In this document: in pieces, positions 1 to 64,000 of the stretch
How the letters are laid out: each line of letters starts with the position of its first letter
How positions within the stretch are numbered: position 1 is the stretch's first letter
From: an uncultured Candidatus Saccharibacteria bacterium
Lineage (GTDB): Bacteria > Patescibacteriota > Saccharimonadia > CAILAD01 > BJGX01
Direction of reading: 5' to 3'
Length of the DNA stretch: 64,000 nt
NCBI GenBank assembly: GCA_964552475.1
Contig: CAZKFZ010000005.1
Location: forward strand, 6,224 to 70,223
The notes under the pieces: generated by a model
Databases searched by the model: none
The model's input: only the letters and a program-made list of their open reading frames with translations
What the model was told of the DNA's origin: nothing
Translations under genes and position numbers: made by a program

Positions 1-34
1 AAAAAACCAACTCCATATGGGGTTGGTTTTTTAG
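1..34. terminator. Hairpin (aaccaac-tcc / ggg-gttggtt) flanked by an A-run and a T-run; intrinsic terminator downstream of rplA
   Basis: Sequence 1-34 aaaaaaccaactccatatggggttggtttttt forms a perfect 7-bp stem plus a GC extension, with poly-A/T flanks. It sits just 3' of the rplA stop on the minus strand. Confidence 0.5.
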
Positions 35-51
35 TGATTTATAGAAAGTGT

Positions 52-981
52 TTATTTTTTATATGCTTTAAAAGCCACTTCGGGGTCGAGTTTAATGCTT
101 GGGCTCATAGATGAAGTCACATAAATACTTTTTATATATGTACCTTTCACCCCACTGGGCTTGTTGGCTTTAATAGCACCTAAAATTGCCTGTAAATTAT
201 TTTCTAGGTCGGTCGTTTTAAAGCTTAGTTTACCAAATGGAACATGAACAATACCAGATGAGTCGTTTTTTATCTCGGCTCTGCCTTTCTTAATTTCTTC
301 TACTATAGCAGCAGGGTTATTGGTAACTGTACCACTTTTGGGCGACGGCATAAGCCCTTTTGGTCCTAAAACTTTGGCGTGACGACCAAGGTCGGCCATC
401 TTTTCTGGTGTAGCAATGAGAACATCAAAATCAAGTTTGCCTTTGCCGATTGCTGTCAATATATCTTGAGTATTGGTTAGATCAGCACCAGATTTTTTTG
501 CAGCTGCAGAATCTTTATCATTGGCAATTACAGCAATTTTAACAATCTTACCACTACCGGCTGGTAGACTAGCGCTTGTTCTTAGATTTTGATCTGCTTG
601 TTTGGTATCTAAGCTGAGTGCGACATGCACCTCAGCTGTAGCATCAAACTTAGTTTTAGATAGTTTGGGTAGTAACACTAAAGCTTCTTTAATCTCATAT
701 AGCTTAGTAGGCTCCACAAGTGCTCGGGCAGCTTTTTGATTCTTAGAATATTTAATAACTCGAGGTTTTTGGACTACTTTTGGTTTTGCTTCAGCTTCAG
801 TTTCTTTACTAGATTTTTTACGTTCTTGTTTTTGTGCTTTTGCTTCAGCTTCAGCAATTGCTTTTTTACTATGCTTGCCGGCCTTTGCTGTTGCGGGTGT
901 AGAACTCTCTTTACTCGATTCTTGTCTAAGAGCTTCTGCTAGAACTTCTTCTTGTTTTCTATTTGCTTTTTTATCGGCCAT
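52..981 (-). CDS. rplA: 50S ribosomal protein L1 with ~80-aa Lys/Glu/Ala-rich N-terminal extension
   Basis: The C-terminal 230 aa align in my memory to L1 (GPKGLMPSPKSGTVT, IKSIYVTSSMSPSIK). An AGGAGAG RBS lies immediately upstream of ATG 981, which supports the extended start. Confidence 0.9.
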   Translation of the reverse strand: MADKKANRKQEEVLAEALRQESSKESSTPATAKAGKHSKKAIAEAEAKAQKQERKKSSKETEAEAKPKVVQKPRVIKYSKNQKAARALVEPTKLYEIKEALVLLPKLSKTKFDATAEVHVALSLDTKQADQNLRTSASLPAGSGKIVKIAVIANDKDSAAAKKSGADLTNTQDILTAIGKGKLDFDVLIATPEKMADLGRHAKVLGPKGLMPSPKSGTVTNNPAAIVEEIKKGRAEIKNDSSGIVHVPFGKLSFKTTDLENNLQAILGAIKANKPSGVKGTYIKSIYVTSSMSPSIKLDPEVAFKAYKK

Positions 982-1063
982 AATTCTCTCCTATGTGGTA
1001 CAAGCGACTCGCGTCTCCCACTTATTAATTTTATTTGTTATCTTAACTATGAACGTATAAAAA

Positions 1064-1492
1064 CTACTCTACTTCAATCCCCATACTACGTGCCGTACCC
1101 GCCACAACTTTTTTAGCTGCTTCAACATCGTTAGCATTAAGATCGTTCATTTTTTCTTCAGCTATCTGGGAAAGTTGGGCCTGGGATAGTTTACCTACCT
1201 TGTCTTTATTGGGTACACCAGAGGCTTTTTTGAGTTTTAGTGCTTCTTTAATAAGGGTGGTGGTAGGAGTACCCTTGATAGTGAAGGTCATGCTTTTATC
1301 TTCATAGATTGTAACTAAGACTGGGGTTGGTTTGCCTTTTCGGTCGTTAGTTTGTTCGTTGAATGGGTTGATAAAATCCATCATATTAACCCCGTGTTGA
1401 CCTAGTGATGACCCAACTGGAGGAGCTGGAGTTGCACCACCTCCTGGTATTACCATTTTCACTTTTGCACTAATTTTTTTTGTTGCTGCCAT
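1064..1492 (-). CDS. rplK: 50S ribosomal protein L11
   Basis: Motifs MVIPGGGATPAPPVG and VTIYEDKSMTFTIKGTPTTTLIKEALKLKKASG are typical of L11. It sits at the conserved position before rplA. Confidence 0.93.
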   Translation of the reverse strand: MAATKKISAKVKMVIPGGGATPAPPVGSSLGQHGVNMMDFINPFNEQTNDRKGKPTPVLVTIYEDKSMTFTIKGTPTTTLIKEALKLKKASGVPNKDKVGKLSQAQLSQIAEEKMNDLNANDVEAAKKVVAGTARSMGIEVE

Positions 1493-1521
1493 AATAAATA
1501 CTCTTTTCGTTATCTAATAAT

Positions 1522-2061
1522 TTAAGTTTTCTTAACTTGTAAGCTGTCTAGCTCAACCGGCGTTTCGCGACCAAACATACTGACCAACACCTTAATCTTA
1601 CCTTTTTGCTCATCTATTTCGCTTACTGTGGCATCAAAGCCTTTAAAAGGACCGTCTGTAATAGCAACTAATTCACCGAGACTAAAGTCAATGTTGTATT
1701 TTGGCTCTTCTACACCCATACGTTTTTGAATAGCTTTAACCTCAGATTCATCAAGTGGTGATGGTGTGGTGCTAGTTCCAACAAAACCGGTTACGTTGGG
1801 TGTGTTTCTCACCACAAACCAACTGTCTTCGGTAACTATCATTTGTACCATTATATAGCCAGGGAAGATCTTTCGCTCTACTACTTTGCGCCGACCATTT
1901 TTTATTTCTATCTGATTTTCTTTAGGTACAATTACGTCAAAGATCTTGTCTTTCATTTCTAGTGATTCAATTCTTTGTCGTAGTTGGTCTGCCACTTGGT
2001 CTTCATATCCCGAATAGGTATGAATGACGTACCAAGCTTTTGTGCTGTCTTGTTGCTTCAT
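1522..2061 (-). CDS. nusG: Transcription antiterminator NusG
   Basis: WYVIHTYSGYE NGN motif and a C-terminal KOW motif (GELVAITDGPFKGFDATV); conserved secE-nusG-rplK synteny. Confidence 0.9.
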   Translation of the reverse strand: MKQQDSTKAWYVIHTYSGYEDQVADQLRQRIESLEMKDKIFDVIVPKENQIEIKNGRRKVVERKIFPGYIMVQMIVTEDSWFVVRNTPNVTGFVGTSTTPSPLDESEVKAIQKRMGVEEPKYNIDFSLGELVAITDGPFKGFDATVSEIDEQKGKIKVLVSMFGRETPVELDSLQVKKT

Positions 2062-2077
2062 TGAGCTTTTCCTTAAT

Positions 2078-2266
2078 TTAAGATTTAAAAATTAGTTTTT
2101 GCAATATAGTCTGAAAACCATAACCCAAAATTGTGAGGTAAATACCTACTGCTAAAGCACCAATAATAACGGTTGCTGTTAAAACTAAAGCTGTTTTGCG
2201 ACTTGGCCAAATAACTTTCTTGAGTTCTGCATAAGATGCAGAAAAATAGCTGGTAACTTTGTTCAT
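2078..2266 (-). CDS. secE: Preprotein translocase subunit SecE
   Basis: 62 aa with a single C-terminal TM; VIWPSRKTALVLTATVIIGALAVGIY is a SecE-like motif. Located upstream of nusG. Confidence 0.85.
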   Translation of the reverse strand: MNKVTSYFSASYAELKKVIWPSRKTALVLTATVIIGALAVGIYLTILGYGFQTILQKLIFKS

Positions 2267-2452
2267 CTATGAAATTATCTCACTTTAAGGTGGTATATTG
2301 GTTTATTCTAATGCCTTACACACTTTAGAATATCTCGTAATCTAAAAAAGCCCGAGGGCGGCTAACTGGTAACATTATACCTTTTTTAAATTACTTTTGT
2401 CAACACCTGGGTGTATCTGGTAATTTAATTATATTAAAATAGTAATTATTAC

Positions 2453-3934
2453 TTACTCTTTAACTGGTAGAGTAAAATTAATTTGGCTTGGTACTTCGGC
2501 ATGAAAATTTGCCAACACACCTTTAATTTGACCAGACTGCCAAATAACTATTATTGAATAAAGACCCACCATAAATCCGGCAAAGCCAATAGCTACAAAT
2601 AAAGGCCAAAGACTAGCGGGTTTCTCGCGTTCCATATAGAGTAGCTCTTGGTTGTTAGTGGCCTTTGAGGCGACAAAATAGTACTGTCTAGCCCAGGTAT
2701 TTTGTTGGTAATATTGCATGGTTGTTAGTATTACTACAGTAAGAATGGCAACAACAATTAACACCAATATAGTAGGGCTATTAACATGAGTAATAAAAAA
2801 ATCAGTAATTTGCCAATCTATAAATAAAATTGTACTGTAACCCAAGAAAATACCACTAATAGCTAAGAGACCAGTGGTAAAATTTCTTAAAGGACTTAGT
2901 TGTAGTAGCTTAAGACTCTGTAGTTGCAGATGACTAGTTTTACTACTACGCGCTAAAAGTCCAACCTGTAGCCAGTGCTTACTATAAAGCAAAACCAGAA
3001 CCACCAACCATATTACGGCTAAAAACACTATCAACTGGTATTTACTTGTAATTACCCAATGATTTTCCGAGTTAAATATTGTTATAGCAACCCACATAGT
3101 AAAAGCAGTGACTAAACAAATAATAACCAAGTGCAAAAGGTAGTTAATAGCTTGTCGTAGCATAGAATGAACTGCCGAGCGTAAAGCTGTGGTAAGTTGT
3201 AGAGTTCGATTATCTATCTGCCTAAGTCTTATTGCTATGCCAGCGTTTGATATTATTGATCGAAATATCACACCAATAAAGAATAGTGCTAGGGCCACTC
3301 CCGTAGACCACGCAAGAGCTGAAAAGTGGTCTGGACTAACCACGCCCTTAGCTTTTTGCAATACTTCATTTGTTGTAAAATTCTGTAATATCCTTAGTTG
3401 TAAAAGTATTACCGGCAAGCTAAGTAGAAGCCAGGTCTGCGGACTTACAATAGTTCTTATCAGACTCATTTGCCATAAACTAAATAGTGGCGAGGGCCAT
3501 ATTGACTTTATCAAAACAAACTCTAAATAATCTTGCGATAGAGACGATTTTGAGGTCTTTTTAACAGGAGTATTAGTAATTGATTTGGTGGTCGGAGCTA
3601 TTAGTGATTTTTTAATGCGCTTAGTGTGAACTTTTATTTTTTTCTTTAACTTTTCTTTCGTTGTCTTAAGTTTCTCTAATTTAGTGTACTCACTATCCTC
3701 ATAAAATTCCCGTTCGTTTTGAAGACTGGTAAGCGAAAGTTGGGTCTGTCTCTTACTTATGGCAGATTGCGATGGGCTTACAATGTTTTCTGGGGTGCGA
3801 AGGTCTAGCACCTCGGGATGTTTTTGTTTTGGCGATAACTGTGAATTACTTCTTGAACGACCAACAACTTCGCCAGTGTTGGAGTCATAAGCAATACCAT
3901 CAATAATTATGTGTTTCGGTGGGGGTTTTTTCAT
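2453..3934 (-). CDS. Polytopic membrane protein of unknown function (about 10 predicted TM helices, ~190-aa Lys/Ser-rich cytoplasmic N-terminus); last gene of the crtI-crtE-crtB minus-strand operon
   Basis: Long ORF with many hydrophobic segments; 44 nt downstream of crtB on the same strand. I recognise no motif. Confidence 0.55.
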   Translation of the reverse strand: MKKPPPKHIIIDGIAYDSNTGEVVGRSRSNSQLSPKQKHPEVLDLRTPENIVSPSQSAISKRQTQLSLTSLQNEREFYEDSEYTKLEKLKTTKEKLKKKIKVHTKRIKKSLIAPTTKSITNTPVKKTSKSSLSQDYLEFVLIKSIWPSPLFSLWQMSLIRTIVSPQTWLLLSLPVILLQLRILQNFTTNEVLQKAKGVVSPDHFSALAWSTGVALALFFIGVIFRSIISNAGIAIRLRQIDNRTLQLTTALRSAVHSMLRQAINYLLHLVIICLVTAFTMWVAITIFNSENHWVITSKYQLIVFLAVIWLVVLVLLYSKHWLQVGLLARSSKTSHLQLQSLKLLQLSPLRNFTTGLLAISGIFLGYSTILFIDWQITDFFITHVNSPTILVLIVVAILTVVILTTMQYYQQNTWARQYYFVASKATNNQELLYMEREKPASLWPLFVAIGFAGFMVGLYSIIVIWQSGQIKGVLANFHAEVPSQINFTLPVKE

Positions 3935-3978
3935 TGTACTAAAAAAGCATTTTATCTATTAATAGTATAGCCGAATTT

Positions 3979-4815
3979 CTATATATGAAGTAGTTTTTCA
4001 ACAAACACCACAAAATAAAGTAGTAACTTAGTGATATTAGTAACCCTTACTCGTTTCTCTCTTAATTCCTGAACACTAGTTTTTTGTATTTTCCTAAGTA
4101 GTAAACGATAGTACCAATAAGCCAGTAGAACTCCATATTTAGACGAATATGGGAGTTGGCTGATAGTGGACCTAGCAATCTTGAAATCATTGAGTATTTC
4201 TTGCTCAATTTGCTTTTTTTTATCATTTTGAAAATTATCTATATCGATATTCGGAAAGTAAACCCTACCCAATGCTTGGTTATCTTCATTTAGATCGCGT
4301 AAAAAGTTCACTTTTTGAAAAGCCGAACCCAAAGCTTTTGCACCATAGATAAGTTTTTTATATTTGGTCTTGCTACCCCCAAGAAAAACCATTAAACACA
4401 TCAGGCCAACAACTTCGGCAGAGCCATATATATAATCTTTATATTGTTTTTTTGTGTAAGAGTTTTTAGATATATCCATAGCCATACTACCTATGAAGGC
4501 CTGGATCAAACTAGAGTCTATTTGATATTTAATAACTGTTTGAGCGAAGGCGTGAATAACTGGATTTAAGCTAACACTCGACTTTACAGCCTGCGATGTC
4601 TCGGTGTTGAAATCTTTTAGCATGCGTAAACTATCTTTTGGCCGCAACGTATCCACTAACTCATCGGCAACCCTAACATAGCCGTATATGTTGTATATAT
4701 CTGTTCTTATAGGCTTGTCTAGCAACCTAATGGCCGCTGAAAATGATGTAGAATATTGCTTAGTGATAAAAGAGTTAATTACTTGCGAAACCTCGGTGTA
4801 TTGGTTTGGACTCAT
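3979..4815 (-). CDS. crtB: Phytoene synthase (squalene/phytoene synthase family)
   Basis: YSTSFSAAIRLL, YGYVRVADELVDT and YGSAEVVGLM correspond to conserved phytoene synthase motifs. Clustered with crtI and GGPP synthase. Confidence 0.85.
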   Translation of the reverse strand: MSPNQYTEVSQVINSFITKQYSTSFSAAIRLLDKPIRTDIYNIYGYVRVADELVDTLRPKDSLRMLKDFNTETSQAVKSSVSLNPVIHAFAQTVIKYQIDSSLIQAFIGSMAMDISKNSYTKKQYKDYIYGSAEVVGLMCLMVFLGGSKTKYKKLIYGAKALGSAFQKVNFLRDLNEDNQALGRVYFPNIDIDNFQNDKKKQIEQEILNDFKIARSTISQLPYSSKYGVLLAYWYYRLLLRKIQKTSVQELREKRVRVTNITKLLLYFVVFVEKLLHI

Positions 4816-4818
4816 TAG

Positions 4819-5895
4819 CTAACTACTCCTGGATACGCAATATTGCGCGAATTCGGCTAATATATGGGTTCTATTACTAGAGTTGGGTATCTTATTTGTT
4901 ATTTCGATAGCTGCATCCGCTAAATCTTGAGCCAACAATACAGTCTTCTGCCTGGCTCCAGATTCAATCAGTATATCTTGTACTTTTTTAACATCATTAG
5001 TGGTTAATTTAGGATTGTTAATGCAACTTTTCAAAAAATCTCTTTGAGATCCTTTTGTTAATTCAATACCATTATGTATAAGCACTGTTTGTTTTCCTTC
5101 TTTTATATCACTTCCTACAGGTTTACCAGTAAGCTTTGAGCTACCAAAGACTCCTAGATCATCATCGCTTAGTTGAAAAGCCACACCGGCATTGTTGCCA
5201 AAATTCGCGAATTGGGTATGCAATGTCGCTGGTCCATCTGCAAGTATCGCACCAAACTGTAAAGGCATTATTACTGTATAGTCTGCCGTTTTATATTGGT
5301 TTATCTTTTTAATATCACTTATAGTTAGGGATTTACTAACCGAACCAATTAGGTCAAGATGCTGACCAGCCGCTACGTCAAATGTTGCAGTGTTTAGCCT
5401 TGATATTGCCACTACTAATTGTTGAGGTTTCATACCCGACGCAATCAAAGATTCATAGCTTAAACCACAACAAATATCGCCTGCCAACATCGCTATAGAG
5501 TTCGCCACATGTTGAGCATCTATACTATTAAGTGTTTGGGAATACCTTTTTTTATAAACCCCAGTAACATTTAGCCCTCCGTGGCGCTTGTCGTCGTGAT
5601 CCATAATATCGTCATGCATAAGTAAATAATTGTGAAATATTTCTAATGATATTGCAGCTTTTAACATTTTATTTCTGTCGTTACCACCGGCAATTTCATA
5701 CCCCAACATTGCCAAGCATGGACGTAGTCGTTTGCCAGCACGCAAAGTTTGCTTTGCAATAACCTTAAGCAACTTTTGGTATTCGCCACCAATTTTAGAT
5801 GCATCAATAATTTTTTGATTCAAAAAATCGCTCAACAGAGCATCAATTTCTAGCTTCACCTTCGCAGCATATGATTTGAGATTTGTTTCAGTCAT
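4819..5895 (-). CDS. crtE: Polyprenyl (geranylgeranyl) diphosphate synthase
   Basis: First Asp-rich motif LLMHDDIMDHDDKRHG and second Asp-rich motif FQLSDDDLG are present. Sits between crtI and crtB with 3-nt gaps. Confidence 0.85.
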   Translation of the reverse strand: MTETNLKSYAAKVKLEIDALLSDFLNQKIIDASKIGGEYQKLLKVIAKQTLRAGKRLRPCLAMLGYEIAGGNDRNKMLKAAISLEIFHNYLLMHDDIMDHDDKRHGGLNVTGVYKKRYSQTLNSIDAQHVANSIAMLAGDICCGLSYESLIASGMKPQQLVVAISRLNTATFDVAAGQHLDLIGSVSKSLTISDIKKINQYKTADYTVIMPLQFGAILADGPATLHTQFANFGNNAGVAFQLSDDDLGVFGSSKLTGKPVGSDIKEGKQTVLIHNGIELTKGSQRDFLKSCINNPKLTTNDVKKVQDILIESGARQKTVLLAQDLADAAIEITNKIPNSSNRTHILAEFAQYCVSRSS

Positions 5896-5898
5896 AGG

Positions 5899-7404
5899 TT
5901 AATTTACTCCATTATCCTCGAGAATTCGCTCAACTACAAGTTTTGCAGATAATGTTACCATGGGAATACCGCCACCTGGATAAGTGCTGGCACCTACAAA
6001 GTATAGACCTTTTACGCTACGTTCAATATTGTGAGGCCTGAAATAACCAGACTGGAATAAGTGATGAGTTAGACCAAAAGCTGAGCCGGCAGTTAGGTTA
6101 AATTTAGTTTCAAAATCTTGGGGCGAAAATATCTTCTCTGTTTCAATATTTTTTTCTATGTCTTGGCCAAACTCACTATTTAGTCGCTTTATGACTTGGG
6201 TACGAATTTTTCCAATACCTTTGTCCCAGTTGTTTTCTCCTTGCAAGTTTGGAACAGGCACAAGTATATACATAACACTTCTGTTTTTTGGAGCAAGAGC
6301 AGGGTCGGTTTTGGTAGGAATGTAGGTGTAAAACGACGGATCACTAGGTAGTTTTTTGTTTTTTAATATTTCTTCGAGGTTGTTTTTAAAATCACTACAT
6401 AAATAAACGTTATGGTGCAACATACCGTCAAGCTGGTTATTAACGCCCCAATAGAATAAGAGCGCCGAACTGGCTTGTTTGAGATCTTCAGCTTTGCGAC
6501 CCAGGCTTTTTAGTTTTATAGGTGAGGATAGTAGATTTTTGTAAGCGTACACTAGGTCGGCATTGCAAACTACCAAATCCGCCTCTATAGCTTCTCCGCC
6601 CACAACAACCCCTTTGGCAATATTGTTTGTAATAGTAATTTGTGAGATAGGTGTATTGGTATATATTTTGCCACCCATACCTATTACGAGCTTCTCAAGC
6701 GCTTGACTTAAACTATACATACCACCTTTGGGGTACCAAATGCCGAGCCCAGTCTCCATATAGCTCAACACACTATAAACCGCCGGTGCCTCATATGGGC
6801 TCACGCCAAGATACATGCTCTGAAAACTAAATAGTTGGCGTAGTCTGTCGTCATTAAAATAACGACTCACAAACTTCCAAAGACTTATGAGCCCTCGTTT
6901 TTGTAGTAATTTAAGTCCAGAGCGAAAATTAATAAAATCTGTTAAACTGTCAAAGTTTTTATCTATAAAACCGCCGCGCGACAGCCTATATATCTCGGCC
7001 ACATCGGCAAAAAAACTATAAAATTGTTCAGGGGCCTTGGGGTCAAATTTGGCAAGCTCGCCTGTAAACTTTGGTAAGTTACTACTGACTGTAATACGTG
7101 ACCCATCGGCAAAGGCTACTTGATAATTGGGCTCGAGCTGAATAAGCTCAATATAGTCATTAAAGTCTTTACCACAATATGCAAAAGTGTCATAGAGTAC
7201 ATCGGTCATCATTAGTAGTGTTGGGCCGGTATCAAAAGTGTAGCCGTCTTGTTTTATTCGGTTGGCCCGCCCACCAACTAACGGCTCTTTCTCGTAAATA
7301 GATACTTGATAACCTTCTTTGAGTAGCCTGGCTGCCGTGCACATACCGCCTATGCCAGCACCTACTATTATTGCAGTTTTATTCTTTTTCATAGTGATTA
7401 TCAT
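5899..7404 (-). CDS. crtI: Phytoene desaturase, CrtI family FAD-dependent oxidoreductase
   Basis: N-terminal Rossmann motif AIIVGAGIGGMCTAARL...EKEPLVGGRA; ~500 aa; C-terminal GGGIPMV motif typical of CrtI. Confidence 0.85.
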   Translation of the reverse strand: MIITMKKNKTAIIVGAGIGGMCTAARLLKEGYQVSIYEKEPLVGGRANRIKQDGYTFDTGPTLLMMTDVLYDTFAYCGKDFNDYIELIQLEPNYQVAFADGSRITVSSNLPKFTGELAKFDPKAPEQFYSFFADVAEIYRLSRGGFIDKNFDSLTDFINFRSGLKLLQKRGLISLWKFVSRYFNDDRLRQLFSFQSMYLGVSPYEAPAVYSVLSYMETGLGIWYPKGGMYSLSQALEKLVIGMGGKIYTNTPISQITITNNIAKGVVVGGEAIEADLVVCNADLVYAYKNLLSSPIKLKSLGRKAEDLKQASSALLFYWGVNNQLDGMLHHNVYLCSDFKNNLEEILKNKKLPSDPSFYTYIPTKTDPALAPKNRSVMYILVPVPNLQGENNWDKGIGKIRTQVIKRLNSEFGQDIEKNIETEKIFSPQDFETKFNLTAGSAFGLTHHLFQSGYFRPHNIERSVKGLYFVGASTYPGGGIPMVTLSAKLVVERILEDNGVN

Positions 7405-7497
7405 ACCATATCAGCTCTATACTTATGGTAGACCTGTGTCTGGGTTGGGTGTACAATATTCACGTAAATTATTCGCACCCTTTGATTGGAGAGATTA

Positions 7498-8022
7498 ATG
7501 GAAACTTCAGTATCCGCTAGTGAGCTGATAGAAGAAGTGGAAGCACTGGTAATGAGTCATTGTAAAGCAGGTCAGACGAGAACTAAGCAGGGTCGAAAAG
7601 ATACCGTTGCCATTGCTAAGTTAATGTTAGAACAGACTGCCAAACCAGCTCGTCTGAGCAGGCAAGTACTATTCGGGCGATTAGATGATGTGCAAACTTT
7701 TTTGGGTTATTTGGTTTACTGGGCACCAGGGCTTGTTATATTCGAGCCGGCGCCTGAGTATATCGACTACTTTGGCATCGTCCGAGCTGAAAAAGTTGCA
7801 GGCAACACAATTGATGAAATACATATCGATAGCCTCTTTGATGAACCCGATCGAAGTCATAGCCACAAAATACTGATCAAATTCAGATATGATGGGTATG
7901 GTACTTATGCAGATATCTTCCCCACCATCGGAGGCGTCAATATGGGCGGCCATCGTATGTTTCCGCAGCACGCCTATACCATGCTTAACTGGCTAACAAT
8001 CATGCTTGGCCTCAATCTATAA
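7498..8022 (+). CDS. Hypothetical protein (~175 aa), first gene of the plus-strand carotenoid operon; locally higher GC (~47%) than its neighbours
   Basis: ORF with GGAGAG RBS 6 nt upstream of ATG 7498 (the ORF track starts at an upstream TTG at 7486). I recognise no motif and it has no Nudix box. Confidence 0.5.
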   Translation: METSVSASELIEEVEALVMSHCKAGQTRTKQGRKDTVAIAKLMLEQTAKPARLSRQVLFGRLDDVQTFLGYLVYWAPGLVIFEPAPEYIDYFGIVRAEKVAGNTIDEIHIDSLFDEPDRSHSHKILIKFRYDGYGTYADIFPTIGGVNMGGHRMFPQHAYTMLNWLTIMLGLNL

Positions 8023-8074
8023 CATATGCCCTCTCATATCATGAGAGGGTTTTTATTTGGAGTATAATAAAGAG

Positions 8075-8500
8075 ATGATTATGCGACTTATGTATACCCA
8101 CTACTTCTATGTTATTATTTTGATACTCAGTATTGGAGGTTTGCTTCTAGCCGACCGACGACTAAGACTGGCTTTTTGGCACAACAAAATTGCAAGTACA
8201 AAAGCAGTTGGCTATACCATGCTACTACTACTAATATTTGATGTTGCCGGGGTAATAAATAAAATATTCTCAACTAATCAAGATTATGTAGTGAGAATAA
8301 ATATTATTTCACCCAATATACCTATTGAAGAAATAATATTTTTGTTTATGCTATGCTATGTGACGCTGATTTTGTATCAATTAGTTGGAAGGCTAGAAGT
8401 ATTGAAACAAGTTGGGGCTAATAAGGGGCGAAAAAATGACAAGCTAGATCAGCCCCAAGCTACACTTAATGTGAGATCCAGGAAAAAAAATCATGACTAG
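8075..8500 (+). CDS. Lycopene cyclase domain protein, subunit 1 of a heterodimeric carotenoid cyclase (CrtYe/CrtYc-like)
   Basis: Small hydrophobic protein with the conserved hPhEE motif (NIPIEEIIFLF). The ORF track starts at 8057; ATG at 8075 is the more likely start. Adjacent to a second cyclase-domain gene and a UbiA elongase. Confidence 0.65.
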   Translation: MIMRLMYTHYFYVIILILSIGGLLLADRRLRLAFWHNKIASTKAVGYTMLLLLIFDVAGVINKIFSTNQDYVVRINIISPNIPIEEIIFLFMLCYVTLILYQLVGRLEVLKQVGANKGRKNDKLDQPQATLNVRSRKKNHD

Positions 8501-8786
8501 CTACTTAGTACTGGTAACTAGCTTGGTAGTAGTATCAGTCTTAATACTGGTGCGTTTGCGCATTACCCCACCAAAACCCAAAGTTTTGATGGTAGTAGGG
8601 CTAATTCTACTCATTGCTATGTTGGTATTTGACAACTACCTCACTACTCTGCCTATTGTGATGTATAATAATAGTTCTATATTAGGTTATAAAGTTGGCA
8701 ATATACCTATAGAAGATTTTGGCTACCTAGTTGCTGTAATACTACTGGTGCCCGCTTTGTTTGAATATTTTAAGAGCAATAAATAA
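8493..8786 (+). CDS. Lycopene cyclase domain protein, subunit 2 (CrtYf/CrtYd-like)
   Basis: 97 aa with 3 TM segments and motif NIPIEDFGYLV (the PxE(E/D) motif of lycopene cyclase domain proteins). Overlaps the upstream gene by 8 nt, which suggests translational coupling. Confidence 0.65.
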   Translation: MTSYLVLVTSLVVVSVLILVRLRITPPKPKVLMVVGLILLIAMLVFDNYLTTLPIVMYNNSSILGYKVGNIPIEDFGYLVAVILLVPALFEYFKSNK

Positions 8787-8787
8787 T

Positions 8788-10797
8788 ATGCCCAAAACAG
8801 ATAACAAACTCACTATCAAAGAAGTTTTGGCGACCAGTCGCCCAGTAAGTTGGATAAACACTGCTTTTCCTTTTTTGGTAGGATATTTGCTTGCTGCTCA
8901 AAGACTAAGTTTGCCTGGCTTAATAGGGTTTGGATATTTTCTGTTTTCTTACAATTTAATGCTTTATGGCGTAAACGATATATATGATTACGAATCAGAT
9001 ATTAAAAACCCTCGAAAGAATTCCATAGAAGGAGGTTTGCTTCTTAAGCAAAAGCACCGGAACCTATGGATAGCAATTGCAGTTATTAATTTACCTTTTG
9101 TGGTGTATTTTTTAGCTACCGGAACTACCACATCAAAGATACTATTTGTACTTATTATATTCTTTGCTTTCAGTTATAGCGCCAAGCCACTTCGTTTTAA
9201 AGAAGTTCCTTTTTTAGATTCAATAAACTCAGCATTACACTTTGTTTTGCCCTTTGTTTTCGGTCTTGCATATATGCAAAGTAATAACTACTATTGGCCA
9301 GCTGTAATTGCATTTTTAGCTTGGGGCATGGCGAGTCAAGCTTTTGGTGCAATACAAGATATTAAGCCAGATAGAGCCGCTAATATTAAATCAATTGCTA
9401 CAGTTATGGGTGCTAAGCGTACCAACATATTCGTCATTACACTCTACTTATTGTGTTGTGTACTGATTGCAGTGTTATACTTTCCGCTTGGCCTACTAGC
9501 TAGCGTGTTTTTGGGAATGTACGTCTTAAACGCTAGTTTTTTTATTAAATACAAATCCGATGCAAGATCATCACAATTTCATAGAGGTTGGCAAAATTTT
9601 ATGTGGCTTAATATGATAGTAGGGTTTTTTATTACCCAAATATTATTGTTTGCATTCGATCCGTTCGGTGTTAGGGAATATTTCATTGCATTAACTGGTT
9701 TTTTTCTATTAGTATTTTTCTTGATCCAACTTGGTTTAATAATATATAACCTAAGGGCTTTTGCTAGACCAAAGACAAAACGACTAAATGATTGGCCAAA
9801 AATTAGTATAATTATGCATGCTTATAATCAGGGTGATAATATATCTTCTACGCTCCTTTCACTTTTAGGTCAGCAATATCCTCAGTTCGAAATACTTTTT
9901 ACCGATCTAGGTTCGCAAGACAACACTCTAAGTATAGCCAAAGGATTTCAAGACCCAAGACTAAAGATAATAGAAACGAAACCACTTAAACCAAATTGGA
10001 CTCTTAACTCTTGGGTGTCTCAACAGTTGCTAGAAAAGTCGACAGGTGAAATAGTTTTGTTACTAAGTGCTGATACTATTCTATTGCCTAACGCTCTATC
10101 GGTAATGGCTAGTCTTATAGAGCAAGAAAAGTTAAGTTTAGTTTCGATATTACCATCAGACCAAAATAAAAGTTTTGCTCAACAAATTATACTGAGTCAA
10201 AACCATTACTTTATGCTTGGTCTATACCCTTCCGCTTATTTAGCAAAGGCTCACCCCAGGTCGGTTAATGCTAGTAGTAATATAACCGCCTTTGTGCGAT
10301 CGAGCGTATTAGCCCTTGGCGGTTTTGAACTTGTAAGAAAAAGTCCTTTGGAAGATTTCGACCTTGCGGCCGCCGCTAAGACAAGAGGTTTGAAAACTGG
10401 GTTCTATCTAGGATCAGACATGGCAATGAGCCAAAACCATGCTAGTTTAAGACTTATTGTGGCGCAAAACTTAAGACGTTTTTACCCAGCACTACACTTT
10501 TCTATGCCCTTAACAATCGCCTTAGTTTTATTTGGGTTGTTTGTCTTGGTCTTCCCAACTCTACTAATAAGCTACTTATTGCTATTTAATATTTACATAG
10601 GCTTATGGTTCTTAGCCTTGGCAATTGGACTTAGTTATATTAACCGATTAATTATTACTATAATTTCTCGTCAGAGTATTGTGTCTACGTTACTGTATCC
10701 TATTGGTTGCCTATGTTCATTTTATTTACTTGTTTACTCAATGATAAACTATGAAGTATTGAAGCCTAGGTGGCAAAATCGTAAAGAAGTGTTTTAG
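8788..10797 (+). CDS. Fusion protein. The N-terminal ~290 aa is a UbiA-family prenyltransferase (lycopene elongase CrtEb-like) and the C-terminal ~330 aa is a GT2 glycosyltransferase (CrtX/CrtQ-like) with a C-terminal TM anchor
   Basis: UbiA motifs NDIYDYESD (NDxxDxxxD) and QDIKPD (DxxxD) are present. The GT2 signature is ISIIMHAYNQGDNISSTLLSLLGQQYPQFEILFTDLGSQDNT, followed by hydrophobic C-terminal helices. The ORF track starts at 8761; ATG 8788 is the likely start. Confidence 0.7.
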   Translation: MPKTDNKLTIKEVLATSRPVSWINTAFPFLVGYLLAAQRLSLPGLIGFGYFLFSYNLMLYGVNDIYDYESDIKNPRKNSIEGGLLLKQKHRNLWIAIAVINLPFVVYFLATGTTTSKILFVLIIFFAFSYSAKPLRFKEVPFLDSINSALHFVLPFVFGLAYMQSNNYYWPAVIAFLAWGMASQAFGAIQDIKPDRAANIKSIATVMGAKRTNIFVITLYLLCCVLIAVLYFPLGLLASVFLGMYVLNASFFIKYKSDARSSQFHRGWQNFMWLNMIVGFFITQILLFAFDPFGVREYFIALTGFFLLVFFLIQLGLIIYNLRAFARPKTKRLNDWPKISIIMHAYNQGDNISSTLLSLLGQQYPQFEILFTDLGSQDNTLSIAKGFQDPRLKIIETKPLKPNWTLNSWVSQQLLEKSTGEIVLLLSADTILLPNALSVMASLIEQEKLSLVSILPSDQNKSFAQQIILSQNHYFMLGLYPSAYLAKAHPRSVNASSNITAFVRSSVLALGGFELVRKSPLEDFDLAAAAKTRGLKTGFYLGSDMAMSQNHASLRLIVAQNLRRFYPALHFSMPLTIALVLFGLFVLVFPTLLISYLLLFNIYIGLWFLALAIGLSYINRLIITIISRQSIVSTLLYPIGCLCSFYLLVYSMINYEVLKPRWQNRKEVF

Positions 10798-10821
10798 ATA
10801 TAAAAAAAATTTGTAACTTAT

Positions 10822-11577
10822 TTATTTAATTGATTCCTTCAGGGTAGTTTGAGCTTTCTGTATTGCAGAATTAAACTCTTCAATCATTTTAGATATCGTA
10901 CTTTGTCGCACATGTTGTGCAGTTTTAGTTGTAGAGACAATACTAGATTCTCCAAACGTGATAGATTGAATTATGTTTCGTGCATTTTGTAGATCGCTTT
11001 TTAACTCTTTACGTACGGCCGTGCCATTATTTCCTGCGTCACAACTTGATTGAGCCTTGACTAGTGAGGTAGAAACATAATTCTTATAAGCTGAAATAGC
11101 TAAGTCTATATTACTGTTGCGCTCAGAAATTATACCTATAACATCGTCATTGTAAGTATCGACAGCCTTGTCGACAGACGAGCGACGCTCGGCGATAGCC
11201 ATCTCTACACTGGTTTTAAAAACATTAATGGCTTGTTGTTGAGTATCTGTTTGAGACTTTTCGAGTAGTTTTGTATAGTGCTCCTGCCTATTACTGTCCC
11301 ACTTAGCTTGTATACTTGATATATCTTTGTCGCGTTTTGAAAAGATCTCGTTAAGTTCTTCTTTTTTAGCAACTCTGGTGTTATTTATACTAGTTATCTT
11401 TTGATCAATCTGACTATTTAGTCTTGAAGATATAGAGCTGAGTTGATTACAGAAAATATCATCAGTACCCTGTTGTGCCAAAGTAATTTGTGGACTAAAA
11501 ATACTGACAATAAATGTTAAAAATAACATAGTGGTAGATATAATAATTATAGGATTATGTTTATAGACTTGGGTCAT
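10822..11577 (-). CDS. Secreted or membrane-anchored coiled-coil protein of unknown function (signal peptide, cleavage near TLA-QQ)
   Basis: N-terminal hydrophobic segment followed by a Gln/Ser/Lys-rich helical region. Its start overlaps the stop of the upstream anti-sigma candidate by 17 nt. Confidence 0.5.
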   Translation of the reverse strand: MTQVYKHNPIIIISTTMLFLTFIVSIFSPQITLAQQGTDDIFCNQLSSISSRLNSQIDQKITSINNTRVAKKEELNEIFSKRDKDISSIQAKWDSNRQEHYTKLLEKSQTDTQQQAINVFKTSVEMAIAERRSSVDKAVDTYNDDVIGIISERNSNIDLAISAYKNYVSTSLVKAQSSCDAGNNGTAVRKELKSDLQNARNIIQSITFGESSIVSTTKTAQHVRQSTISKMIEEFNSAIQKAQTTLKESIK

Positions 11578-12034
11578 TGCTAATATCTCCTAATTGCTTG
11601 ATTTCGTTAGACACCTCTTGCACTACATTCTCTCCCTTAGTCATGGCTTGGTCGTTAATACTACTCTCATCGGCCAAGTCAGCACTAATGGAGTTGAAAG
11701 TATTCTCGATAGTACCATCTGGAGCAGATTGGCTTAGTTTGTTGGTGTTATTGTTATTGATATTGGAGTTATTATTCTTAAAGAAAAACACACCACCAAA
11801 TATCACTACCAACATAATAGTTGCAATAGGTATATATAACCTTAGTTGATTAAGTATTGGGTTATTTTTTGTTTCTGGTATTACACTTCTTGGGCTATTA
11901 TTTTCTTTATCTATTCTCTGAAGAGTATTATTAAGAAGGTGTCTCTTGTTAAATGAAAAGCCTTTCAACTCTTTTAGTTTCTTGGCATACTCTTCAGGAC
12001 TATTATTGCTCTTATTGTTATACATTTTATTCAT
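11561..12034 (-). CDS. Candidate anti-sigma factor. Single-pass membrane protein with a cytoplasmic N-terminus, one TM and an Asn-rich extracytoplasmic domain
   Basis: Immediately downstream of the ECF sigma gene and overlapping it. Topology is typical of ECF anti-sigma factors. The ORF track starts at 12100; MNKMYNN at 12034 is the likely start. Confidence 0.45.
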   Translation of the reverse strand: MNKMYNNKSNNSPEEYAKKLKELKGFSFNKRHLLNNTLQRIDKENNSPRSVIPETKNNPILNQLRLYIPIATIMLVVIFGGVFFFKNNNSNINNNNTNKLSQSAPDGTIENTFNSISADLADESSINDQAMTKGENVVQEVSNEIKQLGDISNDPSL

Positions 12035-12608
12035 TTTCTTGTTTAGAAACTTCTGATAGTGCCATTGTGGCTCTAGATAGTAACTTGCGGGTAGCAACAT
12101 CGCTTTTTCCGATTATCATAGCTATTTCTGCGCTAGATAAATTCTCCATATAACGAAGAATTAGGGCTTCTTGGTAGTTATTGGGTAATTTTTTTAAATT
12201 ACGATAAAGTTGTTTTATTTCTTCGGAATTTATAACGTCATCCTGAGGGTTTTGTGACTTATCTTCAAGAAGCAAAAGCACTTCTTCAGAGTTTTGTATT
12301 TTTGTTGCTTTTCTGCCTTTACTGCGATAAAAATCGACAATTACGCTTCGGGCAATACTAAATATATAGGCAGATGGCTGGTAGCCTTTATCTTGCCAAT
12401 TATGCAAATTTCTATAAAACTTAATAAAAACCTGCTGGGTAAGGTCGTCGGTCTCTTCGCTGTCACCCACCCTAATAAGAATATATCTATAAATAGGTGA
12501 AAAATACTCTTCATACAATTGTTCAAAAGCCGCCTCGTCACCACTTCTTGCTTTGGCAACTAGTGGTACAAAGTTATCGGGTTGTTCTTGGGGGTTTTGT
12601 GTAGTCAT
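12027..12608 (-). CDS. ECF-type (sigma-70 family group 4) RNA polymerase sigma factor
   Basis: A region 2 motif and a region 4 HTH-type segment (sequences in the ECF-module finding); 193 aa. Confidence 0.8.
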   Translation of the reverse strand: MTTQNPQEQPDNFVPLVAKARSGDEAAFEQLYEEYFSPIYRYILIRVGDSEETDDLTQQVFIKFYRNLHNWQDKGYQPSAYIFSIARSVIVDFYRSKGRKATKIQNSEEVLLLLEDKSQNPQDDVINSEEIKQLYRNLKKLPNNYQEALILRYMENLSSAEIAMIIGKSDVATRKLLSRATMALSEVSKQENE

Positions 12609-12701
12609 TATTTACTGCATTAGTATAGCATAATTAAAAAAATACATACTGAAACAACGTAAATGAACAATAAAAAGATTATTGGGTTCTACTATAAGAG
12701 T

Positions 12702-12956
12702 CTATAAACCCAAAATCTGAGCTTTTTTAGCTGAAAACTCTTCGTCAGTCAAGACACCATTGTCGTGTAGTTCACCAAGCTTTTCTAGTTGTTGAATTTG
12801 ATCATCACCACCTTGGACATTAGATTGTTGAGGAACCTGCTCGGCTTCTTCATTGGCCCATCTATTAGCTTGTCTACGACTAACGTTATTTGATACTGCA
12901 GTAGCTGTTCCGGCTATAACGGCAGTTCTAGCCATCCCTCTAAGTAATCCTGGCAT
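12702..12956 (-). CDS. SHOCT-domain protein
   Basis: C-terminal LEKLGELHDNGVLTDEEFSAKKAQILG matches the SHOCT short C-terminal domain pattern. Confidence 0.5.
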   Translation of the reverse strand: MPGLLRGMARTAVIAGTATAVSNNVSRRQANRWANEEAEQVPQQSNVQGGDDQIQQLEKLGELHDNGVLTDEEFSAKKAQILGL

Positions 12957-13381
12957 TATTTATCTCCTTTCTTATCTATCTCTTCGGCTGCGTCTGGATG
13001 TATGCGCCCTTCGACAATTAACTCGCCATTGGCATTAATAATAGCTTGTTTTAGACCTTTAGCCCAAAGTTGTTCAATTACAAGTAGGCCAACGGAACTA
13101 TTGTTATCTATAATGTCGCCTATTTCATCTATATCATCGGTAGTAATTAAGCCCGATTCAACCCTATTGGCCTTGGCAAAATTTACTATGCTAGTATCTT
13201 GCATATCGCTTAGCTCTATAGATGCTACCTCGCCGTTCTTATCTTTTGTCACCAAAGCAAGATCCAAAACTGCTATAGTTCCTTTTTTGACGACCTTAGA
13301 AAGTTCTTCTAATACTTCTCCGCTAAAGTTGTTATCTCTAAATTTAACAACAATATAATCAATAGGTCCGTGCATATTCAC
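12956..13381 (-). CDS. Hypothetical acidic protein (141 aa) whose stop overlaps the SHOCT gene start
   Basis: ORF only; stop/start overlap at 12956 with the SHOCT gene. I recognise no motif. Confidence 0.45.
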   Translation of the reverse strand: MNMHGPIDYIVVKFRDNNFSGEVLEELSKVVKKGTIAVLDLALVTKDKNGEVASIELSDMQDTSIVNFAKANRVESGLITTDDIDEIGDIIDNNSSVGLLVIEQLWAKGLKQAIINANGELIVEGRIHPDAAEEIDKKGDK

Positions 13382-13420
13382 TCCTTTTTCTTAGTTGTAT
13401 ATGTATTATATCATGCCAGT

Positions 13421-15034
13421 CTAACCAAGAGCTTTTGGTCCAGGCTTGTTGGCTGGTAACTTGATTGTGGCAAGCAAACCAAGACCACTTAGAACTGCTA
13501 GTAATATAAAGGTAGAGCTTAGGGCTTTTTGTCGTGCTTGAGCGTTAATATCTACCACTGCCTGAGACACCTCGGCCGGCTGATTGGCAGTAGCAGCTTC
13601 TATTTGAGTATTGCTAACTATCTGGGCTTGTGTAGAGTAAGCAGACTTAAGCTGATCTTTTTGAGCATTATTGAGCGTAGTGTTTTGGTTGATCGCGTTA
13701 GTGCTAGCAATTAGTAAAGTGCCTATCAACAAAACTCCACTAATAGCCGTACCAAAACTCATCCCCAGATTTTGGAAGGTAGCAAACAGGCCCGATGCCT
13801 CGGCCGAATCTTTAGTGGTTACTGCACTTTGCACTAGGTTTTGTAGTTGAGAAAATATTATACCAAGCCCAGAACCAATAAAAGCTAGTGATGGTACCAA
13901 TGCCCAGCCACTATTTGCAGAGTCAGCTCTTATGCCAAGCAGAATTGCGCCCAGCAGTACCAATACAAAACCTACTTGTACTATTTTTCTAGGAGCAAAC
14001 TTTGTAGACATTACCGACCCCCTACTAGCCAAAACTAGAATCATTAGAGATAGTGGCAACATGGTGACACCTGTTTTCATCGCATCGTAGCCTAATTCAA
14101 TCTGTAAAAATAGTGCTAAAGCATACATCGTTCCACCTAGCAAAAACTGTGTAGCAAATATAGAGCCGTTACCAGCATTAACTACACTATTTTTAAATAG
14201 CTCTAGGTGAATAAGCGGGAATAGTTTTTTGTTTTCACGATGTCTTTCCCATAGCACAAACAATCCAAGCGTGATTAATCCTATTAATATTAACCAAATA
14301 GTGGGAGAAATACCGCCGGCATTAATAATTACTTGCCCATTTATTGAAAAGTCTTGTCGGGCACGTAATAGCCCATAAGTGCTTGCATATAATATACCTT
14401 GCACAACCAAAGCCATGCCAGCCGCAATCAGCCCTACACCCAACCAATCTAGTTTTGGTTTAATCTTGTCGAGCTTAGAATCTACAATTATACCTTTTCT
14501 TAGTAAAATATACACCACAACTACCACTTCGGCGGCAAAAGCATAGCGCCAGCTAGCATAAGTGGTAAGAAAACCACCAATGAGTGGACCAATTCCAGCA
14601 CCAACTGCACCCATTGCGGCAACAGCACCATAGGCCTTCACTCTCCGGGTACCAGCTCCAAAGTTACTAGCAATAAGTGATATCATTGCAGGAATTATCA
14701 GAGCAGCACCCAAGCCCTCTAATAGCGACCAGCCAATCTTAAGAATGGTTATATTTGGCGCTAGAGCAGTTATTGCAGATCCGGTTCCATATATACAAAG
14801 ACCTATCACAAAAGCTTTTTTACGACCAATTATGTCACCTACTTTGGCTCCTGCAATCATAAAGGCGGCCATTACTAAGGTATAAAATGTAATTGCACTT
14901 TGCACACCGCTTATTGTGGTGTTTAAGTCTACCACTAACGTAGAAATAGATACATTCATTACGGTCGTATCTAGGGTTAGTATTAGCTGAGCCATTGCCA
15001 GCAATATGAGTATTTGTTTCTCTGTCTTTGTCAT
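13421..15034 (-). CDS. MFS transporter, DHA2 (14-TM drug:H+ antiporter, EmrB/QacA-like) family
   Basis: 537 aa with ~14 hydrophobic helices. MFS signatures GDIIGRKKAF and LEGLGAALIIPA. Confidence 0.8.
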   Translation of the reverse strand: MTKTEKQILILLAMAQLILTLDTTVMNVSISTLVVDLNTTISGVQSAITFYTLVMAAFMIAGAKVGDIIGRKKAFVIGLCIYGTGSAITALAPNITILKIGWSLLEGLGAALIIPAMISLIASNFGAGTRRVKAYGAVAAMGAVGAGIGPLIGGFLTTYASWRYAFAAEVVVVVYILLRKGIIVDSKLDKIKPKLDWLGVGLIAAGMALVVQGILYASTYGLLRARQDFSINGQVIINAGGISPTIWLILIGLITLGLFVLWERHRENKKLFPLIHLELFKNSVVNAGNGSIFATQFLLGGTMYALALFLQIELGYDAMKTGVTMLPLSLMILVLASRGSVMSTKFAPRKIVQVGFVLVLLGAILLGIRADSANSGWALVPSLAFIGSGLGIIFSQLQNLVQSAVTTKDSAEASGLFATFQNLGMSFGTAISGVLLIGTLLIASTNAINQNTTLNNAQKDQLKSAYSTQAQIVSNTQIEAATANQPAEVSQAVVDINAQARQKALSSTFILLAVLSGLGLLATIKLPANKPGPKALG

Positions 15035-15074
15035 TATCTGTTATTATAACCAACCTAAGTGGTTTATACAAAAA

Positions 15075-15440
15075 CTACTTGATGATTTTCTTTAGTTCTT
15101 TCTCGTGAGTTGCCATTTTTAAATTTAAATAACTCACTAGGGCGCTTACACCTGTAGCAAATAGTAGATAAAAAATAATTGCAAACAACGCACTTGCACT
15201 AAAATAGCCAGTTTCTCCTACTGGGTGGGTAGGAAAAATACCCCTAAATGGTTGTAAGAATTCATTGGCAATTTTATATACAAACTGCACAAACGGCGTA
15301 GTAGGATTAGCCGAAAACAAAAGGAAGAAAAACCCAAATGTTAAAGATACTATCGCAATCATCGTAAAACCATAAACAATATAGGTAATTACTCTACCTA
15401 TTTTAATAAATGTTAGTGTTGTATCGTTTTGTTGGGCCAT
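15075..15440 (-). CDS. Small membrane protein, YggT-like (2 TM)
   Basis: 121 aa, two TM segments, with a central LQPFRGIFP motif reminiscent of the YggT family. Confidence 0.4.
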   Translation of the reverse strand: MAQQNDTTLTFIKIGRVITYIVYGFTMIAIVSLTFGFFFLLFSANPTTPFVQFVYKIANEFLQPFRGIFPTHPVGETGYFSASALFAIIFYLLFATGVSALVSYLNLKMATHEKELKKIIK

Positions 15441-15456
15441 TTCATCTCCTTACTTA

Positions 15457-15792
15457 CTATTTATCTGAGTTTATTCTTCTTATTTCACGTTTTAAAACCG
15501 CTCGTCTAACAACTAAGTTTGCGAACGTAGCAATTATTCCAATACCTATTACTACGTAAAACATAATAAAAATCTTGCCTCCTGGCGTTGTTGGGGTGAT
15601 ATCTCCATAGCCTATAGTCGCGAGAGATATTGTACAAAAATAGAATGCGTCTAACCAACTTAGTTTTTGTACGTAATGAAAGAATATTGCGCCTACACTA
15701 AGTAAAGTAATTGCCGTGACACCAGCCATTCTGAACTGTTGAATAACGCCTTTGTATTCATCTAAGGTTTGTTGTTTGTAACTTTTGCTCAT
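15457..15792 (-). CDS. Minimal two-TM potassium channel (pore-only, KcsA-like)
   Basis: Carries the canonical K+ selectivity filter TIGYGD between two TM helices; 111 aa. Confidence 0.75.
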   Translation of the reverse strand: MSKSYKQQTLDEYKGVIQQFRMAGVTAITLLSVGAIFFHYVQKLSWLDAFYFCTISLATIGYGDITPTTPGGKIFIMFYVVIGIGIIATFANLVVRRAVLKREIRRINSDK

Positions 15793-15834
15793 TTTTTAAT
15801 ATTAACACTTATTTAGTTTTTTTATCAAAAACCT

Positions 15835-16533
15835 TTACTCACTATCTGGTGTTGATGCTACGCCGGCATCTTGTGCGTTAGGGCTCATAAATACCGAGTC
15901 GACTTGACCATTCTCATTAATAACAATTGCCACAATATAACCATCAGTTGACTGCCCCACAATAGCGTTGTCACCAAAGTACTGAGCATTATTCCCCTGT
16001 TGAAGTTGTTGAAGTTGATTAGCAGTTAGGTTCCAGTTCCATCCGCCAGTTGAGCTATTTAAATATCCAAGCGAGTCGAGCACTTGTTGCCTAGTTTGTT
16101 GCGATGTACTCGAGCCCGCTACTACCACTGTAGTGTTTTCACCAAGAAGCGATGTAATATCTTGATACTTCTTGCCATCAATAAGAGCTTGAATCTTTTT
16201 GCGCGTGTCTTCAGACACGGCACTGTCGGTAGAGCCAGGGTTCTTATTGTTTTTACCTATAAGATTGTTGTTCTTTTCTTCTGCTTGATTGAGCTTAGTT
16301 TGTAAATCTTTATTTTTACTATCGGCATCACTCAAACGTTTGTTGTAAATTGATGTCACAATAAAATAGGTTGCTATATTTGTTACCAAAACCACTATTA
16401 CTACTAAAATAACCCAATAAAGAGGTGGTATGTTAGGCAATACAGATGTGGTGTTTTTTCCACCTTTGCCTTTTAGAGAGTTATTTTTAGATTTGTCGTC
16501 TGTTCTGTTTGAGAGTGTGTAACGTTCTGGCAT
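15835..16533 (-). CDS. Single-pass membrane protein with extracellular coiled-coil and Gln-rich domain, unknown function
   Basis: ORF with one TM (WVILVVIVVLVTNIATYFIV) and a Lys/Asn-rich helical region. Confidence 0.5.
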   Translation of the reverse strand: MPERYTLSNRTDDKSKNNSLKGKGGKNTTSVLPNIPPLYWVILVVIVVLVTNIATYFIVTSIYNKRLSDADSKNKDLQTKLNQAEEKNNNLIGKNNKNPGSTDSAVSEDTRKKIQALIDGKKYQDITSLLGENTTVVVAGSSTSQQTRQQVLDSLGYLNSSTGGWNWNLTANQLQQLQQGNNAQYFGDNAIVGQSTDGYIVAIVINENGQVDSVFMSPNAQDAGVASTPDSE

Positions 16534-16574
16534 AAGTACTTTTGATTATGACAAAATATAGCTCAATAAGCAAC

Positions 16575-16599
16575 AAAAAGCCCCTCCTGGGGGCTTTTT
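16575..16599. terminator. Intrinsic terminator immediately 3' of the major pilin gene
   Basis: aaaaagcccctcctgggggcttttt: GC stem with a tetraloop, A-run and T-run flanks. Lies 24 nt after the pilin stop. Confidence 0.7.
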
Positions 16600-16622
16600 G
16601 AAGACCATTAGTCAGTTAATGA

Positions 16623-17081
16623 CTAACGAGTTACTGAAATTGTGGCGCCTTGTTCTGCATCTGGAGCAGAGACCACTAGTCTATTGTTAGCATCTTTTAC
16701 AATAGTATATTTGGTGTCGTTAGCTGTTGCAGTGCTAGGATCTTTTGGTATAGATACTAAGTATTTACCATTGGTAGTAAGTACAGCTAGGTCTGTAAGG
16801 CCAGTGCAAGTTCCGCCAGTTACACAGATATCGTTAGCTGGGGCTGTACCGGCTACTAGAATGCTTGCAGGTAAGTTACCATTGTTATCAATAGAGTACT
16901 GATAAGCAGCGTTAATAATAGTATTTACGTCGGCTCTACGCTGGGCATTACGTGTGTCAGCCAACTGCTTGGCAGGGTTAACCGCAAGTATAACAATACC
17001 AGCAAGAATTGCGATAATTGCAACTACTAGCAAAACTTCAATTAAGGTAAATCCTTTTTTACTTTTTAATAATTTGAACAT
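16623..17081 (-). CDS. pilA: Type IV major pilin (PilA-like)
   Basis: Class III signal MFKLLKSKKG/FTLIEVLLVVAIIAILAGIV with Gly-1, Phe+1 and Glu+5. 152 aa with a C-terminal Cys pair (CVTGGTCTG). Has its own terminator. Confidence 0.85.
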   Translation of the reverse strand: MFKLLKSKKGFTLIEVLLVVAIIAILAGIVILAVNPAKQLADTRNAQRRADVNTIINAAYQYSIDNNGNLPASILVAGTAPANDICVTGGTCTGLTDLAVLTTNGKYLVSIPKDPSTATANDTKYTIVKDANNRLVVSAPDAEQGATISVTR

Positions 17082-17174
17082 CTTTTTTTAACCTCTTTCT
17101 TTAGTAATTTTTACTTACTATCATATTAAAGTACTTATGCTTATTTTGCAATAGGCTTTTTTTATTTTTTTCAA

Positions 17175-17600
17175 TTAAGGAATTTCTTGCCAACTGTAGA
17201 TATTTAGAGTAGGTCCTACCCTGTTTAATGTGATATTTACACGCTTTTTAATATTTTTACCACTACCGTCTGCAACACCCACAGCATCGATCACATAATT
17301 GGGGCTAGTTCCGGTAATAGTATAATTGCATGTAGTCTTGTTTGTAGCGTCTATTGTATAGTTAGCACTAGATGGCGTAGTAAGCACAATATTTGCCTGT
17401 ATTGCAGCAAGGGCCAGTTCGGCGCAACCATCGGCGCCAGCCTTTGCTTGAGCAGATTGCTGAATGCTTAGGCTAGTTTTACTGGATGTGACGCCGGAAA
17501 AAAGTAGCAGCAAGCCCACAAGTGAGCCTATTGCTGCTATGGCAATTACAGTTATTAAAGTAATATAGCCCGATTGTTGATTGATATTTGGTGTATTCAT
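17175..17600 (-). CDS. Minor pilin-like protein (PilX-like; prepilin-like N-terminus lacking Glu+5)
   Basis: N-terminus QQSG/YITLITVIAIAAIGSLVG is hydrophobic and pilin-like, but has T at +5. Confidence 0.5.
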   Translation of the reverse strand: MNTPNINQQSGYITLITVIAIAAIGSLVGLLLLFSGVTSSKTSLSIQQSAQAKAGADGCAELALAAIQANIVLTTPSSANYTIDATNKTTCNYTITGTSPNYVIDAVGVADGSGKNIKKRVNITLNRVGPTLNIYSWQEIP

Positions 17601-18124
17601 CTTAATGTTGAGACTCCATAAAAGTTCTTCTGATACTGCAAAGTAGATTTATTACTAGGGTTGTAGTAAGTGAGAGTAAAGCTTATATCTATTGAGTCTC
17701 TACCACCACTAATCGCCTTGTTGGTAAAACTCAAGTTACTAACGCTTACTCTAGAGCTAGTTAAGTATTCGGGGCTTGCACTACCAACTTTCATACGCAT
17801 CTTATTTACATTTTGGTCGATTGCGGTGTCGAATATCGTTGGGTTATTTGTAGCAGTAGTTGTATTAAGTGATAAGCTAGATGACGAATTGCCTACCGAA
17901 GGATTATTTATGGTGCTAGCATTGCGAAGGCTCTGGGTGATACTCGATATTATCAACCGTCCCTGAGCATCAACCTCTTGGTTTATTTGGTTTTGAATAC
18001 GTTGATTGGTAATCGAGACCGCCACAGCAAGTATTGATCCAATAATAAGTGAAAATACCGTAATATAAAGTAGCATTTCAATTATTGTGTAGCCTTTTTG
18101 ATTGTCTTTATCAATGTGTTTCAT
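17597..18124 (-). CDS. Type IV minor pilin / pseudopilin
   Basis: Prepilin motif NQKG/YTIIEMLLYITVFSLIIG. Confidence 0.7.
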   Translation of the reverse strand: MKHIDKDNQKGYTIIEMLLYITVFSLIIGSILAVAVSITNQRIQNQINQEVDAQGRLIISSITQSLRNASTINNPSVGNSSSSLSLNTTTATNNPTIFDTAIDQNVNKMRMKVGSASPEYLTSSRVSVSNLSFTNKAISGGRDSIDISFTLTYYNPSNKSTLQYQKNFYGVSTLR

Positions 18125-18137
18125 GCTTTAATCATCC

Positions 18138-19925
18138 TTAGTTATCCCACGCAAAATCAAACCATACGGCATCGTTGGTTGGCCCACTGGACAGGTGATT
18201 AGTCCATGCCTTACCCGATGGAGTAGTAAATAGAGCGTTGGTAGTACCGTCTAAAACAACTGAGTATAGATTACGGAAAGCATCTGATACCATCACCATC
18301 GTTTCGTCAGCATTTGGTCTTCCCACTATTCGTGTTTTTCCAATATTATCACTGGCGTTTGGAAGAGCGATAGCACTATTCGCCCATGAGTTAATACTAC
18401 TATTGTATATTTTTAACTTACCGCTTCTAGTATTATCAGAGTACGCGATAACCCCATCGTTAGAATTAACGTATTTATAAGCAACATCAAAGGTTATTTG
18501 ACCTCCATAGTCGGTATTGTTGGTAATTAAGTTATTTGTAGGCGTAACAAAACCAACTCCAACAGGATTAATTTCATAGCAAAATATTGAACCAGGATTG
18601 ATATCGCTTTTAGCGCATGCAATAAGTTCATTTGCGGTGTTGGGTCTAGAAATTTGACGTATAGAAATAATTGATTGTCCAGATGGAATATTGCTACTAG
18701 TAATAACCGAGCCCCAACTACCCGACCCGCTACCATCAATAGTGAATGTTTGAGCGCGCAATGCACGATCATTGGCGGATGTGGTATATATTACAGTTCC
18801 TTGGCTGGTATTAACATTACTCCAGTCAAAATCTACAAGTAGCGAACCATTACCGGCTGAGCTATTAGTGTGTTGAGTGTATGTTGACCATACACTATTA
18901 GAATAGAAACTAGTGTTTACTTTATAATCATTTGTTAAAAAAACCGTCATCATATCATTAGATGCAGGTCTAGCTTTTATCATCATTGCGGTAATGTAAT
19001 TATTGCTAGAACCAATCTGACCCAAACCAACCTCCGGACCCCATGTAGCACCATTAAATGATCTCGATTTGGGATTATTACTCCCATCAGAATAGACAGC
19101 CACAAACGAACCGTCGGCCAAGAAATCTCCTCCGTAATTACCTGAGTTTAGTGCGCTACTAGACGTCCACTGAGCTAGTAATTGTGGAGTTGCCCAACTA
19201 GAGCCGTTCCAAGCTGTAGCATACATATACTGCTTAGTGCCATCATAGTGGCGAGAAACCATCATTTTTGCCGAACCAGTTTGAGCAGAATAGAGTTTTA
19301 GAGAACGCGGTACTCTATTATTTGTGGTAGTACTCACATCTGGTATTACAGTCTGGGCCGTCCACGACCCAGTGGTTAACAACTGCCTAAACTCCATTCT
19401 GTCAGTTGTGGTACCGCCATCGGCATAGACAAAAAGTCCACTCTTAATGGGGGCTGAGGTTGGTTGTCTCCAGTTAGCGAAATACATTACAACACTGAGT
19501 GAAGAACTGACTACCAGAGTGCGTTGCCAGCTCACTGTGACTGTAACTTTTCGTGAGCCATTTGGTCCATCACTAAAATTAACTATTCTAGTATATTTAC
19601 TATCTACTAGCTGAGGAATTGTAGTTAGCTGCCACTGGTTGTTGATAGAACTAATATAATAATTAGTACCGTTTGAATAGCTAGATAAATTGGAGTAGTT
19701 GGGATTGGCAATATTACGTACCACCTCCAGACCAGCACTAGATAGCTCAGTAGCCCTTGTACGCTCTCCGGCTTGTCTTACCCCATCTCGGCCGTATATA
19801 AAAGAACTCAACATTACCGTACCAAAGAGTGCAAATATTGCTACGGCCAATAAAATCTCTATCAAACTAAATCCCATTGGCATCGATGTAGCTGTAAGAT
19901 TTTTTGATGTCATGCTAATACTCAA
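18138..19925 (-). CDS. Giant prepilin-type protein (595 aa), candidate tip-associated minor pilin or adhesin
   Basis: N-terminal MPMG/FSLIEILLAVAIFALFG class III signal, followed by a ~560-aa Ser/Thr/Asn-rich beta-type domain. Confidence 0.7.
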   Translation of the reverse strand: MSISMTSKNLTATSMPMGFSLIEILLAVAIFALFGTVMLSSFIYGRDGVRQAGERTRATELSSAGLEVVRNIANPNYSNLSSYSNGTNYYISSINNQWQLTTIPQLVDSKYTRIVNFSDGPNGSRKVTVTVSWQRTLVVSSSLSVVMYFANWRQPTSAPIKSGLFVYADGGTTTDRMEFRQLLTTGSWTAQTVIPDVSTTTNNRVPRSLKLYSAQTGSAKMMVSRHYDGTKQYMYATAWNGSSWATPQLLAQWTSSSALNSGNYGGDFLADGSFVAVYSDGSNNPKSRSFNGATWGPEVGLGQIGSSNNYITAMMIKARPASNDMMTVFLTNDYKVNTSFYSNSVWSTYTQHTNSSAGNGSLLVDFDWSNVNTSQGTVIYTTSANDRALRAQTFTIDGSGSGSWGSVITSSNIPSGQSIISIRQISRPNTANELIACAKSDINPGSIFCYEINPVGVGFVTPTNNLITNNTDYGGQITFDVAYKYVNSNDGVIAYSDNTRSGKLKIYNSSINSWANSAIALPNASDNIGKTRIVGRPNADETMVMVSDAFRNLYSVVLDGTTNALFTTPSGKAWTNHLSSGPTNDAVWFDFAWDN

Positions 19926-20370
19926 TTACTCCTTTTGAGCTAATTGTGATGGTTTTGTTGTCACCCTTGTTTACAACGGTAACAGCACCTGGTACAGATA
20001 ACTTTCCACTAAATTTATCAAAAACAAATTCAGTTTGACCAGAAAAAGTAATAGATGAGGTAAAAGGATAAACCTCATCCTTGCTTTGATTTCTACTTGC
20101 ATAGCTATTTCCCTGGAATATTGTAATGCTGCCATTTTGCACGCGCACACCCCAGTTGCCATCATTCTCACCCGCGCGTGCTAAGCTTTGAGCACGATAC
20201 ATATCTTGAACAATAATACTACTAATTACTTCTAAATCGTTTCGCAACACATAACGCTGAAGTACTGGTGCTGTTACCATTAGAATTATAGAAATTATTC
20301 CAATAGAAAGCATTAGCTCAATTAAGGTGAAGCCGTATTTATGTCTAAGAAGGTATTTTTTAAAAACCAT
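19915..20370 (-). CDS. GspH/FimT-like pseudopilin
   Basis: Prepilin motif HKYG/FTLIELMLSIGIISIIL; 151 aa. Confidence 0.7.
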   Translation of the reverse strand: MVFKKYLLRHKYGFTLIELMLSIGIISIILMVTAPVLQRYVLRNDLEVISSIIVQDMYRAQSLARAGENDGNWGVRVQNGSITIFQGNSYASRNQSKDEVYPFTSSITFSGQTEFVFDKFSGKLSVPGAVTVVNKGDNKTITISSKGVIEY

Positions 20371-20375
20371 ATCAA

Positions 20376-21563
20376 TTATTTTATCCCTCCAAGCAAACCA
20401 TATATCGGCAATATTACCGATAATGCAATAAACAATACACCTACCGCAATAGCAATTAGGATAATAGGCTCTAACACAGTTTCTAAGTTCTCGGCCGTTA
20501 TCTCTACCTTCTCTTCATAAGTACTGCTAATTTTGAGCAAAGTATCGGAAAGGTTGCCCGACTGTTCAGAGCTAACAATAAGTTGTCTTATTGGTCCAGG
20601 CAGAGCTTTTCTATCTGGAATCTTCTCTAGAGTAGTAGCCAGAGACTGACCTTCTTCTACATTGATTCTAATAATTTTTGCAATATTGCTATACCTTTCT
20701 GTAGCAAAAGAATCTACTAAAGAGTCGAGCACATCTACAATTGGTAGGCCGGCCTCTAATAGTGAGCCCATGATAAAGCCAAACCTAGAAATTTCGGATT
20801 GATAAATAAGAGTTTTTACGCCAGGAATAACATAGAGTACTTTCTCGGCTAAAGTTCTGATAGGTTTTACATAAGCAATACCCATACCAATAATAAAAAC
20901 TACCACCACAAAAAGACCCGACAATAGTAATCCCCAGTGCGACCAAAACAGCCCAAAGCCAATCATTACTTTTGTAAGTAAGTTTAGTTCTACATCTAAA
21001 CCTTCAAATATTTCTGCTAATCTTGGCAATAGAAATAAGCTTATACCACTACCAACTATTAGCATAAGCACCACAAGAAATGTAGGATAAATAAGTGCTG
21101 AACGCACTTTAGAGTTAATCATGTTAATTCTGTGGGTTTGCTCAGAAACAACTTTTAAGTTCTCAGATAGTCGTCCAGACTCTTCACCGGCCCTAATTAA
21201 TGCGACCGAAGAGGCGTTTAACATACCCGACTCACCTATGGCCCGCCATAACGTGCCACCCTCGTCTACTTTATCGCGCATAGCAAGGATTGCTGCCTTA
21301 ACTTTTTTTGTAGGTGCTTCCTTACTAAGTATTTCAAGTGAGAGACCTACAGTTACTCCTGTAGATATTAGCATGCTCAAAGTCTCGGTAAAATACTCTC
21401 GGGCATCTCTGCTAACGGCGTGCTTGGTAAGTGGTTTAGATTTAGTTTTTTTCTCTACAACTTCGCCCGATTTTTTTTCTACAGTAATTTTGGACTCGTC
21501 TTTAGATGGCCCATCATTACTTACACCGTCCACTTTTATAGGATTATTTTGGTTCGGCGACAC
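20376..21563 (-). CDS. pilC: Type IV pilus inner-membrane platform protein PilC (GspF family)
   Basis: GspF-domain repeats (sequences in the pilus-locus finding); 3 TM; sits downstream of pilB. Carries a Lys-rich N-terminal extension. Confidence 0.85.
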   Translation of the reverse strand: MSPNQNNPIKVDGVSNDGPSKDESKITVEKKSGEVVEKKTKSKPLTKHAVSRDAREYFTETLSMLISTGVTVGLSLEILSKEAPTKKVKAAILAMRDKVDEGGTLWRAIGESGMLNASSVALIRAGEESGRLSENLKVVSEQTHRINMINSKVRSALIYPTFLVVLMLIVGSGISLFLLPRLAEIFEGLDVELNLLTKVMIGFGLFWSHWGLLLSGLFVVVVFIIGMGIAYVKPIRTLAEKVLYVIPGVKTLIYQSEISRFGFIMGSLLEAGLPIVDVLDSLVDSFATERYSNIAKIIRINVEEGQSLATTLEKIPDRKALPGPIRQLIVSSEQSGNLSDTLLKISSTYEEKVEITAENLETVLEPIILIAIAVGVLFIALSVILPIYGLLGGIK

Positions 21564-23316
21564 GCATTAACTCCTCTAGGGTTGATCTACCATTTTGTAC
21601 TTTTATTATCCCGTCTTCAAACAACGTACGGGCGCCTTCTTTTCTAGCTTGATCCCATATTAGTTTGCTAGATGGATTTTTGACTATCAACTCTTTAATT
21701 GCTGGCGACACTACTAGTATTTCGTATAAAGCTACCCTGCCTTTGTAGCCTGAGTAATTACAAGACTCACAACCCTCACCATAATAAAGTGTCACTTGAG
21801 GTCTTTTGAAATACATTTCGGCATGAGGAATCTTTTTTTGTATGTCACTAAGATTTACCAAGTAACTTTTTCTACAAGTAACACAAATGGTTCGCATTAA
21901 TCGTTGGGCAATTACGGCGTTTAGAGTGGATGAAAGTAAGAATGGCTCTACTCCCATATCTATAAAACGAGGTATTGCCGTTGCAGAGTCGTTGGCGTGA
22001 AAAGTTGAGAATAGTAAGTGTCCGGTTAACGCTGCATTTACGGCCATTTTGGCTGTCTCTTTGTCGCGAATTTCACCAACTAAAATTATGTCGGGGTCTT
22101 GTCGAACAATAGTTCTTAAACCCTCGGCAAAAGTAAGGTTTGTAGCACGGTTTACCTGTATTTGATTCACGCCAAAGAGTTTGTACTCTACAGGGTCTTC
22201 TATGGTGGTGATATTTATATCTGAGCTGTTTAGTTGTTTGAGCATAGCATAAAGCGTAGTCGTCTTACCCGAGCCAGTTGGCCCGGTAGTCACTATCATA
22301 CCAAATGGTCTGTGCATTTGAGTTTCAATCAGTTTAAGATCAAAGACATTAAAACCAAGGTTTTTGAAGTTGAGGTTTTTGGAGTTACCTGCGAGCAATC
22401 TAAGAGCAACCTTCTCTCCATTGAGTGTAGGAACAATAGAAATACGAATATCTACAGATTCTTCATCTACACTATAGCGTATAGCACCATCTTGGCTAGC
22501 GCCGTGTTCGTCTATTCGCATTCTAGCCTGCACCTTCAATCTATTTAAGACATTTTCGTAATACTGAATAGGTATTTGACCAGCTTCACGCAATACACCA
22601 TCAATACGAAACCTTATTAAAACGACTTTTTCTTCTGGCTCAAAATGAATATCACTCACATCAAACACAATAGCATCTTTAATAATTTCGTCTATTATTT
22701 CTGGCGCAACACGTTCTTGCTCTTGAATTATTTGGTTAAATCGCGTAGCTAGTGGCTTACGGTAATGCGCCAAAATCACGTCAATATCGTCACTTAGTGA
22801 GTATGCAATAGATACCGGTAGGCCATTGGTGTAGGTAGCTAGCTTTTCTTTTAGGCCTACTTGGCCGGGCTCGTCGGTAACAAAAACGGCTCTAGTTTTG
22901 TCTACATAATAAAATATTACTCGGTTTTCAGTTGTGACATTTTTAGGTATTTTAAGTACCAAATCCTTGGGGGGTTGATTGTTTTCTAAATCTATATAGG
23001 AGGTGTTGTAATAGTTGGCTAGAGTTTGGCCAATAAAATCTTTATTGACGATATTTTGAGATATCAAATAATCTATAAAGTTAATGTTGTGTAGCTTGGT
23101 AATGTGCTCAATAGTATCTAGCTGTTTTTGAGAAATCTTATTTTGGCTAAGCATAGCCTCTTTAATACGCTTGGCCGTATTAATTCTAGAGTTCTGGGCT
23201 TCTTCAATAGTTACGCCTTGAGCAGCAGTAACTTTTGGCTTCTGACTGCTCTCGTCTTTTGTAGCATTTTGATCAACTACATCTGAAGATTTGGGGGATT
23301 GATTTGTTTTATCCAT
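21544..23316 (-). CDS. pilB: Type IV pilus assembly ATPase PilB (GspE family)
   Basis: Walker A GPTGSGKTT; Asp and His boxes; C-terminal tetracysteine CVTCRKS...CESCNYSGYKGR; 590 aa. Confidence 0.9.
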   Translation of the reverse strand: MDKTNQSPKSSDVVDQNATKDESSQKPKVTAAQGVTIEEAQNSRINTAKRIKEAMLSQNKISQKQLDTIEHITKLHNINFIDYLISQNIVNKDFIGQTLANYYNTSYIDLENNQPPKDLVLKIPKNVTTENRVIFYYVDKTRAVFVTDEPGQVGLKEKLATYTNGLPVSIAYSLSDDIDVILAHYRKPLATRFNQIIQEQERVAPEIIDEIIKDAIVFDVSDIHFEPEEKVVLIRFRIDGVLREAGQIPIQYYENVLNRLKVQARMRIDEHGASQDGAIRYSVDEESVDIRISIVPTLNGEKVALRLLAGNSKNLNFKNLGFNVFDLKLIETQMHRPFGMIVTTGPTGSGKTTTLYAMLKQLNSSDINITTIEDPVEYKLFGVNQIQVNRATNLTFAEGLRTIVRQDPDIILVGEIRDKETAKMAVNAALTGHLLFSTFHANDSATAIPRFIDMGVEPFLLSSTLNAVIAQRLMRTICVTCRKSYLVNLSDIQKKIPHAEMYFKRPQVTLYYGEGCESCNYSGYKGRVALYEILVVSPAIKELIVKNPSSKLIWDQARKEGARTLFEDGIIKVQNGRSTLEELMRVAEPK

Positions 23317-23348
23317 ATATAAAGCTAAATAACCTCAATTCCGGTTAT

Positions 23349-23381
23349 GTTAATTATACCCCATGGCGGGGCATAATTAAC
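23349..23381. promoter_or_regulatory. 14-bp inverted repeat with one mismatch (gttaattatacccc atggc ggggcataattaac) lying between the membrane-protein gene and the pilB start
   Basis: Read directly from the sequence. Stable stem-loop or operator-like palindrome in the pilB upstream region. Confidence 0.45.
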
Positions 23382-23415
23382 CAATAAAACACAATTTTTT
23401 TACTTCAACATTTTG

Positions 23416-24273
23416 TTATAAATGGTGTTTGTTAGTAGCAACTCTTGCTAAAGCCAAAAGCGCAATCGTGCCAAGACCAAATAGCGCAATAAGCGACATT
23501 GGCTCGGTAATAGTAGTAGGCTTTGCAGTTAGTAAAGGACTTAAGACTACAGATACTACAGGTATTATAAACAACACAATTGGCTCTGTTAGAAACCTTC
23601 GGCTTGGCAGTGCACTTAGGTTGGGTGATTTAGTAATATAGCCAAGTATTAGCGATATGATTAAAAACAATACTACAGTCTCCCCTAACCAACCAGTAAA
23701 GTTCTGGTATGGCACACCAAAAAATATTCCACCTTGGGTCCATATATATATCTTATCGACAGTTGAGTTAATGGGGTCATTGGCCAGATCGGATAGTGTC
23801 ATAAGCATACCGCTTAGCAAGCTTAGTATTACTATTTCTAAGCCCTTTACCAACTTGAGCCACCCCAATATTATTCTAATTACTAGATAACTACTATAGG
23901 CTAAACTAAAGTATGTGAGCATTAAAAGAACCGGTACGCCACCTAGCAAAGGACCATTGCCTATTAGATTGTAGTAGTACGAACCAAAAATGTGGCCGGT
24001 ATTGACACCCAAGTACTCGGCTATAAAAGTAACAATGTAAGTAACCACAAAAAATATGAGTATATTTTTACCCCCCAAATACCTAGCGCCATGCAAGAAC
24101 ACAAAGATTGCCGGCAACAAGTAGATTATTAGGGCAAGTGGGCCAGCAATAGTTGGTAGCAGAGCGGTAATTAATAGTGTTACTAATATTACCCAGCGCA
24201 GTGGCGCAAATTTATCGTGCTGCTTAGGGCGCTTTGATGTCGCTTGTGCTTTCATTTGTTTAAATTGTAGCAC
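23416..24273 (-). CDS. 8-TM integral membrane protein of unknown function
   Basis: 285 aa, many hydrophobic helices; no CxxC pairs, so it is not a PilD prepilin peptidase. Confidence 0.5.
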   Translation of the reverse strand: MLQFKQMKAQATSKRPKQHDKFAPLRWVILVTLLITALLPTIAGPLALIIYLLPAIFVFLHGARYLGGKNILIFFVVTYIVTFIAEYLGVNTGHIFGSYYYNLIGNGPLLGGVPVLLMLTYFSLAYSSYLVIRIILGWLKLVKGLEIVILSLLSGMLMTLSDLANDPINSTVDKIYIWTQGGIFFGVPYQNFTGWLGETVVLFLIISLILGYITKSPNLSALPSRRFLTEPIVLFIIPVVSVVLSPLLTAKPTTITEPMSLIALFGLGTIALLALARVATNKHHL

Positions 24274-24338
24274 AAGTTAATATTTTAACTTAGTACACTT
24301 TAAAAAAACACATTCGTGTCTTTTTAAAAATAATTTCT

Positions 24339-24414
24339 GGCAGGGGTGGCAGGAGTCGAACCCGCGGCCTTTGGTTTTGGAGACCAACGCTCTAGCCAAC
24401 TGAGCTACACCCCT
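24339..24414 (-). tRNA. tRNA-Trp (anticodon CCA), CCA end encoded
   Basis: The reverse complement gives AGGGGTG TA GCTC AGTTGGCTA GAGC G TTGGT CTCCAAA ACCAA ... GCGGG TTCGACT CCTGC CACCCCT G CCA. This is a full cloverleaf with the anticodon loop CT-CCA-AA. Confidence 0.85.
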
Positions 24415-24481
24415 CTATTTATAGTGTTACTGATTTATTCTACCAGAAAAAAATAAAAAAATCTGCTTAAAACTATAGGTT

Positions 24482-24490
24482 TGGTATAAT
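24482..24490 (+). promoter_or_regulatory. Extended -10 promoter element (TGgTATAAT) positioned to give a leaderless mRNA for the 24497 orf
   Basis: tTGgTATAAT at 24482-24490 lies only 6 nt upstream of ATG 24497, with no RBS in between. Confidence 0.45.
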
Positions 24491-24496
24491 TATCCT

Positions 24497-25090
24497 ATGG
24501 AAAAATCACCAGAAAAAACAAAGCATTGGGAGGCGCTAAGCGAACACTATAAGAATGAGGTTGGTGACAAACTAGGTAGGGGTATCGACCCTTTGGCAGT
24601 TGAAGCTGTGGTTGGGTTAAATGCTCTAGGCTATACTACAAGCGGCTCGTGTGAAGGTCACCTAGACAGAGGCACCCGAGGACCCTACCTAGATGTTCAT
24701 TCAAGAGAAGCTGAGTTATTTATGCAGAAGTTTCAGAGATTTTGGGAAGAATTAGGTATAGTAGACATAGAATCTCAACTTGTTCAAAAATTAACACCCG
24801 ATCAAAAAGAAAAGTATAATCAGTTACAAGAAGAAAAAGATAGGATAGTATCCAAGTTAATTGAACCTATTCAAACTTTACTAGATGAATTTAATATTGG
24901 TTACCCATATAAAGAAGGTACTCAGTTTACTTATGAATTGGGCCCTGAATGGTTACGAATACAGCCGGCCGATATAGAAACCCAATATCAAAGAACCCCA
25001 GAAGAACAGGCTAAATATTTAGCTACATATCAAGATACTCTCAATGCATTTGGTGAGTTTCTTAAGAACAAATATTACCACCAAGCATAA
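24497..25090 (+). CDS. Hypothetical protein (197 aa), lone plus-strand gene
   Basis: ORF with a strong promoter-like element upstream. I recognise no motif. Confidence 0.5.
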   Translation: MEKSPEKTKHWEALSEHYKNEVGDKLGRGIDPLAVEAVVGLNALGYTTSGSCEGHLDRGTRGPYLDVHSREAELFMQKFQRFWEELGIVDIESQLVQKLTPDQKEKYNQLQEEKDRIVSKLIEPIQTLLDEFNIGYPYKEGTQFTYELGPEWLRIQPADIETQYQRTPEEQAKYLATYQDTLNAFGEFLKNKYYHQA

Positions 25091-25095
25091 ATTTA

Positions 25096-26379
25096 TTACT
25101 TTATGAGAGGTGGTCGCTTACCAATATCGGTACGATATTGCATGCCTTTGAAGTGAATCTTTTTTACTGCTTTATAAGCTTTGGTAAGGGCTACCTCAAG
25201 AGTGTTACCAGTTGCCGTTACATTGAGTACTCTGCCACCGTTAGTAACTAATTTATCGCCGTCTAATCGGGTACCAGCATGGAATATTACTACCTCTTCA
25301 AGTTCTTCGGCCTCAGCTATTCCTGTTATAACTTCGCCTTTGTTATAGTCACCTGGGTATCCACCAGATGCCAATACAATACAACAAGCAAACTCGTCGG
25401 CCCACTCAATATTTTGTGAGGCTAGATCACCCTTAGCGCAGGCTATCAATATTTCTAGTAGATCACTTTTTAGTAGGCGCATATAGCTTTGGGTTTCGGG
25501 GTCGCCAAAACGAGCGTTATACTCTATAACATTATAACTTTGTTTAGTTAACATTAAGCCAGGGTAAAGCAAACCACTAAACTTACTATTTTTTGTTTTG
25601 AGTTCTTTAAGTATTGGGCCAACTAGTTGCTCACCTAGTTGTTCGGTTCGTTCATGGCTCAGCCATGGTACCGGAGCAATTGTACCCATACCGCCGGTAT
25701 TTAAGCCAGTATCTCCTTCACCAATAGGCTTATGATCTTGCGAACTAGGAAACATTACATAGTTGTTACCATCACTAATTGCGTGCAAACTCACCTCTTG
25801 ACCGTGCAAAAACTCTTCAATAATTACTACGTCACCAGACTTACCAAAAACCTTGTCTTTCATTATAGAACCAAGAGCTTTTTGGGCTTCTTTTTTGTTC
25901 TTACATATAACTACGCCTTTACCTAGGGCCAAGCCGTCGGCTTTTATTACAATAGGAAACTTAATATTATCTAAATACTCAACTGCTTTTTTGTGGTTAG
26001 TAAACTCTCTGTATCTTGCGGTATGTACACCCGCACTTTTCATGATATTCTTTGCAAACGACTTAGACGACTCAATTTGAGTGGCTTTTTTTGTTGGTCC
26101 AAAGACTAAAATATTATTCTCTATTAGGTCGTCGGCTAGCCCAGAGGCCAAAATATCATCGGGCCCGATTACTACAAGGTCTATTTTGTTTTGCTTGCAA
26201 ATGTCTATTATTTGTTTATGATCGGCTAAATTCAAACTTAAGTTTTTAGCCAACTCGCTGGTTCCGCCATTGCCTGGCGCTACAAATAAGCTATTTAGTT
26301 TGGACGATTGTTTTATTTTCCAGGCGATAGAGTGTTCTCTACCACCCGATCCTATTACCAATACATTGAGTTTCTTCAC
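25096..26379 (-). CDS. purD: Phosphoribosylamine--glycine ligase (GAR synthetase)
   Basis: N-terminal VLVIGSGGREHSIAWKI and an ATP-grasp core; 427 aa. Confidence 0.9.
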   Translation of the reverse strand: MKKLNVLVIGSGGREHSIAWKIKQSSKLNSLFVAPGNGGTSELAKNLSLNLADHKQIIDICKQNKIDLVVIGPDDILASGLADDLIENNILVFGPTKKATQIESSKSFAKNIMKSAGVHTARYREFTNHKKAVEYLDNIKFPIVIKADGLALGKGVVICKNKKEAQKALGSIMKDKVFGKSGDVVIIEEFLHGQEVSLHAISDGNNYVMFPSSQDHKPIGEGDTGLNTGGMGTIAPVPWLSHERTEQLGEQLVGPILKELKTKNSKFSGLLYPGLMLTKQSYNVIEYNARFGDPETQSYMRLLKSDLLEILIACAKGDLASQNIEWADEFACCIVLASGGYPGDYNKGEVITGIAEAEELEEVVIFHAGTRLDGDKLVTNGGRVLNVTATGNTLEVALTKAYKAVKKIHFKGMQYRTDIGKRPPLIK

Positions 26380-26606
26380 TTGGTTTTCTTACCCTCGCTA
26401 GTTTTTTTCATAAGCAAATAGAAAACCGAATAAATTAGTAAGCCAGGAACAATACCTGTAAGAATAATCAAGACTACAGCCCCCACTCTCACCCAGGCAG
26501 GATCTTGTTTGTAATATTCGGCTATACCACCGGTGACCCCTGTAAATTTAACGTCTTTTTTAGATAGTTTAATTTCTGTTCTTTGTTTTTTAGATTTGTG
26601 TGTCAT
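26376..26606 (-). CDS. PspC-domain membrane protein
   Basis: Motif GVTGGIAEYYKQDPAWVRVGAVVL matches the PspC domain. One TM. Four-nt overlap with the purD start. Confidence 0.6.
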   Translation of the reverse strand: MTHKSKKQRTEIKLSKKDVKFTGVTGGIAEYYKQDPAWVRVGAVVLIILTGIVPGLLIYSVFYLLMKKTSEGKKTK

Positions 26607-26726
26607 ATTGTCCTACTCGTTCTATAGCCGAATCAAAATTGTATTTTGATTCGAAAAGGAGATTTATTGCATAAGTTGTAGCAGAATTGTCTGACAATTT
26701 TGCGAAAACTCGAGCAATAAATCGAC

Positions 26727-26813
26727 GTGGTGCCGGGTGAGAGATTCGAACTCCCGAAGGCACAAGGCCGTCAGATTTACAGTCTGATGCGTTTAACCAC
26801 TTCGCTAACCCGG
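26727..26813 (-). tRNA. tRNA-Tyr (anticodon GTA), class II with a long variable arm, CCA encoded
   Basis: The reverse complement gives GCCGGGT TA GCGA AGTGGTTAAA CGC A TCAGA CTGTAAA TCTGA CGGCCTTGTGCCTTCG GGGAG TTCGAAT CTCTC ACCCGGC A CCA. Confidence 0.85.
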
Positions 26814-26831
26814 CATAAAATATAAAGTTAC

Positions 26832-26906
26832 TGGAGCCTCGAGCGAGGATTGAACTCGCGACCTCTTCCTTACCATGGAAGCGCTCTACCACTGAGCTAT
26901 CGAGGC
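26832..26906 (-). tRNA. tRNA-Thr (anticodon GGT)
   Basis: The reverse complement gives GCCTCGA TA GCTC AGTGGTA GAGC G CTTCC ATGGTAA GGAAG AGGTC GCGAG TTCAATC CTCGC TCGAGGC T CCA. Confidence 0.8.
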
Positions 26907-26907
26907 C

Positions 26908-26984
26908 TGGAGCCGATGGAGGGATTCGAACCCACGACCTGCTGTTTACAAAACAGCTGCTCTAACCAACTGAGCTACATCGGC
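26908..26984 (-). tRNA. tRNA-Thr (anticodon TGT)
   Basis: The reverse complement gives GCCGATG TA GCTC AGTTGGTTA GAGC A GCTGT TTTGTAA ACAGC AGGTC GTGGG TTCGAAT CCCTC CATCGGC T CCA. Confidence 0.8.
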
Positions 26985-27103
26985 GCATTCAACCGCTACT
27001 ACTTCTCCATTCGTTTTGTTAAAACAAAAGATATTTTTTCATTAACAAAACGATAAGAAAAACATGACAGATAAGACGAAAATTCAAACTTTAGTTTATC
27101 ATT

Positions 27104-27793
27104 TTAGGTTACTTTTTTCAATTGCTTAGCAGGCTTCAGTGCAGAGTGTGCGCGAATATTTTTGGGGTCGAGCTTAAGAATTTGTCTAAACAAGGCTTGG
27201 GCAGATTTTTCATCCTTCTCGTGTATGAAGGCCTCTGCTAAAAGTTGCATAATTTCTATATTATTTGGTTCAAGATTATGAGCTTTTTTAAGTGCCGATA
27301 GTTGCATATCAAATTTATTCATTATTCTATATATTCTAGCCAAGCTGACCAATCTGTTTACATGCATTTCCATACTCAACGACTTTTCTAATGCTGTGGC
27401 AGAACTTGGAAAGTCTCGGGTCTTAAAATACATCATTGCAAGGTTGTGGTAACTAGCAGCATTGGGATAGGTATCGGCAACAATTTTAAAACACTCAATA
27501 GCATCTTCGTTTTTGCCAAGCCCTGAGTAAACAAAACCCAGCCTGCTATAGGCTAGGCTATTTTTGTGATCAACGCGCAAAACTTTTAAATAGGCTTTTT
27601 CTGCTGCAAGATAATTTTTTTCCGCATAGTAGCGACCAGCAACATCAAGTAATGTGTCGAGGGCTTCATCTTGGCTGGGAAGATTAGTTGATAGGTTGTT
27701 TATTAAATAATCTGCAATAGTACTTCGCTTATTAATTATTGCCGAAACCACCACGCAAAACACAAAAATCATTAATAAATATTCAAAAGTCAT
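27104..27793 (-). CDS. Tetratricopeptide-repeat protein with N-terminal TM anchor
   Basis: Repeated AEKAYLKVLRVD...AYSRLGFVYS-type 34-residue repeats after one TM. Confidence 0.7.
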   Translation of the reverse strand: MTFEYLLMIFVFCVVVSAIINKRSTIADYLINNLSTNLPSQDEALDTLLDVAGRYYAEKNYLAAEKAYLKVLRVDHKNSLAYSRLGFVYSGLGKNEDAIECFKIVADTYPNAASYHNLAMMYFKTRDFPSSATALEKSLSMEMHVNRLVSLARIYRIMNKFDMQLSALKKAHNLEPNNIEIMQLLAEAFIHEKDEKSAQALFRQILKLDPKNIRAHSALKPAKQLKKVT

Positions 27794-27800
27794 ACCAGTT

Positions 27801-28664
27801 CTATTCCTGCACTACATTAAGCTGCAGCCCTAGATTCTCTAATACTGTCCTGTTATTAACATTAGATTGTAACTGCTCTACGGCTTTCATTATTATCTCC
27901 AGACTATTTACACCACCTAGTATAGTAGATTTATCTCTAATTTCATAGGTGAGCTCATCAAGAAAGTCTTTGGTAGAATCGTCGGTGTATATACTTTTGG
28001 CAATAAAAAATCGCTTAGTAATATCACCTTTTATGAAATCCTTGGCATTCTTATGAACTTTAAGTATAAGTTCTTTTTTTTCTAAATCTATTAACTCTAT
28101 TGCTCTTCCTAAAGAGCCATGGGCAAGTTTTATTAGGTTCTTGGCGTCTTCTTTACTAATATTTGCGTGCTTATTTAAGAATTCCGTTGCCATATCTATC
28201 GGTGTAGGTTCAAAAAAAACTAGTTGCGATCTTGAGCGTATGGTTGGTAATACCTGGGACAACATATTAGTAATAAGAAAAAAAACGGTATTCTTGGGAC
28301 ATTCTTCTAGGTTTTTTAGTAAGGCATTAGCGGCTTCTATTGTTAGTTTATTTGCGCCAACAATTATTATAACTTTGTATGCATTTTCTCCACTAGCTGT
28401 TCGCCACATGTTGTCATTTAATTCTCTTATTTGTGCAATAGTGATAGTATTTTTTTTAGGTAACGGCCTTATAACAAATAGGTTGGGGTGAGCAAAATTA
28501 TCTATGTTTATTATTTTTTCGTCACCAATTATTCTTGCTGCCAAGTCTAGAGAGGCAAGATATTTGCCCGATCCCTTAGATCCATGTAGTAGGTAAGCAT
28601 GTTGTGGGTCCGCTCCAATACTATTAAGATAATGGAGAGTTTTCTTGGTATATATAAATCTCAT
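27801..28664 (-). CDS. holB: DNA polymerase III delta-prime subunit
   Basis: Clamp-loader motifs GSKGSGKYLAS (degenerate P-loop), LLKNLEECPKNTVFFLIT (LLKtLEEPP box) and TIRSRSQ (SRC motif). Confidence 0.75.
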   Translation of the reverse strand: MRFIYTKKTLHYLNSIGADPQHAYLLHGSKGSGKYLASLDLAARIIGDEKIINIDNFAHPNLFVIRPLPKKNTITIAQIRELNDNMWRTASGENAYKVIIIVGANKLTIEAANALLKNLEECPKNTVFFLITNMLSQVLPTIRSRSQLVFFEPTPIDMATEFLNKHANISKEDAKNLIKLAHGSLGRAIELIDLEKKELILKVHKNAKDFIKGDITKRFFIAKSIYTDDSTKDFLDELTYEIRDKSTILGGVNSLEIIMKAVEQLQSNVNNRTVLENLGLQLNVVQE

Positions 28665-29554
28665 GACAGTTTAGTTAAAATATTTTTTAACTCAGTAGGT
28701 AGGCTAGCCCTAAAAACTTTTAGAGTTTTTGAGGGTAGTTCTAAACTTATTGAGCTAGCATGCAAAAATTGTCGAGTAAATAGACTATCAACTTTTTTGT
28801 TTCCGTATTGTTTGTCGCCTGCAACCGGGTGCCCAATATGTGCAAATTGTACCCTAATTTGGTGTGTACGACCAGTCAAGATTGAAACATCTAGTAAGCT
28901 ATAGCCGTTATATTCCTTAATAAGTTGGTACTCACTTATTGCAGACTTTCCAGAGCTGTGTATGCTCATCTTCTGAGGATTTTTTATACCACGTTTGATT
29001 GGTAACTCAAGTCTAGCACTATCACTATTGGGTCTCCCTACTACTAAAGCTGTATAATGTTTTTTAACTCTTCGCTGTTTAAAAGCTGACAATAAAAATT
29101 CCTTGGCGTGATCGTTTCTTGCCAAAATCATTACTCCAGAAGTGTCTTTATCTAAACGATGTACAATGCCTGGTCTTACTGGGTCATTGTCGTTAATTAA
29201 GTCTTTAAATGCTCCTGCAACTGATGACTGTGGATTATTTGCTGTAGTATAAACTACTAATCCAGCAGGCTTGTTTATAACTAACACATCTTCGTCTTTG
29301 TAAATAATTTTTGGCACTACATCGGGACTAATAAGTAAGCTTAGGGCGTTTATAGTTGGAAGTTCACCATATATTAAAGAGCCATTTTTTAATTTTTCCG
29401 ATGCCTTTACTACCCTTTCATCTACCTTTACGCTACCCGATTGTATTTGTTCTCTCCATCTAGCACGACTAAACTTAGGGTAAACTTCAGCCAATACAAA
29501 ATCTACTCGCTTACCCTCCTGCGCTTCTTGAGCAGTAAAAGAAAAATTTTTCAT
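28661..29554 (-). CDS. RluA-family (RluD-like) 23S rRNA pseudouridine synthase with N-terminal S4 domain
   Basis: Catalytic motif HRLDKDTSGVMILAR and an S4-like N-terminus; 297 aa. Confidence 0.85.
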   Translation of the reverse strand: MKNFSFTAQEAQEGKRVDFVLAEVYPKFSRARWREQIQSGSVKVDERVVKASEKLKNGSLIYGELPTINALSLLISPDVVPKIIYKDEDVLVINKPAGLVVYTTANNPQSSVAGAFKDLINDNDPVRPGIVHRLDKDTSGVMILARNDHAKEFLLSAFKQRRVKKHYTALVVGRPNSDSARLELPIKRGIKNPQKMSIHSSGKSAISEYQLIKEYNGYSLLDVSILTGRTHQIRVQFAHIGHPVAGDKQYGNKKVDSLFTRQFLHASSISLELPSKTLKVFRASLPTELKNILTKLS

Positions 29555-29563
29555 AAGAATATT

Positions 29564-30550
29564 TTATATATAGCGACCCAATTGATCTAACTGTTCGCGA
29601 GTACCCATCATTATTAGTCTATCACCAGCATAAAGTATTTCCTGACCACTTGGGTTAACCTTACTTGATCCCTCATGACTATTGAGTGCTAAAACGGTTG
29701 TGCCTGTATTACTAGCTTGCATGAAATGCCCAAGCCTAGTACCAACTAGCTTAGACCCTTTGGCAACAACCATCTCTTCTACTTGTAACTCCGCACTAGA
29801 CTTATTACTTAGTACCTCAAAAAAATCTAGCACTCCTGGTCTTATTAGCATTGTGGCCATATGGAAACCACCAATTTGATTAGGCATTGCCACCTTGTCG
29901 GCGCCAGCCTTCTCTATTCTATCAACATTCTCCTCTCTATTTGCTCTGGCTACAATATACAAAGATGGGTTGAGTTGTCTTGAAGTAAGTGTGATAAATA
30001 GGTTGCATGAGTCGTCACCAAGTGCAGCAACTATGCCGTGGGCTTTTTCTACTTTTGCTTTTTTTAAAACATCTTCTTTAGTGCTATCTCCAACAAATGC
30101 TGTGTAGCCCTTAGCGACGGCTTTTTTTACCGCCTCCTCGTCTCTGTCTATACCGACAAATTTTATATTCTCATTAGCTAACTCGTCGGCTATATGGCTA
30201 CCTACCCGACCTAGTCCGCAAACTACATAATGATCTTTAGTATTTACAAGTTTTGCTTTCACTTTATTGCGTTTTAATCCGTCTCCTAGATTCATCATAT
30301 AATCTGCGAGGATCTTTAGCAAATATGCAATCACTAATAAACTAGCTGCTATAAGAACTATGGTAGTAATTTTAGAACCCCACTGCTCAGCATGAAAATT
30401 ATCGTGATGAGTTAATGCTATATATATTGTTCTGTATAAACTTTCTTGAACGCTTATATGTTCAAAGTAGCCCAGTAGCGCACTAGAAATAGCTATAATT
30501 ATTACTGTAATAGCAGAAAGTTTTAGTAGTGTCTTAATTGTGGGTGACAT
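29564..30550 (-). CDS. Membrane protein with 2 N-terminal TM helices and tandem RCK (TrkA-N / TrkA-C) domains; no canonical K+ selectivity filter
   Basis: VVCGLGRVGSHIADEL Rossmann GxGxxG motif of TrkA-N, then a TrkA-C-like C-terminus. The N-terminal TM region lacks T[VI]GYG. Confidence 0.65.
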   Translation of the reverse strand: MSPTIKTLLKLSAITVIIIAISSALLGYFEHISVQESLYRTIYIALTHHDNFHAEQWGSKITTIVLIAASLLVIAYLLKILADYMMNLGDGLKRNKVKAKLVNTKDHYVVCGLGRVGSHIADELANENIKFVGIDRDEEAVKKAVAKGYTAFVGDSTKEDVLKKAKVEKAHGIVAALGDDSCNLFITLTSRQLNPSLYIVARANREENVDRIEKAGADKVAMPNQIGGFHMATMLIRPGVLDFFEVLSNKSSAELQVEEMVVAKGSKLVGTRLGHFMQASNTGTTVLALNSHEGSSKVNPSGQEILYAGDRLIMMGTREQLDQLGRYI

Positions 30551-30633
30551 AAGTACTATTATAGTGTGAATTTAGTGTACAGGCTAGCAGAGAATTAGTT
30601 TAGATACAAAAATGAGTAGTTTTATAATACATA

Positions 30634-30663
30634 AAACAAGACCTTTTGAATATGGTCTTGTTT
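30634..30663. terminator. Intrinsic terminator 3' of rpsI (end of the ribosomal mega-cluster)
   Basis: aaacaagacc ttttgaatat ggtcttgttt: 10-bp perfect stem, 6 nt after the rpsI stop. Confidence 0.6.
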
Positions 30664-30668
30664 GATGA

Positions 30669-31091
30669 TTATCGCTTAGAGAACTGTGGTGCTTTACGAG
30701 CTTTCTTAAGTCCGGGCTTTTTACGCTCTTTAACGCGAGCATCTCTGGTAAGATAGCCTTCTCGGCGCAAACTCACCTTAAAATCTTCGCTCATACCTAA
30801 TAGAGCGCGGGCTATACCTAATCTAATAGCTTCGGCTTGTCCCTTCAAACCACCTCCAGAGACTCGAGCATTAATATCTACAGTCTTGTCTTTTGCTAAC
30901 AGCACAAGCGGAGATCTCAGTAGTTCGTCATAGGTATCGGTACCAAAGTATTCTTGTGGTGTTTTATCGTTAACTGTAATAACGCCTTTGCCAATAGTTA
31001 GCCTGATAGTTGCAATGGAACGTTTACGACGTCCTACTCCAGGATAATACTGCTGCTTTTTTGCGGGTGACTTGGTTGTACTTTCGGCCAC
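30669..31091 (-). CDS. rpsI: 30S ribosomal protein S9
   Basis: GGGLKGQAEAIRLGIARALL and C-terminal KKARKAPQFSKR. Confidence 0.93.
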   Translation of the reverse strand: MAESTTKSPAKKQQYYPGVGRRKRSIATIRLTIGKGVITVNDKTPQEYFGTDTYDELLRSPLVLLAKDKTVDINARVSGGGLKGQAEAIRLGIARALLGMSEDFKVSLRREGYLTRDARVKERKKPGLKKARKAPQFSKR

Positions 31092-31528
31092 TATTTTTTC
31101 TCCGTTTCAATTAATGTAGGGTTTTGAGAGGCATGAGGATGTTCGGCGGTAGCATAAACTTTAAGGTTTTTAAGCATTTGTGCCTGCAATTTATTCTTGG
31201 GCAACATACCTGCAACAGCGTGCTCAATAACAGTATTAGGTTCTTTTACCAACTGGTCACGCAAGCTTATTTCACGTATACCACCTGGATATCCTGTGTG
31301 ATGATAGTATATTTTATCAGTTAATTTTTGACCAGTTACTTCTATCTTGGATGAATTAATCACAATCACTACATCGCCACCCACAACGTGGGGGGTATAG
31401 CTTGGTTTGTTTTTACCCATTAGTAATCTTGCAATTTGAGTAGCTACCCTACCTAAAGTTTGGCCCTTAGCATCAATAATATACCAATCTTGAGTAGCCT
31501 CAGCGGTTTTTAGACTATATGTTTTCAT
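31091..31528 (-). CDS. rplM: 50S ribosomal protein L13
   Basis: WYIIDAKGQTLGRVATQIARLLMGK. Confidence 0.93.
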   Translation of the reverse strand: MKTYSLKTAEATQDWYIIDAKGQTLGRVATQIARLLMGKNKPSYTPHVVGGDVVIVINSSKIEVTGQKLTDKIYYHHTGYPGGIREISLRDQLVKEPNTVIEHAVAGMLPKNKLQAQMLKNLKVYATAEHPHASQNPTLIETEKK

Positions 31529-32067
31529 TTTGCCACCCTTCTAGCCGACTTTGGCTTTTGTGCGGTGGAGTTTTTAACTCCGGTAATCTTGGTTTTTACG
31601 ATATCTCCCTTTTTTGCAGATTTATTAACTTTTGATTCATCCGTAGATTTAGTAGATTTTTCTGGTTTTTTTGAATCTTTTGATTTTGTTTGTTCAGAAG
31701 TATAGTTTTCATCTAGCACTAGTTCAATAACTGCCATAGCTGCGCCATCACCCAGTCTATTGCCGGTCTTAATAATTCGAGTATAGCCTCCTTGTCGAGA
31801 CGAGAAGCCATTTACTAGATCGTAATTGAGTTTCTGGGCGGCAACAGGATTAATGGTTTCGGCAAGGATCATTCTATATGCGGGAAGGGTTTGTTTTTTT
31901 GCCAAAGTAACTTGACGTTCAAAATATGGAGCAAGTTCTTTAGCTTTGGCTTGAGTAGTCTCGAGTCTCTCATACAGAATTAAACTGTCAAGAAGGCCAC
32001 GCAAAAGAGCCCGGCGTGGGCCGGCTGCGCGAGAAAGTTTTCGTCCTGCGTATGCGTGGCGATGCAT
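31525..32067 (-). CDS. rplQ: 50S ribosomal protein L17 with ~60-aa Lys/Ser-rich C-terminal extension
   Basis: N-terminal 120 aa are L17-like (RKLSRAAGPRRALLRGL...GGYTRIIKTGNRLGDGA); followed by a tail rich in K/S/T. Confidence 0.9.
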   Translation of the reverse strand: MHRHAYAGRKLSRAAGPRRALLRGLLDSLILYERLETTQAKAKELAPYFERQVTLAKKQTLPAYRMILAETINPVAAQKLNYDLVNGFSSRQGGYTRIIKTGNRLGDGAAMAVIELVLDENYTSEQTKSKDSKKPEKSTKSTDESKVNKSAKKGDIVKTKITGVKNSTAQKPKSARRVAK

Positions 32068-32073
32068 TTTATT

Positions 32074-33024
32074 CTACTCCGTTTCCTTTACGACGTTGTT
32101 CACACCTAGCTCTTCTAGTTTCTCAACTACCTCTTCGTAGGCCTTTTGTCCAAAACCTTTTAGCTCTTTTAGATCACTAGCCTTGAGTTCCATTATTTCT
32201 TTTATAGTTTTAATATCATTATTCATTAATGCATTGGTTGTGCGTGGGCTAAAATTGACTTCATCTATAGATATTTGCGCCATGTCAGCTTCTTGTTTTT
32301 CTGCAGCCGTCACAATACCACCCGTTCCAACACTCACAACATCATGACCAGCTAATACCTGGAAGTGACCTACTAGAATCTCGGCAGCTTGTGCTACAGC
32401 CTCTGAAGGGGCCATAGTGCCGTCTGTTTCTACATCTAAAATTAATTTGTCAAAGTTGGTCATTTGTCCTACGCGAGTGTTTTCTATATTGTATCTCACC
32501 CTTTTTATTGGTGTATATATGGCATCTACAGCTATCATACCCACTGGTAGCTTTTCGCTAGCCCGACTTTCTACTGCAACGTATCCTCTGCCTTTTTCTA
32601 TCTGTAGTTCCATCTCTAACTTACTCTTGCTATTATCTAGGTTGGCAATTACTTGATCTGGATTGGCAACTTCTACTCCAGATACCGTCTTAATATCAGC
32701 AGCAGTAACCTCGCCTTTTCCAGTTTTTTTGAGACTCACTATAACTTTGTCTTCATTAACATTAGCAAATCTAACCTGTTTAAGGTTTAAAATAATTTCT
32801 ATAACATCTTCGCGCACTCCAGCAACAGCGGTAAATTCGTGATTAGCTCCTTCTATTTTTACTCCAGTAATGGCGCTGCCGGCTAAGCTAGAAAGTAAAA
32901 CACGGCGCATTGAGTTGCCAAGAGTCATACCGTAGCCAGGGTAAAGTGGCTCAACTTCAAAGGTTGAGTTGTTTTGGCTGGTACTTACTTCTTTTATTTC
33001 TGGTAGATTGATATCGTATAACAC
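32074..33024 (-). CDS. rpoA: DNA-directed RNA polymerase alpha subunit
   Basis: 316 aa with an alpha-NTD (PLYPGYGMTLGNSMRRVLLSS) and an alpha-CTD (helix-hairpin-helix) at the C-terminus; conserved position. Confidence 0.93.
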   Translation of the reverse strand: MLYDINLPEIKEVSTSQNNSTFEVEPLYPGYGMTLGNSMRRVLLSSLAGSAITGVKIEGANHEFTAVAGVREDVIEIILNLKQVRFANVNEDKVIVSLKKTGKGEVTAADIKTVSGVEVANPDQVIANLDNSKSKLEMELQIEKGRGYVAVESRASEKLPVGMIAVDAIYTPIKRVRYNIENTRVGQMTNFDKLILDVETDGTMAPSEAVAQAAEILVGHFQVLAGHDVVSVGTGGIVTAAEKQEADMAQISIDEVNFSPRTTNALMNNDIKTIKEIMELKASDLKELKGFGQKAYEEVVEKLEELGVNNVVKETE

Positions 33025-33054
33025 TTGGTATCTCCTTATAAAGATATTAATTAA

Positions 33055-33669
33055 TTAACGTGAATAATACTCAATGATAAGCTGTTCTTCTATAACTTCT
33101 GGTATTTCTTCTCTTAGTGGCACTCCTGTAACAGTAGCGGTCATTTTCTTGGTGTCAAAACTCAACCAACTTGTTGAATTACTGTTTGCGTTCAGGCTTT
33201 CTGAGATAGATTTGAAATATTCATTTTTTAAGCTGGCTGCTCTTACAGATATAACATCTTTTGGGTTAACTTGAATTGAAGGAATATCGACTTTTTTGCC
33301 ATTTAGAGTGATGTGGGCGTGAGTAACTAGCTGTCTAGCTGATTGACGGGATGGAGCGAGTCCTACGCGATAAACTACATTATCTAGTCTTTGTTCTAGC
33401 AATACTAATAGATTCTCGCCACTCACTCCGGGCATTCTCTCAGCGGAATGAACATAATTTCTAAATTGACGCTCCAATATACCATAGGTTCTTTTTACTT
33501 TTTGTTTCTCACGTAGCTGTAATGAATAATCACTTGGTTTACTACGCCTACTTTGGCCGTGTTGACCAGGTCCATAACTTCGCTTAGTCATAACCTTCAC
33601 GGCCTTTGGGTGTAATTCTATACCTTCTCGACGTGATAATTTAACAATAGGGGTAAGATTTCGTGCCAT
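33055..33669 (-). CDS. rpsD: 30S ribosomal protein S4
   Basis: MARNLTPIVKLSRREG... and S4-domain VVYRVGLAPSRQSARQLVTHAHITLNGKKVDIPS. Confidence 0.93.
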   Translation of the reverse strand: MARNLTPIVKLSRREGIELHPKAVKVMTKRSYGPGQHGQSRRSKPSDYSLQLREKQKVKRTYGILERQFRNYVHSAERMPGVSGENLLVLLEQRLDNVVYRVGLAPSRQSARQLVTHAHITLNGKKVDIPSIQVNPKDVISVRAASLKNEYFKSISESLNANSNSTSWLSFDTKKMTATVTGVPLREEIPEVIEEQLIIEYYSR

Positions 33670-33671
33670 CG

Positions 33672-34064
33672 CTAAACCCTACGTGCCTTTCTAGGTCGAC
33701 AACCATTATGTGGAATACCGGTAACATCTTTTATGCCCACAATAGTAATACCTGAGGCCATTAGTGCTCTTACTGCCGATTCTCTACCAGATCCAATCCC
33801 TTTAATAATCACATTAACTTTGGCTAGACCAAACTCTTTGGCTTTTTCAATAGCTTTTTCGGCGGCAATTTGTGCAGCGTAAGGTGTACTCTTACGACTA
33901 CCTTTAAACCCAGCTGAGCCAGATGATTTCCAGGCAACTACGTTACCGCCGTCGTCGGTAATACTCACGATAGTGTTATTGAAAGTCGCTTGTACATGAA
34001 CAGTACCTTTAGGTAGGTTGCGCTTCGTCTTTTTTCGTCTGGTTTTTTTCTTTAATTCTGCCAT
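33672..34064 (-). CDS. rpsK: 30S ribosomal protein S11
   Basis: [18 protein letters not shown]...[11 protein letters not shown]. Confidence 0.93.
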
Positions 34065-34089
34065 ATTATTCTCTATATTGGGTTAAATT

Positions 34090-34476
34090 TTAAGTTTTTG
34101 CAGCAGCCTTTTTGCGTCCTGAGCCAACCGTTACCTTCTTGCCACGCTTGGTTCGGGCATTTGTTTTGGTTCTTTGTCCGCGAACCGGTAAACTAGCACT
34201 ATGTCTTAGCCCACGGTAGGCTTTAATATCTTTAAGTCGTTTAATATTACCGCTCACTTCTCTTGCTAGGTCAGCTTCAACTTTTAAGTTTTTGTCTATG
34301 TACTCCCTAATGCTTGATAAGTCTTTTTCATTCAGTTCTTTCACTCTGGTGTTAGGGTCTATCTTAACACTGCTGAGCAATGCGCGAGAAGCAGACAAAC
34401 CAATACCGTAAATATAAGTCAGTGCAACCTCTACTCTTTTCTCATTAGGTATATTTGTGCCAGCTATTCTAGCCAC
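34090..34476 (-). CDS. rpsM: 30S ribosomal protein S13
   Basis: [26 protein letters not shown]. Confidence 0.93.
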
Positions 34477-34478
34477 CG

Positions 34479-34592
34479 CTAACCTTGCCTCTGTTTATGT
34501 TTAGGATTTTCACAAATAACCGACACTCTACCACGTCGTTTAACGATCTTGCATTTCACACACATTTTTTTTACTCCTGCTCGTACTTTCAT
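34479..34592 (-). CDS. rpmJ: 50S ribosomal protein L36 (not listed in the ORF track; 37 aa)
   Basis: Manual translation of the minus strand gives [37 protein letters not shown]. Its stop lies 3 nt before the rpsM start. Confidence 0.85.
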
Positions 34593-34610
34593 TTGTATGA
34601 ATCCTTTAAT

Positions 34611-34832
34611 TTATCTATGCCGATATGTTATGCGACCTTTATCTAGGTCGTAGGGGGTCATTTCGATGGTAACTTTATCTCCAGGTAAAATCTTGATGTA
34701 GTGCATACGCATTTTACCAGATATATGCGCCAATATTTCGTGGCCGTTCTCTAGCTGCACTCTAAAATTAGCATTCGGCAATGCCTCTAGTATAGTGCCT
34801 TCAACTTCAATTACTTCCTTTGTTTGTGTCAT
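34611..34832 (-). CDS. infA: Translation initiation factor IF-1
   Basis: S1-like 73-aa protein: [43 protein letters not shown]. Confidence 0.9.
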
Positions 34833-34919
34833 GAGAAAAATCGTATCAGGTTAGTATTATAGACGTTACAGGTTGAAATGTAAAGACCTTTTTTCATCTT
34901 TTTTAGTAAAACCTTCAAC

Positions 34920-36236
34920 TTAATATTGCTCGTAGGTAGCCATTAATGCTCTAGATTCTATTTGTTTAATCGTCTCTATAATAACAGCCACAATAATAAG
35001 TAGTCCGGTACCACCAATACTTAAGAAATTGGATGTTTTAAAGATACTTTCTACGATAAACGGAAAAACTGCCAATAGTCCAAGAGCAAGGGCACCAAAT
35101 AAAGTCAGTCGATTAATAATTTTCTTCAAATACTTACTAGTCTCTACACCTGGTCTAACCCCAGGAATAAAACCACCTTGTTTTTGGAGATTTTCGGCAA
35201 TTTCGTTAGGTTTAAATACAATCGCTGTATAAAAATAAGTAAAGGCCACAACCAATACGAAATATGTAATCGTATATACTGGTTTATTAGGCTGAAAAGC
35301 AGTTTGCATCCACTGGGCCATATGCGCAAGCCAAGCCGATTTAGCATTCGAGAAAAGTTGTCCTATAAAACCTGGAATTGAAAGGAAGGCAAGGGCAAAT
35401 ATAATTGGTATTACCCCCGCCGTGATGAGTCGAATAGGTAAATGCGTATCTACCCCGCCATAGCGTGAATCCCCAGCAATACGCCTGGCGTAAGATATGG
35501 GGATGTTGCGTTGACCTTCATTGAGTAAAACTACAAACAATACCACCGCAACGATTATTACCGCAAAAAATATTAATGTAAAAATTTTAGCACTGTCTGC
35601 CTGTGCCAAACTAAATTGTTGGGCTAATTGAGTAGGTAGATGTGAGACTATGCCGGCTAGAATAAGAATAGATATACCGTTTCCAATACCACGGTCAGTA
35701 ATAATCTCACCAAGCCACATTAGAAGCATTGATCCCCCAGTAATTGCTGCGATCATTAACACCCACTGCGCAATAGTTGGTTGACCAATCAAATCAACGC
35801 CAGCAATCTGTTGAGACAAAGTTCGGGTTAGGGTGATCATAGCAACAGATTGTATTATTGCGAGAGGTAGAGTTAGGAGCCTAGTGTAATAATTAAGCTT
35901 ATTCCTGCCAGCCTCACCTTCTTTTTGTAAAGCTTCTAGCTGTGGTACCACCTGGCTAAGTAGCTGAATAATAATTGAGGCATTAATATATGGGCCAAGC
36001 CCCATTAGTAATATAGAAAAATTACTAAGTGCACCGCCCGTAAATAGATTGGCAAAACCTAATAATGGGTTACTCTGAAAAAGTCTCAATAAAAAACTTT
36101 GGAGCTTAGCAGTATCGGGTACAGGCACTGGAACATGGGAAAGCAGACTATAAACAGCCAAAATCGCCAATACAATAATGATCCGCCTGCGCAAATCTTT
36201 ATTTTTATACATCTGCCTAAACAGTGCGCTATTCAC
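34920..36236 (-). CDS. secY: Preprotein translocase subunit SecY
   Basis: 438 aa, 10 TM, conserved GGTGLLI and GIFLG-type segments; conserved position after rplO. Confidence 0.93.
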   Translation of the reverse strand: MNSALFRQMYKNKDLRRRIIIVLAILAVYSLLSHVPVPVPDTAKLQSFLLRLFQSNPLLGFANLFTGGALSNFSILLMGLGPYINASIIIQLLSQVVPQLEALQKEGEAGRNKLNYYTRLLTLPLAIIQSVAMITLTRTLSQQIAGVDLIGQPTIAQWVLMIAAITGGSMLLMWLGEIITDRGIGNGISILILAGIVSHLPTQLAQQFSLAQADSAKIFTLIFFAVIIVAVVLFVVLLNEGQRNIPISYARRIAGDSRYGGVDTHLPIRLITAGVIPIIFALAFLSIPGFIGQLFSNAKSAWLAHMAQWMQTAFQPNKPVYTITYFVLVVAFTYFYTAIVFKPNEIAENLQKQGGFIPGVRPGVETSKYLKKIINRLTLFGALALGLLAVFPFIVESIFKTSNFLSIGGTGLLIIVAVIIETIKQIESRALMATYEQY

Positions 36237-36249
36237 CCGTCAACCCTCC

Positions 36250-36780
36250 TTATTTTTTAACTTTATTAGATTTTTCTTTGGGCTTGTTTATATTTTTATC
36301 AGTAGTTTCGGGATTAGGCTGGTGACTAGGCTTGTTTGGTCTACTATCTAGTAAAATAACCTCGCCGCCAGCATCCTGCACGAGTTTAAGAGCGCTCTTG
36401 CTAGATGCATCAATAGTAAGTTTGATTTTTTTGGTTATCTTACCCGAGCCAAGCAGTAGTTTTGCCGGTAACTTCGAATTGATTAGACCAGCTTTTTGTA
36501 GGGTGTCTTTGTCTATACTAGCAGATCCAATTTTTTCTAGCTGGTCTAGTGTAACAACTTGGTAGGTGGTGTGGTTTCTAGCTTTAAAACCACGGTTTTT
36601 TGGCAAACGCATACTTAGCTTGGTTTGGCCGCCTTCAAAGCCAATTTTTACTCCACCGCCGGTACGTGAGTTCTGTCCTTTTGTGCCTCTACCAGAAGTC
36701 TTTCCGCTACCACTACCTATACCGCGACCTAATCTTTTGGTGTCGGGATATTTAACTGCTTTTATCTCATGAAGCTTCAT
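36250..36780 (-). CDS. rplO: 50S ribosomal protein L15 with Lys-rich C-terminal tail
   Basis: MKLHEIKAV...GRGIGSGSGKTSGRG. Confidence 0.9.
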   Translation of the reverse strand: MKLHEIKAVKYPDTKRLGRGIGSGSGKTSGRGTKGQNSRTGGGVKIGFEGGQTKLSMRLPKNRGFKARNHTTYQVVTLDQLEKIGSASIDKDTLQKAGLINSKLPAKLLLGSGKITKKIKLTIDASSKSALKLVQDAGGEVILLDSRPNKPSHQPNPETTDKNINKPKEKSNKVKK

Positions 36781-37271
36781 TATTTTTTCACCTCTTTAGC
36801 GGTCTTGCCTATCTTAGCACTGTCGGCCTGAAGAGATTGAAGTGCCATAATAGTTGCATAGGCATTGTTTATCTTATTACTAGAACCAAGCGACTTAGTT
36901 AGAATATCTTTTACGCCTGCTACCTCTAGTATAGAGCGTACTGTACCGCCAGCTATCACACCAGTACCGGGAGCTGCTGGCTTTAAAAATACCACTGCGC
37001 CATCAGACCGTACCTGAACTTGGTGTGGAATAGTATTATTTACTAGAGGGAAGGAAATTAGAGCTTTTTTGGCGGTCGCAACTGCTTTTACTATTGAGGT
37101 TGGGGCATCTCCGCCTTTTCCTACGCCAACACCTACACTACCCTTACCGTTACCTACAACCACTGTTGCGCGAAAACGAAATCGGCGTCCACCCTTAACA
37201 ACTCTAGTTACTCTATCTAAAGCAATAATCTTTTCTTCATATTCACTTGGTGTATCTTGAAAATCTCTCAT
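36780..37271 (-). CDS. rpsE: 30S ribosomal protein S5. It directly abuts rplO, so no L30 gene lies between them
   Basis: [31 protein letters not shown]. Confidence 0.93.
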
Positions 37272-37281
37272 ATTTATTCCT

Positions 37282-37638
37282 TTAAAATTTTAACCCACCT
37301 TTGCGTGCAGCCTCAGCAAGCTTCTTTACTCGCCCATGATAAGTTCGCCAACCCCGGTCAAAAACTACCGAGCTTACTTTTTTACTATTGGCCTGTTTGG
37401 CTAGCTCTGTACCTACCCACCCAGCTTTATCTGACATAGATTTTTTAGCAATAGTCTTATTGCCTACGGTTGAAACATACAACAAACTCTTGCTAGATTC
37501 ATCATCGATAAGTTGGGCGGTGACATTAATGTTTGTTATGCTTACACTTAATCGTGGTCGCAAAGCAGTGCCACTTATTCTTGATCTTACACGATTTTTA
37601 GTTAATTTTCTTCTGTTAGATAATATTGATTTCTTCAT
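37282..37638 (-). CDS. rplR: 50S ribosomal protein L18
   Basis: RPRLSVSITNINVTAQLIDD... C-terminal YHGRVKKLAEAARKGGLKF. Confidence 0.93.
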   Translation of the reverse strand: MKKSILSNRRKLTKNRVRSRISGTALRPRLSVSITNINVTAQLIDDESSKSLLYVSTVGNKTIAKKSMSDKAGWVGTELAKQANSKKVSSVVFDRGWRTYHGRVKKLAEAARKGGLKF

Positions 37639-37643
37639 AATGT

Positions 37644-38189
37644 TTATCCTGCCGTCTTAGCTGCTGTTTTACCAGCTTTTCTACGAACTACTTCGTCTTG
37701 ATATCTTATGCCCTTACCCTTGTATGGTTCTGGCTTCTTAAATTCTCGAATAGCTGCAGCCACTGAGCCTACTTTTTGCTTATCTACTCCACTAACCGTA
37801 ATAGTGGTCTGCTCTACCTTGAGATCAATGCCTTCTGGGGTAATGTATTCTACAGGGTGAGAAAAACCAAGGTTCAGAACTAATTTATTACCCTGCAATG
37901 AAACTCTAAATCCAACCCCATTCACCTCAAGAGTCTTACTAAATCCTTCTGAAACTCCTTTAATTGTATTGCCAATTAAAGTTCTCTGTAGACCCCAAAA
38001 CTGTGCTAGCTCTTTACTGTCGTCTTTTGGTGTAATTTCAATTCTATTCTCTTTTTGGACTACATTAAAGCCATCCATTATTTGAACTGCTAGCTCGCCT
38101 TTAGGCCCTTTTGCTACAAAACTCTGGTCTTCTATTTCGATATTTGTACCATTCGGTACTTCTACTGGTAATTTTCCAATTCTACTCAT
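37644..38189 (-). CDS. rplF: 50S ribosomal protein L6
   Basis: MSRIGKLPVEVPNGTNIEI and a two-domain L6 fold signature. Confidence 0.93.
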   Translation of the reverse strand: MSRIGKLPVEVPNGTNIEIEDQSFVAKGPKGELAVQIMDGFNVVQKENRIEITPKDDSKELAQFWGLQRTLIGNTIKGVSEGFSKTLEVNGVGFRVSLQGNKLVLNLGFSHPVEYITPEGIDLKVEQTTITVSGVDKQKVGSVAAAIREFKKPEPYKGKGIRYQDEVVRRKAGKTAAKTAG

Positions 38190-38196
38190 GATACAC

Positions 38197-38586
38197 CTAA
38201 TAAACCGTACATATTAATTCGCCACCGATACCTTTGTTGCGTGCTTCTTTGTCGGTCATAATACCTGACGGAGTTGATATAATAACAATTCCACGGCCAC
38301 CTAGTACATAAGGGATGTCGGTCTTTGGAGCATACATACGTCGTCCTGGTTTACTTACCCGAGTAATTGTATTGATCTTGCGGTTAGATCCGCTAATCTG
38401 TAGCTCTAAAGATGCAAAAGCACCATTCTTCTGTTCTTTTACTCCAGCAATAAAGCCTTGGTCTTTAAGGATTTGTGCAATTGCAAGTTTGATTTTTGAG
38501 TAGGGAACAGTAACGGTTGATTTATTTGCACTCAAACCGTTGCGTATTCTTGTTAGCATGTCTGCGATTGGATCTGTTGTCATCAT
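38197..38586 (-). CDS. rpsH: 30S ribosomal protein S8
   Basis: DPIADMLTRIRNG; C-terminal GGELICTVY. Confidence 0.93.
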   Translation of the reverse strand: MMTTDPIADMLTRIRNGLSANKSTVTVPYSKIKLAIAQILKDQGFIAGVKEQKNGAFASLELQISGSNRKINTITRVSKPGRRMYAPKTDIPYVLGGRGIVIISTPSGIMTDKEARNKGIGGELICTVY

Positions 38587-38600
38587 ATATTCCTTAATTA

Positions 38601-38870
38601 TTACCAGCTAGATTTTGTTACACCAGGAATTCTTCCTTTGGAGGCCTGCTCTCGAAAAGTGATTCTGCTTAGGCCAAAATCCCGAATAAAAGCTCTGGGC
38701 CTACCGGTAATCTCGCATCTATTATGCAATCTTACTGGGTTGGCGTTTCTAGGAAGCTTAGCCAAACCTTCAATATCGCCGGCAGCCTTTAGCTGAGCTC
38801 TCTTGCTTGCATACTTAGCAGCAAGTTTTTGTCTTTTCAATTCACGTTGTACAAGTGCTTTTCTGGCCAT
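38601..38870 (-). CDS. rpsN: 30S ribosomal protein S14 (long, non-zinc type)
   Basis: [20 protein letters not shown]...[21 protein letters not shown]. The true start is at MARKAL; the ORF track extends upstream to 38900. Confidence 0.9.
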
Positions 38871-38871
38871 A

Positions 38872-39417
38872 TTACTTTCCTTTCTCCAATGGTAATCCAA
38901 GTTTTCTTAATAATGCTTGGGCATGATCTTTATTATTTGTTGAGGTAACTATAGTTGCCTGTAGTCCATGGGTAGCGCTTGCATCTTCAAAGTTAATTTC
39001 TGGAAACACGGTTTGGTCACTAAAGCCAATACTATAGTTGCCCTGAGGATCAAAGGCTTTTAGTGGTAGTCCGCGAAAATCGCGCATTCTAGGTATTACC
39101 ACCGCCACCATTCTGTCTAAAAAATCCCACATCCTCTCTCCTCGCAAAGTCACTTTCACGCCAATAGGGTTGCCTTCTCTAAGCTTGTAAGCTGCAATAC
39201 TATGACGAGCTTTAGTAACAACTGGTTTTTGACCACTAACTTTTGTTAGAGTTGAGGTTGCCGCTTCTAGGTGTTTACTGTCTTGAGTAGCTCTACCTAC
39301 TCCAGCGTTTATAACAATCTTAGTAATTGCTGGCACCTGATGAATATTGTCTAATTCAAGCTCAGACTTTAGCTCACTCTTGATATTCTTTTGGTATTTT
39401 TCTTGTAATCGATTCAT
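38872..39417 (-). CDS. rplE: 50S ribosomal protein L5
   Basis: [20 protein letters not shown]...[15 protein letters not shown]. Confidence 0.93.
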
Positions 39418-39785
39418 TTTTTAACCTCTTTTGGCGACTTTTTACTGTCGTTCTTGGTGGTTTTTGACTTGGTAGTATTCTTAAACTTAGAGACTTTATA
39501 TACCCGTTCTTTTTTGTTATTTTTACCTACTTTATAACCAATTCTTGCAGGGCGTCCCGATGAAGGATCTATAACCATTAACTTACTAGCGATTATAGGT
39601 TTCGTTAACTCTACAATACCGCCTTTAGGGTTTTTCTGAGATGGTTTGGTGTGTCGCTTTACAACATTCACGCCCTCTACTACCACCTGGGAAGTCTTAG
39701 GTAAAACAGCTAAAACTTCGCCCTTCTTGCCACGGTCTTTGCCCTGAATAACCATTACTTGGTCTTTCTTTTTCAGTTTCATACT
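39414..39785 (-). CDS. rplX: 50S ribosomal protein L24 with Lys-rich C-terminal extension
   Basis: MKLKKKDQVMVIQGKDRGKKGEVLAV (KOW). The ORF track starts at 39803. Confidence 0.9.
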   Translation of the reverse strand, partial: SMKLKKKDQVMVIQGKDRGKKGEVLAVLPKTSQVVVEGVNVVKRHTKPSQKNPKGGIVELTKPIIASKLMVIDPSSGRPARIGYKVGKNNKKERVYKVSKFKNTTKSKTTKNDSKKSPKEVKK

Positions 39786-40152
39786 AGAGCACCTCCGGAG
39801 CAAGAGAGATAATCTTCATGTAGCCGTGCTCTCTTAGTTCTCTTGTTACAGGACCAAAAATTCGTGTTCCAATTGGCAGTTTTGCTTTATCAATAATAAC
39901 TGCAGCGTTTTCATCAAAGCAGATTGCCGAACCGTCGGCTCTATTAATAGTTTTTTTAGTTCTAACTATAACAGCTCGAACAACCTCTTTTTTCTTAACC
40001 GCTCCGTTTGGTGTAGCAGTTTTTACAGAAGCAACAATAATATCACCAACTCTTGCGTAGCGTCGTTTACTGCCACCAAGTACCTTGATGCAGTAAATTT
40101 CTTTTGCTCCTGTGTTGTCAGCAACCCTTAGTCGGGTTTCGGCTTGTATCAT
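39784..40152 (-). CDS. rplN: 50S ribosomal protein L14
   Basis: [39 protein letters not shown]. Confidence 0.93.
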
Positions 40153-40400
40153 TTTTTCTCCTTACGCTCCTGCAATAGTTTGCTCACCTCAAAGTGTTTA
40201 TCGCGACTAATTGGTCGGGTTTCGATAATTTCAACCATATCACCTGGTTTATACTGGTTTTTTTCATCATGTGCTTTAAAAGTATTAGTAACCTTGTATC
40301 GCTTCTTATAAATTGGGTGTGTTTTATAACGTTCTACAGAAACCACAACGGTTTTATCCATTTTATTACTTACGACTTTACCGGTAATTGTGCGGCTCAT
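40149..40400 (-). CDS. rpsQ: 30S ribosomal protein S17
   Basis: [33 protein letters not shown]. Confidence 0.93.
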
Positions 40401-40597
40401 TTGGATTCTCCTTTAGTGTTTTCACCCAAAACAGTTAAAATTCTAGCTATATCCTTTTTTATAGCTGCTATCTGCTTAACATTCTTTACTTCCTTTGTTC
40501 GATATTCTACGGATACAGCTGTGAGCTGGCTTCTCAGCTCGTCAAGGTTTTTTGTAAGTTCTTTTTCTGATTTTGCTCGCATATCTTTAGCCTTCAT
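40397..40597 (-). CDS. rpmC: 50S ribosomal protein L29
   Basis: [25 protein letters not shown]. An alternative start is at 40612. Confidence 0.88.
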
Positions 40598-41018
40598 GAC
40601 TTTCTCCTGCATGACCTTTAACTAAAAACTTTGTGCGTACAGGTAACTTCATAGCACCCAAACGCATAGCTTCTTTTGCGGTTGCTTCATCTACGCCATC
40701 CATTTCAAATAAGATTTTGCCAGCCTGTACTCTAGCCACGTAGTGATCTAGGGCGCCTTTACCAGAACCCATCCTAACTTCAGCGGGCTTACGAGTTACA
40801 GGAGTGTGCGGGAATATTCGTATCCATATTTTACCACCACGCTTTACATAACGAGTCATTGCACGTCTAGCGGCTTCTATCTGTCGAGATGTTACTCTTT
40901 CATTATCCATGCTTTTTAAGCCGTATCGACCAAAGTTAATATCAGAACCTCTAGACGAGACTCCTCTATTTCGACCCTTCATTGCCTTTCTGTACTTGGT
41001 TTTTCTTGGTAACAACAT
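40587..41018 (-). CDS. rplP: 50S ribosomal protein L16
   Basis: [19 protein letters not shown]...[22 protein letters not shown]. Confidence 0.93.
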
Positions 41019-41020
41019 AA

Positions 41021-41638
41021 CTATCCTTTATAAATCCAGACTTTTACACCGATAATTCCATAGGTAGTTTGAGCACTAGCTGTACCATAATCAATATTAG
41101 CCTTAATAGTATGAAGAGGAATACTACCTTGAGATGTGCTCTCGCGTCGAGCCATTTCTGCGCCATTGAGTCTACCAGATACTGTAATCTTTGCTCCTAG
41201 CATACCAGCCTTCATAGCGTTCTCACACGCCCCCTTAATGACACGTCTAAAGGCCATTCTACGCTCTAGTTGGGATGCGACATTTTCAGCAATCAGTTGA
41301 GCGTGAGTTTCGGGATTTTTCATCTCCTCAATATTAAGCTTCAACTCTTCTTTGGTGAGCTTAGTTAATTCCTTTTTCAAACCTTCTACACCAACTCCAC
41401 CACGCCCAATTACTACACCTGGCTTACTAGTAAATATAGTTACAACTAGTTGACCTGTAGATCTTTCTATCTCTACTTTACCAACACCAGCTCTAAATCC
41501 TAGCTTTTTAGAAATAGTGTCACGTATTTTAATATCAGCAATTAATTTATCGCGGAATTGTTTACCACCAAACCACTTACTTTCCCAGTCCTTGGTTGCC
41601 GGTAGTCTTAGGCTAATTGGATTTACTTTTTGTCCCAT
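41021..41638 (-). CDS. rpsC: 30S ribosomal protein S3
   Basis: [12 protein letters not shown]...KH domain...[23 protein letters not shown]. Confidence 0.93.
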
Positions 41639-42042
41639 TATTTTTTCACCTCAGTTTTACTTGCTGATTTATTATTAGTGTTGTTTTTATCAAGCTTAGT
41701 CTTAGAATTTGGTTGGTCGCTAACTACAATAGTAAGATGTGCTCTTTGATGCTCAATCGGTGCTGTCATTCCACGTGATCTTGGTCGCCAACGCTTAAGC
41801 TTGGTAGCCTGATCTACTCTTATTTCATCTATAACTAGCTGGGTGATATTTGCACTATTGTTATTTGTAGCATTTGCAGAGGCGCTCTTTAGTACATCAA
41901 AAGCCATGGTTGCACCTTTTTGAGGCTTTGCCGCTAACTGCTGTAAGGCAACGTTAACCGACTGACCAGACATACCATCTATAGAAACTCGTAGTTTTTG
42001 AGCTGATATTTTTAAATTTCGTCCAATAGCATGAACTCTCAT
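41638..42042 (-). CDS. rplV: 50S ribosomal protein L22 with short Lys/Asn-rich C-terminal tail
   Basis: RVHAIGRNLKISAQKLRVSIDGMSGQSVNVA. Confidence 0.9.
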   Translation of the reverse strand: MRVHAIGRNLKISAQKLRVSIDGMSGQSVNVALQQLAAKPQKGATMAFDVLKSASANATNNNSANITQLVIDEIRVDQATKLKRWRPRSRGMTAPIEHQRAHLTIVVSDQPNSKTKLDKNNTNNKSASKTEVKK

Positions 42043-42323
42043 TACTTGCCTCCCTCAGCCTTAGCGAGTTTGCCGCCGTGGCCTTTGAATTTACGAGTTG
42101 GAGAAAATTCTCCAAGCTTATGACCTACCATATTTTCAGTTATCAAGACTGGCACAAAAGTCTTACCGTTGTGTACAGCGATAGTTCTACCAACCATTTC
42201 TGGAGAAATAGTACTAGAGCGAGCCCAGGTTTTTATAATAGTTTTGTCTGTAGGGCTAAGCGCTACTACTTTTTTCAGTAGTTTTGCATCAATAAATAAA
42301 CCTTTTTTGGCTGATCGACTCAT
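42042..42323 (-). CDS. rpsS: 30S ribosomal protein S19
   Basis: [19 protein letters not shown]...[39 protein letters not shown]. Confidence 0.93.
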
Positions 42324-43153
42324 CGTTTACCTTTCTTTCTTGTTCGTACTATCATAGCGTTAGAGTATTTACGGCGTCTGGTTTTTAGACCAAGAGCAGG
42401 TTTACCCCAGGGTGTTTTAGGGTGTTTTAGACCAATTGGGCTACCACCTTCACCACCACCGTGTGGGTGATCTACTGGATTCATAGCCTTACCACGTACT
42501 TGCGGTCTACGACCCATATTACGCTTTCTACCAGCACTTCCAATCTTGATATTTTGGTGGTCTATGTTACCAACCTGACCTAGTGTAGCATGACAATCTC
42601 GGTGCACCAAACGAACTTCACCCGAAGGCAGTTTAACCTGTACAAATTCACCTTCTTTAGCAGCCAGTTGAGCTCTAGCACCTGCCGAACGAGCCATTTG
42701 TGCACCACCGCCAAGTTTTAGCTCAATATTACATATCACTGAACCAACCGGTATGTTACGTAGCGGCAGTCTATTGCCGGCTTTTACTTCCACATCTTTA
42801 CCAGAATTAATTTTTTTACCTACTCGCATAGTTGTGGTTGCTAATATATAAACCTTACTACCATCGGCTAGCTTAAGTAATGCAAGGTTAGCACTTCTGT
42901 TGGGATCGTATTCGATTGCAACTATTTCGGCGCCAGTGGTGTTGTCGAGCTTAAAGTCAACCATACGAATATGGCGTTTTACTCCACCACCTCTGTGTCG
43001 AATAGTGATCTTGCCTTGATTATTTCGGCCAGATTTCTGTTTTCGCTTAACAAGTAATGACTTTTCTGGGCGCTTTTTAGTAAGTATTGAAAAGTCAGCA
43101 ACACTCATGTTGCGTCTTGCTGAAGTATTTTGCTTTAATACTCTAGTTGCCAT
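42320..43153 (-). CDS. rplB: 50S ribosomal protein L2
   Basis: [19 protein letters not shown]...[13 protein letters not shown]. Confidence 0.95.
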
Positions 43154-43434
43154 TATTTACTTTCCTCAAACACGGCTATTTTCTGGCCTTTTTTAATTGT
43201 TACGTAAGCTCTTTTTTTATCTGTTCGCTTACCAGTAACACCCTTAAATTTCTTAATCTTACCTTTTAATACAGAAATTCTAACTTTTTCAACTTCTACC
43301 TTGAAGTTTTTGGCCACACTATCTGCTACCATAAGCTTGTTGGCATTTTTAGGTACTTCAAACATATAAGTTTTAGTAGATGCCAGGTGCATGCTTTTTT
43401 CTGTAATTATGGGTTTTAACACGATTTGACTCAT
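43153..43434 (-). CDS. rplW: 50S ribosomal protein L23
   Basis: ILKPIITEKSMHLASTKTYMFEVPKNANK. Confidence 0.9.
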   Translation of the reverse strand: MSQIVLKPIITEKSMHLASTKTYMFEVPKNANKLMVADSVAKNFKVEVEKVRISVLKGKIKKFKGVTGKRTDKKRAYVTIKKGQKIAVFEESK

Positions 43435-44060
43435 GATTTTTTACCCCCCAGCCACTTATCGAGCTCGTCTAAAGCAGGTTTTTCAAAAATAATACAATCA
43501 GCCTGCAAGATATCGTAGCTTCTTAGTTGGTTGTATTTTACCAACAACACCCCTGGTATATTTGCGACGCTTTTAATAAAATTGTCATCTACGCCAGCGT
43601 GCACTAATAACACATTGCCGTTTGCATCTAGCTTATCGAGTAGTTGATCGGCCAATTTAGTTTTGGGTTCTGACACCACAAATTTCTCAATCACCTTAGT
43701 GATAGAGCTCTGAGAAGACAAGGCCATTTTAATACTTGTACGAATCATGCCTTTTGGCATATCTTTTTGATAATTTTGTAAACCGGTTGGCCCGTGAGCT
43801 ACGCCACCATGTCGCCAAATATTTACTCTAGTTGAACCAAATCTTGCTCGACCAGTACCTTTTTGTCGCCATGGCTTTCTACCGCCGCCACGAACCTCAC
43901 CCCTGGTAAGTGTTTTGGCGTTGCTTTGTCGCAAGTTAGCTTGTGCTCTTACTACAGCTTGTTTTAGTAGATCCTGACTTATCTTAACCTCAAAGATAGC
44001 CTTTGATAGTGCGGTTTCACTAGATTTGTTTCCGGTGCGTGTATAGGTGATGGCTTTCAT
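43431..44060 (-). CDS. rplD: 50S ribosomal protein L4
   Basis: RQSNAKTLTRGEVRGGGRKPWRQKGTGRARFGS. Confidence 0.93.
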   Translation of the reverse strand: MKAITYTRTGNKSSETALSKAIFEVKISQDLLKQAVVRAQANLRQSNAKTLTRGEVRGGGRKPWRQKGTGRARFGSTRVNIWRHGGVAHGPTGLQNYQKDMPKGMIRTSIKMALSSQSSITKVIEKFVVSEPKTKLADQLLDKLDANGNVLLVHAGVDDNFIKSVANIPGVLLVKYNQLRSYDILQADCIIFEKPALDELDKWLGGKKS

Positions 44061-44689
44061 TTTACTATCCCCTGCACGCGTACCAGACCCTTTTTTGGTC
44101 CAGGCACAGCGCCTTTAATACCTAGAATGCTATTTTTGCTATCTATAAATACTACTTTTAGATTCTTAACTGTCACAGTATCGCGGCCCATACGTCCTGA
44201 CATTTTTTGACCTTTAAATACATGTTGTGGATAACCAGCACCAATAGAACCTGGTGCTCTATAATTGTGTGATCCGTGTGTTTTTGGCCCTCTAGAAAAG
44301 TTATGACGCTTGATAGTGCCGGCAAAGCCCTTACCTTTGCTAACTGCCTGTACAGTCACAGAGTCGCCTACTTCAAAGACATCGGTTTTTATAGAGTCAC
44401 CAACCGAGGGAAAATCTGATGTTTCACTAGTACCTTCTGCCAGATTAATACGAAATTCTGAGATATACTTGCTTGATGCTTTAGCCTTTTTTAGGTGACC
44501 AGCTTGTGGCTTGGCTATTTTTTTGGTTTCGCCCAGGCCCAATTGAACAGCGTTGTATCCGTCGGTGGTGTGGTCTTTTATTTGTGTAACAACACATTTC
44601 TCGGCTTCTAATAGCGTAACCGAACTCACCCGTCCTTTTTCGTCGAACAGTTGGGTCATTCCTAATTTTGTTGCTAGCAAAGCTTTCAT
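44057..44689 (-). CDS. rplC: 50S ribosomal protein L3
   Basis: MKALLATKLGMTQLFDEKG... The true start is at MKALLA (44689); the ORF track runs upstream to 44770. Confidence 0.9.
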   Translation of the reverse strand: MKALLATKLGMTQLFDEKGRVSSVTLLEAEKCVVTQIKDHTTDGYNAVQLGLGETKKIAKPQAGHLKKAKASSKYISEFRINLAEGTSETSDFPSVGDSIKTDVFEVGDSVTVQAVSKGKGFAGTIKRHNFSRGPKTHGSHNYRAPGSIGAGYPQHVFKGQKMSGRMGRDTVTVKNLKVVFIDSKNSILGIKGAVPGPKKGLVRVQGIVK

Positions 44690-44802
44690 AAAATATATCT
44701 TTTTAAAAAATAATAGCTGCGAAACAATTGGTTTCCAACACCTGTTGGACCTTAATGTTTTGCAGTTCACTCAGACCAAGAGCATTTTTATTAGTCGCGT
44801 AT

Positions 44803-44833
44803 AAGTGTATCAGATTACTATACCTGGTGTCAA
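44803..44833 (-). promoter_or_regulatory. Candidate sigma-70 promoter for rplC and downstream genes: -35 TTGACA, 19-nt spacer, -10 TACACT (minus strand)
   Basis: Plus strand carries tgtcaa at 44828-44833 and agtgta at 44803-44808. The same TTGACA/TACACT pair is found upstream of rpoB. Confidence 0.4.
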
Positions 44834-44906
44834 CACCCTGGTACTAGGGTTTGATATGTGATGATGTATTTTAGAAAATTTGCTATAAATTTACGTAACA
44901 AAAAGA

Positions 44907-44932
44907 AATACACCTCAAAAACAAGGTGTATT
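44907..44932. terminator. Intrinsic terminator 3' of the DUF4870 gene
   Basis: aatacacct caaaaacaa aggtgtatt: 9-bp stem. On the minus strand it is followed by a T-rich tract (ttctttttgtt). Confidence 0.5.
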
Positions 44933-44985
44933 ATCTAGATATATCACGCCTGAAATCTGTTTTTTATCAACTTTTAGCTAAAAAC

Positions 44986-45369
44986 TTACTTAATTAAGTG
45001 AATTCCACCAATAATAGGTAGTGGGGTTTTCTTCTTACCTACAGCGTTAACTATACCTATAATAGCTAGTACAAGTACGCCTAGGTAAACGAGCCACATT
45101 AACATCGAGATAATGCTATACAGTCCAAAGCCACCGTATCCTACTGAAGCAATAAAGATCATACCAAGAACAAAATTGACTACCCATAGCACTATCTCTA
45201 ATGCAAAGAGGGTAAGACCTTGTTTGGCGTGGAACTGGGCAAATTCTGAATCTTTTGCTGCTAGTAGAGGTATTAGGCAGAGTATACCTAGGTATGATAG
45301 CACTCCCATTAATACGTCGTTGTCACCACTTGATTTGGTTTTAGTTGCTGGTTGCTTTTCTTCGGGCAT
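44986..45369 (-). CDS. DUF4870-like small membrane protein inserted between rpsJ and rplC
   Basis: LMGVLSYLGILCLIPLLAAKDSEFAQFHAKQGLTLF resembles the DUF4870 signature; 3 TM. Confidence 0.55.
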   Translation of the reverse strand: MPEEKQPATKTKSSGDNDVLMGVLSYLGILCLIPLLAAKDSEFAQFHAKQGLTLFALEIVLWVVNFVLGMIFIASVGYGGFGLYSIISMLMWLVYLGVLVLAIIGIVNAVGKKKTPLPIIGGIHLIK

Positions 45370-45466
45370 GATTACTCCTTATTTATTGAATTGTTTACTT
45401 ATGGCTATTGTAAACCATTGGCTACTCTCACTGCAAGTACTTATGGTTATTTTTATGGTCTGTATC

Positions 45467-45494
45467 AAAAAAGCCCCTTTACTGGGGCTTTTTT
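45467..45494. terminator. Intrinsic terminator immediately 3' of rpsJ
   Basis: aaaaaagcccc tttact ggggctttttt: GC stem with poly-A/T flanks, 4 nt after the rpsJ stop. Confidence 0.7.
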
Positions 45495-45497
45495 GAT

Positions 45498-45836
45498 TTA
45501 CATTTTTATTTCAATATCTACACCAGCCGGCAAACTAAGATTCATGAGGTTATCAATTGTCTTAGGCGTAGGCTCGGTAATATCTATAAGACGCTTGTGA
45601 GTACGCATTTCAAATTGCTCACGTGAGGTTTTATACACATGGGGGCTTTTTACTACGGTGTATTTGCGCTTGTTGGTCGGTAGCGGAATAGGGCCGGCTA
45701 CATTGGCGTTGGTACGCACAGCTACATCTATTATTTGCTTAGTAGACTGGTCTATCACTTTATTGTCATAGGCTTTTAGTTTAATGCGTATGCGTTGCTT
45801 AGTCGATACTTCTGCTTCTGGTGTTGTAGGTGCCAT
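45498..45836 (-). CDS. rpsJ: 30S ribosomal protein S10
   Basis: [41 protein letters not shown]. Confidence 0.93.
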
Positions 45837-45856
45837 AGTTTATTTATTACTTTGAA

Positions 45857-47041
45857 TTACTTGGTAATTTTAGTTACTACTCCGGCGCCAACAGTCTTAC
45901 CACCTTCACGAATTGCGAATCGCAGACCTTCGTCCATTGCGATTGGGGCAAGTAGTTTTACCTTGATACTAATATTATCTCCAGGCATAACCATCTCGGT
46001 ACCTTCTGGTAGTTCTACTTCGCCAGTAACGTCGGTAGTTCGGAAGTAGAATTGTGGTTTGTAACCCTTAAAGAATGGGGTGTGACGTCCACCTTCGTCT
46101 TTTTTAAGCACGTATATTTCGGCATCAAATTCAGTATGTGGTTTTACACTACCTGGTTTGGCTAGAACCTGACCACGTTCAATATCGTCGCGTTCTACTC
46201 CACGTAGTAATACACCAACATTGTCGCCTGCTTGACCTTCGTCGAGCATCTTTTTAAACATCTCTACGCCAGTTACGACTGTTTTGGTAGTATCTTTAAT
46301 ACCAACAATTTCAACTTCTTCGTTAACATTTACCTTACCTTGCTCAATACGACCAGTTGCTACTGTACCACGGCCTTTAATAGAGAAAACGTCTTCTATT
46401 GGCATAAGGAATGGTTTGTCTAGCTCACGCTTTGGTTCCGGAATATAGTCATCCATAGCTTTTACAAGCTCCATAATAGCTTCTTCGTTAGGACCGTCAC
46501 CCTCTAGTGCCTTAAGAGCAGAACCTTTTACAATAGGGGCATCTTTGTCGTATTCGTATTTTTCTAAGAGTTCGCGAATTTCAACTTCTACAAGCTCAGC
46601 AAGTTCTGGGTCGGCTTGATCCATTTTGTTCATAAATACGATAATTTTTGGTACACCAACCTGTTTGGCCAAGAGTACGTGCTCGCGAGTTTGAGGCATT
46701 GGGCCGTCAGCAGCACTTACTACCAATATTGCTCCGTCAATCTGAGCTGCACCAGTAATCATGTTCTTTACGTAGTCAGCGTGACCAGGCATATCTACGT
46801 GAGCGTAGTGGCGTTTTTCACTTTCGTATTCTTCGTGTGAGGTTGCAATAGTAATACCACGCTCTCGCTCTTCTGGAGCGTTGTCGATAGTAGCATAGTC
46901 AACTGGTTTGTTAATATCGCTAGGAAGTTTTTTTGATAGTACAGTTGTAATTGCTGCAGTTAGGGTAGTTTTACCATGGTCTACGTGACCCATAGTTCCT
47001 ACGTTTACGTGTGGTTTATCGCGCTTATATGATTCGGCCAT
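45857..47041 (-). CDS. tuf: Elongation factor Tu
   Basis: [36 protein letters not shown]; 394 aa. Confidence 0.97.
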
Positions 47042-47127
47042 TGTTTCTCCTTATAGAAAATGATTATTTTAACTTTAGATTATTTTTTTAGACAATCAAA
47101 AAATCGCCTCAAAAATAGCTTGCTTAT

Positions 47128-47156
47128 AGTATAGTCAATATTGTCTGTTTTGTAAA
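47128..47156 (-). promoter_or_regulatory. Candidate tuf promoter: -35 TTTACA, 17-nt spacer, -10 TATACT (minus strand)
   Basis: Plus strand carries tgtaaa at 47151-47156 and agtata at 47128-47133, with an exact 17-nt spacing. Confidence 0.45.
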
Positions 47157-47179
47157 GAGGTAATTATATTGAGTTTTTT

Positions 47180-49300
47180 CTACCTCGTACTGGCTTCGCC
47201 AGCCTCACGAGCTGCACTATACTTGGTGCTCAACTCTTCAGCCACGTTGTGAGGCACCTCTGCGTAGTGGTCAAACTCCATAGCATAGCTAGCCCGTCCT
47301 TGGGTCATAGATCGCAAACTTGTGGCATAACCAAACATTTCAGCTAGTGGCACAAACGAGTGAATAATCTTTACACCTGAACGATCTTCCATATTATCTA
47401 CACGGCCACGCTTAGCGTTGATATCACCAATTACATCACCCATAAAATCTTCTGGGGTAGTAATTTCTACCTTCATGAGTGGCTCTAAGATTACTGGCTG
47501 GGCTTTTTTTACACCATCTTGCAAGGCCATAGACCCAGCGATTTTAAAAGCTAGCTCAGATGAGTCAACATCGTGATAACTACCGTCATAAAGTTTGGCG
47601 TGAATATCTACTACGGGGTATCCGGCAAGTACGCCGTTTTGCATGGCTTCAATTATGCCAGCCTCTACGGGCTTAATAAACTCCTTGGGAATGGCTCCAC
47701 CGACAATGGCGTTTTCAAACTCAAATATTTTAGTTTTGTCGTCTTCTTCGGTTTTGACTAGCGGACTAAGCTCTAGATAAACATGACCATACTGACCACG
47801 ACCACCAGATTGACGTACAAATTTACTTTCTACCTGGGCTGTGCCTTTAATGGTTTCGCGATAAGCTACTTGTGGACGACCAACGTTGGCCTCTACCTTA
47901 AACTCGCGCTTCATTCTATCAACAATAACCTCTAAGTGTAGCTCGCCCATCCCATCTATAATAGTCTGGCCCGAGTCTTCGTCGGTGTGAACACGAAATG
48001 TTGGGTCTTCTTCGGCCAAGCGGCTAAGCGCAATACTCATCTTCTCTTGGTCGGCTTTGGTTTTGGGTTCAATAGCAATACTAATAACTGGCTCTGGGAA
48101 GGTAATACTTTCTAAAACTACCGGCTTAGCCACATCGCTTAGGGTGTGCCCGGTAATAGTGGCTTTAAGGCCTACTGCGGCGGCAATTTCGCCAGCGTAT
48201 ACCTCATTTACTTCTTCGCGGTTATTGGCGTGCATACGCACTATACGGCCAATGCGTTCTTTTTCGCCAGTACTAGCATTTAACACATAGCTACCAGACT
48301 TAATTGTGCCCGAATATACTCTAAAGAAAGCTAGTTTACCCACAAATGGGTCGGTGGCTATCTTAAAAGCTAGAGCAGCAAATGGCGCGTCGTCGCTTAC
48401 CTCTAGCACTTTTTCTTCGCCAGTTTTATTATCGATCGCTAGAGGTGGCGTTACATCTAGAGGGCTAGGTAGATATTCGGTCACAATATCAAGTAGTTTT
48501 TCAACAATTACGCCTCGACCGTCACCACCAGATACTATAAAGAAGTCGCCCTTAAGTACACTTTTGCGTATGCAAGTTTTAATCTCTTCGTTGGTTAACT
48601 CGGTACCTTCAAGGTATTTTTCCATTATCGTGTCGTCAGACTCTACCGCAGCCTCTATAAGGTGTTGGCGGTAATTGGTGGCTTTTTCTACCATATCTTC
48701 AGGAATCTCAGACTCTACTAGCTCTTTGTCGGTGTAGTCTTTGTAGGTGTAGGCTTTCATAGCTATTAGATCTACTACGCCATTAATAGCTTGTTCATAA
48801 CCAATTGGTAAATGTATGGGGTAAGCTCGCTTGGTAAGGCGACCGTGAATACTCTCTAAGCTTTTGTAAAAATCGCCGCCGGTTTGGTTAATTTTATTTA
48901 TAAAACAAATGCGTGGAACGCCATATTTGTCGGCCTGACGCCAAACTGTTTCTGATTGTGGCTCTACACCCATTTTACCGTCAAAAACAGTTACAGCACC
49001 GTCAAGTACGCGAAGTGATCGCTCTACCTCTACGGTAAAGTCGATGTGACCAGGAGTATCGATTATATTAATGCGTTTTTTGTTCCAGAAACATGTAGTA
49101 GCCGCGCTAGTAATGGTAATGCCGCGTTCTTGCTCTTGCTCCATCCAGTCCATAGTGGCTTCACCTTGATGAACCTCGCCTATTTTGTGCACTTTACCGG
49201 TACGATAAAGAACTCCTTCAGTTACTGTTGTTTTACCAGCATCAATATGGGCAATAATACCAATATTACGGGTATCTTCTAAGCTATAGTCTCGTGCCAT
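47180..49300 (-). CDS. fusA: Elongation factor G
   Basis: [29 protein letters not shown]; 706 aa. Confidence 0.97.
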
Positions 49301-49478
49301 GGGATTTTAAATTGTCTCCTTTAAATGTTTACTAGAATAATTATTCCAAAATGAAAAAAGCGCCAGTTTTGGCTATTTCTGATTAATTGTAACAATTTGT
49401 CGACTTTTTTACAAGTTGAATATAATATAGCAAATTTTTTAACGATATTAATTTAAAAAAAACAAGTCGTTATGGCTA

Positions 49479-49507
49479 TTGACAGGTTAAAATGCTTATG
49501 CTATTGT
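49479..49507 (+). promoter_or_regulatory. Candidate promoter: -35 TTGACA (49479-84), 17-nt spacer, -10 TATTGT (49502-07), plus strand, reading into the structured RNA region
   Basis: Perfect -35 hexamer with exact 17-nt spacing. There is no ORF downstream for ~400 nt. Confidence 0.4.
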
Positions 49508-49644
49508 TAAATTGAACAGTGTCAACAACAAAAGAGACACAATAGCACCAAAAAAGTTCTGTACATAAATAATTCTCGACAGCACTTTTACTAATTGATA
49601 CAAACATTAAAATCAACACCAAAACATATTTAATGTTTGTGTCA

Positions 49645-49861
49645 TAACAATTGTGCTCTCAGGTGAGAGTTTTTTTATAATCTGGGTTCTTGTTGGTTAT
49701 TATGTGGCAACAGAGTGCAACGAGGGTTCTTAACACAGCCACTAAAGCAAAGATGAGAACCAGAATGCCGTGGACCGGAAGAAGCACTAACACAATGTGG
49801 TGTTTGCTTCTTCCGGCCTCGGCTAACCACATCTCTAAGGTACGCTTTAGAGATTTTTTTG
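49645..49861 (+). ncRNA. Candidate structured small RNA or cis-regulatory leader, GC-rich (~50%) in an AT-rich intergenic region. It contains a 12-bp perfect hairpin (49765-49806) and ends in a strong intrinsic terminator
   Basis: Hairpin 1 (ctctc aggt gagag plus T7) at 49645-49667 overlaps a TATAAT box. Hairpin 2 (ccggaagaagca ...18 nt... tgcttcttccgg) at 49765-49806 is a perfect 12-bp stem. A long-range pairing joins ctgggttct (49671-79) with agaaccag (49746-53). Hairpin 3 (atctctaagg tacg cctttagagat, 10-bp stem with a tetraloop) is followed by T7 at 49855-61. Its class is unknown. Confidence 0.45.
49831..49861 (+). terminator. Strong intrinsic terminator (10-bp stem, UACG loop, T7 run) closing the structured RNA, located 70 nt upstream of the first island gene
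   Basis: atctctaagg tacg ct ttagagat ttttttt, read directly from the sequence. Confidence 0.7.
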
Positions 49862-49932
49862 TACAAAATTAGTTTGACCCAATTCAAAGACTGTGTTAGT
49901 TTAAAACCTACTTCCAAAAGGAGTAGAACCTT

Positions 49933-50380
49933 GTTGAATCGCAAAAAAATACTTATCGGTATAGTTGCTGTCGTATTACTAGCGTTGCCATTTGGAATTC
50001 ATTGGTACGTTGGCTATGAAGCTCGTCATTTTGGTAGAGAAGCTGCTGATGAAGCGGTATCAAGAGCTAATCGCGCCAACTTTGCAGAGAACGAATGGAA
50101 TAAGCTTCTAAGGCTGGCCAGGGATGAAGATTTTAGAACTCTTATTGAGCAACAACTTGCCGAACAGTGTATAGATGCTAACTACATTGTTAGCCTTATG
50201 ATTCAAAGTCAATATGGCGAAACAGATAGTGAGCTTGCTGACATACTAACAGAATTACTACCGGAGCCTGCTTCACCAGAAGAATGTGCTGCCTCTAGTG
50301 GGGATAATCAAGAAGCTCAACCAGATAGTAGCGAGCAAGACACGACCACTACAACTGTCGCCATCTTGCCAGATGACTAA
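49933..50380 (+). CDS. Small membrane-anchored protein with an acidic, low-complexity C-terminus (island gene 1)
   Basis: AAGGAG RBS 7 nt before TTG 49933. One N-terminal TM (ILIGIVAVVLLALPFGIHWYV). The ORF track begins at 49859, inside the terminator, which is unlikely to be the true start. Confidence 0.5.
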
Positions 50381-50386
50381 CCTTAG

Positions 50387-50414
50387 CCCGATCAATCAAG
50401 ATCGGGTTTTTATT
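50387..50414 (+). terminator. Intrinsic terminator after island gene 1
   Basis: cccgatc aatcaa gatcggg followed by tttttatt. Confidence 0.6.
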
Positions 50415-50419
50415 GCTAA

Positions 50420-50839
50420 TTGACTCACTTTGTGCTATTATCGTCGCATTATTGTACCCTGTCAGAAAGTGAGTACTTGTTACACCCAGAGCCAGAAAAA
50501 AAACCTGAAGTTGCAAACAGACCCATATCGCCTAAAGATATCGAATTGTTCCAGCTTGAGTTAAGGTCTGAACAGCTGCTGGCAGAAAGTAAAAATTTGT
50601 TTCAAGATAATTTGGATTCTTTTAAAAGAGTAGGTTATGGTATATTAGCCAATTGGGTGCTTTTTTGTGTAGTCTTTGGTGTTGTCTTGCAAGATATTGG
50701 AGTGATTATTTTTATTACAGCACTGTGTATTGCTATTTATCTCATTATGCATATCGATCATTATCATTTCTATAAACATATCGCCAAGCCAGTTCTTGAT
50801 CTACCAAGCATCTTTGAACTACCTCATGAAAAATCATGA
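50420..50839 (+). CDS. Small membrane protein with a 2-TM C-terminus (island gene 2); start uncertain, possibly TTG near 50468
   Basis: ORF with hydrophobic segments LANWVLFCVVFGVVL and VIIFITALCIAIYLIM. A possible promoter is TTGCTA-17-TATTAT at 50413-50441. Confidence 0.4.
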   Translation: MTHFVLLSSHYCTLSESEYLLHPEPEKKPEVANRPISPKDIELFQLELRSEQLLAESKNLFQDNLDSFKRVGYGILANWVLFCVVFGVVLQDIGVIIFITALCIAIYLIMHIDHYHFYKHIAKPVLDLPSIFELPHEKS

Positions 50840-50844
50840 GGTTT

Positions 50845-51528
50845 TTACTTATATACAAGCTCTACAAAAAACCGTTCTTTTGAGCTCTCTACTAAGTTTG
50901 CTAGCTCAGGCATGCTAGCCATAAAGGGGCTATGGTTAAATTCTTCTCGCCAAGCCCAACTAGCTATACCCGGCTTTTGGGTTTTCTTGATTTCACCGTA
51001 GGGGTTTTTACCATAAAACAAATGAAACATTATCTGACTAACCAGCTCGGTGTTTTCATAGATAGTTATATAACCATCACCACGATGCGAAAGCTCGCAC
51101 TGTAGTCCAGTTTTTTCTTTTAGTTCTCGGTGAGCAGCCTGAGATACCGTTTCGCCCATATGTAGTTTGCCATACACAAACCCAACTTGCTCTATCAAGG
51201 GCTGGCGTTTACGTCTGTAGACTAGCCATTGTCCTTTTTCGTTTTGACAGGTTATAAGAGTCACTATACTTGGTTGTTTACGTGGAGTGTAGTCTTGCAG
51301 ACTCAAGCTATCAGCAAAAACCTTGCCTTCTGGGCTAAGTAAGTACAGTCCGTCTTCATTTTTTACCACCAAACCATCCTTGATAAGCGCATTTAGATGA
51401 TACATGAAGTGATTGCCTTCTACGTCCGAGGGTTTGAGTTTACTGTAACGCAAATAAGGATTGGTAATGAGTTTTGATAGAATGTCTTTTTGGATTCTAT
51501 GAGGCATATACATATGATATATCCACAT
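50845..51528 (-). CDS. Winged-HTH-like N-terminal domain fused to a Nudix hydrolase domain (island gene 3); candidate nucleotide-sensing regulator or enzyme
   Basis: Nudix box GKLHMGETVSQAAHRELKEKTGL (Gx5Ex7REUxEKxGU, one E-to-K substitution). The N-terminal ~75 aa have a wHTH-like pattern (ILSKLITNPYLRYSKLKP...GNHFMYHLNALIKDGLV). Confidence 0.6.
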   Translation of the reverse strand: MWIYHMYMPHRIQKDILSKLITNPYLRYSKLKPSDVEGNHFMYHLNALIKDGLVVKNEDGLYLLSPEGKVFADSLSLQDYTPRKQPSIVTLITCQNEKGQWLVYRRKRQPLIEQVGFVYGKLHMGETVSQAAHRELKEKTGLQCELSHRGDGYITIYENTELVSQIMFHLFYGKNPYGEIKKTQKPGIASWAWREEFNHSPFMASMPELANLVESSKERFFVELVYK

Positions 51529-51704
51529 ACTTCTTTAGTCAATAAACATATTGTATATTCAAATTTGAGTCATTTCAAATAGTAACCATTTATTTTTAGT
51601 TAATCTTTTTGTGTATAAGTACTGTTATTTATTATATTATTGCCAATTTAGAATTAAAATGATATTATAGCTTTCAGTTTTGCACCTACTGTTAGGAGAA
51701 AAGA

Positions 51705-52733
51705 TTGAAAGAGTCACAGTATTATCGTGGCTACAGCCACTTTAAAAATTGTGTATCAGCTTGGTTTGCAGTTCTATTCTTTGTCGGACTAGCTGTTGTA
51801 TCGGGACTTATCTGGAACAACAACAGACTCTGGGGTGATGAGAACAAAGACATTCGAATTGCACAAGCTAATAATGATTTTTGGGCGATGGTTTCGGGGC
51901 AGTTGTCAATTCAAGATAATGTCTATGGGAACTTTGCGAGTGATCTGTATGAATTCACTCAAAAAGACGCTCCAAGCGATGGATTAGTAGAAGTAACTAC
52001 CGACACCATCAATACTCAACAAACCACTCCGGGTTACAACCCTTTGGTGGTAGATTCGCTAGATGAGTTTGTTGCACCGATCGATTTGTATGACGGGTTT
52101 GAAGAAGCAACTGGCATTAATGCCTTTGCCGGAGTGGATGTTTCTGAAGACTCCATAAGAGACGCTGGAAGACTAAAGAGTAGCTTTGTCGACAATGTTA
52201 ATCAGGTAGTCTCTGGAGATAGTACTGGGCTGTTAGAGCAATCAACTAGCCACAAATACACATATTACAGCTGGAATATCTGGCGAGAGTTAGCTGGACT
52301 ATACCTTTTAGTGGGCGTAATAGCTCTACTGCTAGGTGGGGTGCACTTTAGGTGCGATGACTACTACTGTAATAAACCACACTACACTATGTATGGGTGG
52401 TCAAAACCAGCTCATCATACGGGTGCGAAGATCTGGCTAGCAATTCTTTGCCCCATAATGTTTGTACTGTGGCTAGCACTACGGCTGGTTAGTTGGCCGT
52501 TTAGGGTGTTGATAAACTGGATCAACAATCAATACGATATCATTCAAGGTAGAGTTAAAATTAAGAAACAGGGTGATAGCCTTCAAATTTCTACAACAAA
52601 GTTGATTGACGACTTAAGCCTGTACCGAGACAATATAGTTCAGCTTCAACCTCAAAGTGAACAAGAAATTTATCTCGAAGAGATTAACAGACTTATTGAG
52701 ACACTAAAAGCCAACCAACCTCAATCTCTATAA
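51705..52733 (+). CDS. 3-TM membrane protein with a ~190-aa extracytoplasmic domain and a C-terminal coiled coil (island gene 4), GC ~45%
   Basis: AGGAGA RBS 5 nt before TTG 51705; hydrophobic segments at residues ~20-38, ~200-220 and ~250-270. I recognise no motif. Confidence 0.55.
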   Translation: MKESQYYRGYSHFKNCVSAWFAVLFFVGLAVVSGLIWNNNRLWGDENKDIRIAQANNDFWAMVSGQLSIQDNVYGNFASDLYEFTQKDAPSDGLVEVTTDTINTQQTTPGYNPLVVDSLDEFVAPIDLYDGFEEATGINAFAGVDVSEDSIRDAGRLKSSFVDNVNQVVSGDSTGLLEQSTSHKYTYYSWNIWRELAGLYLLVGVIALLLGGVHFRCDDYYCNKPHYTMYGWSKPAHHTGAKIWLAILCPIMFVLWLALRLVSWPFRVLINWINNQYDIIQGRVKIKKQGDSLQISTTKLIDDLSLYRDNIVQLQPQSEQEIYLEEINRLIETLKANQPQSL

Positions 52734-52764
52734 AATGCATTGTAAGCAAAAACCCCGATTAATA

Positions 52765-52793
52765 CTCGGGGTTTTTAACTATCAAAAAACCAC
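52765..52793. terminator. Bidirectional intrinsic terminator
   Basis: aaaaa ccccg attaatact cgggg ttttt. Confidence 0.7.
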
Positions 52794-52800
52794 CGATACT

Positions 52801-52828
52801 GGTGGTTTTTTGATAGTTTATACAGAAT
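52801..52828. terminator. Second bidirectional intrinsic terminator, 3 nt after the rpsG stop
   Basis: aaaaaa ccacc gatact ggtgg tttttt. Confidence 0.7.
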
Positions 52829-52830
52829 GT

Positions 52831-53307
52831 TTAATATCTGGCAAAGTGGGCAAAGGCTTTATTGGCTTCAGCCATCTGGTGAGCATCTTGACGCTTCTTA
52901 ATAGCATCACCTTCGTTGTTGTAGGCATTAATTAGCTCGTTGGCCAATCGCTTATCGAAGCTTTTACCTGATTTATTGCGGGCACTGTCTAGTATCCATA
53001 TGAGTGCATAGTGAGTCTTACGATCACCCTTCACTTCCATGGGCACCTGGTAGTTAGCACCACCAATTCTTTTACTTTTTACCATAACATTAGGACTAAC
53101 GTTTTTTACCGCCGTTTCTAGTACCTCGGCTGGTTCTACCTTGGTTTTTACAGCTGCTTGTTCAATGGCCGAATACACCAATCGTTCTGCGATTTGCTTC
53201 TTACCGTGGTTCATTACCTTGTTAATGGTCTTCGAAACCAAAACACTTTTATAGACGCGGTCTGGTGGTATTACTCTTTTTAGTGATTTTGTAACTTTTC
53301 TTGGCAT
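52831..53307 (-). CDS. rpsG: 30S ribosomal protein S7
   Basis: [21 protein letters not shown]...[36 protein letters not shown]. Confidence 0.95.
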   Translation of the reverse strand: [158 protein letters not shown]

Positions 53308-53316
53308 AACAAACTC

Positions 53317-53739
53317 TTAAGCTTTCTTGGCGCCTTCGCGCTTTGTGCCGTATTTACTTCTACCCTGTTTACGATCTGAAACACCTGCGGTATCTAGTGC
53401 TCCACGCACCACATGATAACGCACACCAGGTAAGTCTTTCACTCTTCCACCACGAATAAGCACTACAGAGTGCTCTTGTAAATTGTGTCCTTCGCCACCA
53501 ATATAAGCAGTAACTTCCATACCGTTAGTAAGGCGCACACGGGCCACCTTACGAAGCGCTGAGTTTGGCTTTTTGGGCGTTTGAGTAAAAACCTTGGTGC
53601 ACACACCACGCTTTAAGGGTGAGTTTAGATTGCTTGAGCGTACTTTTAGAGCATTAAAACTACGAGCCAAAGCTGGTGCTTTGTTCTTTTTGCCTTTGCT
53701 AGCTCTAGGCTTTCTAATTAGTTGATTTATAGTCGGCAT
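53317..53739 (-). CDS. rpsL: 30S ribosomal protein S12
   Basis: [12 protein letters not shown]...[19 protein letters not shown]... Confidence 0.95.
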
Positions 53740-53801
53740 AATATAGTATCTTTTTTAAACTAAATTTAACTTCATTAGCTTATCAGATAGACCCCTTCTG
53801 G

Positions 53802-56800
53802 TCAAGCTTCTTCTCTTTCACTAAAACCTGTACCTACTGGAATGAGTCTACCAATAATCACATTCTCTTTAAGACCTCGTAGCTTGTCTTGTTTACCACG
53901 CATGGCTGCAGATATTAGCACTTTAGTGGTTTCTTGGAAACTTGCTGCAGAAAGCCAACTATCTGAACTTGTTGATATCTTAGTAATTGGCATTAGAAGA
54001 TTTTCAAAGCTAGCTGGTTTACCCTTACCCTCTTTGGCTTTGGTATTTTCTTCTATTAGCGCTGCTCGAGAAACAATATCTCCAGATATAAACTCGGTGT
54101 CCGCAGGTTCTTCAATCCGAACTCTTGAGAACATCTGTCTTATTATCACTTCAATATGTTTAGCAGCGATAGTCTGACCTTGACTTAAGTAGATTGCTTG
54201 AACTTCGTCAATAATATATCTTTGAACAGATTCTTCACCTTGAAGCTTGAGCATATCTTGAAGATTTACCGAGCCTTCGGTTAGACGCTGGCCAATCTCT
54301 ACTCGATCACCATTTTTTACTTCTACAGAGGTGTACTCGCTTGTAGTATATTGGCGAGTGTTACCGCTATCGTGAGTAAGCACTATTTCATCCTTTTCAA
54401 CCGTTACTGTGCCTATTCCACCTGCTTTAACAGTCTTTTTACCATCGGCAGAAATAGCCAATACCTGCGAGCGCGTTACCTGCACACCTGTTTTCACTTT
54501 TGGTTTCATATCTTTTAGCGGATAACGAGTTATCTTTTGATCATCAGGAACAATACTAATAACTTGTTTGGTGTCTTTTTTGGTAATCTTTGCTGTACCT
54601 GCTATTTCTGAGAGTATTGCCTGTCCTTTAGGAGCTCGGGCTTCGAATATTTCCTCTACTCGAGGTAGACCCTGAGTAATATCTCCGCCAATACCAGTTT
54701 GGTGCTTTGTGTCCATGGTTAGCTGCGTTCCTGGCTCACCAATACTCTGGGCAGCCATAATACCTACCGCCTCACCCAACACAACAGGATCACCCTTGGC
54801 TAAGTCAATACCATAACACTTCTGACAAAGTCCCCACGCACTTCTACATTTTAGAATTGAGCGAATTCTAATACTTTCTAGCTCTAAATCTTCAATACGA
54901 CGAGCTGCAGTATCTGAAATTAACTGACCTTTTTTTACAATTACTTCAGATGTCTTAGGATCGATAACTTTCTCCATAGAAGTCCTACCAACTATCCAGG
55001 CTGATAAGCCCTCTTCTCCGGTTGCAATTGCTTCTGCTCGACTCATTACATAACCTTCTTTGTCACCACAATCGTTTTCAGAAATAACAATGTCTTGAGC
55101 GACATCGACAAGACGTCTAGTAAGATATCCAGATTCCGAAGTACGTAGTGCAGTATCGGTTAAACCTTTTCGAGCACCGTGAGTAGATATAAAGTACTCA
55201 AGTACACCCAGCCCATCTTTGTAATTAGATCGAACAGGTAGTTCAATAACTCGCCCAGCAGGACTAAGCATTAAGCCAAGCATACCACTCATCTTGTTTA
55301 TTTGTCCCAAGCTCGCACGAGAACCAGATTCTAAATCGTCCTGCAAAGTTGAACTTGAATTTGCCAAGGTTTCGCCAAGTAGAGCTTCAATGTCTTCACC
55401 GACCTTTTTCCAGGTTTCCACGGTACGTGCGTATCTTTCATTGTTGGTAATAAGACCCTGTTGATATTGTCCAACATACTCCAAGACCTTAGATTCACCC
55501 TCTTTGATTAGTCGACCCCGATCTTCTGGCACTACTAAATCATCCATGCCAATTGATATACCAGACTGGGTAGCATACTTAAAACCAAGATCTTTGATGT
55601 CGTCTACTAAATTAGCTGTGGCTTCTTGGCCGTGCTCTGTAAATACTTCAGCCATAATCTTCTGTAGACTAGATTTTACTAATGTGTCGTTTACATAGCT
55701 CATATTTTCTGGCAAAATTTCATTAAAGAACACTCTACCTACGGTAGTATCTTCAATTTTATCCTTAACTCTTACCTTTACCATAGCTCGTAGATCTATA
55801 TGGCCTTCTTGATAGGCCATAATAGCTTCAGCGGTATCACTAAATACCTTACCCTCACCGTTTAAGCCTGGTTTAGTGCCAGTCAAGAAAAAGCAACCTA
55901 ATACAACGTCCTGACTAGGCTTAACTACCGGCTCACCGCTAGACGGTTTTAGCAAGTTGTGCTTAGACAACATTATTTCTCTTGCTTCTTTTTGAGCAGC
56001 TTCAGAGAGAGGTACATGTACGGCCATTTGATCACCATCAAAGTCGGCGTTAAAGGCAGTACATACCATTGGGTGTAATTGAATAGCCTTACCTTCTATA
56101 AGGATAGGTTTAAAAGCTTGTATACCAAGTCTGTGTAGGGTTGGCGCTCTATTGAGTAATACGTATTTGTCAGCAATGACCTCATCAAGGGTGTCCCAAA
56201 CTTCACTACGTGCTCGTTCAATCATGCGAGTAGTTGATTTTACATTGTGTGCAATACCTTTTTCTATTAGCTTACCTATTACAAATGGCTTAAACAGCTC
56301 AAGGGCCATCATTTTTGGCAATCCACATTGGTCGAGTTTTAGGTGGGGTCCAATAACAATTACCGATCTACCAGAGTAGTCTACACGTTTACCAAGTAGG
56401 TTTTGACGAAATCTACCTTGCTTACCTTTTAGTAGGTCGGTAAGGCTCTTAAGTTTTTTACGGCTACCGGCTGCAGAAACCGCTCTATCGCGACGAGCAT
56501 TATTATCTATTAACGCATCAACAGCTTCTTGAAGCATACGTTTTTCGTTTCTACAAATAACTTCTGGAGCTTCTAGAGCAAAAAGTTTCTTAAGTCGGTT
56601 GTTTCGATTGATTACACGGCGATATAGATCATTAAGATCAGAGGCGGCAAAACGCCCACCGTCTAGCTGAACCATTGGTCGAAGATCTGGTGGTATCACA
56701 GGCAGGTTGGTGGTTATCATCCAATCGGCTTTGATGCCAGATTGTACCATGCCCTCAATAAGCTTGAGTCTTTTAAGGGCTTTTTTCTTCTTCTGACCTA

Positions 56801-57590
56801 CCGACTCATCAGCTTCTATGCGTAATTTTTTAGCGAGTTCAGCCAAGTCGATATTCTCTAGTAATTGTTGTAATGCTTCTGCGCCAATACCTGCTCTAAA
56901 AACTTGACCAAATTTCATGTTTAGCTCACGATAACGACTTTCTGGTAAGAGTTGGTGTGGAGCTAGGTTTGTAAGATCTGTCTTTGCGCTTGTGTAATTT
57001 GCATCTAGCTCTTCAAGCTCTTGAGCGGCTTCGTCTGGTATAATGTCTGCCTTAGAGCCCTTAAGATTATATTTTTTCAAGATATCTTTATGTTTGCTTT
57101 CGAAATCATTCTTTAAATCTTTCAAGGCAGCAGCTTTTGCATCCTCATCTACGTCGGTTACGATAAAATTAGCAAAATAAACCACTCTTTCTAAATCTCT
57201 AATACCAACGTTTAGAACGAGACTAATAGGACTAGGTGTACCTCTTAAGAACCATATGTGAGCAACCGGAACCGAAAGGGCAATATGTGCCATACGTTCT
57301 CGTCTTACAATGCTGCGAGTCACTAATACACCACATTTATCACATTCTATACCTTTGTAGCGAATACCCTTGTACTTACCACAGTAACATTGCCAGTCTT
57401 TGGTGGGTCCAAATATCTTTTCGCAAAACAATCCGTCTTTTTCAGGTTTTTGTGTTCGATAATTAATGGTTTCTGGTTTTGTAACTTCACCATGCGACCA
57501 ATCTAATATGTGCTCAGGACTAGCTACTGATAGCTTAATGGCATCAAAGTCGATTATTTGGGGTTCGTGTATCATGTTTTCGTTATTCAT
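53802..57590 (-). CDS. rpoC: DNA-directed RNA polymerase beta-prime subunit
   Basis: [16 protein letters not shown] catalytic motif and Zn-finger [21 protein letters not shown]; 1262 aa. Confidence 0.97.
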
Positions 57591-57592
57591 CT

Positions 57593-60500
57593 CTATACCT
57601 CTTCCGATTCTATTTCATTTTTTAGTTCTGCCTCTGCCAATGTTGCAAAGTCATCCTCCGACTTTGAATCCCCTAAGTCAACCACAGCTTCATTTTCAAC
57701 GGGTGTTTGACCAGACAAAAGTTCGTCGTTACCAAGATCAACTGCTTCTTCTTCTGTAGCACTAGATATGAGTGATTCTGCATCTATCGAGATAGACTGA
57801 GAACTTCTTTCCAGGTCTACAACCAAGGTAAGGCTTTGTAGTTCTTTTACTAATACATTAAACGATTCAGGTACGCGAGGGCCTTTTATATCTTCGCCCT
57901 TTATGATAGATTCATAGGCTTTTGATCGGCCAATAACGTCGTCTGATTTAATGGTTAGAATTTCTTGCAGGGTATTAGATGCCCCATAGGCCTCGAGAGC
58001 CCAAACTTCCATTTCTCCAAAGCGTTGTCCGCCCATTTGAGCCTTACCACCGAGTGGCTGTTGAGTAACCATCGCGTATGGGCCAGTAGACCGTGCGTGA
58101 ATCTTGTCGTCTACCATATGTTGAAGTTTCAACATGTATTTTACACCAACTGTAGTGCGGTTGGCATATGGTTCGCCAGTATAGCCCGAGTAAAGCTGGG
58201 CTTTCCCATCCTCTGGCAATCCAGCTTTTTTAAGTTCGGCTTTAATTTCGTCTATCTTAACACCATCAAACACCGGGCTAGCAATTTTATAACCGATAGC
58301 GCTAGCTGCCCAACCTAGGTGGGTTTCGAGGATCTGACCCAAGTTCATTCTAGAACCAACACCCAAAGTGTTTAAGATAATATCTACCGGGGTACCATCT
58401 TCTAGATGTGGCATATCTTCTACCGGCATTATCTTAGAAATAACCCCTTTGTCACCATGTCGTCCGGCCATTTTGTCACCTACTTGTATCTTACGCAGTT
58501 CCGCAACAGCAACATATATCTGAAGAGATACGCCAGCTGGTAAGTCGTCGTCATTTTCGCGTGATAATATTTTTACATCTACAACTTTACCCGTTGCGCC
58601 GTTAGGCATTCTTAAGCTAGTGTCTTTTACATCGCGGGCTTTTTCACCAAATATTGCGCGTAACAAACGTTCTTCACTAGACAATTCAGTCTCACCTTTA
58701 GGAGTAATTTTACCCACCAAAATATCTCCGGCTCCCACCTCGGCTCCAATTCTTACAATCCCTTCTTCATCTAGATCTTTTAAGCTTTCTTCGGAAACAT
58801 TAGGTATATCACGTGTTACAACTTCTGGACCAAGTTTGGTGTCGCGAACGTCTATTTGGTGTGTTTCGATGTGTATGCTAGTATATCTGTCGTCTTGCAC
58901 TAAGCTTTGGGAAACGATAATTGCATCTTCAAAGTTTAGCCCTTCAAAAGGCATGAAAGCTACAAGAACATTTTGTCCTAGAGCTAATTCGCCTGCCTGA
59001 GTACTCATACCATCTGCCAGTACATCACCTTTTTTAACTTTTTGACCGGATGATGCTACGGCTTTCTGATGAATACAGCTACCTTGGTTAGATCTCACAA
59101 AATTTGATAATTCGTATGTTTTTAGCCCAAGCTTGTTGTATTTCACACTAACAGCCTCAGCAGTTGAAGAAACTACCTGACCATCGGCTTCGGCCAAAAT
59201 AACCTGTCCGGAGTCTACAGCAACGGTACCTTCAATGCCTGTACCAACTACAGGTGAGTCTGGGCGTACCAGAGCCACTGCTTGACGTTGCATATTTGCA
59301 CCCATCAAAGCTCGTTTTGCATCATCACTTTCTAAGAAAGGAATTAGGCTAGCTGACACCCCTACAGTCTGCTTGCTAGTAACATCCATATACTCAACGT
59401 TGTCGGCATCTTCTTCATCGGCTTCACCGCCAATTCCTCTTACTGCTATACGTTTTTCTACAAAATAACCTTCTTTGTCGGTAGAAGTATTAGCTTGAGC
59501 AATTACGGCCTTTTCTTCGTCGCTGGCATCGAGATAGATGACTGTAGATGTTACGCGAGCCTTCACGGGTACGGCTTCAATGCCTGATGATTTTAGTTGT
59601 TTAGCTAGTGTAGTCGTAATTTTATCGCCAGCCTTAACTATTACTTTGCCTTTTTTGTCTTTTACTTGAGTTCTTGCTATTTCACCTACAGATTTTTCCG
59701 GAGCGACGGAGTTAATAACTTTTAGATAAGGACTTTCTAAAAATCCATACTCATTTACCTGCGCATAAGTTGCAAGTGTACTCACTAAACCAATATTTGG
59801 TCCTTCTGGAGTTTCGATAGGGCAAATTCGACCATAGTGAGTACGATGGACATCACGTACTTCAAAACCAGCACGTTCACGGTTGAGCCCACCAGGTCCC
59901 ATAGCGTTGAGTCGTCTTTTGTGTACTATCTCGGCGAGCGGATTGATTTGATCCATAAACTGACTAAGTTGGTGTGAGGCAAAAAATTCCTTAACACTTG
60001 CTACAATGGGCCTAACATTCACTAGCTGGGCCGGCTGAATAGTGTCGGGATCAGCAAGACTCATGCGGTCTTTAACAATACGCTCCATTCGCAAAATACC
60101 TACTCTAAATCTCGACTGTATAAGTTCACCAACCATTTTGAGTCTGCGATTACCAAGGTGGTCTATATCCTCAGTAGGAGCATTTTCATTACTCATTCGA
60201 ATAACTTCTTTTACTATGGCTACAAAATCTTCACGTCTTAAAATTCTATTTTCTGGAGTGTTTTTAACATTTAGTCCAAGACGTTTATTCACCTTGTATC
60301 GTCCGACTTTTGAAAAATCATACCGTTTATAATCAAAAAACATACCGTCTATTAAACTTTTGGAGTTTTCTACAGTAGCTAGATCGCCCGGTCGAATACG
60401 TCTATAAACTTCCATTAAGGCTTCGGCGGTCGTACTACTAGGGTCTTTAGCTATTGTTTCATCTATAAACTTAACCTCGCCTGTATCAACGTCGGCAAAC

Positions 60501-61117
60501 AGTTCTTTAATTTCTTTATCACTTCCGTATCCAAAAGCTCGTAAAAGTGCGGTTACAGCAATCTTACGTTTTCTATCAATCTTCACACTCATTACACCAT
60601 TTTGGCCAGTTTCTAACTCCAACCACGCCCCACGATTAGGAATAATTTTGGCACCAAAATAACTAGCATTATTATCGCGCGTAAAAAATACGCCCGGAGA
60701 GCGCACCAACTGACTAACTACTACTCTTTCTACACCATTAATAATAAAGGTACCGCGATCGGTCATAATTGGATAATCACCCATGAATATCTCCTGGGTT
60801 TTAACCTCGCCGGTTTCTTTATTAACGAGTTCTGCACTAACTTTGAGCGATGCTTCGTAGCTAATGTTTTTGTCTTTCGTTTGTGCTTTGGTAAATTTAG
60901 GTTTTTCAAAGTGGTAGTCTTTGAAACTAAGAGCATATTTTTTGCCAGTGAAGTCCTCTATTGGAGAAAGTTCGGCAAACAGTTCTTTAAGACCTTCGTC
61001 TACAAACCAATCGTAGGCGTCAGTTTGAATTTTTATTAAATTAGGAAGTTCAAGTAGTTCTTTGTTTTGGTGTAAAAAAATACGCGTGTTCGCGGGGGCT
61101 TTTTGCATGTTTCCCAT
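57593..61117 (-). CDS. rpoB: DNA-directed RNA polymerase beta subunit
   Basis: Conserved [13 protein letters not shown] and RFGEMEV segments; 1174 aa; abuts rpoC with a 2-nt gap. Confidence 0.97.
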
Positions 61118-61248
61118 TTTCTCCTATTAATTTGTTGCTGCACTGCTTAATTTAGGAGGTTTTTCTAAACCGACAAAAAACCGGTACACCAAATATTTTT
61201 GGATATACAAACCGGTTGAAATAGTTTAAGCGTCCTCTTATATGTTCA

Positions 61249-61278
61249 AGTGTATCTTAATATGAGGTGTACTGTCAA
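61249..61278 (-). promoter_or_regulatory. Candidate rpoB promoter: -35 TTGACA, 18-nt spacer, -10 TACACT (minus strand), overlapping the stop codon of the upstream MFS gene. The leader carries AACCGGT ... ACCGGTT repeats plus a T-run, a possible attenuator
   Basis: Plus strand carries tgtcaa at 61273-78 and agtgta at 61249-54. The leader sequence ...aaccggtttgtatatccaaaaatatttggtgtaccggttttttgtc... lies downstream. Confidence 0.45.
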
Positions 61279-62519
61279 GCACTTTTTATCTGTATTTTTG
61301 TAAATGAGTAATGCTGATAAACACCAAATATTCCTATTAATACCCCGGAAATAGTTAAAACGCTTAGTGGGCTCACTAAATCAGCCGTTATTCCAGCCAG
61401 AAAGACCGGTACAATGGCTGCTAAATTCATCATCATATTTAGAGTGCCAAATATTTTACCTCTAGCCTCATCGGTAGAATTGAGCTGCACGAGGGTTTGG
61501 GCTGATACACTCACTAAGCCGTTGGTTACACCTAAAAACAACGAGATAGTAGCAACTATTAGTCCGAAAAACTTTAGGCCGTTCAGGGCAGGTACAAAAC
61601 TCAAACCAATTAATAATGCCGCGGCAGATAGTATACCAATATCGATTACTCTAGATTTATTGACATTTTTAAATACTCTACCCACCATAATAGCGCCCAA
61701 TATCATACCTACCGCAGCAGGCACAATGAGCTTATAGCTAACATTGGCTAGGCTCTGGTTAAACACCAAAAACGCGATTGCAGGTGCAAGCACCGATATT
61801 ACTCCTAGCATTGCTTGAGAAATGGTCAGGTTTAGTATTGGAAAAATCAATTTTGGATTTGTAACAATTTGTTTGAAGTTTGAACGAATTGTTGAAAATA
61901 CTTCTGCATTGACTGCGCTAAGTTTCTTAGGTAACGCCTCGGCTCGCAAACTAGGTAGGCCAAAACAAAGTATGGCGGCTATTGCAAAGGCTATAGATGC
62001 CACCCAGTAGACACTGTCTGGTCCGCCAACTGCCACTAGTGGCCCAGCTAAACTGTAGCCGACCACAAAACTACCGTATAGCGTAAACAAAAATAGGGAG
62101 TTGGCGCCCAAGAATTCAGGCTTTTTAACTAACTTTGGTAGGGCAGCTCCTTCAGCAGGCGTGAAGAATTGCGAAAATATCGAGATCGCAAAAACTGTCA
62201 GGTAGATAAATATTAAATTGCTACTTGTAAATAAAAAACTTAGTACCAAAATAGCACGAGCAATATTGGTAATTATCAAGACTTTCTTCCTATCCCAATG
62301 ATCTACGTAGGCACCAGCGAGTACCGCAAATATAATCGAAGGTATACCAAAGGCCAAAATAAGTAAACTTACGGCGATGTTGGCATACGAAGTGTGTGCC
62401 GCTAAATCATAGACTCTAATTATTAAGGCAAAGTTAAGTAGGTTAGCCGCTAATTGGCTAGTAAGTTGAGCTATCCAAATCTTTAAAAAATTGGGGTTCT
62501 TTAGCAGTTCTGAATACAC
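61275..62519 (-). CDS. MFS transporter (12 TM)
   Basis: 414 aa with 12 hydrophobic helices; MFS-like motif GAYVDHWDRKKVL. Confidence 0.75.
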   Translation of the reverse strand: MYSELLKNPNFLKIWIAQLTSQLAANLLNFALIIRVYDLAAHTSYANIAVSLLILAFGIPSIIFAVLAGAYVDHWDRKKVLIITNIARAILVLSFLFTSSNLIFIYLTVFAISIFSQFFTPAEGAALPKLVKKPEFLGANSLFLFTLYGSFVVGYSLAGPLVAVGGPDSVYWVASIAFAIAAILCFGLPSLRAEALPKKLSAVNAEVFSTIRSNFKQIVTNPKLIFPILNLTISQAMLGVISVLAPAIAFLVFNQSLANVSYKLIVPAAVGMILGAIMVGRVFKNVNKSRVIDIGILSAAALLIGLSFVPALNGLKFFGLIVATISLFLGVTNGLVSVSAQTLVQLNSTDEARGKIFGTLNMMMNLAAIVPVFLAGITADLVSPLSVLTISGVLIGIFGVYQHYSFTKIQIKSA

Positions 62520-62536
62520 AACTTTCGTTTATTCCA

Positions 62537-63166
62537 CTACTTATTCTTTTTATATACTGGTTTTTTCTCGACTACAGCATCGACCAATCCATACTTTTTT
62601 GCTTCATCGGCAGATAGCCAAAAATCTCTATCGCTATCAGCAGTGATTTTGGTAACCGATTGACCAGTTTTTTGGGCTAATATTTCATTTAGGCGATGAC
62701 GTATCTTTATAATTTCGTTAGCCGTAATTTCAATATCTGCAGCAGTTCCAGAAAATCCACCAGAAGGTTGATGAATCATTACTCTAGAATTTGGTAATGA
62801 ATAACGCTTTCCTTTTTGGCCGCAAGCCAATAAAAAAGCTCCCATGCTAGCAGCCATGCCGACACATATCGTACTCACATCGGGGCTGATATGTTGCATA
62901 GTGTCATAAATTGCTAGCCCAGCAGTTACGCTTCCGCCTGGACTATTAATATAAAGACTAATATCAGAGCTAGGGTCTTCACTTTGTAAAAAAAGTAACT
63001 GGGCAATCACTAAATTTGCTACCGTGTCGTCAATCTGTGTACCTAAAAATATAATTCTTTCATTGAGTAGACGTGAGTAGATATCATAGGCTCGTTCACC
63101 TGCTTGAGTTTTTTCAATTACGGTTGGTATAAGTATGGAGTTATTCGAAAAGTCATTGTTGTTCAT
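62537..63166 (-). CDS. clpP: ATP-dependent Clp protease proteolytic subunit
   Basis: Active-site Ser and His contexts [20 protein letters not shown] and [14 protein letters not shown], and MIHQPSGG. Confidence 0.93.
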
Positions 63167-63232
63167 AGTGATATTTTAACACAATAGGCAATATATTATT
63201 TGTCGGTTACTTTACTCTCAAATAGAGTTAGG

Positions 63233-64000
63233 CTACTTTGTGGCTGCGGTTGTTAATGTAGTGACTGCTTTTTGTGTTAATAAATGATTCTTAAGATCTT
63301 CTCTGAAGTGGTTGTGCGAGAGTTCTTCTTGCATCTTCGGGTCGGTATATTGAGTTTTCATACGATCCAACTCAGACTCAATTTCTTGTTCACTAATTTG
63401 TATATTTTCACTTTCTATTACTGACCGCAAAATAATGCCAAGTTTTACTCTTTTCTCGGCTTCGGTTTTAAGTTGCAACTCAAAGTCTTGGGGTTTTTGA
63501 CCTTGTAGTTGTAGGTACTTTTCTAGATCTAAGCCACTATTTTTCAAATTGTCTTCTGTTTCTTGTCGTAGTTTATTGGCTTGTTCACCTACCAGACTCT
63601 CGGGAGCGTCAATTTTAGCTTGCTTAATTGCTAACTCAAGCACTTCGTTTTCAAACTGCTTATCGGCTTCAGTCTGCTTATTTTGCACTAGGCTTTTTTC
63701 AATTTCTGTTCTTAGTTCACTTAAGTTATTAACAGGCCCAACAGTTTTTGCCCAAGCGTCATCTACTTTGGGCTTCTCTACAGTTTTTACATCTACAATA
63801 TTAATACTAAACTCTACTTTTTTATCAGCTAAGTCTTTAGCGTGATATTCTTTAGGAAACCTAATAGTAAAGGTTTTTTTATCACCTTTTTTAAGACCAA
63901 TCATTTCTTCTTCAAAACCAGGTATAAAACTTCCTTCGCCAATAATCATTATATGATTTTTTGCCGAAGCACCTTCAACTGGCTTACCTTCTCTTACCCC
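63233..64000 (-). CDS. tig: Trigger factor, C-terminal portion (gene continues beyond the window end)
   Basis: FKBP-type PPIase segment GEGSFIPGFEEEMIGLKKGDKKTFTIRFPKEY plus a C-terminal helical arm domain; canonical tig-clpP synteny. Confidence 0.8.
   Translation of the reverse strand, partial: GVREGKPVEGASAKNHIMIIGEGSFIPGFEEEMIGLKKGDKKTFTIRFPKEYHAKDLADKKVEFSINIVDVKTVEKPKVDDAWAKTVGPVNNLSELRTEIEKSLVQNKQTEADKQFENEVLELAIKQAKIDAPESLVGEQANKLRQETEDNLKNSGLDLEKYLQLQGQKPQDFELQLKTEAEKRVKLGIILRSVIESENIQISEQEIESELDRMKTQYTDPKMQEELSHNHFREDLKNHLLTQKAVTTLTTAATK

What the first reader, a model, noticed from the sequence alone, without database searches (positions are those of the whole stretch)
2453..10797. 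Complete divergent carotenoid locus with C50-type gene set in a CPR-like genome
The sequence shows two divergent operons. The minus arm is crtI (5899-7404), a GGPP synthase (4819-5895) and crtB (3979-4815), with 3-nt gaps, followed by a 493-aa membrane protein. The plus arm is an unknown orf (7498-8022), two lycopene-cyclase-domain subunits with PIEE/PIED motifs (8075-8786) and a UbiA prenyltransferase::GT2 fusion (8788-10797). From established knowledge, a UbiA-family lycopene elongase (CrtEb/CrtE2) plus a heterodimeric CrtYe/Yf-type cyclase plus a glycosyltransferase (CrtX) defines the decaprenoxanthin or sarcinaxanthin glucoside C50 pathways of Corynebacterium and Micrococcus. By inference, this organism makes a glycosylated cyclic C50 (or related) carotenoid. 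That would be unexpected for a reduced-genome CPR/Saccharibacteria-like bacterium, if the lineage call holds.
Basis: partly seen in the sequence, partly recalled or inferred. Interest (0 to 1): 0.8.

Follow-up and report, generated by a model that had tools for sequence, protein, structure and literature searches.

The report
Saccharibacteria C50-type carotenoid gene cluster
A tiny, reduced-genome Saccharibacteria (CPR) bacterium carries a conserved pigment locus that most likely makes an elongated, sugar-decorated carotenoid, using a previously undescribed enzyme that joins the chain-lengthening step and the sugar-adding step in one protein.

Summary
crtB, a polyprenyl synthase and crtI lie on the minus strand. 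Two lycopene-cyclase-domain subunits and a UbiA::GT2 fusion lie on the plus strand.

The UbiA half passes the NCBIfam model NF009608 (318 bits, cutoff 217). That model also hits the elongase of actinobacterial crtE-B-I-Ye-Yf-Eb clusters. In a neighbour-joining tree the UbiA half groups with CrtEb-type enzymes, not LyeJ-type (89% bootstrap).

The Saccharibacteria call holds. The cluster lies between secE-nusG and an ECF sigma operon on a contig that also carries the ribosomal operons and lacks uL30. The same layout recurs in at least 8 other Saccharibacteria contigs.

- The 7498-8022 ORF is a species-specific orphan.
- The GT2 half resembles HpnB/CruG and is not an orthologue of actinobacterial CrtX.
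- A CruF-family hydratase at 23416-24273 was missed.
- Relatives that lost the crt genes keep the fusion with decayed UbiA motifs.

C50 genes in Patescibacteria were briefly reported in 2023 as "bacterioruberin". This is therefore a new variant of a known kind. The product remains unproven.

The parts
2453..3934 (-). 493-aa membrane protein (TM493). It is the last gene of the minus arm, next to secE. The N-terminal ~130 aa are disordered and Lys-rich. The C-terminal part is a helical membrane domain with a CysZ / choline-transporter-like fold.
3979..4815 (-). crtB, a phytoene-synthase-family gene
   Evidence: PF00494 scores 145 bits, E 3e-42. All NCBIfam equivalogs are below their cutoffs. It is conserved in the related loci.
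4819..5895 (-). Short-chain polyprenyl diphosphate synthase (crtE/idsA-like), the presumed GGPP synthase
   Evidence: PF00348 scores 162 bits. The best NCBIfam hits are actinobacterial-type IDS models, all below their cutoffs. The first Asp-rich motif DDIMD is at residue 95 with Tyr at position -5 (and the sequence). The chain length is inferred from context only.
5899..7404 (-). crtI, a phytoene desaturase family gene. It is the only CrtI-family gene found in the window.
   Evidence: TIGR02734 scores 481 bits against a cutoff of 238. NF058655 CrtID scores 399 bits, below its cutoff of 640. Public gene calls start 4 codons later, at 7392.
7498..8022 (+). orf174, an orphan gene inserted between the divergent operons. 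It is not part of the conserved cluster.
   Evidence: No family hit. It has only 2 relatives among 1.84 billion representatives. It is present only in the same-species contig L001. Its GC is 0.448 against about 0.35 in the neighbouring plus-arm genes. It has its own terminator-like hairpin at 8028-8050.
8075..8500 (+). cycA, lycopene-cyclase-domain subunit 1 (CrtYe-like). The start is ambiguous: 8057, 8075 or 8081.
   Evidence: TIGR03462 scores 45 bits against a cutoff of 39.4. The PIEE motif is visible in the translation. It is homologous to the subunit that precedes crtEb in about 60 actinobacterial loci. A promoter-like site lies at 8041-8068.
8493..8786 (+). cycB, lycopene-cyclase-domain subunit 2 (CrtYf-like)
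   Evidence: PF18916 scores 54.5 bits and TIGR03462 scores 54.9 bits. The PIED motif is present. It overlaps cycA by 8 nt and ends 1 nt before the fusion gene starts. In Arthrobacter (L002) this subunit is fused to the elongase. In Dietzia and Kocuria loci a single stop-to-stop ORF matches both, which is not confirmed as one gene.
8788..10797 (+). CrtEb-type lycopene elongase (about residues 1-300) fused to a membrane GT2 glycosyltransferase (about residues 330-669)
   Evidence: NF009608 scores 318 bits against a cutoff of 217. PF00535 scores 60 bits. HpnB scores 98 bits and CruG 61 bits, both below their cutoffs. Both UbiA Asp-rich motifs are intact: NDIYDYESD and QDIKPD. The GT2 'ED' motif is intact. 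The DxD motif reads SAD. There are about 100 fused homologue clusters in Saccharibacteria and further ones in Chloroflexota.
10822..12608 (-). ECF sigma factor (12027-12608), a 157-aa single-pass membrane protein (11561-12034, anti-sigma-like) and a 251-aa signal-peptide protein (10822-11577). This operon is always downstream of the fusion gene and is a candidate regulator.
   Evidence: PF04542, PF08281 and PF07638 hit the sigma factor. The overlapping reading frames are seen. The trio is conserved next to the fusion in L001, L004-L006 and L084; in L008, L009, L086 and L087 p251 and sigma matched but p179 was not detected. The regulatory role is inference only.
23416..24273 (-). CruF-family carotenoid hydratase-like membrane protein. 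It is the outlying member of the pathway.
   Evidence: PF04240 scores 99.5 bits against a cutoff of 25. The NCBIfam CruF equivalogs score 47-74 bits, below their cutoffs. In L084 it lies directly after the sigma gene, 1.8 kb from the fusion. In L086 it lies 8.6 kb downstream.

Best explanation
This is a vertically inherited, chromosomal carotenoid biosynthesis locus of one clade of Saccharibacteria.

Shown by homology and context:
- The minus arm is IDS -> CrtB -> CrtI. It is the module expected to make an acyclic C40 carotene (lycopene) from C5 units.
- The plus arm is two cyclase-domain subunits followed by a bifunctional protein, all translationally coupled.
- The N-terminal half of the bifunctional protein is a CrtEb-type UbiA prenyltransferase.
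- The C-terminal half is a membrane GT2 of the HpnB/CruG type.

Inferred:
- The elongase adds hydroxylated C5 units to C-2/C-2' of lycopene, giving C45/C50 carotenoids.
- The CycA/CycB heterodimer cyclises the elongated ends.
- The fused GT2 glycosylates a carotenoid hydroxyl in the membrane. The fusion would channel the hydrophobic intermediate from one active site to the other.
- A CruF-family hydratase, ancestrally just beyond the adjacent ECF-sigma operon, may hydrate any remaining acyclic end. The final pigment could therefore be a cyclic or mixed cyclic/hydrated C45-C50 glycoside, not exactly decaprenoxanthin or sarcinaxanthin glucoside.
- The neighbouring ECF sigma / anti-sigma-like pair is a candidate stress or light regulator.
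- The conserved CysZ/CTL-fold membrane protein is a candidate partner of the GT2 half.
For: Family hits for all genes are.

NF009608 is the model that recognises the elongase inside actinobacterial crtE-crtB-crtI-cycA-cycB::UbiA clusters (469 bits in Arthrobacter). The window domain passes its cutoff (318 against 217), and so do all 17 fused proteins tested. MenA, UbiA and ChlG models score only 25-44 bits.

In the NJ tree with 200 bootstraps, CrtEb-type sequences (Actinobacteria, both Saccharibacteria groups, Chloroflexota) separate from LyeJ-like sequences (Haloferax, second Kocuria copy) in 178/200 replicates. The window is 42% identical to actinobacterial CrtEb and 28% identical to LyeJ-like proteins.

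The gene order cycA-cycB-elongase is universal in about 75 loci from three phyla.

Rosetta-stone fusions link the three activities:
- cycB::UbiA in Arthrobacter (L002), and by shared stop-to-stop ORFs in Dietzia and Kocuria loci.
- UbiA::GT2 in Saccharibacteria and Chloroflexota.
- cyc::UbiA::GT2 in P0120.

There is a natural knock-out correlation. Three loci that lack crtB, IDS, crtI and the cyc genes (L009, L087, L088) all have degenerate UbiA Asp-rich motifs, while their GT2 motifs persist. All 10 other fused loci, of which 9 show crt or cyc genes (L084 is cut just upstream of the fusion), keep YG[VI]NDI[YF]D[YF][ED]SD.

The locus is native and not a binning artefact:
- It is on the same contig as rpoBC, the S10-spc-alpha operons and secE-nusG.
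- Its GC (0.35-0.40) matches the window (0.39).
- The same secE-side anchor (nusG/secE) recurs in L005-L008 and L010, with the sigma-side genes also in L004-L006 and L008; L006 lies on a 798-kb contig.
Against: There are no biochemical data.
- The experimentally characterised CrtEb, CrtE2, LbtC and LyeJ sequences could not be retrieved. Placement rests on congeners and an NCBIfam model whose description is only 'prenyltransferase'.
- The tree is NJ, not ML. Monophyly of the fused Saccharibacteria clade has only 66% support.
- The cyclase domain model does not separate C50 cyclases from C40 cyclases.
- The IDS and CrtB fall below every NCBIfam equivalog cutoff, so C20 and C40 chain lengths are contextual inferences.
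- The GT2 DxD motif reads SAD in the Saccharibacteria proteins.
- No MEP or mevalonate genes are in the window. Saccharimonadia are reported to have only C10-C20 isoprenoid steps (PMC9166423), so precursor supply is unexplained.
- The CruF-like gene does not belong to the textbook cyclic C50 pathways.
Confidence: 0.7

Rival explanations
1. The pathway makes acyclic bacterioruberin-like C50 carotenoids (LyeJ + CrtD + CruF logic). This is how the only earlier report on Patescibacteria annotated such genes.
For: A CruF-family gene is present and ancestrally linked to the cluster. PMC9948471 reports lyeJ, crtD and cruF hits in Baikal Patescibacteria, with cruF distant from the other two genes, which matches the arrangement here. 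CrtI gives a sub-threshold hit to the bifunctional desaturase model CrtID (399 bits).
Against: The UbiA domain scores below the cutoff of the haloarchaeal-type model NF009516 (155 against 205) but above that of NF009608. It separates from LyeJ-like sequences in 89% of bootstraps. Two cyclase subunits are translationally coupled to the elongase, which bacterioruberin clusters do not need. No second CrtI/CrtD gene is in the window. The Kocuria loci that do have a LyeJ-like gene next to a second CrtI-family (CrtD-like) gene form a separate branch.
Confidence: 0.12
2. Only a C40 carotenoid is made, for example a cyclic carotene via a CrtYc/Yd-like heterodimer. The UbiA::GT2 protein then acts on another lipid, such as a polyprenyl or host-derived terpenoid glycolipid.
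For: The cyclase domain model does not discriminate between C40 and C50 enzymes. crt-less relatives keep the fusion and the TM493 neighbour, so at least the GT2 half has a role independent of the crt genes. The GT2 half resembles the hopanoid-associated HpnB more than any carotenoid GT.
Against: The UbiA catalytic motifs decay precisely in the crt-less genomes. The UbiA domain passes the CrtEb-type equivalog cutoff. Coupling with the cyclase genes is strict across three phyla, and cyclase-elongase fusions exist.
Confidence: 0.1
3. The cluster is not native. It is either actinobacterial DNA mis-assembled or mis-binned into a Saccharibacteria MAG, or a very recent transfer from an actinobacterial host.
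For: The UbiA half is 39-45% identical to actinobacterial CrtEb. The IDS is of an actinobacterial type. Actinobacteria are the known hosts of Saccharibacteria (PMC9296517). A second, unfused Saccharibacteria group does cluster with Actinobacteria (93% bootstrap) and has their collinear gene order.
Against: The window-type cluster lies between secE-nusG and the sigma operon on the same contig as the ribosomal and rpoBC operons. Its GC is typical of the window. It is found at the same site in Saccharibacteria whose fusion proteins are only 46-74% identical to the window's. It forms its own clade outside Actinobacteria. Any transfer was therefore ancient.
Confidence: 0.03

Closest known systems
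[quoted passage not shown]
   Same: The enzyme set is the same: IDS, CrtB, CrtI, two small cyclase-domain subunits, a CrtEb-type UbiA elongase and a glycosyltransferase. The internal order cycA-cycB-elongase is the same. A membrane protein of unknown role is embedded in both operons.
   Different: Here there are two divergent operons instead of one collinear operon. The elongase is fused to the GT. The GT2 is HpnB/CruG-like and not an orthologue of the small GT2 genes flanking actinobacterial clusters (27-50 bits, N-terminal region only). The embedded membrane protein has a CysZ/CTL fold and is not an MmpL/RND protein. An ECF sigma operon sits where C. glutamicum has the MarR regulator CrtR. 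A CruF-like hydratase is present in addition.
Sarcinaxanthin (Micrococcus luteus crtE2-crtYg-crtYh-crtX) and C.p.450 (Dietzia lbtA-lbtBC) clusters. These are recalled from established literature (Netzer 2010; Tao 2007) and not re-read here.
   Same: All combine an elongase, a heterodimeric C50 cyclase and, in Micrococcus, a glycosyltransferase. The Dietzia-type cyclase-elongase fusion also occurs in Arthrobacter L002. Loci from Dietzia aurantiaca and Kocuria fetched here have a single stop-to-stop ORF spanning both domains.
   Different: The fusion partner differs: GT2 at the C-terminus here, against a cyclase subunit at the N-terminus there. The ring type (epsilon, gamma or beta) cannot be predicted from sequence.
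Bacterioruberin pathway LyeJ-CrtD-CruF of haloarchaea and some Micrococcaceae. It was invoked for Patescibacteria in PMC9948471.
   Same: Both use a UbiA-family lycopene elongase and a PF04240 CruF-family protein, and both make a C50 product.
   Different: The elongase here is CrtEb-type, not LyeJ-type. Cyclase subunits are present. No separate CrtD was found. CruF is not adjacent to the elongase.
CruF/CruG of Synechococcus sp. PCC 7002 (myxol glycoside synthesis) and the HpnB hopanoid-associated GT2. The biology is from established knowledge. The similarity is from NCBIfam models NF045692, NF045693 and TIGR03469.
   Same: The GT2 half gives its best specific hits to HpnB (98 bits) and CruG (61 bits). 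The outlying gene hits CruF (74 bits). The logic is that of a hydratase plus a membrane GT2 acting on a terpenoid hydroxyl.
   Different: All scores are far below the equivalog cutoffs. No fusion to an elongase is known for CruG or HpnB.

Membership tests
CrtEb-type lycopene elongase (UbiA superfamily; NCBIfam NF009608/PRK13105; KEGG 'lycopene elongase/hydratase, flavuxanthin-forming') | A UbiA prenyltransferase domain with both Asp-rich motifs (NDxxDxxxD and DxxxD) intact | tested here: met
   PF01040 scores 96 bits. The motifs YGVNDIYDYESD and AIQDIKPD align with those of actinobacterial homologues.
CrtEb-type lycopene elongase (UbiA superfamily; NCBIfam NF009608/PRK13105; KEGG 'lycopene elongase/hydratase, flavuxanthin-forming') | The score exceeds the curated cutoff of the family model and exceeds the scores of sister UbiA families | tested here: met
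   NF009608 scores 318 bits against a cutoff of 217. NF009516 (haloarchaeal type) scores 155 against 205. MenA scores 25, UbiA 28 and ChlG 44 bits. The same model scores 469 bits on the elongase of an Arthrobacter crtE-B-I-cyc cluster. A related fusion is named lycopene elongase by JGI (P0118).
CrtEb-type lycopene elongase (UbiA superfamily; NCBIfam NF009608/PRK13105; KEGG 'lycopene elongase/hydratase, flavuxanthin-forming') | Phylogenetic placement with CrtEb/CrtE2/LbtC and not with LyeJ or quinone/haem prenyltransferases | tested here: met
   In the NJ tree of 87 sequences, the split from LyeJ-like sequences is supported in 178/200 bootstraps on a 40-sequence subset. Caveat: the characterised proteins themselves were not available, only congeners (Dietzia, Glutamicibacter, Kocuria, Microbacterium hydrocarbonoxydans). 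The method was NJ, not ML.
CrtEb-type lycopene elongase (UbiA superfamily; NCBIfam NF009608/PRK13105; KEGG 'lycopene elongase/hydratase, flavuxanthin-forming') | Catalyses C5 addition to lycopene, giving C45/C50 products | not testable with these tools
   This needs heterologous expression and HPLC-MS.
Heterodimeric C50 carotenoid cyclase (CrtYe/Yf, CrtYg/Yh, LbtA/B) | Two adjacent small membrane proteins, each with one lycopene-cyclase domain and a PxE(E/D) motif | tested here: met
   TIGR03462 scores 45 and 55 bits against a cutoff of 39.4. PF18916 scores 54.5 bits on the second subunit. PIEE and PIED are visible in the translations.
Heterodimeric C50 carotenoid cyclase (CrtYe/Yf, CrtYg/Yh, LbtA/B) | Encoded immediately upstream of, and co-transcribed with, the elongase | tested here: met
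   The genes overlap by 8 nt and are then separated by a 1-nt gap. The same order is seen in about 75 loci.
Heterodimeric C50 carotenoid cyclase (CrtYe/Yf, CrtYg/Yh, LbtA/B) | Acts on C50 (flavuxanthin) and not on C40 lycopene, with a defined ring type | not testable with these tools
   No sequence model separates C50 from C40 (CrtYc/Yd) heterodimers.
CrtX carotenoid glycosyltransferase of actinobacterial C50 clusters | Orthology to the GT2 genes associated with actinobacterial crt clusters | tested here: not met
   A profile of the fused GT2 halves hits the small GT2 genes flanking actinobacterial clusters with only 27-50 bits, over about the first 110 profile positions in most hits. The best named relatives are HpnB and CruG. 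The function may still be analogous.
GT2 inverting glycosyltransferase (GT-A fold) | A nucleotide-sugar-binding domain with a DxD motif and the catalytic 'ED' Asp | tested here: inconclusive
   PF00535 scores 60 bits. PDB hits to SpsA and other GT2 enzymes cover the N-terminal part. LEDFD is conserved. The DxD motif reads SAD in the window (TAD, GAD or other variants in other Saccharibacteria), against DAD in the Chloroflexota fusions.
Bacterioruberin pathway (LyeJ, CrtD, CruF) | A LyeJ-type elongase/hydratase | tested here: not met
   NF009516 is below its cutoff. The tree separates the window from the Haloferax and Kocuria LyeJ-like sequences.
Bacterioruberin pathway (LyeJ, CrtD, CruF) | A dedicated CrtD 3,4-desaturase in addition to CrtI | tested here: not met
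   Only one CrtI-family ORF was found among the window ORFs scanned. The rest of the genome was not seen.
Bacterioruberin pathway (LyeJ, CrtD, CruF) | A CruF-family hydratase | tested here: met
   PF04240 scores 99.5 bits against a cutoff of 25 at 23416-24273. The NCBIfam CruF equivalogs are below their cutoffs.
Saccharibacteria / CPR lineage of the host genome | CPR ribosomal signature (no uL30), with nearest relatives and synteny in Saccharibacteria genomes | tested here: met
   S5 (36780-37271) abuts L15 (36250-36780) with no L30 gene between them. Homologues at 40-74% identity are named Candidatus Saccharibacteria or Saccharimonadales. The region is syntenic with 7 Saccharibacteria MAG contigs. 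No rRNA gene is in the window, so there is no 16S confirmation.

The most novel reading that the evidence does not exclude
A clade of Saccharibacteria, organisms thought unable to build their own lipids, autonomously makes a so far undescribed glycosylated C45/C50 carotenoid using a bifunctional elongase-glycosyltransferase. In relatives that have lost the crt genes, the surviving GT2 half together with the CysZ/CTL-fold neighbour has been repurposed to glycosylate or import terpenoids taken from the actinobacterial host. The locus would then record a gradient from self-made to host-derived membrane pigments.
Probability: 0.15. Interest if true: 0.75.

Novelty: new variant of a known kind. Interest (0 to 1): 0.5.

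Why it matters
Saccharibacteria are ultra-small epibionts with about 0.8-Mb genomes. They lack fatty-acid synthesis and, reportedly, C5 isoprenoid synthesis. Rhodopsin-bearing members are thought to borrow retinal from their hosts (PMC9296517, PMC9166423).

A seven-to-eight-gene pigment pathway kept at a core chromosomal site across a whole clade implies strong selection for a membrane carotenoid. Possible benefits are photoprotection, oxidative-stress protection, or rigidifying membranes made of scavenged lipids. It also raises the question of where the precursors come from.

For carotenoid enzymology, the elongase::GT2 fusion and the cyclase::elongase::GT2 triple fusion in another lineage are natural Rosetta stones. 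They link three membrane steps and offer compact parts for engineering C50 glycosides.

The crt-less relatives provide a natural experiment on which half of the fusion depends on carotenoids.

Tried and rejected
- I tried to obtain the experimentally characterised CrtEb, CrtE2, LbtC and LyeJ sequences and could not. The single genome-contig scan returned congeners only. The plasmid tblastn returned Arthrobacter and haloarchaeal homologues. A literature search for PRK13105 found nothing.
- A first bootstrap with Biopython's BLOSUM distance calculation timed out. It was replaced by Kimura distances.
- phmmer of the CruF-like protein against the 83 loci held at that point found nothing within ±9 kb of the elongase. 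The link was then established through shared contigs.
- Exact-sequence cluster look-ups of ten window proteins gave no organism names. Look-ups of window proteins returned Logan contigs and not the NCBI record.
- PHROGs scans of orf174, p251, p157, the 197-aa ORF at 24497-25090 and TM493 were empty.
- A C30 staphyloxanthin-type pathway (CrtM/CrtN/CrtQ-GT2) was considered and rejected. The locus has its own IDS, a CrtEb-type elongase and cyclases, and no CrtM or CrtN model appeared among the hits.
- Contamination or mis-binning was considered and rejected (see rival explanations).
- The ARAGORN 'tRNA-Stop' at 28688-28759 is not supported by Rfam.

Full report
**Observation**

The ORF map reproduces the finding exactly. 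On the minus strand lie a 493-aa ORF (2453-3934), crtB (3979-4815), a polyprenyl synthase (4819-5895) and crtI (5899-7404). The last three are separated by 3-nt gaps. On the plus strand lie an ORF at 7498-8022, two small ORFs (8057/8075-8500 and 8493-8786) and a 669-aa ORF (8788-10797).

Profile searches give these hits:
- crtB: PF00494, 145 bits.
- polyprenyl synthase: PF00348, 162 bits.
- crtI: TIGR02734 crtI_fam, 481 bits (cutoff 238).
- the two small proteins: TIGR03462 at 45 and 55 bits (cutoff 39.4), and PF18916 at 54.5 bits on the second.
- the large protein: PF01040 UbiA plus PF00535 GT2.

The PIEE and PIED motifs are present in the translations.

**Lineage and nativeness**

The rest of the window is core chromosome. 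It holds L1-L11-nusG-secE directly next to the cluster, type IV pilus genes, purD, tRNAs, the ribosomal-protein operons, EF-G/EF-Tu-sized ORFs, two large rpoB/rpoC-sized ORFs (1174 and 1262 aa), clpP and tig. The EF and rpo identities were read from ORF size and position and were not scanned.

S5 abuts L15 with no uL30 gene between them. That is the CPR ribosomal signature, from established knowledge (Brown et al. 2015).

Homologues of the fusion protein down to about 40% identity are named Candidatus Saccharibacteria or Saccharimonadales wherever a source name exists.

The layout nusG-secE-TM493-crtB-IDS-crtI <> cycA-cycB-UbiA::GT2, followed by p251, p157 and an ECF sigma gene, recurs in Saccharibacteria contigs L005-L008 and L010, and in part in L004 and L086. 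One of these contigs is 798 kb long. The fusion proteins at these loci are only 46-74% identical to the window protein.

The GC content of the crt genes (0.35-0.40) matches the window (0.39). The cluster is thus an old, vertically inherited feature of a Saccharibacteria clade. It is not contamination or a recent insert.

**The elongase**

The UbiA half scores 318 bits on NCBIfam NF009608 (cutoff 217). It scores only 155 on NF009516 (cutoff 205), 25 on a MenA model, 28 on UbiA and 44 on ChlG.

To find out what NF009608 stands for, I fetched a homologue from an Arthrobacter megaplasmid. It lies in a collinear crtE-crtB-crtI-cycA-(cycB::UbiA) cluster and scores 469 bits on NF009608. A Haloferax homologue scores best on NF009516. 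All 17 fused proteins tested match NF009608 best.

The genome scan returned about 60 Actinomycetota loci (Glutamicibacter, Dietzia, Kocuria, Microbacterium, Brevibacterium, Leifsonia and others). Their UbiA proteins are 39-45% identical to the window domain. All but a few truncated contigs show the order IDS-crtB-crtI-cycA-cycB-UbiA, or as much of it as the contig holds. This is the decaprenoxanthin-type operon described for C. glutamicum (PMC5401885).

In an NJ tree the CrtEb-type sequences separate from LyeJ-like ones (Haloferax, and the second UbiA copy next to a CrtD-like gene in Kocuria) in 178 of 200 bootstraps. Both Asp-rich motifs are intact.

**Two kinds of Saccharibacteria clusters**

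One group (L025, L026, L027, L036, L074) has an unfused elongase in the actinobacterial collinear order. It groups with Actinobacteria in 186 of 200 bootstraps.

The window belongs to a separate fused clade, with monophyly supported in 133 of 200 bootstraps. The fused clade is sister to the unfused group in only 1 of 200 replicates.

Fused proteins also occur in Chloroflexota and Limnocylindrales at 30-34% identity, next to crtI-crtB. One metagenomic protein (P0120) carries cyclase domain + UbiA + GT2 in a single chain.

Together with the actinobacterial cycB::UbiA fusion (confirmed in Arthrobacter L002; suggested by shared stop-to-stop ORFs in Dietzia and Kocuria), these are Rosetta-stone links among cyclase, elongase and glycosyltransferase.

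**The glycosyltransferase half**

This half is a GT2 with C-terminal membrane helices. Its best specific NCBIfam hits are the hopanoid-associated HpnB (98 bits) and the carotenoid 2'-O-glycosyltransferase CruG (61 bits). Both are below their cutoffs. PDB relatives (SpsA and others) cover only the nucleotide-binding part.

Many actinobacterial crt loci carry a small GT2 next to crtEb or crtE. These match a profile of the fused GT2 halves only weakly (27-50 bits, about the first 110 positions in most hits). The fused GT2 is therefore analogous to CrtX, not orthologous to it. The 'ED' motif is conserved. The DxD motif reads SAD.

1. *A CruF-family gene.* It lies at 23416-24273 (PF04240, 99.5 bits; NCBIfam CruF models 47-74 bits, below their cutoffs). 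In L084 the order is fusion-p251-p157-sigma-cruF, with cruF 1.8 kb from the fusion. In L086 cruF lies 8.6 kb downstream. In the window, an 10-kb block of transporter, channel and pilus genes separates sigma from cruF. This matches the remark in PMC9948471 that cruF lies far from 'lyeJ/crtD' in a Baikal Saccharibacteria genome.

2. *orf174 is an orphan.* The ORF at 7498-8022 is not part of the conserved cluster. It occurs only in the same-species contig L001. It has 2 relatives among 1.84 billion representatives. Its GC is higher (0.448). It carries its own terminator-like hairpin.

3. *A conserved ECF sigma operon.* An ECF sigma factor, a single-pass membrane protein and a secreted protein always follow the fusion gene. 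By analogy with CarQ/CarR and LitS (recalled knowledge, untested here), this is a candidate regulator.

4. *A natural knock-out series.* Three Saccharibacteria loci (L009, L087, L088) lack crtB, IDS, crtI, cycA and cycB at this site. They still keep the fusion gene beside secE, together with the TM493-like gene in L009 and L088 and an undetected 440-aa gene at that position in L087. In all three the UbiA Asp-rich motifs are degenerate:
   - L009: CGVGDIYDDKSD.
   - L088: YGVVDIYGDELN and KNIKPD.
   - L087: the first motif is lost and the second reads RGIKSN.

   Their GT2 motifs persist. All ten other fused loci keep the consensus; nine of them show crt or cyc genes, and L084 is cut just upstream of the fusion. 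This ties the UbiA half functionally to the crt genes. It also suggests the GT2 half has an additional, crt-independent role, possibly with TM493.

**TM493**

**Mechanism proposed**

The assignment of families and the coupling of genes are shown. The chemistry is inferred.

- IDS makes GGPP, CrtB makes phytoene and CrtI makes lycopene.
- The CrtEb-type half adds C5 units at C-2/C-2'.
- CycA/CycB cyclise the elongated ends.
- The fused GT2 glycosylates a hydroxyl.
- CruF may hydrate remaining acyclic ends.

The exact product cannot be derived from sequence. That covers ring type, the C45/C50 ratio and the position of the sugar.

Weak points:
- IDS and CrtB are below all equivalog cutoffs.
- The cyclase model does not separate C40 from C50 enzymes.
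- The DxD motif is a variant.
- No C5-precursor pathway is in the window, and Saccharimonadia reportedly have only C10-C20 steps (PMC9166423).

**Comparison and novelty**

The locus works like the actinobacterial cyclic C50 pathways (decaprenoxanthin, sarcinaxanthin, C.p.450). The elongase meets the testable membership criteria for the CrtEb type.

It differs in these respects:
- the divergent operon layout;
- the elongase::GT2 fusion;
- the type of GT2;
- the CruF-like gene;
- the sigma-factor neighbour;
- the host lineage.

Literature searches found only one earlier mention of C50 genes in Patescibacteria (PMC9948471). That paper annotated them as bacterioruberin genes. No description of the fusion was found. 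Jaffe et al. (PMC9296517) stress that rhodopsin-bearing Saccharibacteria cannot make retinal.

I rate this a new variant of a known kind, with interest about 0.5. It is notable for CPR biology and offers a neat enzymological architecture. However, it is widespread in public data, partly anticipated in the literature and biochemically unproven.

Noticed in passing
window 23416-24273 (-): A CruF-family (PF04240) carotenoid hydratase-like gene lies 12.6 kb outside the finding, next to tRNA-Trp. In relatives (L084) it sits directly after the ECF sigma gene near the fusion.
   Followed up: yes
L009 8905-11004; L087 10001-11986; L088 10001-12025: Saccharibacteria loci that have lost crtB, IDS, crtI, cycA and cycB still keep the UbiA::GT2 fusion next to secE, with a TM493 homologue in L009 and L088 and an undetected 440-aa gene at that position in L087. 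Their UbiA Asp-rich motifs are degenerate while the GT2 motifs are intact.
   Followed up: partly
window 7498-8022 (+), hairpin 8028-8050: An orphan 174-aa gene is inserted between the divergent crt operons. It has higher GC (0.448), its own terminator, only 2 relatives among 1.84 billion representative proteins, and is absent from all other related loci.
   Followed up: partly
[not shown]
   Followed up: partly
window 10822-12608 (-): An ECF sigma factor, an overlapping 157-aa single-pass membrane protein and a 251-aa secreted protein recur next to the fusion gene in related loci (the 157-aa protein was not detected in every one). They may form a sigma/anti-sigma regulator of the pigment genes.
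   Followed up: no
L025, L026, L027, L036, L074: A second group of Saccharibacteria carries an unfused, collinear IDS-crtB-crtI-cycA-cycB-crtEb cluster. Its elongase groups with Actinobacteria (93% bootstrap), which suggests an independent acquisition, possibly from actinobacterial hosts.
   Followed up: partly
P0120 (ENA metagenome protein, 741 aa): A triple fusion of lycopene-cyclase domain + UbiA elongase + GT2 in one polypeptide.
   Followed up: no
L024, L068, L073 (Kocuria), about 9850-12800 minus strand: Kocuria genomes carry, right next to the cyclic C50 cluster, a second LyeJ-like UbiA gene and a CrtD-like desaturase. This implies two elongase types in one locus.
   Followed up: no
window 36250-37271: Ribosomal protein genes S5 and L15 abut with no uL30 gene between them, the CPR hallmark.
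   Followed up: yes
window 28688-28759 (+): ARAGORN calls a tRNA with the stop-codon-reading anticodon TTA, antisense to the pseudouridine synthase gene. Rfam's tRNA model does not reach its gathering score there, so this is probably a false positive.
   Followed up: partly
window 16623-23316 (-): A type IV pilus block (three prepilin-like genes with N-methylation motifs, PilC-like T2SSF, PilB-like T2SSE ATPase), together with the MFS, YggT and K-channel genes at 13421-15792, separates the sigma operon from cruF. In the relative L084, cruF directly follows sigma.
   Followed up: no

What the first reader, a model, noticed from the sequence alone, without database searches (positions are those of the whole stretch)
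8788..10797. Single-polypeptide fusion of lycopene-elongase-like UbiA prenyltransferase and GT2 glycosyltransferase
The N-terminal half carries both UbiA Asp-rich motifs, NDIYDYESD and QDIKPD, across about 8 TM helices. The C-terminal half has a classical GT2 fold start (ISIIMHAYNQ...FEILFTDLGSQDNT) followed by further TM helices, as in the staphylococcal CrtQ-type carotenoid glycosyltransferase. Elongation and glycosylation are separate enzymes in the characterised C50 pathways. A fused enzyme would couple two late steps at the membrane and may not have been described. The fusion is continuous in one frame with no internal stop, so it is not an ORF-calling artefact, barring a sequencing frameshift.
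Basis: partly seen in the sequence, partly recalled or inferred. Interest (0 to 1): 0.75.

Follow-up and report, generated by a model that had tools for sequence, protein, structure and literature searches.

The report
Fused C50 carotenoid elongase–glycosyltransferase
A Saccharibacteria pigment gene cluster encodes one membrane protein joining a lycopene-lengthening enzyme to a carotenoid-type sugar transferase; the fusion is real and recurs in two phyla, but no paper found here describes it.

Summary
Window 8788..10797 (+) is one uninterrupted 669-aa ORF. Residues 1-290 are a UbiA prenyltransferase that passes the curated cut-off of the same NCBIfam model as actinobacterial C50 lycopene elongases, at 42-47% identity to them. 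One extra membrane helix links it to a membrane GT2 glycosyltransferase. That half's nearest standalone relatives are HpnB/CruG-like proteins that JGI names chlorobactene glucosyltransferase (CruC).

It is not a frameshift artefact. The identical protein occurs in independent assemblies, and more than 100 homolog clusters (30-95% identity) keep the single ORF. These come from Candidatus Saccharibacteria and, as a separate clade, Chloroflexota.

The gene ends an operon of two lycopene-cyclase half-domain genes and diverges from crtI-crtE-crtB. That layout is conserved.

Loop charges and a confident AlphaFold model put both active sites on the cytoplasmic side.

The most likely function is a bifunctional enzyme that makes a glycosylated C50 carotenoid. 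Whether the product is cyclic or bacterioruberin-like is unresolved, and so is the sugar.

The sequences are public under generic names. I found no paper describing the fusion. I rate it a new variant of a known kind, of moderate interest.

The parts
8788..10797 (+). Fused ORF, 669 aa: CrtEb-type lycopene elongase (UbiA) + linker helix + CruC-like GT2 glycosyltransferase
8788..9657 (+). UbiA prenyltransferase half (residues 1-290, 9 membrane helices)
8974..9000 (+). UbiA Asp-rich motif 1, NDIYDYESD (residues 63-71), at the cytoplasmic end of helix 2
   Evidence: Conserved in 17 of 18 aligned family members.
9355..9372 (+). UbiA Asp-rich motif 2, QDIKPD (residues 190-195), at the cytoplasmic end of helix 6
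   Evidence: Conserved in 17 of 18.
9673..9759 (+). Linker membrane helix (residues 296-324), followed by the positively charged stretch FARPKTKRLNDWPK. It returns the chain to the cytoplasm and corresponds to the N-terminal helix of standalone CruC-like GT2s.
   Evidence: AF2 helix. K+R counts. Standalone GT2 alignments begin at about residue 32-45. Ceramide glucosyltransferase chains align from profile position 302.
9796..10482 (+). GT-A catalytic domain of the GT2 half (residues 337-565). Includes DLGSxD (373-378), the invariant D429 (nt 10072-10074), the acidic position 525 and the RRF(Y) motif near 558-560.
10504..10758 (+). Three C-terminal membrane helices of the GT2 half (residues 573-657)
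   Evidence: AF2 secondary structure. This region aligns with standalone CruC-like proteins to their C-termini.
8057..8500 (+). Lycopene-cyclase half-domain gene A (CrtYe-like). The likely start is ATG 8075 or 8081. A promoter-like site lies at 8041-8068, after a terminator-like hairpin at 8028-8050.
   Evidence: TIGR03462 E 1.1e-11..
8493..8786 (+). Lycopene-cyclase half-domain gene B (CrtYf-like). It overlaps gene A by 8 nt and ends 1 nt before the fused ORF.
   Evidence: PF18916 E 1.8e-14, TIGR03462 E 9.9e-15.
5899..7404 (-). CrtI-family phytoene desaturase, transcribed divergently
   Evidence: TIGR02734 481 bits, above the 238 cut-off.
4819..5895 (-). Polyprenyl (GGPP-type) diphosphate synthase, CrtE-like
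   Evidence: PF00348 E 2.5e-47.
3979..4815 (-). Phytoene/squalene synthase family, CrtB-like
   Evidence: PF00494 E 3.4e-42.
23416..24273 (-). Distal CruF-type carotenoid 1,2-hydratase homolog. It may belong to the same pathway.
   Evidence: PF04240 E 3.2e-28. NCBIfam CruF models all score below their cut-offs.

Best explanation
The gene encodes a bifunctional integral-membrane enzyme of a Candidatus Saccharibacteria C50-carotenoid pathway.

Proposed pathway:
1. CrtE, CrtB and CrtI make lycopene.
2. The N-terminal UbiA half is a CrtEb-type lycopene elongase. It adds C5 prenyl units to C-2 and C-2' of lycopene and so creates hydroxylated C45/C50 end groups.
3. The two co-transcribed half-cyclases probably close C50 rings.
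4. The C-terminal CruC-like GT2 half transfers a hexose from a nucleotide sugar onto the newly made carotenoid hydroxyl(s). The product is a C50 carotenoid mono- or diglycoside.

How the fusion is built: the UbiA half has nine helices, so its C-terminus lies outside the cell. The single N-terminal helix of the GT2 module brings the chain back in. Both active sites therefore sit on the cytoplasmic face of one polypeptide.

Shown here: the domain identities, the conserved motifs, the topology logic, the conserved cluster context, and recurrence of the fusion in two phyla.

Inferred, not shown: the actual substrates, the order of the steps, the sugar donor, the ring type, and any substrate channelling.
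For: - Domain assignment comes from Pfam and NCBIfam. The N-terminal half passes the curated cut-off of NF009608.
- Actinobacterial elongase orthologs score 412-463 bits on that same model. The half is 42-47% identical to them.
- Both Asp-rich motifs are conserved in 17 of 18 family members.
- In an exhaustive search of 1.84 billion representatives, the GT2 half's top 9 hits are full-length or end-truncated copies of the fusion itself. Scores then fall to 360-400 aa standalone proteins at 25-31% identity.
- Those standalone proteins best match HpnB and CruG. Three carry the JGI name 'chlorobactene glucosyltransferase'.
- The PDB profile search aligns ceramide glucosyltransferase, a lipid-hydroxyl GT2, across the linker helix and GT-A domain.
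- A related GT2 is fused to a CruF carotenoid hydratase (P0329). So this GT2 group has been joined more than once to enzymes that create carotenoid hydroxyls.
- Seven of 8 Saccharibacteria fused loci (one of them, L001, identical in sequence to the window) keep the layout crtB-crtE-crtI divergent from cycA-cycB-fusion. Chloroflexota loci keep half-cyclase-fusion-crtI-crtB.
- The fused clades of the two phyla are each monophyletic (92-100% bootstrap) but are not sisters in either half's tree. That suggests the fusion arose twice.
- Cytoplasmic loops carry 4, 3, 3, 3, 2 and 5 Lys+Arg. Outer loops carry 1, 0, 0, 0 and 0.
- Both halves are conserved within the Saccharibacteria clade: mean identity 56% for UbiA and 43% for GT2.
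Against: - There is no biochemical evidence for either activity.
- The GT2 half scores far below the curated cut-offs of HpnB (98 against 379 bits) and CruG (61 against 600 bits). It sits on a long branch.
- In Saccharibacteria the canonical DDGS and DxD motifs are reduced to DLGS and [S/A]AD. Chloroflexota keep DDGS and DAD. Donor binding may therefore differ.
- The catalytic-base and RW motifs are only loosely conserved in some members.
- A CruF-type hydratase lies 13 kb away, so the product could be an acyclic bacterioruberin-like glycoside rather than a cyclic one.
- The source of IPP/DMAPP in this reduced-genome lineage was not examined.
- The trees are rough neighbour-joining trees, and their deep nodes are unsupported.
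Confidence: 0.7

Rival explanations
1. The fused enzyme is the same, but the pathway is acyclic and bacterioruberin-like. The UbiA half works as a Lye-type elongase/1,2-hydratase. The CrtI-family enzyme also supplies 3,4-desaturation, and the distal CruF hydrates the side chains. The GT2 half then glycosylates tertiary hydroxyls, as CruC does on 1'-hydroxychlorobactene, to give bacterioruberin glycosides. This is a variant of the best explanation: it differs in the product, not in what the fusion does.
For: - A CruF-type gene lies at 23416..24273.
- The CrtI-family protein gives a strong but sub-threshold match to the bifunctional CrtI/D model (398.6 bits, cut-off 640).
- PMC9948471 interprets lyeJ/crtD/cruF in Saccharibacteria as a bacterioruberin pathway, with cruF far from the other two genes.
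- The nearest standalone relatives of the GT2 half carry the name of CruC, which on my recollection of the CruC literature glycosylates a tertiary 1'-hydroxyl (name).
- Bacterioruberin glycosides are known in Arthrobacter (PMC9122864).
Against: - Two lycopene-cyclase half-domain genes are translationally coupled directly upstream of the fused gene. They are conserved in 7 of 8 Saccharibacteria fused loci and in most of the 61 actinobacterial loci (cycA in 53, cycB in 37).
- The N-terminal half matches the actinobacterial model NF009608 above its cut-off. It stays below the cut-off of NF009516/PRK12875 (154.9 against 205 bits).
- No cruF lies within 6 kb of the fused gene in any fetched locus.
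- The window's CruF homolog scores below all curated CruF cut-offs.
Confidence: 0.2
2. The GT2 half does not act on carotenoids. It glycosylates another membrane lipid, such as a polyprenyl phosphate, a glycerolipid or a hopanoid-like lipid, and the fusion only shares a membrane anchor or co-expression.
For: - The best NCBIfam match is HpnB, a hopene-associated GT2 of unproven function, and it scores below the cut-off.
- The structural neighbours are generic membrane GT2s: PcManGT, hyaluronan synthase and cellulose synthase.
- In P0081 both UbiA motifs are degenerate but the GT2 half is intact. So the GT2 half can persist without an active elongase.
Against: - In the exhaustive search the closest relatives of the GT2 half are all copies of the fusion; nothing close stands alone.
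- The fused gene sits in carotenoid clusters in two phyla.
- Its nearest standalone relatives carry a carotenoid glycosyltransferase name.
- A sister GT2 is fused to a CruF carotenoid hydratase.
- Polyprenyl-phosphate GT2s (ArnC, GtrB, DPMS) are much weaker matches.
Confidence: 0.08
3. The single ORF is an artefact (a sequencing or assembly frameshift), or the GT2 half is a decaying, inactive remnant.
For: The DxD motif is reduced to [S/A]AD, and the GT2 half evolves faster than the UbiA half.
Against: - The identical protein occurs in independent assemblies.
- More than 100 homolog clusters down to 30% identity keep one ORF of about 670 aa.
- D429 is invariant, and the GT2 half keeps 43% mean identity across the clade with no truncations.
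- The AF2 confidence is high throughout the GT2 half.
Confidence: 0.02

Closest known systems
CrtEb / CrtE2 / LbtC lycopene elongases of Actinomycetota (C. glutamicum, M. luteus, Dietzia sp. CQ4)
   Same: They share the UbiA fold and both Asp-rich motifs. They hit the same NCBIfam equivalog NF009608 above its cut-off. Identity is 42-47%. The cluster partners are the same: two half-cyclases plus crtE, crtB and crtI.
   Different: The actinobacterial enzymes are standalone proteins of about 280-295 aa. Here the enzyme carries a C-terminal linker helix and a 345-aa GT2 module. The host is a low-GC (~39%) Saccharibacteria genome rather than a high-GC actinobacterium.
LbtBC of Dietzia sp. CQ4 (natural fusion of a C50 cyclase subunit with the lycopene elongase)
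   Same: It is a precedent for fusing the elongase to a pathway neighbour (PMC6669644). Cyclase-half + UbiA fusions also turned up here (P0188, P0236), and P0120 has cyclase-half + UbiA + GT2.
   Different: In LbtBC the fusion partner is N-terminal and is a cyclase subunit. It is not a C-terminal glycosyltransferase.
CruC (chlorobactene glucosyltransferase), CruG (myxol 2'-O-glycosyltransferase) and HpnB-type membrane GT2s
   Same: The architecture is the same: an N-terminal helix, a GT-A domain and C-terminal helices. These are the best NCBIfam matches. They are also the nearest standalone relatives, at 25-31% identity over the full length.
   Different: The window's GT2 half scores far below their curated cut-offs and forms its own long-branch clade. 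Its DDGS and DxD motifs are altered, and among its close relatives it is found only fused to the elongase.
Actinobacterial CrtX (C. glutamicum cg0730; M. luteus and Dietzia crtX), the C50 carotenoid glycosyltransferase
   Same: It has the same proposed pathway role, glycosylation of C50 carotenoid hydroxyls (PMC5401885, PMC6669644).
   Different: It is a separate gene. No homolog of the window's GT2 half lies within 6 kb of the actinobacterial crtEb genes examined. A CruC-like query gave only short N-terminal GT2 matches in some of those loci. I could not obtain a CrtX sequence to compare directly.
Lye/LyeJ of haloarchaea (bifunctional lycopene elongase and 1,2-hydratase)
   Same: It is also a UbiA-family C5 elongase of lycopene that creates a hydroxyl.
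   Different: The window protein scores below the cut-offs of the other two UbiA models, NF009516 and NF010119. I believe one of these represents the haloarchaeal type, but that was not verified. Lye works with CrtD and CruF, not with half-cyclases, and carries no GT2 domain.

Membership tests
UbiA prenyltransferase superfamily | Pfam PF01040 match above the gathering score | tested here: met
   95.7 bits against a cut-off of 34.2, residues 26-273.
UbiA prenyltransferase superfamily | Two Asp-rich motifs (NDxxDxxxD and DxxxD) on cytoplasmic loops 2-3 and 6-7 | tested here: met
   NDIYDYESD at 63-71 and QDIKPD at 190-195. Both are conserved in 17 of 18 relatives, and both lie in K/R-rich loops.
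UbiA prenyltransferase superfamily | The 8-9 helix UbiA fold | tested here: met
CrtEb-type C50 lycopene elongase (NCBIfam NF009608 / PRK13105) | Score above the curated equivalog cut-off, on the model that recognises actinobacterial elongase orthologs | tested here: met
   317.9 bits against a cut-off of 217. Orthologs from Dietzia, Kocuria, Glutamicibacter, Microbacterium, Arthrobacter and Leifsonia score 412-463 bits.
CrtEb-type C50 lycopene elongase (NCBIfam NF009608 / PRK13105) | Clustered with two C50-cyclase half-domain genes and with crtE, crtB and crtI | tested here: met
   Window genes at 3979..8786. The layout is conserved in 7 of 8 Saccharibacteria fused loci and in most of the 61 actinobacterial loci.
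CrtEb-type C50 lycopene elongase (NCBIfam NF009608 / PRK13105) | Converts lycopene to a C45/C50 hydroxylated carotenoid | not testable with these tools
   Needs heterologous expression in a lycopene background.
GT2 glycosyltransferases (GT-A fold) | Pfam PF00535 / PF13641 above the gathering scores, and a GT-A fold | tested here: met
GT2 glycosyltransferases (GT-A fold) | Nucleotide-binding Asp (DDGS-type) and the metal-binding DxD motif | tested here: inconclusive
   The window has DLGSQD and SAD. D429 is invariant in all 18 sequences, but the first Asp of DxD is S, A, P or Q in Saccharibacteria. Chloroflexota fusions keep DDGS and DAD.
GT2 glycosyltransferases (GT-A fold) | Catalytic-base acidic residue (the 'ED' motif) and a (Q/R)xxRW-like motif | tested here: inconclusive
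   Position 525 is Asp or Glu in all 18 sequences. The motif is QNLRRF in the window and weaker (QQAY) in P0095 and P0096.
CruC / CruG / HpnB carotenoid- and hopanoid-associated membrane GT2s | Score above the curated NCBIfam cut-offs | tested here: not met
   HpnB 98.2 bits against 379, CruG 60.8 against 600, HpnI 34.9 against 310. So it is not a member of any of these equivalogs.
CruC / CruG / HpnB carotenoid- and hopanoid-associated membrane GT2s | Same architecture, and these are the nearest standalone relatives | tested here: met
   Standalone hits of 360-400 aa align over query residues of about 10-345 at 25-31% identity. Their best families are HpnB and CruG. JGI names three of them 'chlorobactene glucosyltransferase'.
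CrtQ (staphyloxanthin pathway GT2) | Sequence similarity to S. aureus CrtQ | not tested
   No CrtQ sequence or model appeared in any search, and none was available to compare.
Actinobacterial CrtX (C50 carotenoid glycosyltransferase) | Sequence similarity to cg0730 or to M. luteus CrtX | not tested
   No reference sequence was available. Indirectly, there is no tblastn hit of the GT2 half (E <= 1e-3) within 6 kb of any actinobacterial crtEb examined.

The most novel reading that the evidence does not exclude
The elongase-GT2 fusion arose independently in Saccharibacteria and in Chloroflexota. It is the core of a membrane metabolon, with the two half-cyclases, that channels lycopene straight to a glycosylated C50 carotenoid. 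The glycosyltransferase lineage is unrelated to actinobacterial CrtX. On this reading, genome-reduced, host-dependent Saccharibacteria keep a complete pathway of their own for glyco-C50 membrane lipids, perhaps under control of the adjacent ECF sigma factor. The product could be a carotenoid glycoside not yet described, for example a glycosylated acyclic intermediate or one with an unusual sugar, given the altered donor-binding motifs.
Probability: 0.2. Interest if true: 0.65.

Novelty: new variant of a known kind. Interest (0 to 1): 0.45.

Why it matters
- It is a candidate single-gene part that performs two late steps of glycosylated C50 carotenoid synthesis. That could be useful for engineering water-dispersible C50 pigments.
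- It points to a C50 carotenoid glycosyltransferase lineage (CruC-like GT2) that is unrelated, at the sensitivity used here, to anything next to actinobacterial crtEb genes.
- Recurrence of the fusion in two phyla, probably by independent events, is 'Rosetta-stone' evidence. It links this otherwise unannotated GT2 clade to carotenoid hydroxyls.
- It refines an earlier report of 'bacterioruberin genes' in Patescibacteria (PMC9948471). At least this lineage has half-cyclases and a built-in glycosyltransferase.
- That bears on what membrane lipids episymbiotic Saccharibacteria can make for themselves.

Tried and rejected
- **Frameshift or assembly artefact.** Rejected. The identical protein is in independent assemblies, and more than 100 homolog clusters keep a single ORF.
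- **A 'split' form, with a separate homolog of the GT2 half next to a standalone crtEb.** Searched by tblastn in 83 loci and none found. The closest standalone elongases (P0121 and P0123, 50-54% identity) sit in the same cluster layout with no GT2 at all.
- **Word-indexed protein search with the GT2 half alone.** It returned only truncated fusions and weak N-terminal GT2 matches. The exhaustive search was needed to find the CruC-like relatives.
- **AFDB fold search.** The library was not available.
- **The M. luteus crtX paper (PMC2953688).** Not held in the library, so the GT family of actinobacterial CrtX could not be checked.
- **Biopython bootstrap.** It timed out and was replaced by a numpy neighbour-joining bootstrap. 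These trees are rough and their deep nodes are unsupported, so the claim of two independent fusions is tentative.
- **Polysaccharide-synthase or polyprenyl-phosphate GT2 identity for the C-terminal half.** Considered and rejected as the weaker match.
Full report
**Observation**

Window 8788..10797 (+) is a single ORF of 669 codons with no internal stop. Its ATG lies 1 nt after the stop of the upstream gene. Pfam finds UbiA at residues 26-273 (E 3.5e-27). It finds GT2 families at 337-612: PF00535 (E 4e-16), PF13641, PF13632 and PF13506.

**Not an artefact**

The identical protein is encoded on an independent Logan contig (L001) and on an NCBI contig of 89.5 kb. A search of 5.8 billion proteins returned 157 relatives. 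More than 100 of the 120 listed have the same ~670-aa UbiA+GT2 architecture, at identities from 95% down to about 30%. Where sources give names, they are 'prenyltransferase [Candidatus Saccharibacteria bacterium]' and, for the distant set, Chloroflexota or Limnocylindrales.

Among GTDB species representatives, full-length fusions were found only in Saccharibacteria (L004-L010) and Chloroflexota (L011, L015, L048, L055). The window itself is chromosomal and low-GC (about 39%). It carries L11/L1/NusG, rpoB-sized and rpoC-sized ORFs, EF-Tu-sized and EF-G-sized ORFs, and type IV pilus genes.

**What each half is**

The N-terminal half passes the curated cut-off of NCBIfam NF009608/PRK13105 (317.9 bits against 217). 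I tested what that model stands for. The elongase orthologs in the C50 clusters of Dietzia, Kocuria, Glutamicibacter, Microbacterium, Arthrobacter and Leifsonia score 412-463 bits on it. They are 42-47% identical to the window's N-terminal half.

The C-terminal half behaves differently. In an exhaustive HMMER scan of 1.84 billion representatives, its top nine hits are full-length or end-truncated copies of the fusion. Scores then drop from 189 to 138 bits, to standalone GT2 proteins of 360-400 aa at 25-31% identity that align end to end. Those standalone proteins best match the HpnB and CruG models. Three carry the JGI name 'chlorobactene glucosyltransferase', which is CruC.

The window's GT2 half itself is far below the HpnB and CruG cut-offs. 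It works like these enzymes but is not a member of their equivalogs. A PDB profile search aligns ceramide glucosyltransferase, a lipid-hydroxyl GT2, from the linker helix through the GT-A domain.

**Context**

The fused gene is the last gene of an operon. A terminator-like hairpin lies at 8028-8050 and a promoter-like site at 8041-8068. Two lycopene-cyclase half-domain genes follow, at 8057..8500 and 8493..8786, overlapping by 8 nt. The fused ORF starts 1 nt after the second one ends. CrtI-family, polyprenyl synthase and phytoene synthase genes are transcribed divergently at 3979..7404.

Seven of eight Saccharibacteria fused loci keep this layout; one of the eight, L001, is identical in sequence to the window. 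Chloroflexota loci keep half-cyclase(s)-fusion-crtI-crtB, and one protein there (P0120) adds a cyclase half at the N-terminus. The closest standalone elongases (P0121 and P0123, 331 aa, 50-54% identity) sit in the same cluster layout with no GT2 anywhere nearby. The GT2 is therefore an add-on module. No separate homolog of the GT2 half lies within 6 kb of any standalone crtEb in the 83 loci.

**Topology and mechanism**

I used the AF2 helices to define the loops. The loops predicted to be cytoplasmic carry 4, 3, 3, 3, 2 and 5 Lys+Arg. The outer loops carry 1, 0, 0, 0 and 0. Both Asp-rich motifs lie in cytoplasmic loops. The nine-helix UbiA half ends outside the cell, and the linker helix brings the chain back in, so the GT-A domain is cytoplasmic too. 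The linker corresponds to the N-terminal helix of standalone CruC-like enzymes. The fusion is thus a simple head-to-tail join that needs no change in topology.

The inferred chemistry is as follows. CrtE, CrtB and CrtI make lycopene. The UbiA half adds C5 units and generates hydroxylated C45/C50 end groups. The half-cyclases probably cyclise them. The GT2 half then transfers a sugar to the hydroxyl(s). One consequence is that the fused activities may not be consecutive steps.

**Conservation and caveats**

The UbiA motifs are conserved in 17 of 18 aligned members. P0081 has lost both but keeps its GT2 half. In the GT2 half, D429 is invariant and position 525 is always Asp or Glu. The Saccharibacteria clade has DLGS where the canonical motif is DDGS, and [S/A]AD where it is DxD. 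The Chloroflexota fusions keep the canonical motifs. Mean identity within the Saccharibacteria clade is 56% for the UbiA half and 43% for the GT2 half.

**One fusion or two**

In neighbour-joining trees of each half, the Saccharibacteria fusions form one clade (92% and 100% bootstrap). The Chloroflexota fusions form another (100% bootstrap in the GT2 tree) that nests among standalone CruC-like proteins in the GT2 tree. The two clades are not sisters in either tree. The Chloroflexota GT2 halves are 33-41% identical to standalone CruC-like proteins, but only 24-28% identical to the Saccharibacteria GT2 half. This favours two independent fusions. The trees are rough, however, and the Saccharibacteria branch is long.

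A related GT2 fused to a CruF carotenoid hydratase (P0329) adds to the picture. So do the cyclase-elongase fusions (P0188, P0236; Dietzia LbtBC in PMC6669644). Together they show that enzymes of this pathway are fused repeatedly.

**Which product**

A CruF-type hydratase homolog lies 13 kb away at 23416..24273. That matches the arrangement reported for a Baikal Saccharibacteria genome, which was interpreted as a bacterioruberin pathway (PMC9948471). That paper's main text mentions neither the half-cyclases nor a glycosyltransferase domain.

I favour a cyclic C50 glycoside. The half-cyclases are translationally coupled to the fused gene and conserved with it, and no cruF lies near the fused gene in the other loci. 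An acyclic bacterioruberin-like glycoside remains a live alternative, at about 0.2.

**Comparison with what is known, and novelty**

In C. glutamicum, the elongase (crtEb, cg0717) and the C50 glycosyltransferase (crtX, cg0730) are separate genes (PMC5401885). Eight full-text literature searches found no description of an elongase-glycosyltransferase fusion. The sequences are already public under generic names, including a JGI name that lists both domains.

This is a new variant of a known kind: two known enzyme families, joined, in a known type of pathway. It is of moderate interest as a possible engineering part, as a functional annotation for an unnamed GT2 clade, and as evidence about lipid biosynthesis in Saccharibacteria.

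Noticed in passing
window 23416..24273 (-): A CruF-type carotenoid 1,2-hydratase homolog (PF04240, E 3.2e-28). It scores below all curated CruF cut-offs. It lies 13 kb from the crt cluster, beside a tRNA gene at 24341..24414. No such gene lies within 6 kb of the fused gene in the other loci.
   Followed up: partly
window 10822..12608 (-): An ECF sigma factor (12027..12608) and two small ORFs with no family match (11561..12034 and 10822..11577) lie immediately downstream of the fused gene, convergent with it. The sigma factor, the 251-aa ORF or both recur next to the fused gene in L004, L005, L008 and L009. They may be a sigma/anti-sigma pair that regulates carotenogenesis.
   Followed up: partly
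window 2453..3934 (-): A 493-aa multi-helix membrane protein with a Lys-rich N-terminus and no Pfam or NCBIfam match. It is the last gene after crtB. Weak homologs (24-27% identity) turn up in three other fused loci, in the equivalent position after crtB in L005 and L006. In C. glutamicum an MMPL transporter gene (cg0722) is interposed between crtB (cg0721) and crtE (cg0723).
   Followed up: no
window 7486..8022 (+): A 178-aa ORF of unknown function lies between crtI and the cyclase-fusion operon and is followed by a terminator-like hairpin at 8028-8050. Only a weak, partial match was seen, in L004.
   Followed up: no
P0081 (661 aa; NCBI name 'glycosyltransferase [Candidatus Saccharibacteria bacterium]'): A member of the fused family in which both UbiA Asp-rich motifs are degenerate (GPGGDPSDE and IRGIKSNR) while the GT2 motifs are intact. 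The elongase half may have been kept only as a scaffold.
   Followed up: no
P0329 (601 aa) and P0400 (607 aa), from the exhaustive GT2 search: Other fusions of CruC-like GT2s. P0329 is GT2 + a C-terminal CruF hydratase domain (PF04240). P0400 is GT2 + a methyltransferase domain.
   Followed up: partly
L002 12549..13151 and L003 7413..7964 (Chloroflexota loci): A PlsY-like acyltransferase gene (PF02660) directly follows crtB in both Chloroflexota fused clusters. It might acylate the carotenoid glycoside.
   Followed up: no
L003 2938..5163 (P0120, 741 aa); also P0188 and P0236: P0120 is a triple fusion of a cyclase half, UbiA and GT2. P0188 and P0236 are fusions of a cyclase half and UbiA, like Dietzia LbtBC.
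   Followed up: partly
loci L012-L014, L028-L030, L039, L074, L084-L086: Other Saccharibacteria carry an unfused elongase. Their crtI is only 33-34% identical to the window's, against 62-75% among the fused-type loci (L028 gave only a partial match at 43%). So there are at least two distinct crt cluster lineages within the phylum.
   Followed up: partly
window 26731..26984 (-) and 24341..24414 (-): Four tRNA genes, three of them in a tight array at 26731-26984.
   Followed up: no

What the first reader, a model, noticed from the sequence alone, without database searches (positions are those of the whole stretch)
10822..13381. ECF sigma / anti-sigma / secreted coiled-coil module preceded by SHOCT-domain pair
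Five co-directional genes are overlapping or tightly spaced. They are DUF (12956-13381), a SHOCT-domain protein (12702-12956), an ECF sigma (12027-12608; region 2 YEEYFSPIYRYI..QQVFIKFY, region 4 YQEALILRYMENLSSAEIAMIIGKSDVATRKLLSRA), a single-pass anti-sigma candidate whose start overlaps the sigma stop, and a signal-peptide coiled-coil protein whose start overlaps the anti-sigma stop. A minimal cell-surface signalling unit is notable in a reduced genome. The secreted protein is the likely regulon output or a co-sensor. A TATACT -10 lies upstream of the sigma gene near 12629-12634 on the minus strand.
Basis: partly seen in the sequence, partly recalled or inferred. Interest (0 to 1): 0.55.

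Follow-up and report, generated by a model that had tools for sequence, protein, structure and literature searches.

The report
Saccharibacteria ECF sigma three-gene module
A stress-type (ECF) sigma factor gene in a Saccharibacteria genome is always followed by two unclassified envelope protein genes, a likely membrane anti-sigma and a secreted helical partner, and the sigma gene seems to carry its own target promoter inside its coding sequence; the kind of system is known, but its parts are not.

Summary
The five minus-strand ORFs exist as described, and the sigma is a true ECF (sigma2 + sigma4). The window comes from a Candidatus Saccharibacteria (TM7) genome. Comparison of 13 orthologous loci splits the "five-gene module" in two.

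- **Conserved unit:** sigma (12027-12608), a single-pass membrane protein (11561-12034) and a secreted protein (10822-11577). All three are present with overlapping or nearly abutting starts in 13/13 loci.
- **Not part of it:** the DUF6325/SHOCT pair travels with the upstream MFS transporter. In 8 loci an ABC/FtsX pair sits there instead.
- **Membrane protein:** it matches no known anti-sigma domain, and a class I profile test was negative. Sigma-less relatives lack exactly its roughly 65-aa cytoplasmic N-terminus, which fits a sigma-binding add-on.
- **Secreted protein:** it belongs to a large family without a Pfam model (1268 representatives). The confident model is a long three-helix bundle with two invariant cysteines and has no significant structural match.
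- **New finding:** an ECF-type promoter motif, GTCACAAA-N13-CGTTAT, lies inside the sigma gene at 12258-12232. It is frozen at synonymous sites in 11 orthologs. In the two deepest-branching orthologs the same motif lies upstream of the sigma gene instead.

This predicts sigma-driven transcription of the two downstream genes only, a negative feedback as in E. coli rseA P3. Sigma binding and the transcription start are untested.

The parts
12027..12608 (-). ECF (group 4) sigma factor gene, 193 aa
   Evidence: Sigma70_r2 covers residues 31-99 and Sigma70_r4_2 covers 133-180; TIGR02937 scores 91.6 bits against a cut-off of 42.9. The ortholog group has about 63 clusters at 47-100% identity, followed by a gap to 37%. 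The gene has no Shine-Dalgarno sequence.
12622..12630 (-). Housekeeping-type extended -10 (TGcTATACT), 13 nt upstream of the sigma ATG; predicts a very short leader
   Evidence: Read from the sequence. By my reading, 11 of 13 orthologous loci have a -10-like hexamer upstream of the sigma ATG: 6-18 nt away in 9 loci and 36-38 nt away in L089 and L093. This is inference; no mapped transcription start exists.
12232..12258 (-). Embedded ECF-type promoter motif GTCACAAA-N13-CGTTAT, inside the sigma2-sigma4 linker codons 117-126; predicted start near 12225, about 190 nt upstream of the TM gene
   Evidence: It is the only perfect match in the 64-kb window and in each locus. Synonymous sites are frozen in 11/11 orthologs: codon 117 has a variable amino acid but always ends in G; Ser118 is always TCA; Gln119 always CAA; codon 124 (D/G/S) always ends in C; Val125 is always GTT. 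Only 9 of 188 columns have an invariant third position, and 5 of them fall within codons 117-125. The same motif lies upstream of the sigma ATG in L089 and L093. There is no conserved RNA structure.
11561..12034 (-). Single-pass membrane protein, 157 aa; anti-sigma candidate with an N-terminal cytoplasmic region (about 65 aa, two predicted helices), a TM helix at 66-84, and an extracytoplasmic linker plus one long helix
   Evidence: It is conserved directly after sigma in 13/13 loci. Flanking K+R counts favour N-in: more on the N side in 9 loci, equal in 4, never fewer. The AF2 model is low-confidence but gives a secondary-structure layout. No Pfam or PDB hit was found. The L100 sigma-less homolog aligns only to profile positions 72-157.
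10822..11577 (-). Secreted three-helix-bundle protein, 251 aa, with signal peptide, AGGAG ribosome-binding site and two invariant cysteines (C43, C179)
   Evidence: AF2 on a 150-sequence alignment gives pLDDT 89.5 and pTM 0.78, with helices 38-107, 111-180 and 185-250. The family has 1268 representatives at E<=1e-3. No Pfam family, no PDB sequence hit and no significant fold match, best E 0.07.
12702..13381 (-). DUF6325 (12956-13381) + SHOCT (12702-12956) gene pair: an adjacent, separate unit, not part of the sigma module
   Evidence: Pfam hits are. The pair is found after the MFS gene in the window, L001, L095 and L096. It is absent in 9 of 13 loci, and three genes separate it from sigma in L095.
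13421..15034 (-). DHA2-type MFS transporter gene, upstream neighbour that travels with the DUF6325/SHOCT pair
   Evidence: MFS_1 E 1.3e-39; TIGR00711 E 1.9e-45, below its cut-off. Synteny is shown.

Best explanation
This is a three-gene ECF signalling module that is conserved across Saccharibacteria.

- **Transcription of the whole unit:** a housekeeping-type promoter (TGcTATACT) just upstream produces a nearly leaderless sigma-TM-secreted transcript. The three genes are translationally coupled through overlapping stop/start codons.
- **Anti-sigma candidate:** the 157-aa protein sits in the membrane with its N-terminus inside. Its short cytoplasmic helices are proposed to sequester the sigma factor.
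- **Secreted partner:** the single long outside helix of the membrane protein is proposed to dock onto the secreted, disulfide-clamped three-helix-bundle protein. That protein would then act as co-sensor or protector, in the way RseB does for RseA or CnrX for CnrY.
- **Feedback:** once freed, the sigma recognises GTCACAAA-N13-CGTTAT, which is embedded in its own coding sequence. It then transcribes only the anti-sigma and the secreted partner, and this shuts the response off again.

Shown here: ECF identity, conserved trio and junctions, topology, fold model, nucleotide-level constraint on the motif, and the modular N-terminal extension. Inferred: sigma binding, ectodomain-partner binding, promoter activity, the signal, and release by proteolysis.

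The DUF6325/SHOCT pair is an unrelated neighbour linked to the MFS gene.
For: 1. ECF identity is established by domain hits.
2. The trio is present with overlaps or gaps of a few nt (at most 26) at sigma/TM and 14-17-nt overlaps at TM/secreted in 13/13 loci, while the partners diverge fast: 35% and 30% identity where sigma keeps 64%.
3. Single TM with a positive-inside bias.
4. Two sampled sigma-less homolog pairs (L100, L101) have partners that start directly with the TM helix. The L100 partner aligns only to profile positions 72-157 (E 2e-13). The cytoplasmic N-terminus therefore co-occurs with sigma.
5. The motif is frozen at synonymous sites and at the third position of amino-acid-variable codons. 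The residue before Ser118 varies among S, T, K, P, R, A, E and Q in 52 orthologs.
6. The motif has ECF-like geometry (GTCAC-N16/17-CGT), is unique in the window and loci, and sits upstream of sigma in the two deep-branching orthologs, which lack the internal copy.
7. There is no conserved RNA fold at the motif.
8. Precedents exist: the sigmaE-dependent rseA P3 lies inside rpoE, 228 nt upstream of rseA (PMC8595263); C. glutamicum has a SigH-dependent promoter that drives rshA only (PMC3489674); rsbN is a direct BldN target and RsbN is a sequence-orphan single-pass anti-sigma (PMC6101532).
Against: - No sequence or profile similarity of the TM protein to any anti-sigma domain.
- Its AF2 model is poor (pLDDT 57), and no complex prediction was possible.
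- The N-terminal cytoplasmic region is weakly conserved; no residue in it is invariant across the 13 orthologs.
- Only two sigma-less contexts could be sampled.
- A transcript from the internal promoter would reach the TM gene without an obvious Shine-Dalgarno sequence.
- In L089 and L093 the motif ends 1-3 nt before the annotated ATG, which is tight for a transcription start.
- No other regulon member carrying the motif was found in the 64 kb or in the flanks.
- The secreted protein has no anchor, so its retention at the cell is assumed.
Confidence: 0.55

Rival explanations
1. The TM and secreted proteins are simply the sigma's output: an envelope or surface protein pair that the sigma switches on through the embedded promoter. 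They would not regulate the sigma. The sigma would be controlled by its own transcription or by an unlinked factor.
For: No anti-sigma domain is detectable. The same protein pair exists without any sigma in L100 and L101, so it has a sigma-independent function. The only motif found points at these two genes. The secreted family is very large, which suits a structural or surface role.
Against: The sigma-linked versions, and only those among the ones sampled, carry a 60-98-aa cytoplasmic N-terminal extension. Strict adjacency and stop/start overlap with sigma in 13/13 loci is the typical signature of sigma/anti-sigma pairs. Output and regulator roles are not mutually exclusive, as rseABC shows.
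Confidence: 0.25
2. The conserved nucleotides inside the sigma gene are not a sigma-dependent promoter. They could instead be an operator for another DNA-binding protein, a translational signal, or a by-product of protein and codon constraints.
For: No transcription start data exist. S-Q-N and D-V are conserved amino acids, so part of the conservation is explained by the protein. No second site was found elsewhere in the window.
Against: Third positions are invariant even where the amino acid varies: codon 117 always ends in G (third-position G frequency 0.16), and codon 124 always ends in C (0.176). Ser is always TCA, whereas another invariant Ser uses three different codons. The motif reappears in non-coding DNA upstream of sigma in exactly the two orthologs that lack it internally, with unrelated spacer sequence. 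No RNA structure is predicted. The geometry matches ECF promoters.
Confidence: 0.12
3. One reading: all five genes (DUF6325, SHOCT, sigma, anti-sigma, secreted) form one functional signalling operon.
For: In the window and L001 the genes are co-directional, and in the window no terminator-like hairpin was found between SHOCT and sigma. L096 has the same adjacency.
Against: The pair is missing from 9 of 13 orthologous loci. In 8 of them an ABC/FtsX pair takes its place. It is separated from sigma by three genes in L095, and it always sits downstream of the MFS gene. Sigma has its own -10 element.
Confidence: 0.08

Closest known systems
E. coli rpoE-rseA-rseB(-rseC) with the internal sigmaE-dependent promoter rseA P3
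   Same: Same gene order: ECF sigma, single-pass N-in membrane anti-sigma, exported partner protein. A sigma-dependent promoter lies inside the sigma coding region about 200 nt upstream of the anti-sigma start (228 nt in E. coli per PMC8595263; about 190 nt predicted here). That promoter transcribes only the negative regulators.
   Different: No sequence or fold relation of the TM protein to RseA (class I domain test negative) or of the secreted protein to RseB. The host is assumed from general knowledge to have a single membrane, so there would be no outer-membrane-protein or LPS signal logic. In the main clade here the sigma itself appears to lack an autoregulated upstream promoter, whereas rpoE has one.
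Corynebacterium glutamicum sigH-rshA
   Same: The operon is transcribed from housekeeping promoters, and a separate SigH-dependent promoter drives the anti-sigma gene only. This is interpreted as a rapid shut-off mechanism (PMC3489674). The promoter logic inferred here is the same.
   Different: From general knowledge, RshA is a soluble zinc-binding redox-sensing anti-sigma. Here the candidate is a membrane protein without an HxxxCxxC motif, and there is a third, secreted component.
Streptomyces BldN-RsbN (class III anti-sigma domain)
   Same: [quoted passage not shown] It is encoded next to the sigma, evolves fast, and its gene is a direct target of the sigma (PMC6101532). The top NCBIfam hit of the sigma here is the model named 'BldN family'.
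   Different: The sigma scores 125.9 bits against a cut-off of 206.45, so it is not a member of that family. RsbN has a 117-aa cytoplasmic domain with three helices and a 272-aa ectodomain. Here the cytoplasmic part is about 65 aa with two predicted helices and the ectodomain is about 70 aa. BldN-RsbN has no secreted third component.
Cupriavidus CnrH-CnrY-CnrX (class II anti-sigma domain)
   Same: It is a three-part system. From general knowledge, it comprises an ECF sigma, a very short single-pass anti-sigma and an all-helical extracytoplasmic sensor protein. PMC8103513 confirms that CnrY belongs to class II. The short cytoplasmic segment here is class-II-like in size.
   Different: From general knowledge, the gene order differs (cnrYXH) and CnrX is membrane-anchored and senses metals. 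There is no detectable sequence or fold similarity. The CnrH match to the sigma is weak (E 8e-6).

Membership tests
ECF (group 4) sigma-70 family | Only sigma2 and sigma4 domains are present, and the ECF superfamily model scores above its cut-off | tested here: met
   Sigma70_r2 E 2e-15, Sigma70_r4_2 E 6e-10, Sigma70_ECF E 6.8e-8. TIGR02937 scores 91.6 bits against a cut-off of 42.9. The protein is 193 aa, which leaves no room for region 1.1 or 3.
TIGR02952 ('BldN family') or any other NCBIfam ECF equivalog | Score above the curated whole-protein cut-off | tested here: not met
   The best hit, TIGR02952, scores 125.9 bits against a cut-off of 206.45. Every other listed subfamily or equivalog model is also below its cut-off.
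A numbered ECF group (ECF Hub classification) | Assignment by the group-specific profile HMMs of Casas-Pastor et al. 2021 | not testable with these tools
   Those profiles are not available here. The main text of the paper does not mention Saccharibacteria or Patescibacteria.
Class I anti-sigma domain (RseA, RsiW, RskA, ZAS types) | Detectable profile similarity to the N-terminal four-helix anti-sigma domain; for the ZAS type, an HxxxCxxC motif | tested here: not met
   hhalign of the 13-sequence N-terminal profile gave E 0.78 against a ZAS profile and E 0.4 against an RskA-like profile, both built from the loci. The positive control (ZAS against RskA-like) gave E 1.7e-4 over 68 columns. No Pfam anti-sigma family matched in any of the 13 members. 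The window protein contains no cysteine at all.
Class II (CnrY, NepR) or class III (RsbN) anti-sigma domain | Structure of the cytoplasmic segment in complex with the sigma | tested here: inconclusive
   The AF2 model is low-confidence (pLDDT 57). It predicts two short cytoplasmic helices at 13-23 and 30-46. No complex prediction was possible, and no PDB sequence hit was found.
Membrane anti-sigma factor (generic, functional definition) | Encoded adjacent to and co-transcribed with its sigma; single-pass with the N-terminus in the cytoplasm | tested here: met
   Adjacent with a stop/start overlap or a gap of at most 4 nt in 13/13 loci. One TM segment; flanking K+R counts favour the N side in 9 loci, are equal in 4 and never lower.
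Membrane anti-sigma factor (generic, functional definition) | Binds and inhibits its cognate sigma | not testable with these tools
   This needs a two-hybrid, pull-down or reporter assay, or a multimer structure prediction. Indirect support: the L100 and L101 sigma-less homologs lack the cytoplasmic N-terminus.
Sigma-dependent promoter internal to the sigma gene (rseA P3 type) | ECF-type -35/-10 motif within the sigma coding sequence, under selection beyond the coding constraint | tested here: met
   GTCAC-N16-CGT in 11/11 main-clade orthologs. Third positions are invariant at amino-acid-variable codons 117 and 124. Five of the 9 invariant third positions of the gene fall within codons 117-125.
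Sigma-dependent promoter internal to the sigma gene (rseA P3 type) | A mapped, sigma-dependent transcription start | not testable with these tools
   No transcriptome data are available for this organism.
RseB, MucB or CnrX co-regulator families | Sequence or fold homology of the exported third protein | tested here: not met
   No Pfam family. The profile search against PDB sequences found nothing below E 0.04. The best Foldseek hit against the PDB has E 0.07 and is a generic BAR-like helical bundle.
Cell-surface signalling (FecI/FecR/TonB-dependent transducer) | FecR-type anti-sigma domain and a TonB-dependent outer-membrane receptor | tested here: not met
   No FecR match in the TM protein or its orthologs. 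No TonB-dependent receptor appears in any of the locus gene tables.
SHOCT domain / DUF6325 | Pfam score above the gathering cut-off | tested here: met
   SHOCT scores 44.2 bits against a cut-off of 27. DUF6325 scores 30.8 bits against a cut-off of 23.4.

The most novel reading that the evidence does not exclude
A widespread two-protein extracellular unit was recruited in Saccharibacteria as the sensing end of an ECF pathway. The unit consists of a membrane-anchored helix plus a disulfide-clamped secreted three-helix bundle. It has 1268 family representatives, no Pfam model and no structural match. Its sigma-less examples come from contigs of unidentified organisms that may be other small-genome bacteria. 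Recruitment would have happened by adding a short cytoplasmic sigma-binding extension. That extension would define a new anti-sigma class and a new type of extracytoplasmic co-sensor. The cognate promoter then moved from upstream of the sigma gene into its coding sequence, which converted a mixed positive/negative loop into pure negative feedback.
Probability: 0.35. Interest if true: 0.65.

Novelty: new variant of a known kind. Interest (0 to 1): 0.45.

Why it matters
Saccharibacteria are reduced-genome epibionts with very few regulators, and I found no paper on their ECF or anti-sigma systems. The results matter in four ways.

- A single conserved ECF module with a readable promoter motif gives a concrete handle on what these cells sense at their surface. 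Scanning a complete genome for the motif would define the regulon.
- The module points to a large, uncharacterised extracellular helical protein family.
- It provides a clean comparative example of a promoter under dual coding and regulatory constraint.
- It shows an evolutionary relocation of that promoter, from upstream of the sigma gene to inside it.

Tried and rejected
- **Word-index searches with the TM and secreted proteins** found only the protein itself and one close relative each. Both proteins evolve too fast for that method.
- **The metagenome scan with the sigma alignment** returned only distant ECFs of at most 32% identity. None has the partner genes downstream. These loci were reused only as a source of control anti-sigma domains.
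The TM protein therefore had only a 2-sequence alignment and a poor model.
- **Looking up cluster names** gave no taxonomy for the secreted family.
- **An ECF-type promoter directly upstream of the window's sigma gene** was not found; only the extended -10 is there.
- **The motif upstream of the ABC/FtsX genes or the carotenoid genes** was not found. The idea that this sigma directly drives the neighbouring carotenoid cluster has no support in the available sequence.
- **An RNA-structure explanation for the conserved nucleotides** was rejected (consensus energy -0.15 kcal/mol).
- **The generic sigma-70 and terminator scan** of the region was no better than shuffled sequence.
- **My recollection that PDB 6dxo is BldN** was not borne out. 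The RsbN-BldN complex is 6C03, so I make no claim about the identity of 6dxo.
- **The resemblance of the deep-clade N-termini ('ILQYHLDNNL') to helix 1 of class I anti-sigma domains** did not survive the profile test.
Full report
**What is there**

The window is from a Candidatus Saccharibacteria (TM7) genome. The closest public loci are two Saccharibacteria assemblies whose sigma genes are 96% and 67% identical to the window's.

- 12956-13381 matches DUF6325 and 12702-12956 matches SHOCT.
- 12027-12608 is an ECF sigma. It has Sigma70_r2 and Sigma70_r4_2, and the ECF superfamily model TIGR02937 scores above its cut-off.
- No narrower NCBIfam model reaches its cut-off. The best, TIGR02952 ('BldN family'), scores 125.9 bits against 206.45.
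- Among solved structures the best sequence match is an unnamed ECF sigma (6dxo_A, region 2 only), followed by SigW.

The TATACT box is really at 12627-12622, and a preceding TGc makes it an extended -10. The sigma gene has no Shine-Dalgarno sequence, whereas the DUF6325, SHOCT and secreted-protein genes each have AGGAG.

**What belongs together**

The sigma has a well-bounded ortholog group of about 63 clusters at 47-100% identity, followed by a drop to 37%. I retrieved 12 further loci that span this range.

In all 13 loci the sigma gene is followed by two genes:
- a 155-186-aa protein with no Pfam match, whose start overlaps the sigma stop or lies within 4 nt of it;
- a 241-270-aa protein with no Pfam match, whose start overlaps the previous stop by 14-17 nt.

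These two partners evolve much faster than the sigma. Between the window and L002 they are 35% and 30% identical where the sigma keeps 64%.

The upstream neighbours vary.
- Eight loci have an ABC ATPase plus a MacB/FtsX permease.
- The window, L001 and L096 have DUF6325 + SHOCT.
- L095 has MFS, DUF6325 and SHOCT, then three other genes before sigma.
- L093 has a PAP2/LssY_C protein.

The DUF6325/SHOCT pair therefore belongs with the MFS gene and is not part of the sigma module. Downstream, most loci have an adenylate-kinase-like gene, often followed by a histidine kinase. Nearly all end at a convergent carotenoid cluster, as the window does.

**The membrane protein (11561-12034)**

It has one hydrophobic segment (residues 66-84). 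Across the 13 orthologs, K+R counts on the N-terminal flank are higher than on the C-terminal flank in 9 loci, equal in 4 and never lower, so the N-terminus is cytoplasmic. The cytoplasmic part is 60-98 aa and the outside part 64-76 aa.

The AF2 model rests on only two sequences and is poor (pLDDT 57). It suggests two short cytoplasmic helices, the TM helix, a disordered linker and one long outside helix at 108-152.

No similarity to known anti-sigma domains was detected.
- No Pfam family matched in any of the 13 members, and no PDB sequence hit was found.
- I built class I anti-sigma profiles (ZAS and RskA-like types) from genes downstream of the distant ECF sigmas fetched.
- Profile-profile comparison with the N-terminal region gave E 0.4-0.8. 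The two control profiles recognised each other at E 1.7e-4.
- Membership in class I is therefore not met. Class II or III cannot be decided without a complex structure.

Positive evidence comes from domain architecture. Two homologs of the secreted protein that I could place in their genomic context have no sigma gene anywhere in the locus (L100, L101). Each is preceded by a 108-114-aa protein that begins directly with the TM helix. The L100 partner aligns to profile positions 72-157 only (E 2e-13). The roughly 65-aa cytoplasmic extension is thus seen only in the sigma-linked versions. That is what one expects of a sigma-binding add-on. The sample is small (two loci).

**The secreted protein (10822-11577)**

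All 13 orthologs have a signal peptide with an Ala-X-Ala-type cleavage site and exactly two cysteines in the mature part.

An exhaustive profile search found 1268 cluster representatives at E<=1e-3 and 842 at E<=1e-10, all of similar length. No Pfam model covers the family.

AF2 with 150 homologs gave a confident model (pLDDT 89.5, pTM 0.78). Two 70-residue helices (38-107 and 111-180) form a hairpin, and a third, kinked helix (185-250) packs back on them. The two invariant cysteines, C43 and C179, lie at the open end of the hairpin. From the register of the helices I infer a disulfide clamp there.

Foldseek against the PDB found nothing significant. The best hit has E 0.07 and is a generic BAR-like bundle.

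I infer that the single outside helix of the membrane protein docks onto this bundle. The conserved hydrophobic last residue of the membrane protein (F or L in all 13) would suit recognition by a PDZ-type protease once it is unshielded. That point is speculation.

**The embedded promoter**

In the two deepest-branching orthologs (L089, L093) the DNA just upstream of the sigma gene carries GTCAC(g/a)AA-N14-CGTT(gc/at), and the spacers between the two boxes are unrelated. Searching all loci for GTCAC-N15-19-CGT found one hit in each of the other 11 loci. It is always at the same place inside the sigma gene, in the linker between sigma2 and sigma4. In the window the motif is GTCACAAAaccctcaggatgaCGTTAT, at 12258-12232 on the minus strand.

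The conservation is at the nucleotide level.
- Codon 117 encodes K, T, P, R, S or E but always ends in G.
- Ser118 is always TCA, Gln119 always CAA and Val125 always GTT.
- Codon 124 encodes D, G or S but always ends in C.
- Other invariant residues in the gene vary freely at the third position.
- In eight non-redundant sequences only 9 of 188 columns have an invariant third base, and five of them lie within codons 117-125.
- G and C at third positions have background frequencies of only 0.16 and 0.176.

Among 52 ortholog proteins with the S-Q-N/S motif, the residue before the serine takes eight different identities.

The perfect motif is unique in the 64-kb window and in each locus. There is no conserved RNA structure at this site.

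The geometry GTCAC-N16/17-CGT is that of ECF promoters. From general knowledge, an example is the SigW consensus TGAAAC-N16-CGTA.

The most economical reading is that this is the sigma's own target promoter. In the main clade it lies inside the sigma gene, so it transcribes only the anti-sigma candidate and the secreted protein. The sigma itself is made from the housekeeping-type -10 just upstream.

This design is documented elsewhere.
- E. coli rseA P3 lies inside rpoE, 228 nt upstream of rseA (PMC8595263).
- C. glutamicum has a SigH-dependent promoter that drives rshA only (PMC3489674).
- Streptomyces rsbN is a direct BldN target (PMC6101532).

**What remains open**

- Sigma binding, promoter activity, the signal and the mode of release are all inferred.
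- Translation of the TM gene from the internal transcript lacks an obvious ribosome-binding site.
- In L089 and L093 the motif ends only 1-3 nt before the annotated ATG.
- No further regulon members were found. Only 64 kb of this genome and about 10 kb per related locus were available.
- The motif is absent upstream of the ABC/FtsX genes and of the carotenoid genes.

**Verdict**

The kind of system is known. Its anti-sigma candidate, its secreted partner family and the relocated, coding-embedded promoter make it a new variant. Interest is moderate.

Noticed in passing
window 3979-10797; also L091, L095, L096, L097 flanks: A carotenoid gene cluster abuts the sigma module and converges on it. 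It contains phytoene synthase, a polyprenyl synthase, a phytoene-desaturase-like oxidase, two lycopene-cyclase-type small membrane proteins and a 678-aa UbiA prenyltransferase-glycosyltransferase fusion. The linkage holds in nearly all orthologous loci, and in L095 a Caroten_synth gene sits directly upstream of sigma. No sigma motif was found at the carotenoid promoters.
   Followed up: partly
window 12609-12630; L087, L094, L098 just upstream of 5001; ABC genes in L002-L099: The sigma gene lacks a Shine-Dalgarno sequence and has a -10-like box only 6-18 nt before the ATG in most loci (6 nt in L087, L094 and L098). This suggests leaderless or near-leaderless mRNAs. The ABC ATPase genes upstream in other loci also have TATAAT-like boxes about 10-16 nt before their ATG.
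   Followed up: partly
L100 812-4903; L101 4632-5924: Sigma-less copies of the membrane-helix + secreted-bundle pair exist. In L100 the pair follows an OmpR-type response regulator, a histidine kinase and an AI-2E-family transporter. This hints that the pair can be attached to different signalling systems.
   Followed up: partly
window 11561-11575 (C-terminus of the TM protein) and all orthologs (alignment A4): The last residue of the membrane protein is F or L in all 13 orthologs, preceded by an acidic N/D-E-rich stretch. It resembles a ligand for a C-terminal protease or PDZ domain.
   Followed up: no
window 12702-15034 compared with L002 19-2841 and L087, L091, L094, L097-L099 about 3080-4976: Where most relatives have an ABC ATPase + MacB/FtsX permease directly upstream of sigma (24-48-nt gap), the window lineage has DUF6325 + SHOCT instead. 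L002 has MFS, then ABC/FtsX, then sigma, which suggests a local gene replacement.
   Followed up: partly
window 10798-10821: In the window and in L095 the adenylate-kinase-like gene that follows the module in most loci is missing. Only 24 nt, without a terminator-like hairpin, separate the secreted-protein gene from the convergent UbiA-GT2 gene.
   Followed up: no
window 16623-23316: A type IV pilus-like cluster: three proteins with the N-terminal methylation motif, a T2SSF platform protein, a T2SSE ATPase and a 595-aa protein with no Pfam match.
   Followed up: no
window 2453-3934 and 15835-16533: Two sizeable ORFs (493 aa and 232 aa) have no Pfam match. The first lies between nusG and the carotenoid genes. 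The second is a predicted membrane-anchored protein.
   Followed up: no
window 24341-26984, 27000-63949: The rest of the window holds housekeeping genes: four tRNA genes and rplA/rplK/nusG at 52-2061. From ORF sizes alone I take 27-50 kb to be the large ribosomal protein operon and the 1262-aa and 1174-aa ORFs at 53802-61117 to be the RNA polymerase beta' and beta subunit genes. These two readings were not checked.
   Followed up: no
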